From positions 112,929 to 132,928 of the forward strand of contig JBEKXF010000010.1 in NCBI GenBank assembly GCA_049512315.1: 20,000 nt of DNA, given 5' to 3'. Positions 1 through 20,000 of the stretch are shown here, one piece after another. The DNA comes from Candidatus Aminicenantales bacterium (GTDB lineage Bacteria > Acidobacteriota > Aminicenantia > Aminicenantales > Saccharicenantaceae). A model generated the notes under the pieces. That model did no database searches. It saw nothing but the letters and a program-made list of their open reading frames with translations, and had not been told where the DNA came from. The position numbers and the translations under genes are program-made. Each line of letters starts with the position of its first letter. The stretch's first letter is position 1.

Positions 1-582
1 GGCCCCCGCGACGAAATCGTTGAGGACCAGGTCCAATCTCAACCTGTCGCTCCAGCCGCAGGCGGTCGAAAACCTCAACGACGTCACCTTGAACGATTTG
101 GAGGCTAGCGGTTCCAGGTCCCTTTCCGTATAAACCTTGGATTTCGCGTAGGCCGTCAGGGGGTTCAACCGCGACCGCTCTGTCCTCGCGCTGTCGTCGG
201 CCGTGCCGTACATGCTGCAGCTCGAAGCGAAGATGAACGACCTGACACCCGCATCTCTTGCCCTCCGGGCGAGGCCGATGCTGGCCCGATAGTTGATGTC
301 AAGCGTCACTTCCTCGAACCTGTCCCCGATGGGGTCGTTGGAAATGGCGGCTAGATGGACGACGGCATCCACCCCTTGAAGGACCTCTTCGGGGAGCCTC
401 CGGACGTCCGCGAAATATTGAATATTCAGCTTGCGCTCGGCGAGCGCCCCCATGCCCGTCGTACAATTGCCGTAATAACCGATGTCCAGTCCGGCCAGAA
501 TGGAGTCCGGATGCGACGCGCGGAGCTGATTGACAACGGCCGGCCCGACATAACCCAGATTTCCGGTGATGAGGATCTTCAT
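1..582 (-). CDS. NAD-dependent epimerase/dehydratase (extended SDR); 3' end runs off the window
   Basis: Not in the ORF track; translated by hand from ATG at 582 with GAGGAGAGGGA upstream: MKILITGNLGYVGP...HLAAISNDP...FIFASSCSMYG...LNPLTAYAKSK...LRFSTACG. Contains the GxxGxxG and YxxxK motifs. Confidence 0.92.
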   Translation of the reverse strand, partial: MKILITGNLGYVGPAVVNQLRASHPDSILAGLDIGYYGNCTTGMGALAERKLNIQYFADVRRLPEEVLQGVDAVVHLAAISNDPIGDRFEEVTLDINYRASIGLARRARDAGVRSFIFASSCSMYGTADDSARTERSRLNPLTAYAKSKVYTERDLEPLASKSFKVTSLRFSTACGWSDRLRLDLVLNDFVAGA

Positions 583-645
583 GGAGGTCCCTCTCCTCAT
601 ATAAACTATGTGATTCCCGGTTCAGCGTCAATCCCTTTTCTCTCC

Positions 646-675
646 TTGAAACTCCCGGCTTGGGGGTGGTATATT
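646..675 (+). promoter_or_regulatory. Putative sigma70 promoter for the wzy-GT2-wzx operon
   Basis: TTGAAA (646-651), 18-bp spacer ending TGG, then TATATT (670-675; extended -10), in the divergent intergenic gap. Confidence 0.5.
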
Positions 676-705
676 GACGGGCGGAAAAGAGAAGAGGAGA
701 CATAC

Positions 706-2049
706 TTGTTGCCAACACTCGCATTAGCCTTATGCATAGTCTTCGTCCTTTTCCTGCTTCGACTCGAACACAAACAGAGCCCTGATATAACCAGAGCCCT
801 CTGGGTCCCGACCGTCTGGGTGCTTTACATCGCCAGCAAGCCGCTGGGGATATGGTTCCAATCAGCGAGCGGCGCCCCTGAGGCGGGAAGCCCTTTGGAC
901 AGGACCTTCCAAATCTTTCTCATGCTGGTGGCCCTGGTCATACTCGTCCGGAGAGAATTCGACTGGTCCGGCGCTATAAAAGAGAATCCGTGGTTGGTTG
1001 CACTCATCCTCTTTATGCTCGTCAGCGTTATCTGGTCGGACCTGCCGACGATTTCTTTTAAACGGTGGGTAAGGGAGCTCCTGGCGGTCCTAATGGCCTT
1101 CGTCGTCCTCTCGGAGCCATCACCCCGGAAGGCCCTGGAAAGCATCCTCAGAAGGGCGACCTACGTCCTTATTCCCTTCTCTCCCCTTCTCATCAAGTAT
1201 TTCCATGAATACGGCGTCGAATACGGCCCTTGGTCGGGCGAGGAAATGTGGATCGGAGTTACCCTCCAAAAGAACAGCTTGGCCAGTCTGTGCATGATTT
1301 CCATCGTTTTTCTGATCTGGTCACTTATCAGGAGATGGCAGGGACACAACGCCCAGGTTTGGAAGTATCAGACTCTCATGGAGATATTCGTTCTGGGGTT
1401 AGCTTTTTGGCTCATGGGCGGGCCCAGGGGCAATATTTTCTATTCCGCCACATCGGTCTATGCTCTTAGTGCGGGCCTCCTGGTTTACGGAGGATACTTT
1501 ATAGCGAAGAGATATAACAGGAGGATATCGTCCGGCGCATTAAGATCCGCCGTGATCGTCATCATTGTTTTTGGAGTCGTTTCCGTGTATACCGGTGGGT
1601 CGAGGTTGAGATTCTTCGCCTCTTCAGCGGGGCGGGATGCGACCTTGACCGGCAGAACTGAAGTGTGGGCATCGCTGTTGCCCGTGGTGATGAGGAGCCC
1701 GCTTATCGGAGGTGGATTTGGGGGCTTTTGGACCCCAAGAACCCAGGAGCTATTCCGGATCACCGGAGCTCACAGCGGATATCTGGACGTCCTCATAGGC
1801 CTCGGCTTCGCCGGGGTAGTGCTCGTTTCCTTATTCTTTTTATCTTCGTGCCGCAAAGCCCACCAAGAACTTTCCCGAGACTTCGATTGGGGAATCCTCT
1901 GGATTTGCTATATCATCATGTCCGTGGTTCACAACATCGGCGAGTCTTCAATGGATTCTTTCACGAGTTATCTGACCGCGATCGTCCTGTTTTTTACTGT
2001 TTCTTCTTCGCCTATCTTTCGCGCTAAGAGCGACTCCGTTGGAAATTAG
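706..2049 (+). CDS. O-antigen ligase / Wzy polymerase family membrane protein
   Basis: Many hydrophobic helices, with TLTGRTEVW...PLIGGGFGGFW...AHSGYLDVLIGLG Wzy_C-type motifs. Start moved from 355 to TTG 706 (GAGGAG at 694-699) because the upstream part overlaps the - strand epimerase. Confidence 0.88.
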   Translation: MLPTLALALCIVFVLFLLRLEHKQSPDITRALWVPTVWVLYIASKPLGIWFQSASGAPEAGSPLDRTFQIFLMLVALVILVRREFDWSGAIKENPWLVALILFMLVSVIWSDLPTISFKRWVRELLAVLMAFVVLSEPSPRKALESILRRATYVLIPFSPLLIKYFHEYGVEYGPWSGEEMWIGVTLQKNSLASLCMISIVFLIWSLIRRWQGHNAQVWKYQTLMEIFVLGLAFWLMGGPRGNIFYSATSVYALSAGLLVYGGYFIAKRYNRRISSGALRSAVIVIIVFGVVSVYTGGSRLRFFASSAGRDATLTGRTEVWASLLPVVMRSPLIGGGFGGFWTPRTQELFRITGAHSGYLDVLIGLGFAGVVLVSLFFLSSCRKAHQELSRDFDWGILWICYIIMSVVHNIGESSMDSFTSYLTAIVLFFTVSSSPIFRAKSDSVGN

Positions 2050-2060
2050 AATCTGACGCC

Positions 2061-2972
2061 ATGAAAGACCATATCTCCGTCTGTATTTGTACGTTCCATC
2101 GTAACGAAATGTTAGAGCGACTGTTGCATAGCCTGAGGCCGCAGGAAACTGCCGGCCTATTCGATTTTTCGGTTGTAGTTGTAGACAACGACGCCGCGGG
2201 GCCAGCCCGGGATACGGTTTCGCGGCTGAGTGCCGAGCTCGGTTTGGATATTGTCTACGGCATCGAGCCGGAGCAAACGATTCCCGCTGCCAGAAACCAT
2301 GCCTTGCGGCTCGCGCGCGGCAACTACATCGCCATCATCGATGATGATGAATTCCCGCCGCAAACCTGGTTAGTCACGTTGTACCGGGCCATCCAGACGT
2401 TCAGAGTGGATGGGGCCCTGGGGCCGGTGCATCCATTTTTTAGCGGACAACCCCGGGCATGGTTGTTAAAAGGGCGCTTTTGCGAGCGTCCGGTTTACAG
2501 GACCGGCACCCTCCTGGATTGGAGACAAACCCGGACCGGCAATGTCCTTTTGAAGAGAGGCGCCTTTGACAGCCATCAACTCCGTTTTGACTTGAAGTGC
2601 AGGACGAGCGGCTCGGACCGCAAATTCTTCAAGCAGGCGATGGAGTTGGGCTACAGGTTCGTCTCCGTGAAAGAAGCTCCGGTTTACGAGGTTGTACCTC
2701 CCGAGCGTTGGACCAGAGGCTTCTACGTGAAGCGATCTCTCCTTCAAGGGCTCAACGCGCATAGGAACTTCGTCGGAGAGTGGCGCGGGACTTCGCGCAT
2801 TATCGCGCCCGTGAGATCGGTCGCCGCCCTAGCGGGCTACGCTGTGGCCCTTCCTTTAGCGGCATGCATGGGAGCCCACCTCTTGACGAAGTGCTTGGCA
2901 GGGGGCGCCTACCATCTCGGCTGGTTTTCATCCATGCTCGGCATCGAACTGGTCAAGAAACGGGATTTTTAG
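2061..2972 (+). CDS. Glycosyltransferase family 2 (303 aa)
   Basis: ISVCICTFHR, VVVVDND, ARNHAL and IAIIDDDE GT-A motifs. Confidence 0.93.
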   Translation: MKDHISVCICTFHRNEMLERLLHSLRPQETAGLFDFSVVVVDNDAAGPARDTVSRLSAELGLDIVYGIEPEQTIPAARNHALRLARGNYIAIIDDDEFPPQTWLVTLYRAIQTFRVDGALGPVHPFFSGQPRAWLLKGRFCERPVYRTGTLLDWRQTRTGNVLLKRGAFDSHQLRFDLKCRTSGSDRKFFKQAMELGYRFVSVKEAPVYEVVPPERWTRGFYVKRSLLQGLNAHRNFVGEWRGTSRIIAPVRSVAALAGYAVALPLAACMGAHLLTKCLAGGAYHLGWFSSMLGIELVKKRDF

Positions 2973-4297
2973 TGAAGCTTTTCCTGCTAAGTCTCCTCGC
3001 CAAGCTAAGGAAATCCTTATTCTTCAAGAACATGATGGTCGTCATGGCCGGCACGGGCATGGCCCAAGTCATCGGTTTCCTCCTGTCTCCGGTAATCAGT
3101 CGCCTATTTTCCCCTTCGGACTTTGGTGTGTCCGGCTCCTTCGCGGCTGTAGCCGGCGTTATTATGGCTGGCGTGACGTTGGGATATGACACGGCGATCA
3201 TGCTTCCGAAAGACAAAGAGCACGCTTTCAACATTTTTTCTCTTTCGATCCTCTGCACGGTCATTATTAGCTTCATAAGCCTGTTGTGGTGCCTGATTGC
3301 TCCCGCAACCGCGAACGGCTTGATGAAAACCCAAGGCGCTTGGCCATTGGCACTGCTCGTATTATCGATTATGGTTTATGGTATCAATTCGTCATGCCAG
3401 GCCTGGTCGGTAAGAGCCAAGGCTTTCAAGGCTATATCGGCATCGCAGCTGATTCGAAGCGTATCCGCAAACGGATCGAGACTCGGCTTTGGCCTGTTAA
3501 AGGGGGGTGCCCAGGGCCTCATTATCAGCGGCATTCTGGGCGATTCGTTGGCCAGCATCAACCTTGTTCGTGTGCTACTTCCCGACGTTGCGGCCATGCG
3601 AGGTCGAGTTCGATGGGGTTTGATTAAGGGATTGGCCAAAGAATATCGCGATTTCCCCTTATATATGGCTTCTCAGAATGTCATCAATGCTCTATCGGGG
3701 GGGTTGCCGATTTTCCTCTTAGCTCACTTTTTCGGCATAGCAATAACCGGGGCTTACGCCTTCGGCATAACCGTTATTAGCACGCCGATGGGGCTCATAA
3801 CAGGTGCGCTTCGGCAAGTGCTCTTTCAGAAGGCCAGCGAATGTCAGCACCAGGGCGGAAGCCTGGCCGCGCTCTATGTCAAGGTTACGGCCGTTCTATT
3901 TGCAATGGCCCTCGTGCCTTCGGCTATCTTGATCATCTGGGCACCTCAGCTGTTCACGTGGATATTCGGATCCCAGTGGCAACTGGCGGGGGAGTTTGCG
4001 AGAAGCTTGATCATTTGGCTGGCAGTCGTATTCTGCAACGTCCCGGCGGTCCTGTTCGCAAGGATCATCAGGATCCAACGCTTTGTTTTCTTCTATGATT
4101 TGGGACTGCTGGCCGCGAGGACCTCGGCCTTGGTCTTAGGAGGCTTGTTGCTCAATGCCCACCAAACCGTTATGCTGTTCGCGCTTGCGGGCGCGGCGAT
4201 GAATGCGTTCCTGATTTTCTATGTGGGCCGCGCCGTGATGAAGAAAGAGGGATCTATTAACTTGGACAGCGTACGGGATTTACTCATAAAAGAATAG
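2972..4297 (+). CDS. wzx: Wzx-type oligosaccharide flippase
   Basis: Polytopic membrane protein with FFKNMMVVMAGTGMAQVIGFLLSPVISRLFSPSDFG and KEYRDFPLY, typical of flippases. Probable GTG start overlaps the upstream TAG (TAGTG). Confidence 0.88.
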   Translation: MKLFLLSLLAKLRKSLFFKNMMVVMAGTGMAQVIGFLLSPVISRLFSPSDFGVSGSFAAVAGVIMAGVTLGYDTAIMLPKDKEHAFNIFSLSILCTVIISFISLLWCLIAPATANGLMKTQGAWPLALLVLSIMVYGINSSCQAWSVRAKAFKAISASQLIRSVSANGSRLGFGLLKGGAQGLIISGILGDSLASINLVRVLLPDVAAMRGRVRWGLIKGLAKEYRDFPLYMASQNVINALSGGLPIFLLAHFFGIAITGAYAFGITVISTPMGLITGALRQVLFQKASECQHQGGSLAALYVKVTAVLFAMALVPSAILIIWAPQLFTWIFGSQWQLAGEFARSLIIWLAVVFCNVPAVLFARIIRIQRFVFFYDLGLLAARTSALVLGGLLLNAHQTVMLFALAGAAMNAFLIFYVGRAVMKKEGSINLDSVRDLLIKE

Positions 4298-4312
4298 CTT
4301 CGGAGGAAGAAC

Positions 4313-4381
4313 ATGAGCTACTTTTATGCCGGATACAGAACCGATATGTCCGCGACTCCTGAAGAGGGAATTCATGGGTGA
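4313..4381 (+). other. 22-codon mini-ORF (MSYFYAGYRTDMSATPEEGIHG), possible gene-deletion scar or coupling peptide
   Basis: GGAGG at 4302-4306, 6 nt before ATG 4313; the stop codon lies just inside the next gene (ATGGGTGA). Confidence 0.4.
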
Positions 4382-5285
4382 CCACATCTCGGTCTGCGTC
4401 TGCACATACCGCAGGAATTCCATGCTTGCTAGACTACTGCGGAATCTGGCTCTCCAGGATACGCGTGGTCGGTTCACCTTTTCTGTGGTCGTGGTTGACA
4501 ACGATCCTTCCGGGCCGGCGCGGGCGGAAGTTGCGCGACTAAGGTCGGAAGTGAGCATGGAGATTGTATATGGCGTTGAGCCTGAGAGAACGATCCCTGC
4601 GGCCAGAAATCATGCCATTCGCCTGGCGAAAGGCAACTTCATCGGGATCATGGACGATGATGAATTCCCTCCTCCTCATTGGTTAATCACACTCTACCAA
4701 GCCGTGCGAACTTTCGAAGTGGACGGCGCTTTAGGGCCCGTCATTCCTTTCTTTGAACAACCCCCCCCGGCATGGCTCAAAAGGAGTGGGCTGTGCGACC
4801 TTCCGCAGTGGCGTACCGGAACATTACTGCAGTGGCAGCAAACCCGTACAGGAAATGTCTTGCTCAAGAAGGACGTATTTGACCGATATGGGATTTGTTT
4901 TGACGAGACATTCAGAACCGGCGGGTCGGACCAGGCCTTCTTCAGACATGCGATGGGATTAGGTTTTCGGTTCGTTGCAGTTGAGGAGGCTCCTGTTTAC
5001 GAAATCGTGCCTCCCGAACGCTGGAGCAAGAGTTATTTCTTACGTCGAGCGCTCGTAAACGGTTTCAATGCCCAGAAATACCTGGCAACCGAGGGCCGTA
5101 AACTGAAGTCGATCACTGCTATTCTCAAGTCGGCTATTGCCGTATCGGTCTATACGGTAATTGCTCCAGTTTGTGCCTGCATAGGAACTCACGTATTGAT
5201 GAACTGCATGGAAAGGGGATTCTATCATCTGAGCAGGCTTTCGGCCGCGGTCGGAATCGAGCTGTGGAAGAAGCGGGACTTCTAA
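4374..5285 (+). CDS. Glycosyltransferase family 2 (303 aa), paralog of 2061-2972
   Basis: MGDHISVCVCTYRR, VVVVDND and IGIMDDDE. ATG 4374 follows GAGGGA and gives the same length and the same GIELxKKRDF C-terminus as the paralog. Confidence 0.93.
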   Translation: MGDHISVCVCTYRRNSMLARLLRNLALQDTRGRFTFSVVVVDNDPSGPARAEVARLRSEVSMEIVYGVEPERTIPAARNHAIRLAKGNFIGIMDDDEFPPPHWLITLYQAVRTFEVDGALGPVIPFFEQPPPAWLKRSGLCDLPQWRTGTLLQWQQTRTGNVLLKKDVFDRYGICFDETFRTGGSDQAFFRHAMGLGFRFVAVEEAPVYEIVPPERWSKSYFLRRALVNGFNAQKYLATEGRKLKSITAILKSAIAVSVYTVIAPVCACIGTHVLMNCMERGFYHLSRLSAAVGIELWKKRDF

Positions 5286-5309
5286 CAAGGCTCCTCCTTC
5301 CCTAGATGC

Positions 5310-5336
5310 CCTAAGCCTACCCGAGAGGGTCTTAGG
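5310..5336 (+). terminator. Stem-loop after GT2 (terminator or mRNA stabiliser)
   Basis: CCTAAG-(CCT bulge)-ACCC-GAGA-GGGT-CTTAGG with a GNRA tetraloop; no U-tract follows. Confidence 0.4.
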
Positions 5337-5364
5337 TGCAAACCGCGTCTGTCAGTTTTAGAAG

Positions 5365-5394
5365 TTGACACTTGCCCTCAGCCGGGACTATTAT
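5365..5394 (+). promoter_or_regulatory. sigma70 promoter
   Basis: TTGACA (5365-5370)-N18-TATTAT (5389-5394). The -35 box is one arm of the imperfect palindrome TGTCAGTTT-TAG-AAGTTGACA (5350-5370). Confidence 0.65.
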
Positions 5395-5677
5395 CATTTC
5401 GTAAGAGGTAGTGAATTCCCGCGGCTTGATGTATGTCACCACGGTGTATGGCGAAATATGATGCTCCTATCAGAACTGCCGTGTCGGGGGCTATCTGCCA
5501 ACAATGCCCAGAGGGGCCATCTTCATTCCCTTGGCCCAAAGTAGCAGTGGACATCAAGAGGCTTTGACCTCGATCGCACGTTGGTAAAGCGTATGACGTA
5601 TCTGAGGTCGAGTTACTTCGGCTCTACCGGCTGTACCGAGTTCGTAAACTCGCCTTTTGATAAAGAGGGATATAATT

Positions 5678-6721
5678 ATGGATGAAGATTGGATAGTTAG
5701 CCGAAGTGATCCCGTATTGGTTACGGGGGCTGCCGGATTCGTCGGCTCGCGCGTGGTAGATTCATTGCTGCGCCTTGGTTTTAAGGACGTACGCTGCTTT
5801 GTGCGCCCGGCGAGTGAGAATGCTCTGTTGAAGGCTGTTTTACTTAAGCACCCAGAGAATCATTGTCAGATAATCCAAGGTAACCTCCTGTCGCAACAGG
5901 ATTGCGCTAGGGCGGCCGACGGAGTTGCGGTTATCTATCACCTAGTAGCCGGGCGGGGGAAGTCGTTCCCCGGATGCTTTCAGGGTTCCGTCATCACCAC
6001 CCGCAATCTTTTAGACGCCGTGGTTCGACACAAGAGGTTACGTCGTTTCGTAAACGTGAGCTCCTTTGCGGTTTATTCTAACCTTCGTCTGAGACGAGGT
6101 GCGATCTGGGACGAATCCTGTCCGTTGGAAGAGAATCTGGAAGAGCGCTATGATGCCTATGTCTATGGTAAAATCAAGCAGGATCAAATCGTGCTTGCCT
6201 ATCATCAAAAGCATGGGATTCCATATACGATTATCCGTCCAGGCATTGTTTTTGGCCCCGGCAAGAAGGCGATTCCGGGATCTATCGGAATGGATACATT
6301 TGGAATCTTCATACGCATTGGCGGGGCCGGCCGGATTCCGTTGACATACGTAGAAAATTGCGCAGATGCGATCGTCTTAGCAGGGCTTATTCCAGGCGTG
6401 GACGGAGAGGTGTTCAATGTCATGGACGATGATCTCCCCAAGAGCAGGAGATTTCTACGTGAATACAAGAACCGAGTTCGTCCGTTTCGGTCCATCTGGA
6501 TTCCTTATTGGCTAACCTACTTCCTCTACTATCTCTGGGAGCGCTATTCAGCGTGGTCCGCTGGACAATTGCCGCCGGTGTTTAACCGTCGCACCTGCTC
6601 CTTTTCCTGGAAGGGACATCTATATTCCAATAGCAAGTTAAAGGAACGCCTCGGTTGGGAGTGCCGAGTGCCCATGGGGGAAGCATTAGCCCGGTATTTT
6701 AGGTATCAAAAAGATGGATGA
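5678..6721 (+). CDS. NAD-dependent epimerase/dehydratase family protein
   Basis: VLVTGAAGFVG, FVNVSSFAVY, YVYGK (YxxxK) and IIRPGIVFGPG; ATG 5678 follows GAGGGA. Confidence 0.92.
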   Translation: MDEDWIVSRSDPVLVTGAAGFVGSRVVDSLLRLGFKDVRCFVRPASENALLKAVLLKHPENHCQIIQGNLLSQQDCARAADGVAVIYHLVAGRGKSFPGCFQGSVITTRNLLDAVVRHKRLRRFVNVSSFAVYSNLRLRRGAIWDESCPLEENLEERYDAYVYGKIKQDQIVLAYHQKHGIPYTIIRPGIVFGPGKKAIPGSIGMDTFGIFIRIGGAGRIPLTYVENCADAIVLAGLIPGVDGEVFNVMDDDLPKSRRFLREYKNRVRPFRSIWIPYWLTYFLYYLWERYSAWSAGQLPPVFNRRTCSFSWKGHLYSNSKLKERLGWECRVPMGEALARYFRYQKDG

Positions 6722-7862
6722 ACAAATTATGACAAGGGTGGCGATCATCGGGTGTGGATTTATCGCGGATCAGCATGCGGCTCAGCTTCGTACATTACCG
6801 TCCTGTGCGCTCATCGCCGCGTGCGACACCGAGGAATTGATGGCAAAACAGCTTGCCGATCGCTTTCACATCCAGCATGTGTTTACGGATGCGGAGGAAA
6901 TGCTTCGGAAAATCCAGCCGGATGTGGTGCATATCACGACTCCCGCTCAGACGCACTTTCCATTGGGACGGATGTGTCTGGAAGCCGGATGCCACGTCTA
7001 CTTAGAAAAACCGTTTACTGAGACAACGGCTGAAGCAAAAGCCCTTCTTCATCTCGCGCAGGAGAAACAGCTTCGGATTACGGTGGGGCATAACCTCCAA
7101 TTCAGCCCAGAGGCCATCCGGATGCGGGAACTTGTCAAAGCCGGATTCCTTGGCGGACCACCGATCCATATGGAGTCCATACAGTGTTACTCACACGATG
7201 ACCCAACTTATGGCAGGGTTGTCTTGGCGGATTCCAATCATTGGGTTAGACGTCTTCCCGGCTCGCTTCTACAAAACCTCATCAGCCACGGGATTAGCAA
7301 GATCGCAGAATTCCTAGTTGGCGATAATCCCAGCCTTATTTCCCTGAGCTTCAGCAGCGCTTTTTTGAGGGAACTCGGACAGAGCGATATCATCGATGAG
7401 GTGCGTGCGACCATTCAAGACGAGCAAGGCACAACGGCATTTTTCCTCTTCACCACGCAATTTGGGGCCGGATCCAACGAATTGCGTCTTTATGGGAAAT
7501 CGGGAATCCTGGTTATGGATAATACATACCGCACCGTTTTGCGCTATGGCCCTTCGCATTATAAAAGCTACTTGCGTTACTTTTTTGCCCCATGGACCCA
7601 TGCCCGGGAGCTTGCGCGCAATTCATTCCGCAACATGAAGCTCTTTGCAAGAAACGCTTTCCACATGGATTACGGGATGAAAAAACTGATGGAGCTTTTC
7701 TATGCCGCCATCAGGGATAACAAGCCCGATCCCATTTCGGCCGAAGAGATCCTGAGGACCTCTAGGATTATGGAAAATATTTTCGAGCAGATGCCGAAAC
7801 GCAGCGAACAAAAGTCCCTTCTTGACGCTTCGAGAGACCATGACCTATCTCATCCTGAATGA
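6714..7862 (+). CDS. Gfo/Idh/MocA family oxidoreductase
   Basis: RVAIIGCGFIA, PDVVHITTP, HVYLEKP and TVGHN motifs; overlaps the upstream stop (alternative ATG at 6729). Confidence 0.92.
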   Translation: MDEQIMTRVAIIGCGFIADQHAAQLRTLPSCALIAACDTEELMAKQLADRFHIQHVFTDAEEMLRKIQPDVVHITTPAQTHFPLGRMCLEAGCHVYLEKPFTETTAEAKALLHLAQEKQLRITVGHNLQFSPEAIRMRELVKAGFLGGPPIHMESIQCYSHDDPTYGRVVLADSNHWVRRLPGSLLQNLISHGISKIAEFLVGDNPSLISLSFSSAFLRELGQSDIIDEVRATIQDEQGTTAFFLFTTQFGAGSNELRLYGKSGILVMDNTYRTVLRYGPSHYKSYLRYFFAPWTHARELARNSFRNMKLFARNAFHMDYGMKKLMELFYAAIRDNKPDPISAEEILRTSRIMENIFEQMPKRSEQKSLLDASRDHDLSHPE

Positions 7863-8964
7863 CATTCCGACCCCCTGGCGAGAGCCTGTGTTCGAGCGGG
7901 TCTATCATTCTCTGTCGGGTGCGGTTCAGGTGGTATATTTTAAGAGCAACGAAAAGCGCCGGCTTTGGAGCTTCAGCTTAGGGAACCATCCGAAAAATAT
8001 TTTGCGTGGCATCACGATTACCACCCGTGACACAGAACGGTTCTTCAATCCGGGTATTTTGCCACTTCTCTTGCGCGAGCGGCCGCGTGTCGCGCTAATC
8101 TCCGCGAGCATAAAGGATCCTACGGCGTGGCTAGCGTTGGTAATTTGTAGGGTGCTAAGGACGAAAATAGCTCTTCTGGATGACACTTGGTTCGGCCGTG
8201 ATCGGGGGATCAATGCTCTGCAGAAGCTGGCCAGGCGTATCGTCTATAATGCTTTTGGAGACGCTTTTGTGGGCACCAGCCGGCAAACCCTTGCATTGTT
8301 TAGACATTACAACCGTCGTATCCTGCCGGAACAATTATTCTTGAGCCCCCTGGTCGCGGATAATGACTTTTTCCAAGAGCGGCTCGGCGGCAACCGACTT
8401 GAGCGGGGCTTTGATGTGATGTTTTCCGGCCGAATTGTCCCGGTAAAAAACCCCGAGTTTTTCGCTAAAGTCTGTGCCGGCGTCAAGGCACGGCTTGGAA
8501 GCTGCCGCGTTTTAATTATTGGCGAAGGCGATGAGCTCCTCAAGGCGGGCATGCGGGCAATATTCGAGAAGCACGGTGTAGAATATGAGTTTGCGGGCTT
8601 TATTCCACATAATATGCTTCCAAATTACTATGCACAGTCAAAATTGCTGTTATTACCAACCTCGGGCGACTGTTGGGGTGTGGTCATTAATGAGGCGATG
8701 TTGGCGGGAACCCCAGTGGTAACGACCGATATGACAGCAGCCGCAGGAGAACTGGTTCTAAATGAGCAGAACGGCTATGTTCTACCTTTGGAGGTTGATA
8801 CGTGGACTCAAGCGGTTGTCGAGATGCTCTCGAATGACGAAAAGTGGGAAAGGTTTTCAAAAAATGCGCAGAGCAAAGTGCAGGAGTTCAATTTCGACAC
8901 AGCTGCTGCAGGAATATTAGCGGCATTCAATTATCTGGAAGCTCAAAGGGGAGGGTCGGGTTAA
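7840..8964 (+). CDS. Glycosyltransferase family 4 (GT-B)
   Basis: MFSGRIVPVKNP and DCWGVVINEAMLAGTPVV (D/E-x7-E motif); ATG at 7840. Confidence 0.9.
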   Translation: MTYLILNDIPTPWREPVFERVYHSLSGAVQVVYFKSNEKRRLWSFSLGNHPKNILRGITITTRDTERFFNPGILPLLLRERPRVALISASIKDPTAWLALVICRVLRTKIALLDDTWFGRDRGINALQKLARRIVYNAFGDAFVGTSRQTLALFRHYNRRILPEQLFLSPLVADNDFFQERLGGNRLERGFDVMFSGRIVPVKNPEFFAKVCAGVKARLGSCRVLIIGEGDELLKAGMRAIFEKHGVEYEFAGFIPHNMLPNYYAQSKLLLLPTSGDCWGVVINEAMLAGTPVVTTDMTAAAGELVLNEQNGYVLPLEVDTWTQAVVEMLSNDEKWERFSKNAQSKVQEFNFDTAAAGILAAFNYLEAQRGGSG

Positions 8965-11211
8965 CGTCGGTCAAATTCATGGGCTCCAATATCGGGAGCC
9001 GTCTCATAAAGAACACGCTTGCCACTAGAATTACTGAAGAGCCAAATCTTAGCGTTGTCGGCCCAGGTCATCGGCGAGGCCAATGTGATCGCGTTCGTGT
9101 CATAGTTGATGGACGAAATTTGGACGACGTTCCCAACCGTCCCTATCGCTATCCAGTCTGGGAACAGCGTCACGCCACGGGCCAAGTTCGACCCCCAAGT
9201 TCCATCCTGAAAGAACATGGCGTTAGCCACGGTCAAGGAAACGGCGCTTGAGCCGGAACTAACTGCGACGGTCAGATTGGTTCCCGCATTTATGCAGGGA
9301 GAGCCGCTTTGGAGAGTGAAATTGGGAGCCGTCAAACTGAACGGGTCGGTCAAGGTCGTGTTAACGAAAAGCGGGTCGCCTCTCGCCGGCAAGAAGTTGT
9401 TGGCTATCGTATTCACCGTGGGGTCCATGTCAATGTCGTAGTGCCCGCGGATAGAGTTTATGATGTTGTTGATTACTACGTTTCCAATGCGCACATAAAG
9501 AGCTGCGTTCCAGGGCGCGAAAATCCCATCTCCCTGCCAGTTGCCATACGGCGGGATGGAGTTGTCGTAGCGACCGGCATTGTAAATCGTGTTGTTGTAG
9601 AAGGTGTTGTAGTCCCCCCAAAGGCTATTGGGCCGAGTTGCCCCCTGCTTAAATAGGACCGCGTTGTTTGGCGGGTTGAACATATCGTTGTAGCGGATGA
9701 TGTTTCCAGGAGCGGCGATCCCCATGCACTCACCTCCGGGGGTCTCTCCCGCTGTGCCGGGATTTCCGAGGCGGTTATTTTCTACGAGTATATACATCCG
9801 GTCGTAGGCCCCAGTCCAACTCTCTATAATGAAGTCACGATGACCCCACAGATTCGGAGCGGCGGCCGGCGGAACGGTGTCGGGCAGATAAGACGCGGGC
9901 GTGTGGCCGGAATTGTTGGTCAACCACCCTTCGTTGTGCATGAAGTTGTTTTTGATGACGCTGTAGAGGCCGCAAAACTCAAGGTTGGCATGACCGTTGT
10001 GATGGAAGTCACAATCCTCAATCGTGGTATAGTTGCATCCGTCCTCGAACTGTGGCCCGACAGTTTGGTCAACTAAATCGTTGCTTCCATAATACATAGA
10101 CCCGATGTTGTGAAACGTGCAGTTGTGTATCCAGTTGTGAAAGCAGGGGCGTGTATTTGAGGCGCTTCTCCATGTAACGCGCCCACCGCCGTTCCCGTCG
10201 ATGTCCATGTTTTTGAACTCGTTATAGTTGCAATCGTACCAGACCGCCAGGACCATCACGTTGTCGCCGTTTGCGCTAGGCCCGGTATAATCGGCCTTGA
10301 TGTTGATTCCGTCGAAAACTTGCCAACTTATCGCCCACAGCAGAACGTTGTAATAATAGTAACCGTCAAAGCCGGTGTTAACACTGATGAGGACGTATTC
10401 GCCGTTGTAGTTTCTCCATGTTATTTTTGCCCCAGATGTGCCGGAATGTGAGGGAACAAGGGGAGTGCGATATGTGCCGGCCCGCAGAATCACCGTGTCC
10501 CCGGCCGAGGCGTTAGCGTTTGCTGTAGATAGAGAGCAACAGGAGGCTCCAGAAAGGGGGGTTGCGCTTTTAGCATTTGCCCAAGTTGCCGCCCCAGTGA
10601 GACCCGTAGGCATTGCTCGCGACCAGGGCCACGTTATAGTGCCCGGAGTTAGAGAAAACATGGCTTGGATTGCGGTCGCTGCTCGTCGACCCGTCATTGA
10701 AGTTCCATTGCCAGGAGGTAGGAGAGCCCGTCGACGTGTCTGTGAACTGCACTGGCTGACCGGCCGAGGGTGAGGTTGGGCTATGGGCGAAGGAGGATGC
10801 TAATGTGGGCGCGGACGTTGCCGCCGACACGTTAAGCGTGCGGCTTTCTCTTTCGGGACCGGAGATGGTTCCGGTGACCAAAGTCACTGTATATAACCCC
10901 GCGTCCTTGTAGGAGTGGCTCGCGTTTCGGGCGGTCGACGTCGTCCCGTCGCCGAAATCCCACTCCCCGTATGTCGCCTGGGCTTTAAGACTATCGGTAA
11001 ACTGAACCGCCTTCCCGGCCTCTGGATAATTAGGCCGGTACGTGAAAGAGGGTTGATTCTGGTCGCCCCTCTTAAGAAGGATGTTTGAGGAACCGATGGA
11101 TCTGATTTGCGCGAGGGCCAAAATAGATACCATCGAGAGGAATACAGAAATGAGCAGCCAAAACGAAAAACATTTTAAGGGGTTGCGCGACCGGGTCGAG
11201 CATTCTTTCAT
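8961..11211 (-). pseudogene. Secreted PKD-domain + right-handed beta-helix protein, split by a deletion/frameshift near 10599
   Basis: ATG 11211 (GAGGAAGGAAG RBS) gives a signal peptide and 2 PKD domains (WDFGDG, WNFNDG) and stops at 10570. The beta-helix part (AGDTVILRAGTY, Asn-rich repeats, FTLQSGSPCINAG, PDIGAHEF) is in another frame to 8961. The paralog at 18522 shows the two parts fused in one frame. Confidence 0.8.
10521..10598. repeat. 78-bp exact inverted repeat, copy 1 (partner 19923-20000, which runs off the window)
   Basis: The reverse complement of 10521-10598 matches 19923-20000 base for base (ACTGGGGCGGCAACTTGG...CTATCTACAGCA). Confidence 0.95.
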
Positions 11212-11261
11212 ACTTCCTTCCTCACTCCCCGAGTTAGATTGCTCCTCTGTTTCTGCGCTGG

Positions 11262-12162
11262 TGGTCATGACCCCCATTTTTCGAACCACTTAGAGGGCTA
11301 ATTTCCGTTAACATATCAGCCGGGTCTTTTGCCCTTCTCTTTGAGATATCGAATCGGCGATTGGTTCTCAAGCGCCGAGTGTCGACGAACGTGATTATAA
11401 TACCGGATCCGCTGATCGACAACTTTTTTCAACGAGGGGAGATCTTCCTGTTCCCAAAACAACAGCCGATTCTCGGCTTTGAATCGGGAATTAAACGACT
11501 CCATGTGGACGTTTCCTTTGGCGCCATTCTCCGAATAGGAAACGCGCACTTTATCCAGGACAGCAAGTTCATGGAGCCAGCCATGGCCTAAATAGACACC
11601 ATCCTGATCATGATGAACGATCAGCCCTTCCGTTTTCCGTCCGTATCTTCGAAGCGTCGTCTTCGCCTTGCGCCAGGCGTCCAGGGCCAACTCCGTATTA
11701 TCCGCCTCCCCGAAAGCATGGCCCACGACAAGCTTGCTCGAATGATCTACCAACGGCATCAGCTGGGCTTTCGCCCGGCCTCTCCGGCAAAGGATCTCCG
11801 TAAAATCCGTATAGACGACCTCAAAATCATCGATTTCGCTCAGGCCGGCCACGAGATTGATCTTTGACCCGGTTTCTTTGAGGAGCTTGGTCATGGAGCT
11901 TGCTTTCGGCTTCCTCACCCGTCGAATCACGGCCAGATCCCAGGCTCCGTGCAGCCGGGCCACGACTTTCCGATTGACGTGGATCCCTCGATCCCGGAGT
12001 TCGGCATTCCTCCTCCGGTACCCGTATTCCGGATATGTTCTGGCAATCTCGAGCAACGGTTTCCTCAGAGCCTCCTTCAAAGGCTTTCACCCGGCTGATG
12101 ATGTCCATTATAACACCCTTATTTTAGCACTCCGGGTGGTTCAAATTTTGGGGGTCAGTCCG
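11262..12162 (-). mobile_element. IS3-family insertion sequence, internally deleted (no orfA), about 0.9 kb
   Basis: Imperfect terminal IRs: TGGTCATGACCCCCATTTTTCGAACCAC (from 11262) and, on the - strand, CGGACTGACCCCCAAAATTTGAACCAC (from 12162). They enclose a DDE transposase. No target-site duplication is evident. Confidence 0.85.
11316..12080 (-). CDS. IS3-family OrfB DDE transposase (rve core), N-terminally incomplete
   Basis: PEYGYRR, VNRKVVARL, YTDFTE, IVHHDQDG, NVHMESFNSRFKAE and YYNHVRRHSAL. Confidence 0.88.
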   Translation of the reverse strand: MKEALRKPLLEIARTYPEYGYRRRNAELRDRGIHVNRKVVARLHGAWDLAVIRRVRKPKASSMTKLLKETGSKINLVAGLSEIDDFEVVYTDFTEILCRRGRAKAQLMPLVDHSSKLVVGHAFGEADNTELALDAWRKAKTTLRRYGRKTEGLIVHHDQDGVYLGHGWLHELAVLDKVRVSYSENGAKGNVHMESFNSRFKAENRLLFWEQEDLPSLKKVVDQRIRYYNHVRRHSALENQSPIRYLKEKGKRPG

Positions 12163-12835
12163 GGGAACCCATTATCCAGGGCTCATGCGCTTTCCGGACG
12201 AGGACTGCAGGAAGACGATTTTCGCGTTGGCGAACGAGGCTTTGGAAGATGTGCCGGACTTTCCCGTCGGCATCAAAATCGACCACCTCCTCCGCGTCTT
12301 TCAAACGTGCAGCTCGGGCCTGATTTTCAAGAATCCCCGCTATCTTCCATTCGCGACAAGGCGAATGACCGGTACCGTATACAGCCTGCCGCCGATTTAT
12401 AAGCGGGGCGGCAAGCTCACGAAGGCCTGCACGGAGGTTCTGTTCCCCGAGCTGGCTTTCATAAAGACCCAGAAAGGCGGCCCGACGGTCAGGAAAACGC
12501 TGCTCAGGACCCATTTGTTCATGCCCGAATACCTGGCCACGGTAAAATCCATCGCCAGCGGCGCCCCAAGTAGGCTTTTAAAAGTGACGGAATCCAACAA
12601 GTCCGGGTTCAAGTGGAATACCAATGCGCCGGCCATCATTACGCTTCTCAACAGGCCGCCGTACGCCGACTGGTTCGCGTCATCGAAATCCATGATCACC
12701 GGACATTTATACGATGGCGGGGTCGTCGATTCGCTCATCGCCGACGCCAAGGGGGGCTCGAGCCGATACGCCCCGATCCTCGGCAGGATTTTCAATCAGG
12801 AATTGGCCTGTCGTTGGGTGTATCGCGAGAGATAG
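12163..12835 (+). pseudogene. C-terminal fragment of an asparagine-synthase-like protein, 5'-truncated at the IS end
   Basis: The frame is open back to the IS boundary and ATG 12185 has no clear RBS. LPFATRRMTGTVYSLPPIYKRGGKLTKACTEVLFPELAFIKT resembles the PFxD..SLP..K..L.PEL..I segment of Asn-synthase C-domains. Confidence 0.55.
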
Positions 12836-12846
12836 GCCGTAATTTT

Positions 12847-13779
12847 TCAGCGGCTGCGTCTTTTTTCCTTGGGCAATAAAGGCAGGGTGGCCAGCAGCCG
12901 AAAGGGGTTGAAGGGGTAGCCCAATTTTCGCAACGAGTCGAAATGGTAGCGCCAATACTCCCAGTTCCTTCTGAACTTAACCAGGTCTCTAGCCATCATC
13001 AAGTAATAATGCCGGAGATGCTTGCGGACGCAACGCTCGTATTCCGCGTCGGTCAAGAAGGCAGACCCGTGATTCCTCAGGATCCATAAAAACGAGGGGT
13101 AGCCGACCCTTAGGTAATGACTCTTGGGCGTCTGCGCATCACTGGGCCTGCGCGTGAAGGTCAGAACCTCATGAATGAACCCAAAATCGCCTTCCCTCAG
13201 GATCTTTAGGCACGCCTCCACATCGGCATACATATTGGAAGGATTAAAGAACGGAGGATGGGACCGGACCGGCTCGGCCCGGAGAAAATAGGACGTGGGT
13301 GAGCCGAAGGGGTCGGGCCACTCATCAAAAAAGAACCCTCTCGCGATATCCCGGCCGGAGAATACGGACTTCGAGGGCGGCAGGACTTTCAATCCGACCC
13401 GGTCATTGTCGATCCTGTAGGCGCTGGCCAGCGTGATGGTCGGGTGTTCCTCCCCGAGTTTCACGAACTTTTCGAGGCATTCCGGATAGATCCAGTCGTC
13501 GGCCTGGACCACTTTACAATACTCGGCCGAAGGACTCATCTCGGAGAAGGCGATATTGTGGTTTTCGATGATGCCGACGAAGGAGGTGTTGTTCACGATA
13601 CGGATGCGCCGGTCTTGGGCGGCATACTCCTCCACAATGGCCAGGGTCCCGTCCCGGCTGCGGTTATTGACAATGATGTATTCCCAATCCTGATAGGTTT
13701 GTTTGAGGACGCTTTCGATGCAGGCGCGGAGGTGCGCTTCTCCATCGAACACAGGCGTAAGGACACTTACTAACGGCAT
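12847..13779 (-). CDS. Glycosyltransferase family 2
   Basis: LVSVLTPVFDGE, CIESVLKQTYQDWEYIIVNNRSRDGT and KVVQADDW. Confidence 0.93.
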   Translation of the reverse strand: MPLVSVLTPVFDGEAHLRACIESVLKQTYQDWEYIIVNNRSRDGTLAIVEEYAAQDRRIRIVNNTSFVGIIENHNIAFSEMSPSAEYCKVVQADDWIYPECLEKFVKLGEEHPTITLASAYRIDNDRVGLKVLPPSKSVFSGRDIARGFFFDEWPDPFGSPTSYFLRAEPVRSHPPFFNPSNMYADVEACLKILREGDFGFIHEVLTFTRRPSDAQTPKSHYLRVGYPSFLWILRNHGSAFLTDAEYERCVRKHLRHYYLMMARDLVKFRRNWEYWRYHFDSLRKLGYPFNPFRLLATLPLLPKEKRRSR

Positions 13780-13807
13780 ATTTGGACCTTCCTCCCATCA
13801 AGGGTTG

Positions 13808-13889
13808 ACTATATAACCCGCTTGCAATTCCTGTCAAGAATATTCCTCGGTCCAGCGTCTTGACATTTTTCGCTGCCCCAATATATTAT
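13808..13889. promoter_or_regulatory. Back-to-back divergent sigma70 promoters
   Basis: - strand: TTGACA (13837-13832)-N18-TATAGT (13813-13808). + strand: TTGACA (13860-13865)-N18-TATTAT (13884-13889). The two -35 boxes form the IR TGTCAAGA...TCTTGACA. Confidence 0.65.
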
Positions 13890-13979
13890 TCTCTAGAAAC
13901 AAGGGTGGCGAAACCAGGTCAGTCGCAGGTCGATCATCCAATGATTGACCGCAAGGGGGGAGGAGGAGGTAGAGGCGTC

Positions 13980-15116
13980 ATGCGAATTGGAATAATCGGA
14001 ACCTCCCGCAAGGAAAACGAGCGCCGCGTGCCTATTTATCCCGAGCATCTGGCCCTTTATCCGGAGACCCTGCGAAAGAAAATGATTTTCGAAACGGGTT
14101 ACGGCCTGAATTACGGGTTAGAAGATGAATATTTTACGAGCTACGGTTCGGCCGTAGGCGAGAGGGACTCTCTGCTCGCCGAATGCGATCTGGTGCTCCT
14201 CCCGAAGCCGCTCCCTGCGGACCTCGCCTTAATGAAACCCCATCAAGTGCTCTTCGGTTGGTCTCATTCCGTCCAGCAGAAGACCATTGCGCAGCTGGCG
14301 ATCGATCGACGCCTTACCGTCATCTCCTGGGAGGCCATGAATCACTGGAGCCCGGGCGGCGAGAAGCTGGTTCACGTCTTCTACAAGAACAACGAGATCG
14401 CCGGTTACGCCGCTGTGCTGCATTGCCTTCAGCTCGTGGGCATCGACGGTCATTATGGACCGACAAGGAAGGTCATCGTCCTGAGTTACGGGTCGGTTAG
14501 TCGCGGGGCGATATACGCCCTGCAAGGCCACGGCTTCAAGGACATCCGTGTCTATACCCAGCGGCCTCCCTACCTCGTGGCAGACCAAAATCCCGACGTC
14601 CGTCACGGTCAGTATTATTATTCGGACGGCGGCGAGCTCATGGCCAGGAACTCGGACGGCAAGGAATTCCCCCTGATAGAGGAGTTGGGATACGGGGATA
14701 TCATCTGCAACGGAATCCTTCAGGATACGAATAAGCCGATCGTTTTTGTCAAGGACGATGAAGTCGGGAAGCTGAAGCCGAGGTCCGTGATCATCGACAT
14801 CAGCTGTGACGAAGGGATGGGATTTTCGTTCGCGCGCCCGACGACGTTTAAGGACCCGGTTTTTGAGGTGGGGAAGAAAATCACGTATTATTCCGTGGAC
14901 CATACGCCGTCCTATCTCTGGAGCGCGGCTTCGAGAGAGATCTCGATCGCCCTGCTCCCCTACATGGAGATCATCGAAGCGGGAGAACGCGCATGGGAGC
15001 GGGAGAAGACGATCGCGCGGGCGATCGATATTCGCGATGGTGTCGTGCAAAATCCCAACCTCCTTTCTTTTCAACGGCGAAAAAAAGAATATCCCCACGA
15101 AATCGAAGAGCCTTAA
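13980..15116 (+). CDS. ceo: N5-(carboxyethyl)ornithine synthase-like protein (AlaDH/PNT superfamily, opine-forming reductive condensation)
   Basis: GIIGTSRKENERRVPIYPEH, FETGYG, GWSHSVQ, HVFYKNNEIAGYAAV, SYGSVSRGA, IIDISCD and YSVDHTPSYLW; ATG 13980 follows a GGAGG-rich RBS. Confidence 0.8.
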   Translation: MRIGIIGTSRKENERRVPIYPEHLALYPETLRKKMIFETGYGLNYGLEDEYFTSYGSAVGERDSLLAECDLVLLPKPLPADLALMKPHQVLFGWSHSVQQKTIAQLAIDRRLTVISWEAMNHWSPGGEKLVHVFYKNNEIAGYAAVLHCLQLVGIDGHYGPTRKVIVLSYGSVSRGAIYALQGHGFKDIRVYTQRPPYLVADQNPDVRHGQYYYSDGGELMARNSDGKEFPLIEELGYGDIICNGILQDTNKPIVFVKDDEVGKLKPRSVIIDISCDEGMGFSFARPTTFKDPVFEVGKKITYYSVDHTPSYLWSAASREISIALLPYMEIIEAGERAWEREKTIARAIDIRDGVVQNPNLLSFQRRKKEYPHEIEEP

Positions 15117-15119
15117 AGA

Positions 15120-16055
15120 GTGGCTGAATCCAGATTCGCCGAGATAAAAAGAATCCTGGCCAGACCTTTCTTGACAAGAATCTCCGACAAAATGGAGATT
15201 CTACGAAATCGTTTCTTGTTGGGCCTATCGCCGTTGTTGTTCATGAGATACCGCTACCTCAAAGAGGCGCGCAAGTGGTATGATCATAAGAATCCCAGAA
15301 CTTTTGACGAGAAACTCCTCTGGCTGAACCTCTACTGGCGGCATCCGCTCAAAGCAAGGTGTGCGGACAAGTATGCCGTGCGCTCGTATGTCGAAGAGCA
15401 TGGGATGGGTCATCTTCTAACGGAATTGCTGGGCATGTATGCGAACAGCAGCGAGATCGACTTCAGCAGACTCCCGGATCGATTCGTCCTCAAGTGCACT
15501 CACGGCTGCGGGTTCAACGTTTTCTGTACGGACAAAAGCAGACTGGACGTTGAAGAAACGAGGCGAAAATTGAACGCCTGGATGAAGCTCGATATCAGCA
15601 AGTTTACGGGCGAGATGCATTATGTTTCGATAAAGCCGAGGATCATATGCGAAGCCTACTTGGAGGGCCTGCCCGGCAAGCCGATCAACGATTACAAGGT
15701 GTATTGTTTCCACGGAAAAGCGCATTGCACGATGGCTTGCACGGACCGGACCGAAAAGGGCGCAAAATACGATTTCTATGATCGCGAGTGGAAAAACAAG
15801 CTGCGCTACAGCAAGTCGAGCCTATTGGTCGATCGGACTATTCCCAAGCCCGAGGCCTACGAGGAAATCATCCAGGCCGCCGAGGCCCTCTCGAAACCCT
15901 TCCCGTTCGTCCGCATGGACTTCTATAGCATCAATGGCAAGGCCGTCTTCGGAGAAATGACATTTACCCCGCATGGATGCATCGATACATTAATGACAGA
16001 TTTGGCCCAGGATGTCATGGGCGATCTGCTGAAGCTGCCAAAAAAACGTCTGTGA
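15120..16055 (+). CDS. TupA-like ATP-grasp amidoligase
   Basis: NPRTFDEKLLWL, CADKYAVRSYV, FVLKCTHGCG, PRIICEAYL, DYKVYCFHG, FVRMDFY and FGEMTFTP. Start is GTG 15120 or ATG 15192. Confidence 0.9.
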   Translation: MAESRFAEIKRILARPFLTRISDKMEILRNRFLLGLSPLLFMRYRYLKEARKWYDHKNPRTFDEKLLWLNLYWRHPLKARCADKYAVRSYVEEHGMGHLLTELLGMYANSSEIDFSRLPDRFVLKCTHGCGFNVFCTDKSRLDVEETRRKLNAWMKLDISKFTGEMHYVSIKPRIICEAYLEGLPGKPINDYKVYCFHGKAHCTMACTDRTEKGAKYDFYDREWKNKLRYSKSSLLVDRTIPKPEAYEEIIQAAEALSKPFPFVRMDFYSINGKAVFGEMTFTPHGCIDTLMTDLAQDVMGDLLKLPKKRL

Positions 16056-16062
16056 TAACCGG

Positions 16063-16689
16063 CTACCAGTTAAAGATCACGGCCTCGGAAAGCTTGACAA
16101 TATTCTCGTCCACCAGGCGCCGGCCGGAGAACCGGAAACGGCAAAGCTCGAGATTGGCCGGATAGCGTGCCAGGGATTCGATACAGTTCAAGCCCCTGAG
16201 CACCCCATGGAACATCTGCAGAAAGACGCCGTGGGATACGACCAGGATATTAGAGCCGAAATATTCCTTGAACAGAAACCCCCGGAATTTCCTGGCCCGT
16301 TCCCAAACCTCCTCGAACGGCTCGCCCCCCTTCGGGTTGACCGTATGCAGGTCGCTCCCGACGGTGATCATGAGGATTGGAGGCTGAAGGTTTTGGATAT
16401 CGTCCCAGGTCAGGCCCTCCATCACTCCGAACTTGCGCTCGTTACACAGCTTGTTCCGGACGATCGTTACCCTGTCGCCGGCGAGAATCTGGGCAGTTTC
16501 AAAGGCCCGTTTTTGCATCGATGTGACGACGACATCGAATTTCGCCTGGGCGAGCTTTGCGGCGGCTTTCCGGGCATCTCGGATCCCGGCCTCGCTGAGC
16601 GAGATATCCAATGTTCCGGCGTACCGCTTTTCGGCGTTGTATTGCGTGTGAGCGTGCCTTAACGTGCTGATTGTCGTTTGGACGGGCAC
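16063..16689 (-). CDS. Histidine phosphatase / phosphoglycerate-mutase family protein
   Basis: LRHAHT (RHG variant), TSMQKRAFETA, NERKFGVMEG, GGEPF and VVSHG. Confidence 0.88.
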   Translation of the reverse strand: MPVQTTISTLRHAHTQYNAEKRYAGTLDISLSEAGIRDARKAAAKLAQAKFDVVVTSMQKRAFETAQILAGDRVTIVRNKLCNERKFGVMEGLTWDDIQNLQPPILMITVGSDLHTVNPKGGEPFEEVWERARKFRGFLFKEYFGSNILVVSHGVFLQMFHGVLRGLNCIESLARYPANLELCRFRFSGRRLVDENIVKLSEAVIFNW

Positions 16690-16695
16690 GATCGC

Positions 16696-17868
16696 TTACT
16701 CCGTGAGCCTGAAGATCTCATTCAACCGCACGACCGACGAGTAATCCGTCTGGAGCGGGCCGATCTTGATGTACTTCACGTCGTACATGCAGGTCAGCGT
16801 GGAGAGGAAGGTCTCTTCCGTGCTGATGGACCGGTGAGAGGTGATGGCGATCTGGCCCGTGCGCTGGGCGGACTCGACCGCCCGCCGCACCGCGGTGACG
16901 GTTCCGGCCTGATTGGGCTTGATCACGGCACCGTGCGTGCATTGTTTTTCCGCGCCGGCCTCGATCCTCCCGGCATCGGATGAGTAGAAGTTGTCGCCGA
17001 TCGTGTAGCACGCCTGTTGTGAGGTCGTCAGACGCCTCCAGCTCTCCGGATCCTGCTCGCGGAACGGGTCCTCGAGGAAGCGAAGGCCGTATTGCCGGAT
17101 GATGTCCATCCAATATTCGTGGAATTGCTCGCTCGTCCGCAATGAGCCGTCCGTGATGGGCAGATGATATCCCTTTTCGGTCCACAGATCCCCGGCGGAA
17201 GCGTCGATCATCAGGTCGTACTGGTCCGCTAGCCCCAGGCCATCCCGGATCTTCAGAAGAAAATCGATGCATTCCCGGTTGTCGGCTGTGGCGAAGCGGT
17301 TCACCGAGTTGCCCGAGACAACTGTTTTTGTCTGGCCGCGGAGCTTCTCTTTGACCGCCTTCTGGATCTCATTGTGATCCCCGATCACTTCCTCGGGATC
17401 ATTGCTCCTGGCGACGAGGATATATTCATGAAAGTCGCTCAACACCGGGTTCGTGTAGGCGTGCCAGCCTCCGTTCAGGATGTTCAGGCAGAGGCATGGA
17501 GGTGCCAGCCTGGTTTTCGGTTTGCCGAAGAGCTCAAAAAGGGACCGGGTTTTTCTTGTCGCGTTAAAAAAAGCTAGGGAAAGGCTGAACGCGTTGTTGC
17601 GGCCGATTAAAGGGATCTCACGCTGTAGGCCATCATCGAACGTCTCCTGGTCAATCTCCTTTCCAACGCATCCGACCTCTTCCAGCTTCCTGATGATCGT
17701 ATCGGGGCTGATAGTGATCTTCTTGTCTTCGTAAATGCTGATGGTCTCGCCTTGCGGCGAACCGCCGATGCCGATGGCCCCATCCGTGAACTCGACAGTG
17801 AATTCATTCGTGAATTCGACGTGGGAATTGAGGATCTTCCTGCAGGAGATCGATTGAATGATTGCCAT
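16696..17868 (-). CDS. Divergent enolase-like protein (390 aa)
   Basis: NILNGGWHA, FLEDPF, IGDN, IKPNQAGT, SHRS and YIKIG match enolase, but the SGAST and GDEGG motifs are absent. GGGAGG RBS precedes the ATG. Confidence 0.85.
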   Translation of the reverse strand: MAIIQSISCRKILNSHVEFTNEFTVEFTDGAIGIGGSPQGETISIYEDKKITISPDTIIRKLEEVGCVGKEIDQETFDDGLQREIPLIGRNNAFSLSLAFFNATRKTRSLFELFGKPKTRLAPPCLCLNILNGGWHAYTNPVLSDFHEYILVARSNDPEEVIGDHNEIQKAVKEKLRGQTKTVVSGNSVNRFATADNRECIDFLLKIRDGLGLADQYDLMIDASAGDLWTEKGYHLPITDGSLRTSEQFHEYWMDIIRQYGLRFLEDPFREQDPESWRRLTTSQQACYTIGDNFYSSDAGRIEAGAEKQCTHGAVIKPNQAGTVTAVRRAVESAQRTGQIAITSHRSISTEETFLSTLTCMYDVKYIKIGPLQTDYSSVVRLNEIFRLTE

Positions 17869-17893
17869 CGGATCCTCCCTATCTTCGGTTCCC

Positions 17894-18288
17894 TTATGAT
17901 ACCCGCTGATCCTGGATCTGCTTAAATATATCGTCCATGATTCGGGAAGTCAACAGAATTTCCCGGTACGAAAGGGGCAAGGGCGTGTTGCCGGAGATCG
18001 AAGCATAGAACGCCGTTATGAGCGTCTTTAGGGCAGCGTCGTTCGGCAGATGGAAGTCCCTTTTTAAAAACTCCCCGAAGTTCCTGCCGAAATTGCCAAG
18101 ATACTGTCTCGCGTAGCTGAACGGGGGGACAAAGTATCTCAAATAGCTCTGGTATTCTTTATTGGCGATTTTAATAACGACCTGGTGATCGTCATCGACG
18201 ATCAACGAATTTTCGGCCCATACAGCCGGAATTGATGTGGAGCAGGGCTGATCTGGGAGGAAAAAGTGAAGTAGGCGGTCGTCGCATC
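17894..18288 (-). pseudogene. Gfo/Idh/MocA oxidoreductase remnant: C-terminal third only, with a frameshift
   Basis: DATTAYFTFSSQISPAPHQFRLYGPK, then a frameshift at the T4 run 18210-18213, then SLIVDDDHQ...YQSYLRYFVPP...EILLTSRIMDDIFKQI. Aligns with the C-terminus of 6714-7862 (TTAFFLFTTQ..LRLYG..YKSYLRYFFAP..EILRTSRIMENIFEQM). Similarity stops upstream of 18288. Confidence 0.85.
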
Positions 18289-18521
18289 CGAACAGAATTT
18301 ATGTGTTGGAAGATGAAAACAGGCAAGTTCCCCACCCAGTCTTATCGAGGGTTACCTCAATATAAAAATCGGTTAGCCATAATCTGCTTGAAATACCCTT
18401 CCCAATCCTCTTTGGGGGTGAGCACCAGCATCCAGATCGGGTCGACTCACTCTTACAGGAAACAATGAGAGATCAATTTGCTCTATTCTCGAAACCCGAT
18501 CAGGGGAGGGAGGAATTAACG

Positions 18522-20000
18522 ATGGAAAGACGTTCAAGCCGTTCCCCTGGTTATGTAATGATTTTTTCGTGTTTGTTGTTACTTGCTATTTGCTTTCTAA
18601 TGCAGCCTGTTAATATGTGGGCCCAGACTGGATCCTCCAGATTCACCAGTCTCCTTTCCGAAAGCGCCCAGGGGATCCAGGTGGCCTTTGCTTACAGCCC
18701 CACTTATCCAAAGGCAGGGCAGATCGTGCAGTTTGTCGATAACTCCAAAGACAGATTGACCTCCCGGACCTGGGATTTCGGCGATGGGACGACGTCAGTT
18801 GCCCAAAACCCGAGCCACTCCTTTTCGACACCGGGGTTCTACAAGGTGACGCTGACCGGCAGCAACGGTTCCGGATCGAAGAGCTTGGGGCGAACAATCA
18901 GTGTAATGCCCTCCAACGCTGCGGTTTTCACGTTTAGCCCCGCCTCTCCGAGGGCCGGGCAGCTGATACAATTCACAGACGCGACCCCAGGAAGTTCGAC
19001 CTCCTGGAAGTGGCATTTTGGTGACGGGACGACCTCAACCATCAAGAATCCGATCCATGCCTATGGGGTCGCAGCGGCATACAACGTTACTCTGGTTGTC
19101 AGCAATAGTTCCGGTTCCAAGAATACGAGCCAGACCGTCACCGTGGCGTCTTCACCCGCGCTCACTATACTAAGCGTTTCGTTCATTTACAGCCCGGCAT
19201 CACCAAAAGCCGGGCAGACGGTCCAATTCACGGATACATCCACCGGGTCTCCGACGTCCTGGCTATGGAACTTCGGTGACGGCACGACCTCAACCGCCCA
19301 GAACCCGAGCCATTCCTTCACGACAGCGGCCTCCTATACCGTGAGCTTCACAGCAACCGGCAGCTCTGGCTCAAAGAACTCAAGTCAGACAATTACCGTA
19401 TTCCCTGCGCTCGCCGCTTCTTTCACCTATAGCCCAGTCTCACCGGTAGCGGGGCAGGCGGTTCAGTTCACGGATACTTCCACAGGATCTCCGACTTCCT
19501 GGCAGTGGAACTTCGGGGACGGCACGACCTCAACCACCAAGAACCCGAGCCATTCCTTTGTAGCGGCGGCTTCCTTTATAGTGACTCTGACGGCAGCCAA
19601 TAGCACGAGTTCCAAGGCCATAAGCCAGACTGTGACCGTGGCCTCTTTGCTTGCCGCCTTCTTTACTTATAGCCCAACCTCTCCGGTTGCGGGACAAGCC
19701 GTCCAGTTCACTGATACCTCCACGGGGTCCCCGGCATCCTGGCTTTGGAACTTCGGAGACGGCACGACCTCAACGGCACAAAACCCGAGCCACTCTTATG
19801 CGACTGTAGCCTCTTACAATGTGACTCTCACGGTCAGCAATAGCACCGGTTCCAAGAGCGTGAGCCAGGCCATCATTGTTGGGTCAGGAGATGGCTCTAT
19901 AGGGACCTACTGGGTCAGCCCGACTGGGGCGGCAACTTGGGCAAATGCTAAAAGCGCAACCCCCCTTTCTGGAGCCTCCTGTTGCTCTCTATCTACAGCA
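18522..20000 (+). CDS. Secreted protein with signal peptide, 5 PKD domains and the start of a beta-helix domain; runs off the window
   Basis: Not in the ORF track; translated by hand from ATG 18522 (GGAGG RBS): MERRSSRSPGYVMIFSCLLLLAICFLMQPVNMWAQ, five W(D/H/N)FGDGTTS repeats, then TYWVSPTGAATWANAKSATPLSGASCCSLSTA. 493 open codons. Confidence 0.92.
   Translation, partial: MERRSSRSPGYVMIFSCLLLLAICFLMQPVNMWAQTGSSRFTSLLSESAQGIQVAFAYSPTYPKAGQIVQFVDNSKDRLTSRTWDFGDGTTSVAQNPSHSFSTPGFYKVTLTGSNGSGSKSLGRTISVMPSNAAVFTFSPASPRAGQLIQFTDATPGSSTSWKWHFGDGTTSTIKNPIHAYGVAAAYNVTLVVSNSSGSKNTSQTVTVASSPALTILSVSFIYSPASPKAGQTVQFTDTSTGSPTSWLWNFGDGTTSTAQNPSHSFTTAASYTVSFTATGSSGSKNSSQTITVFPALAASFTYSPVSPVAGQAVQFTDTSTGSPTSWQWNFGDGTTSTTKNPSHSFVAAASFIVTLTAANSTSSKAISQTVTVASLLAAFFTYSPTSPVAGQAVQFTDTSTGSPASWLWNFGDGTTSTAQNPSHSYATVASYNVTLTVSNSTGSKSVSQAIIVGSGDGSIGTYWVSPTGAATWANAKSATPLSGASCCSLSTA
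18680..19880 (+). repeat. Five tandem degenerate PKD-coding repeats, period 240 bp (255 bp between units 2 and 3)
   Basis: The FGDGTT-coding sequence recurs near 18781, 19021, 19276, 19516 and 19756; units 3-5 are the most similar. Confidence 0.9.
19923..20000. repeat. 78-bp exact inverted repeat, copy 2 (partner 10521-10598)
   Basis: Exact reverse-complement match that continues to the last base of the window. Confidence 0.95.

What the first reader, a model, noticed from the sequence alone, without database searches (positions are those of the whole stretch)
13980..16055. Opine synthase + TupA-like ATP-grasp module: candidate pathway for carboxyethyl-amino-acid decoration of polysaccharide
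Seen: a ceo-like gene and a TupA-like ligase are separated by 3 bp, have their own promoter, and diverge from a GT2 within a polysaccharide locus. Known: Lactococcus CeoS condenses pyruvate with ornithine or lysine using NADPH, and its physiological role is unclear. TupA-like ATP-grasp enzymes are linked to amide attachment of amino acids on surface polymers. Uronic-acid amides of N-epsilon-(1-carboxyethyl)lysine occur in some Proteus/Providencia O-antigens. Inference: the first enzyme makes the opine and the second ligates it to a uronate, giving ceo homologs a cell-envelope role.
Basis: partly seen in the sequence, partly recalled or inferred. Interest (0 to 1): 0.78.

Follow-up and report, generated by a model that had tools for sequence, protein, structure and literature searches.

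The report
Opine-synthase plus amide-ligase polysaccharide cassette
Two neighbouring genes in a surface-polysaccharide gene cluster probably make an unusual pyruvate-linked amino acid and attach it to an acidic sugar, giving testable candidate genes for a decoration known from bacterial surface chemistry, although the substrates are not shown and close relatives keep the ligase without its partner.

Summary
Both genes are real: a 378-aa AlaDH/PNT-superfamily reductase (13980-15116) and a TupA-like ATP-grasp ligase (15120-16055), 3 bp apart, divergent from a GT2 in a polysaccharide locus. The reductase is not an ordinary alanine dehydrogenase: it scores 80 bits against a 392 cut-off, has an NADP-type motif, and groups with proteins annotated carboxyethyl-ornithine synthase (95/91). 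It is only 28-29% identical to those, so it is not a shown CeoS. Of 80 related loci, 13 are polysaccharide loci; in 11 of these the gene directly adjoins an amide ligase of three families (TupA, RimK-like, AsnB-like). None of the other 67 has a hit to these ligases. An E. coli capsule cluster repeats the pairing. Against an obligate pair: three same-family genomes keep the orthologous ligase in the same slot with no reductase found, and most of the reductase family lies outside polysaccharide loci. Best reading (0.55): an optional module adding an N-carboxyalkyl amino acid, probably carboxyethyl-lysine or -ornithine, to a uronate as an amide; step order and substrates are inferred. No link to a chemically characterised strain was possible. 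This scan reported the same idea earlier on other DNA (e1-4514849, e1-6636240).

The parts
13980..15116 (+). Long-form CEOS-like reductase, AlaDH/PNT superfamily, 378 aa (P0001); candidate NADPH-dependent opine synthase
   Evidence: Pfam PF05222 and PF01262; R16, K76, H96, D277 invariant in 74 homologues; model pLDDT 95.8, AlaDH fold Z 35.4; clade with short CEOS-annotated proteins 95/91
15120..16055 (+). TupA-like ATP-grasp amide ligase, 311 aa (P0002)
   Evidence: PF14305 157.7 bits; ATP-grasp matches LysX, ArgX, Ddl, RimK by Foldseek, TM about 0.4; K84, K125, E178, D191, K193, R265, D267, E279 invariant in 40 homologues
13780..13979 (.). 200-bp divergent intergenic region with back-to-back sigma70-like sites (13860-13889 +, 13837-13808 -) and a purine-rich ribosome-binding-like stretch before 13980
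   Evidence: consensus matches only
12847..13779 (-). GT2 glycosyltransferase, divergent; left border of the variable cassette slot in close relatives
   Evidence: PF00535; same position in L001-L003, L093, L095, L096, L175-L177
16063..16689 (-). Histidine phosphatase, convergent, 7 bp from the ligase stop; conserved beside this ligase clade with or without the reductase
   Evidence: PF00300
16696..17868 (-). Divergent enolase-like gene co-oriented with the phosphatase; another enolase homologue (26% identical) lies on contig C30
   Evidence: PF00113; TIGR01060 127.7 bits against cut-off 300
355..8964 (+). Core polysaccharide genes: Wzy_C polymerase/ligase, GT2, flippase, GT2, NAD epimerase, Gfo/Idh oxidoreductase, GT4

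Best explanation
The two genes are an optional tailoring module of a Wzx/Wzy-type surface polysaccharide. P0001 reductively condenses a 2-oxo acid, most likely pyruvate, with the side-chain amine of a basic amino acid (lysine or ornithine) using NADPH. P0002 activates the C6 carboxylate of a hexuronate in the repeat unit or growing chain as an acyl phosphate and joins it to the free alpha-amine, giving an N-alpha-uronoyl-N-omega-(1-carboxyethyl) amino acid. I favour free opine first, then ligation, but the reverse order (ligate Lys/Orn, then alkylate on the glycan) fits equally well with relatives that keep the ligase and lack the reductase. Shown: gene anatomy, family placement, catalytic residues, recurring adjacency to ligases. 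Inferred: cofactor, both substrates, the uronate acceptor and the order.
For: (1) Of 80 loci, 13 carry polysaccharide genes. In 11 of the 13 the reductase directly adjoins an amide-ligase gene: 6 TupA, 2 RimK-like, 3 AsnB-like. None of the other 67 gave a hit with those ligase queries. (2) Reverse scan: of 13 metagenome loci, 8 have a TupA of 63% identity or more directly after the reductase, one of them identical to the window. (3) 23 contig lengths are shared between the two top-120 homologue lists, against 1.1 after jittering; one pair has neighbouring locus tags. (4) An E. coli plasmid capsule cluster holds a 40%-identical reductase overlapping a RimK-like ATP-grasp gene, with an NAD-dependent epimerase and a nucleotide-sugar dehydrogenase. 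(5) P0001 keeps the keto-acid/catalytic residues, shares W-x-H and Y-x-N-x3-A-G-Y-A motifs with short CEOS-annotated proteins, lacks the acidic NAD determinant and has Arg there, and groups with them apart from AlaDH and LKR (95/91). (6) Cj1438C, a TupA-like domain, amidates GlcA C6 (PMC11800379, passages); the carboxyethyl-lysine amide of GalA exists in Providencia rustigianii O14 (PMC10609480, passages).
Against: (1) G858, G1009 and G1046 hold a 67-69% identical ligase of the same clade (98/98) in the same slot with no reductase in the slot and none found in the genome (71-92% complete). (2) In the own class, 18 of 24 TupA-bearing genomes have no adjacent reductase, and 7 of 13 reductase-bearing genomes have no adjacent TupA. 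(3) 67 of 80 loci and all 6 non-self hits among 401 phylum genomes are outside polysaccharide loci; 2 of those 6 follow a saccharopine dehydrogenase. (4) Identity to short CEOS-type proteins is 28-29%, against 23-26% for AlaDH; profile scores are 120-122 against 105-113 bits; the tree has long branches. (5) No UDP-sugar dehydrogenase was found in the 60 kb of this contig examined; one lies on contig C39, and the contig ends at the window end. (6) Many TupA-paired loci are close kin and not independent. (7) One TupA-like protein, CfmP, acts independently of surface polysaccharides (PMC13419641, passages).
Confidence: 0.55

Rival explanations
1. P0001 is a divergent, NADP-preferring dehydrogenase making a simple amino acid such as L-alanine, which the ligase attaches to the uronate.
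For: Nearest solved fold is alanine dehydrogenase (Z 35.4, rmsd 2.5, 345 aligned, against Z 27.7 for saccharopine dehydrogenase). One AlaDH query found no other ald in the genome. L-alanine amides of uronic acids occur (PMC10609480 and PMC7685785, passages). Many sources label homologues 'alanine dehydrogenase'.
Against: TIGR00518 79.6 bits against cut-off 391.85; 23-26% identity; a 12-residue AlaDH segment is missing, as in short CEOS-type proteins; pocket positions differ and are invariant in the family (W94, F134, N137, D307); tree places it with CEOS-type proteins. Inference: a common amino acid needs no dedicated cassette gene.
Confidence: 0.15
2. P0002 follows the Campylobacter logic: it ligates a phosphorylated amine that the convergent histidine phosphatase then dephosphorylates, and the reductase product goes elsewhere or to a second ligase.
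For: Cj1438C uses serinol-P or ethanolamine-P and Cj1435 removes the phosphate. The phosphatase and enolase-like genes flank the P0002 clade in all 13 loci of that clade (window, L001-L003, L093-L098, L175-L177), the reductase in 10 of the 13. FemAB-like and DegT genes lie upstream on this contig.
Against: The phosphatase is on the opposite strand and of another family (histidine phosphatase, not HAD). L005, L007, L010, L179 and L180 keep reductase plus TupA with no phosphatase or enolase hit. The linkage may be plain synteny among close kin.
Confidence: 0.15
3. The keto acid is not pyruvate: P0001 makes saccharopine (lysine plus 2-oxoglutarate) or another N-carboxyalkyl amino acid, which is then ligated.
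For: Family members at 50% identity directly follow a saccharopine dehydrogenase gene in L118 and L120, which points to lysine chemistry in the family.
Against: The genome has its own LKR-SDH operon on C1. The family profile scores that LKR at only 11.5 bits, and P0001 has His132 where the LKR has Arg (the role of that Arg in binding 2-oxoglutarate is recalled). The SDH-linked members fall in another part of the tree.
Confidence: 0.1
4. The adjacency is incidental: a mobile housekeeping reductase landed in a variable locus and has nothing to do with the ligase.
For: Patchy presence (0 of 5 same-genus genomes); most family members have unrelated neighbours.
Against: Direct adjacency to three ligase families in several lineages; crude per-locus chance of adjacency 0.15-0.53, 11 of 13 observed; ATP-grasp pairing recurs even outside polysaccharide loci (L125, L126).
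Confidence: 0.05

Closest known systems
Cj1438 C-terminal domain, Campylobacter jejuni HS:2 capsule (TupA-like ATP-grasp amidoligase; PMC11800379, passages)
   Same: Same described fold class; stand-alone amine-supply enzyme plus ligase inside a polysaccharide locus; predicted amidation of a uronate C6.
   Different: Fused to a GT2; amine is serinol-P or ethanolamine-P from an aminotransferase, with a phosphatase afterwards. Here the ligase stands alone and its partner is an AlaDH/PNT-family reductase. No direct sequence comparison with Cj1438 was made.
N5-(carboxyethyl)ornithine synthase, EC 1.5.1.24, Lactococcus lactis (properties recalled; represented here by two 312-314 aa Lactobacillales plasmid proteins, one annotated CEOS)
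   Same: Superfamily, catalytic Arg/Lys/His/Asp, NADP-type motif, shared motifs, common clade.
   Different: 28-29% identity, about 65 residues longer, polysaccharide context. The characterised enzyme itself was not available for comparison.
Clostridioides difficile type B flagellin glycan locus (CDR20291_0245 ATP-grasp plus _0246 ornithine-cyclodeaminase-like; PMC5207246, passages)
   Same: Adjacent ATP-grasp ligase and imine-reductase-type gene, both needed for an amino-acid-derived glycan decoration.
   Different: Other families (PF13535 and OCD-like, not TupA and AlaDH/PNT); flagellin glycan; roles not determined in that paper.
N-epsilon-(1-carboxyethyl)-N-alpha-(D-galacturonoyl)-L-lysine of Providencia rustigianii O14 O-antigen (PMC10609480, passages)
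   Same: Exactly the product the module would make.
   Different: Chemistry only; no genes assigned in what I read, and no genome of such a strain could be examined. A 77%-identical relative of the E. coli reductase is on record from Providencia rettgeri, context not seen.
Alanine dehydrogenase (TIGR00518) and LKR/saccharopine dehydrogenase
   Same: Same fold and keto-acid chemistry.
   Different: Far below cut-off; different cofactor motif; separate clades.

Membership tests
N5-(carboxyethyl)ornithine synthase (EC 1.5.1.24) | AlaDH/PNT two-domain fold with conserved Arg, Lys, His, Asp | tested here: met
N5-(carboxyethyl)ornithine synthase (EC 1.5.1.24) | NADPH-type cofactor motif (no acidic residue after the second strand, Arg instead; significance recalled) | tested here: met
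   T-Q-R in P0001, Y-R-K in short CEOS-type, Asp in AlaDH
N5-(carboxyethyl)ornithine synthase (EC 1.5.1.24) | Clade with CEOS apart from AlaDH and LKR | tested here: met
   95/91 with mixture model, SH-aLRT 87 with LG+G4; long branches; proxies, not the characterised enzyme
N5-(carboxyethyl)ornithine synthase (EC 1.5.1.24) | Orthologue-level similarity to the short Lactobacillales type | tested here: not met
   28-29% identity, 378 aa against 312-314 aa
N5-(carboxyethyl)ornithine synthase (EC 1.5.1.24) | Condenses pyruvate with Orn/Lys | not testable with these tools
   needs an assay
Alanine dehydrogenase (TIGR00518) | Score above curated cut-off; NAD-binding Asp; full AlaDH segment near residue 150 | tested here: not met
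   79.6 against 391.85 bits
Lysine-ketoglutarate reductase / saccharopine dehydrogenase (Lys-forming) | Sequence affinity and the Arg before the A-G motif (role recalled) | tested here: not met
   11.5 bits; His132 in place of Arg; Z 27.7 or lower
TupA-like ATP-grasp (PF14305) | Pfam score above gathering cut-off | tested here: met
   157.7 against 25 bits
TupA-like ATP-grasp (PF14305) | ATP-grasp fold with conserved Lys/Glu/Asp ATP and metal ligands | tested here: met
   (TM about 0.4 to LysX, ArgX, Ddl)
Cj1438C-type uronate amidoligase | Amidates uronate C6 on a glycan acceptor | not testable with these tools
   context only
Cj1438C-type uronate amidoligase | Uronate-forming dehydrogenase in the same locus | tested here: inconclusive
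   none found on C10 72929-132928, one on C39; contig ends at the window end; present in L002, L010, L081

The most novel reading that the evidence does not exclude
The 370-390 aa 'ceo-like' family is a distinct, uncharacterised group of opine synthases that has been coupled repeatedly to unrelated amide ligases (TupA, RimK-like, AsnB-like without a GATase hit, and ATP-grasp_4 with a peptide transporter). In polysaccharide loci it is the missing source of the carboxyethyl-lysine-type uronamides known from O-antigen chemistry, acting as a swappable add-on that turns a plain lysine amide into a differently charged epitope.
Probability: 0.35. Interest if true: 0.75.

Novelty: new variant of a known kind. 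Interest (0 to 1): 0.55.

Why it matters
Amino-acid amides of uronic acids define serotypes and surface charge, and N-(1-carboxyethyl)lysine amides are known from structure work. I found no gene assignment for them in 9 library searches; several subscription papers that could hold one were not available. If right, the module names the two enzymes, makes the decoration predictable from genomes (including an E. coli plasmid-borne capsule), and gives a first role to part of a large family that databases label inconsistently as alanine dehydrogenase or CEOS. Two purified proteins suffice to test it.

Tried and rejected
Plain alanine dehydrogenase, and LKR of lysine catabolism: tested and made unlikely. 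Strict ceo-TupA coupling: rejected. Envelope role for all ceo homologues: rejected. P0002 as a chimera of tandem paralogues: not supported, it is 95-100% identical to P0243 along its length. L016:4552-5556 as a TupA ligase: no match. No solved-structure sequence hit for P0002 at E 1; no entry named CEOS appeared in PDB sequence or fold results. Linking the pair to a strain of known O-antigen structure failed: no enterobacterial genome turned up among 151 sampled, the gene contexts of the Providencia, Edwardsiella, Shewanella, Vibrio and Aeromonas homologues were not seen, and the Proteus structure table (supplements of PMC5560731, old .doc files) could not be read and may bear on the novelty claim. 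Passages and section 13 of PMC5560731 and passages of PMC6124807 do not discuss such genes. Expression: no RNA holder listed. bioRxiv 2025.01.14.632903 had no passage on TupA or opines.

Full report
Observation. P0001 has both AlaDh_PNT domains and P0002 scores 157.7 bits on ATPgrasp_TupA. A GT2 gene diverges across 200 bp that hold sigma70-like sites at 11 of 12 matches on both strands (consensus only). A histidine phosphatase and a divergent enolase-like gene converge from the right. The window holds Wzy_C, flippase, GT2 and GT4 genes, and the 40 kb upstream hold further envelope genes: UDP-GlcNAc 2-epimerase, DegT, FemAB-like, MBOAT, AsnB. The contig ends at the window end. The closest named homologues include Candidatus Aminicenantes records.

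What P0001 is. It has the alanine dehydrogenase fold (pLDDT 95.8; Z 35.4, rmsd 2.5, 345 aligned) and keeps R16, K76, H96 and D277, which align with R15, K75, H96 and D270 of the M. tuberculosis enzyme and are invariant in 74 homologues. It is not an AlaDH member: 79.6 bits against a cut-off of 391.85, 23-26% identity, no acidic residue at the NAD position, and a 12-residue segment missing. Those features, and two short motifs, are shared with two 312-314 aa plasmid proteins of Lactobacillales, one annotated N(5)-(carboxyethyl)ornithine synthase. A 27-row mixture-model tree joins the long family and these two apart from two AlaDHs and one LKR at 95/91 (SH-aLRT 87 in a 63-row quick tree); branches are long. 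Identity to the short type is only 28-29%. The Atlas names the nearest clusters putative CEOS or putative AlaDH. So P0001 works most plausibly like CEOS, an NADPH opine synthase (properties recalled), but membership is not shown. The genome has a separate LKR-SDH operon on C1, so P0001 is not needed for lysine catabolism.

What P0002 is. A TupA-like ATP-grasp protein with conserved Lys, Glu and Asp residues whose model matches LysX, ArgX, Ddl and RimK at TM about 0.4. The one biochemically studied TupA-like domain that I read about, Cj1438C, amidates GlcA C6 on the growing capsule chain with serinol-P or ethanolamine-P (PMC11800379, passages). Proteus WemR is hypothesised to do the like, while Klebsiella CfmP acts independently of polysaccharides (PMC13419641, passages).

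Neighbourhood, for. One search kept the best 80 of 190 loci. Thirteen carry glycosyltransferase, flippase, polymerase or epimerase hits. In 11 of these 13 the reductase directly adjoins an amide-ligase gene: TupA in L001, L002, L003, L005, L007, L010; RimK-like ATP-grasp in L011, L019; AsnB-like in L009, L012, L014. L071 has an AMP-binding-like neighbour (cluster) and L016 none identified. None of the other 67 gave a hit with these ligase queries, and 150-odd neighbours scanned with Pfam showed no ATP-grasp beside a non-polysaccharide copy (I scanned the nearest genes of most, not all, loci, and some loci end at contig edges). A crude chance of adjacency is 0.15-0.53 per locus; the loci are not independent, as L001-L003 share the whole neighbourhood with the window and L005 and L007 lie on one contig. 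From the other side, of 13 metagenome loci found with P0002, 8 have a TupA of 63% or more directly after the reductase (L092, identical to the window, and L093-L099); L100-L102 (53-57%) have none in the fetched flanks, L103 is cut, and L104 has it 2.1 kb away. The two top-120 homologue lists share 23 contig lengths against 1.1 after jittering. An E. coli plasmid capsule cluster has wecA, a RimK-like ATP-grasp gene, a 40%-identical reductase, flippase, glycosyltransferases, polymerase, epimerase and nucleotide-sugar dehydrogenase; DNA matches occur in 5 of 5426 E. coli genomes, and the one chromosomal case inspected is an IS-broken remnant that also has a TupA fragment. In one of 400 gammaproteobacterial genomes two distant copies each follow an ATP-grasp_4 ligase, one beside a POT transporter.

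Neighbourhood, against. In 301 genomes of the own class the reductase was found in 13 and TupA in 24; the pair is adjacent in 6, the own genome included (this set overlaps). G858, G1009 and G1046 have the same slot between GT2 and phosphatase filled with two TupA genes, one 67-69% identical and in P0002's clade (98/98), and no reductase was found in them (completeness 71-92%, but the slot itself is contiguous). The phosphatase and enolase-like genes accompany that clade in 13 of 13 loci, the reductase in 10. All 6 non-self hits among 401 phylum genomes lie outside polysaccharide loci, two directly after a saccharopine dehydrogenase. Four same-family copies sit beside an unnamed protein with a MurL/QueC-like look instead. 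No uronate-forming dehydrogenase was found on the part of C10 examined; one lies on C39.

Mechanism. The asymmetry fits a supply gene: a polysaccharide-locus reductase nearly always has a ligase beside it, while the ligase often stands without it. A ligase that activates a uronate needs a free primary amine; an opine made on the side chain of Lys or Orn keeps one, and the resulting product is known chemically from Providencia rustigianii O14 (PMC10609480, passages). I therefore put 0.55 on a module that installs an N-carboxyalkyl amino acid amide, in either order, and about 0.35 on carboxyethyl-lysine specifically. Rivals: simple amino acid supply 0.15; phosphorylated amine with the phosphatase 0.15; another keto acid 0.10; chance 0.05. 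All substrate assignments are inference.

Known and new. The ligase step has a precedent (Cj1438C), the reductase chemistry has one (CEOS, recalled), and an ATP-grasp plus OCD-like pair is needed for the C. difficile type B flagellin glycan (PMC5207246, passages). I found no paper tying an AlaDH/PNT-family opine synthase to polysaccharide amidation in searches (listings, with passages of the papers cited); six papers I asked for were not held, and the Proteus supplements could not be read, so absence from print is not established. This scan noted the same idea on other DNA (e1-4514849, e1-6636240); those notes are unchecked, came after I had stated my reading, and add no support. Verdict: a real, recurring, optional cassette; new variant of a known kind; interest 0.55.

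Noticed in passing
L007:4733-5890; homologues in L004, L006, L008, L012, L014, L019, L048, L180 and twice on C10 (L130:12533-13684, 15295-16815): An unnamed 380-550 aa family with no Pfam hit often lies near the reductase, in and out of polysaccharide loci. The Atlas gives TM 0.66 to a MurL-like epimerase cluster, a weak QueC lead and one cluster fused to a polysaccharide pyruvyl transferase. It may be a further ATP-dependent ligase or epimerase.
   Followed up: partly
L093:3218-4099 and 4115-4999: Two tandem TupA paralogues are 100% identical over 480 bases and about 70% identical after that: recent gene conversion or an assembly artefact.
   Followed up: partly
window 16063-17868 (-): Histidine phosphatase plus divergent enolase-like gene (26% to the homologue on C30), conserved at 67-94% beside this TupA clade; role in a polysaccharide locus unexplained.
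   Followed up: partly
window 8961-12080 (-): A PKD-repeat ORF (10570-11289) overlaps out of frame a 578-aa beta-helix-like ORF, with an IS3-family transposase just upstream; probably one broken gene. An otherwise identical contig (L092) has about 63 more bases at the junction, and a second PKD gene at 18465-20000 runs into the same sequence at the contig end.
   Followed up: no
L118:4267-6755, L120:4472-7082: Long-form reductase directly after a saccharopine dehydrogenase, in place of a usual LKR: possible variant lysine pathway.
   Followed up: partly
L125:4319-8077, L126:4545-6909: ATP-grasp_4 ligase plus a distant (33%) reductase, one set beside a POT transporter and both near group II intron maturase genes: possible opine-dipeptide pathway.
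   Followed up: no
L117:806-7757: Reductase downstream of a one-module NRPS and an unknown 439-aa gene that has a homologue beside the reductase in L121.
   Followed up: no
L081:2113-20432: Complete capsule cluster flanked by IS91 copies on an E. coli IncFIB/IncY plasmid; its reductase is 99% identical to an Aeromonas hydrophila record.
   Followed up: partly
window 12185-12835 (+): 216-aa ORF with no Pfam or NCBIfam hit between the IS and the GT2.
   Followed up: no
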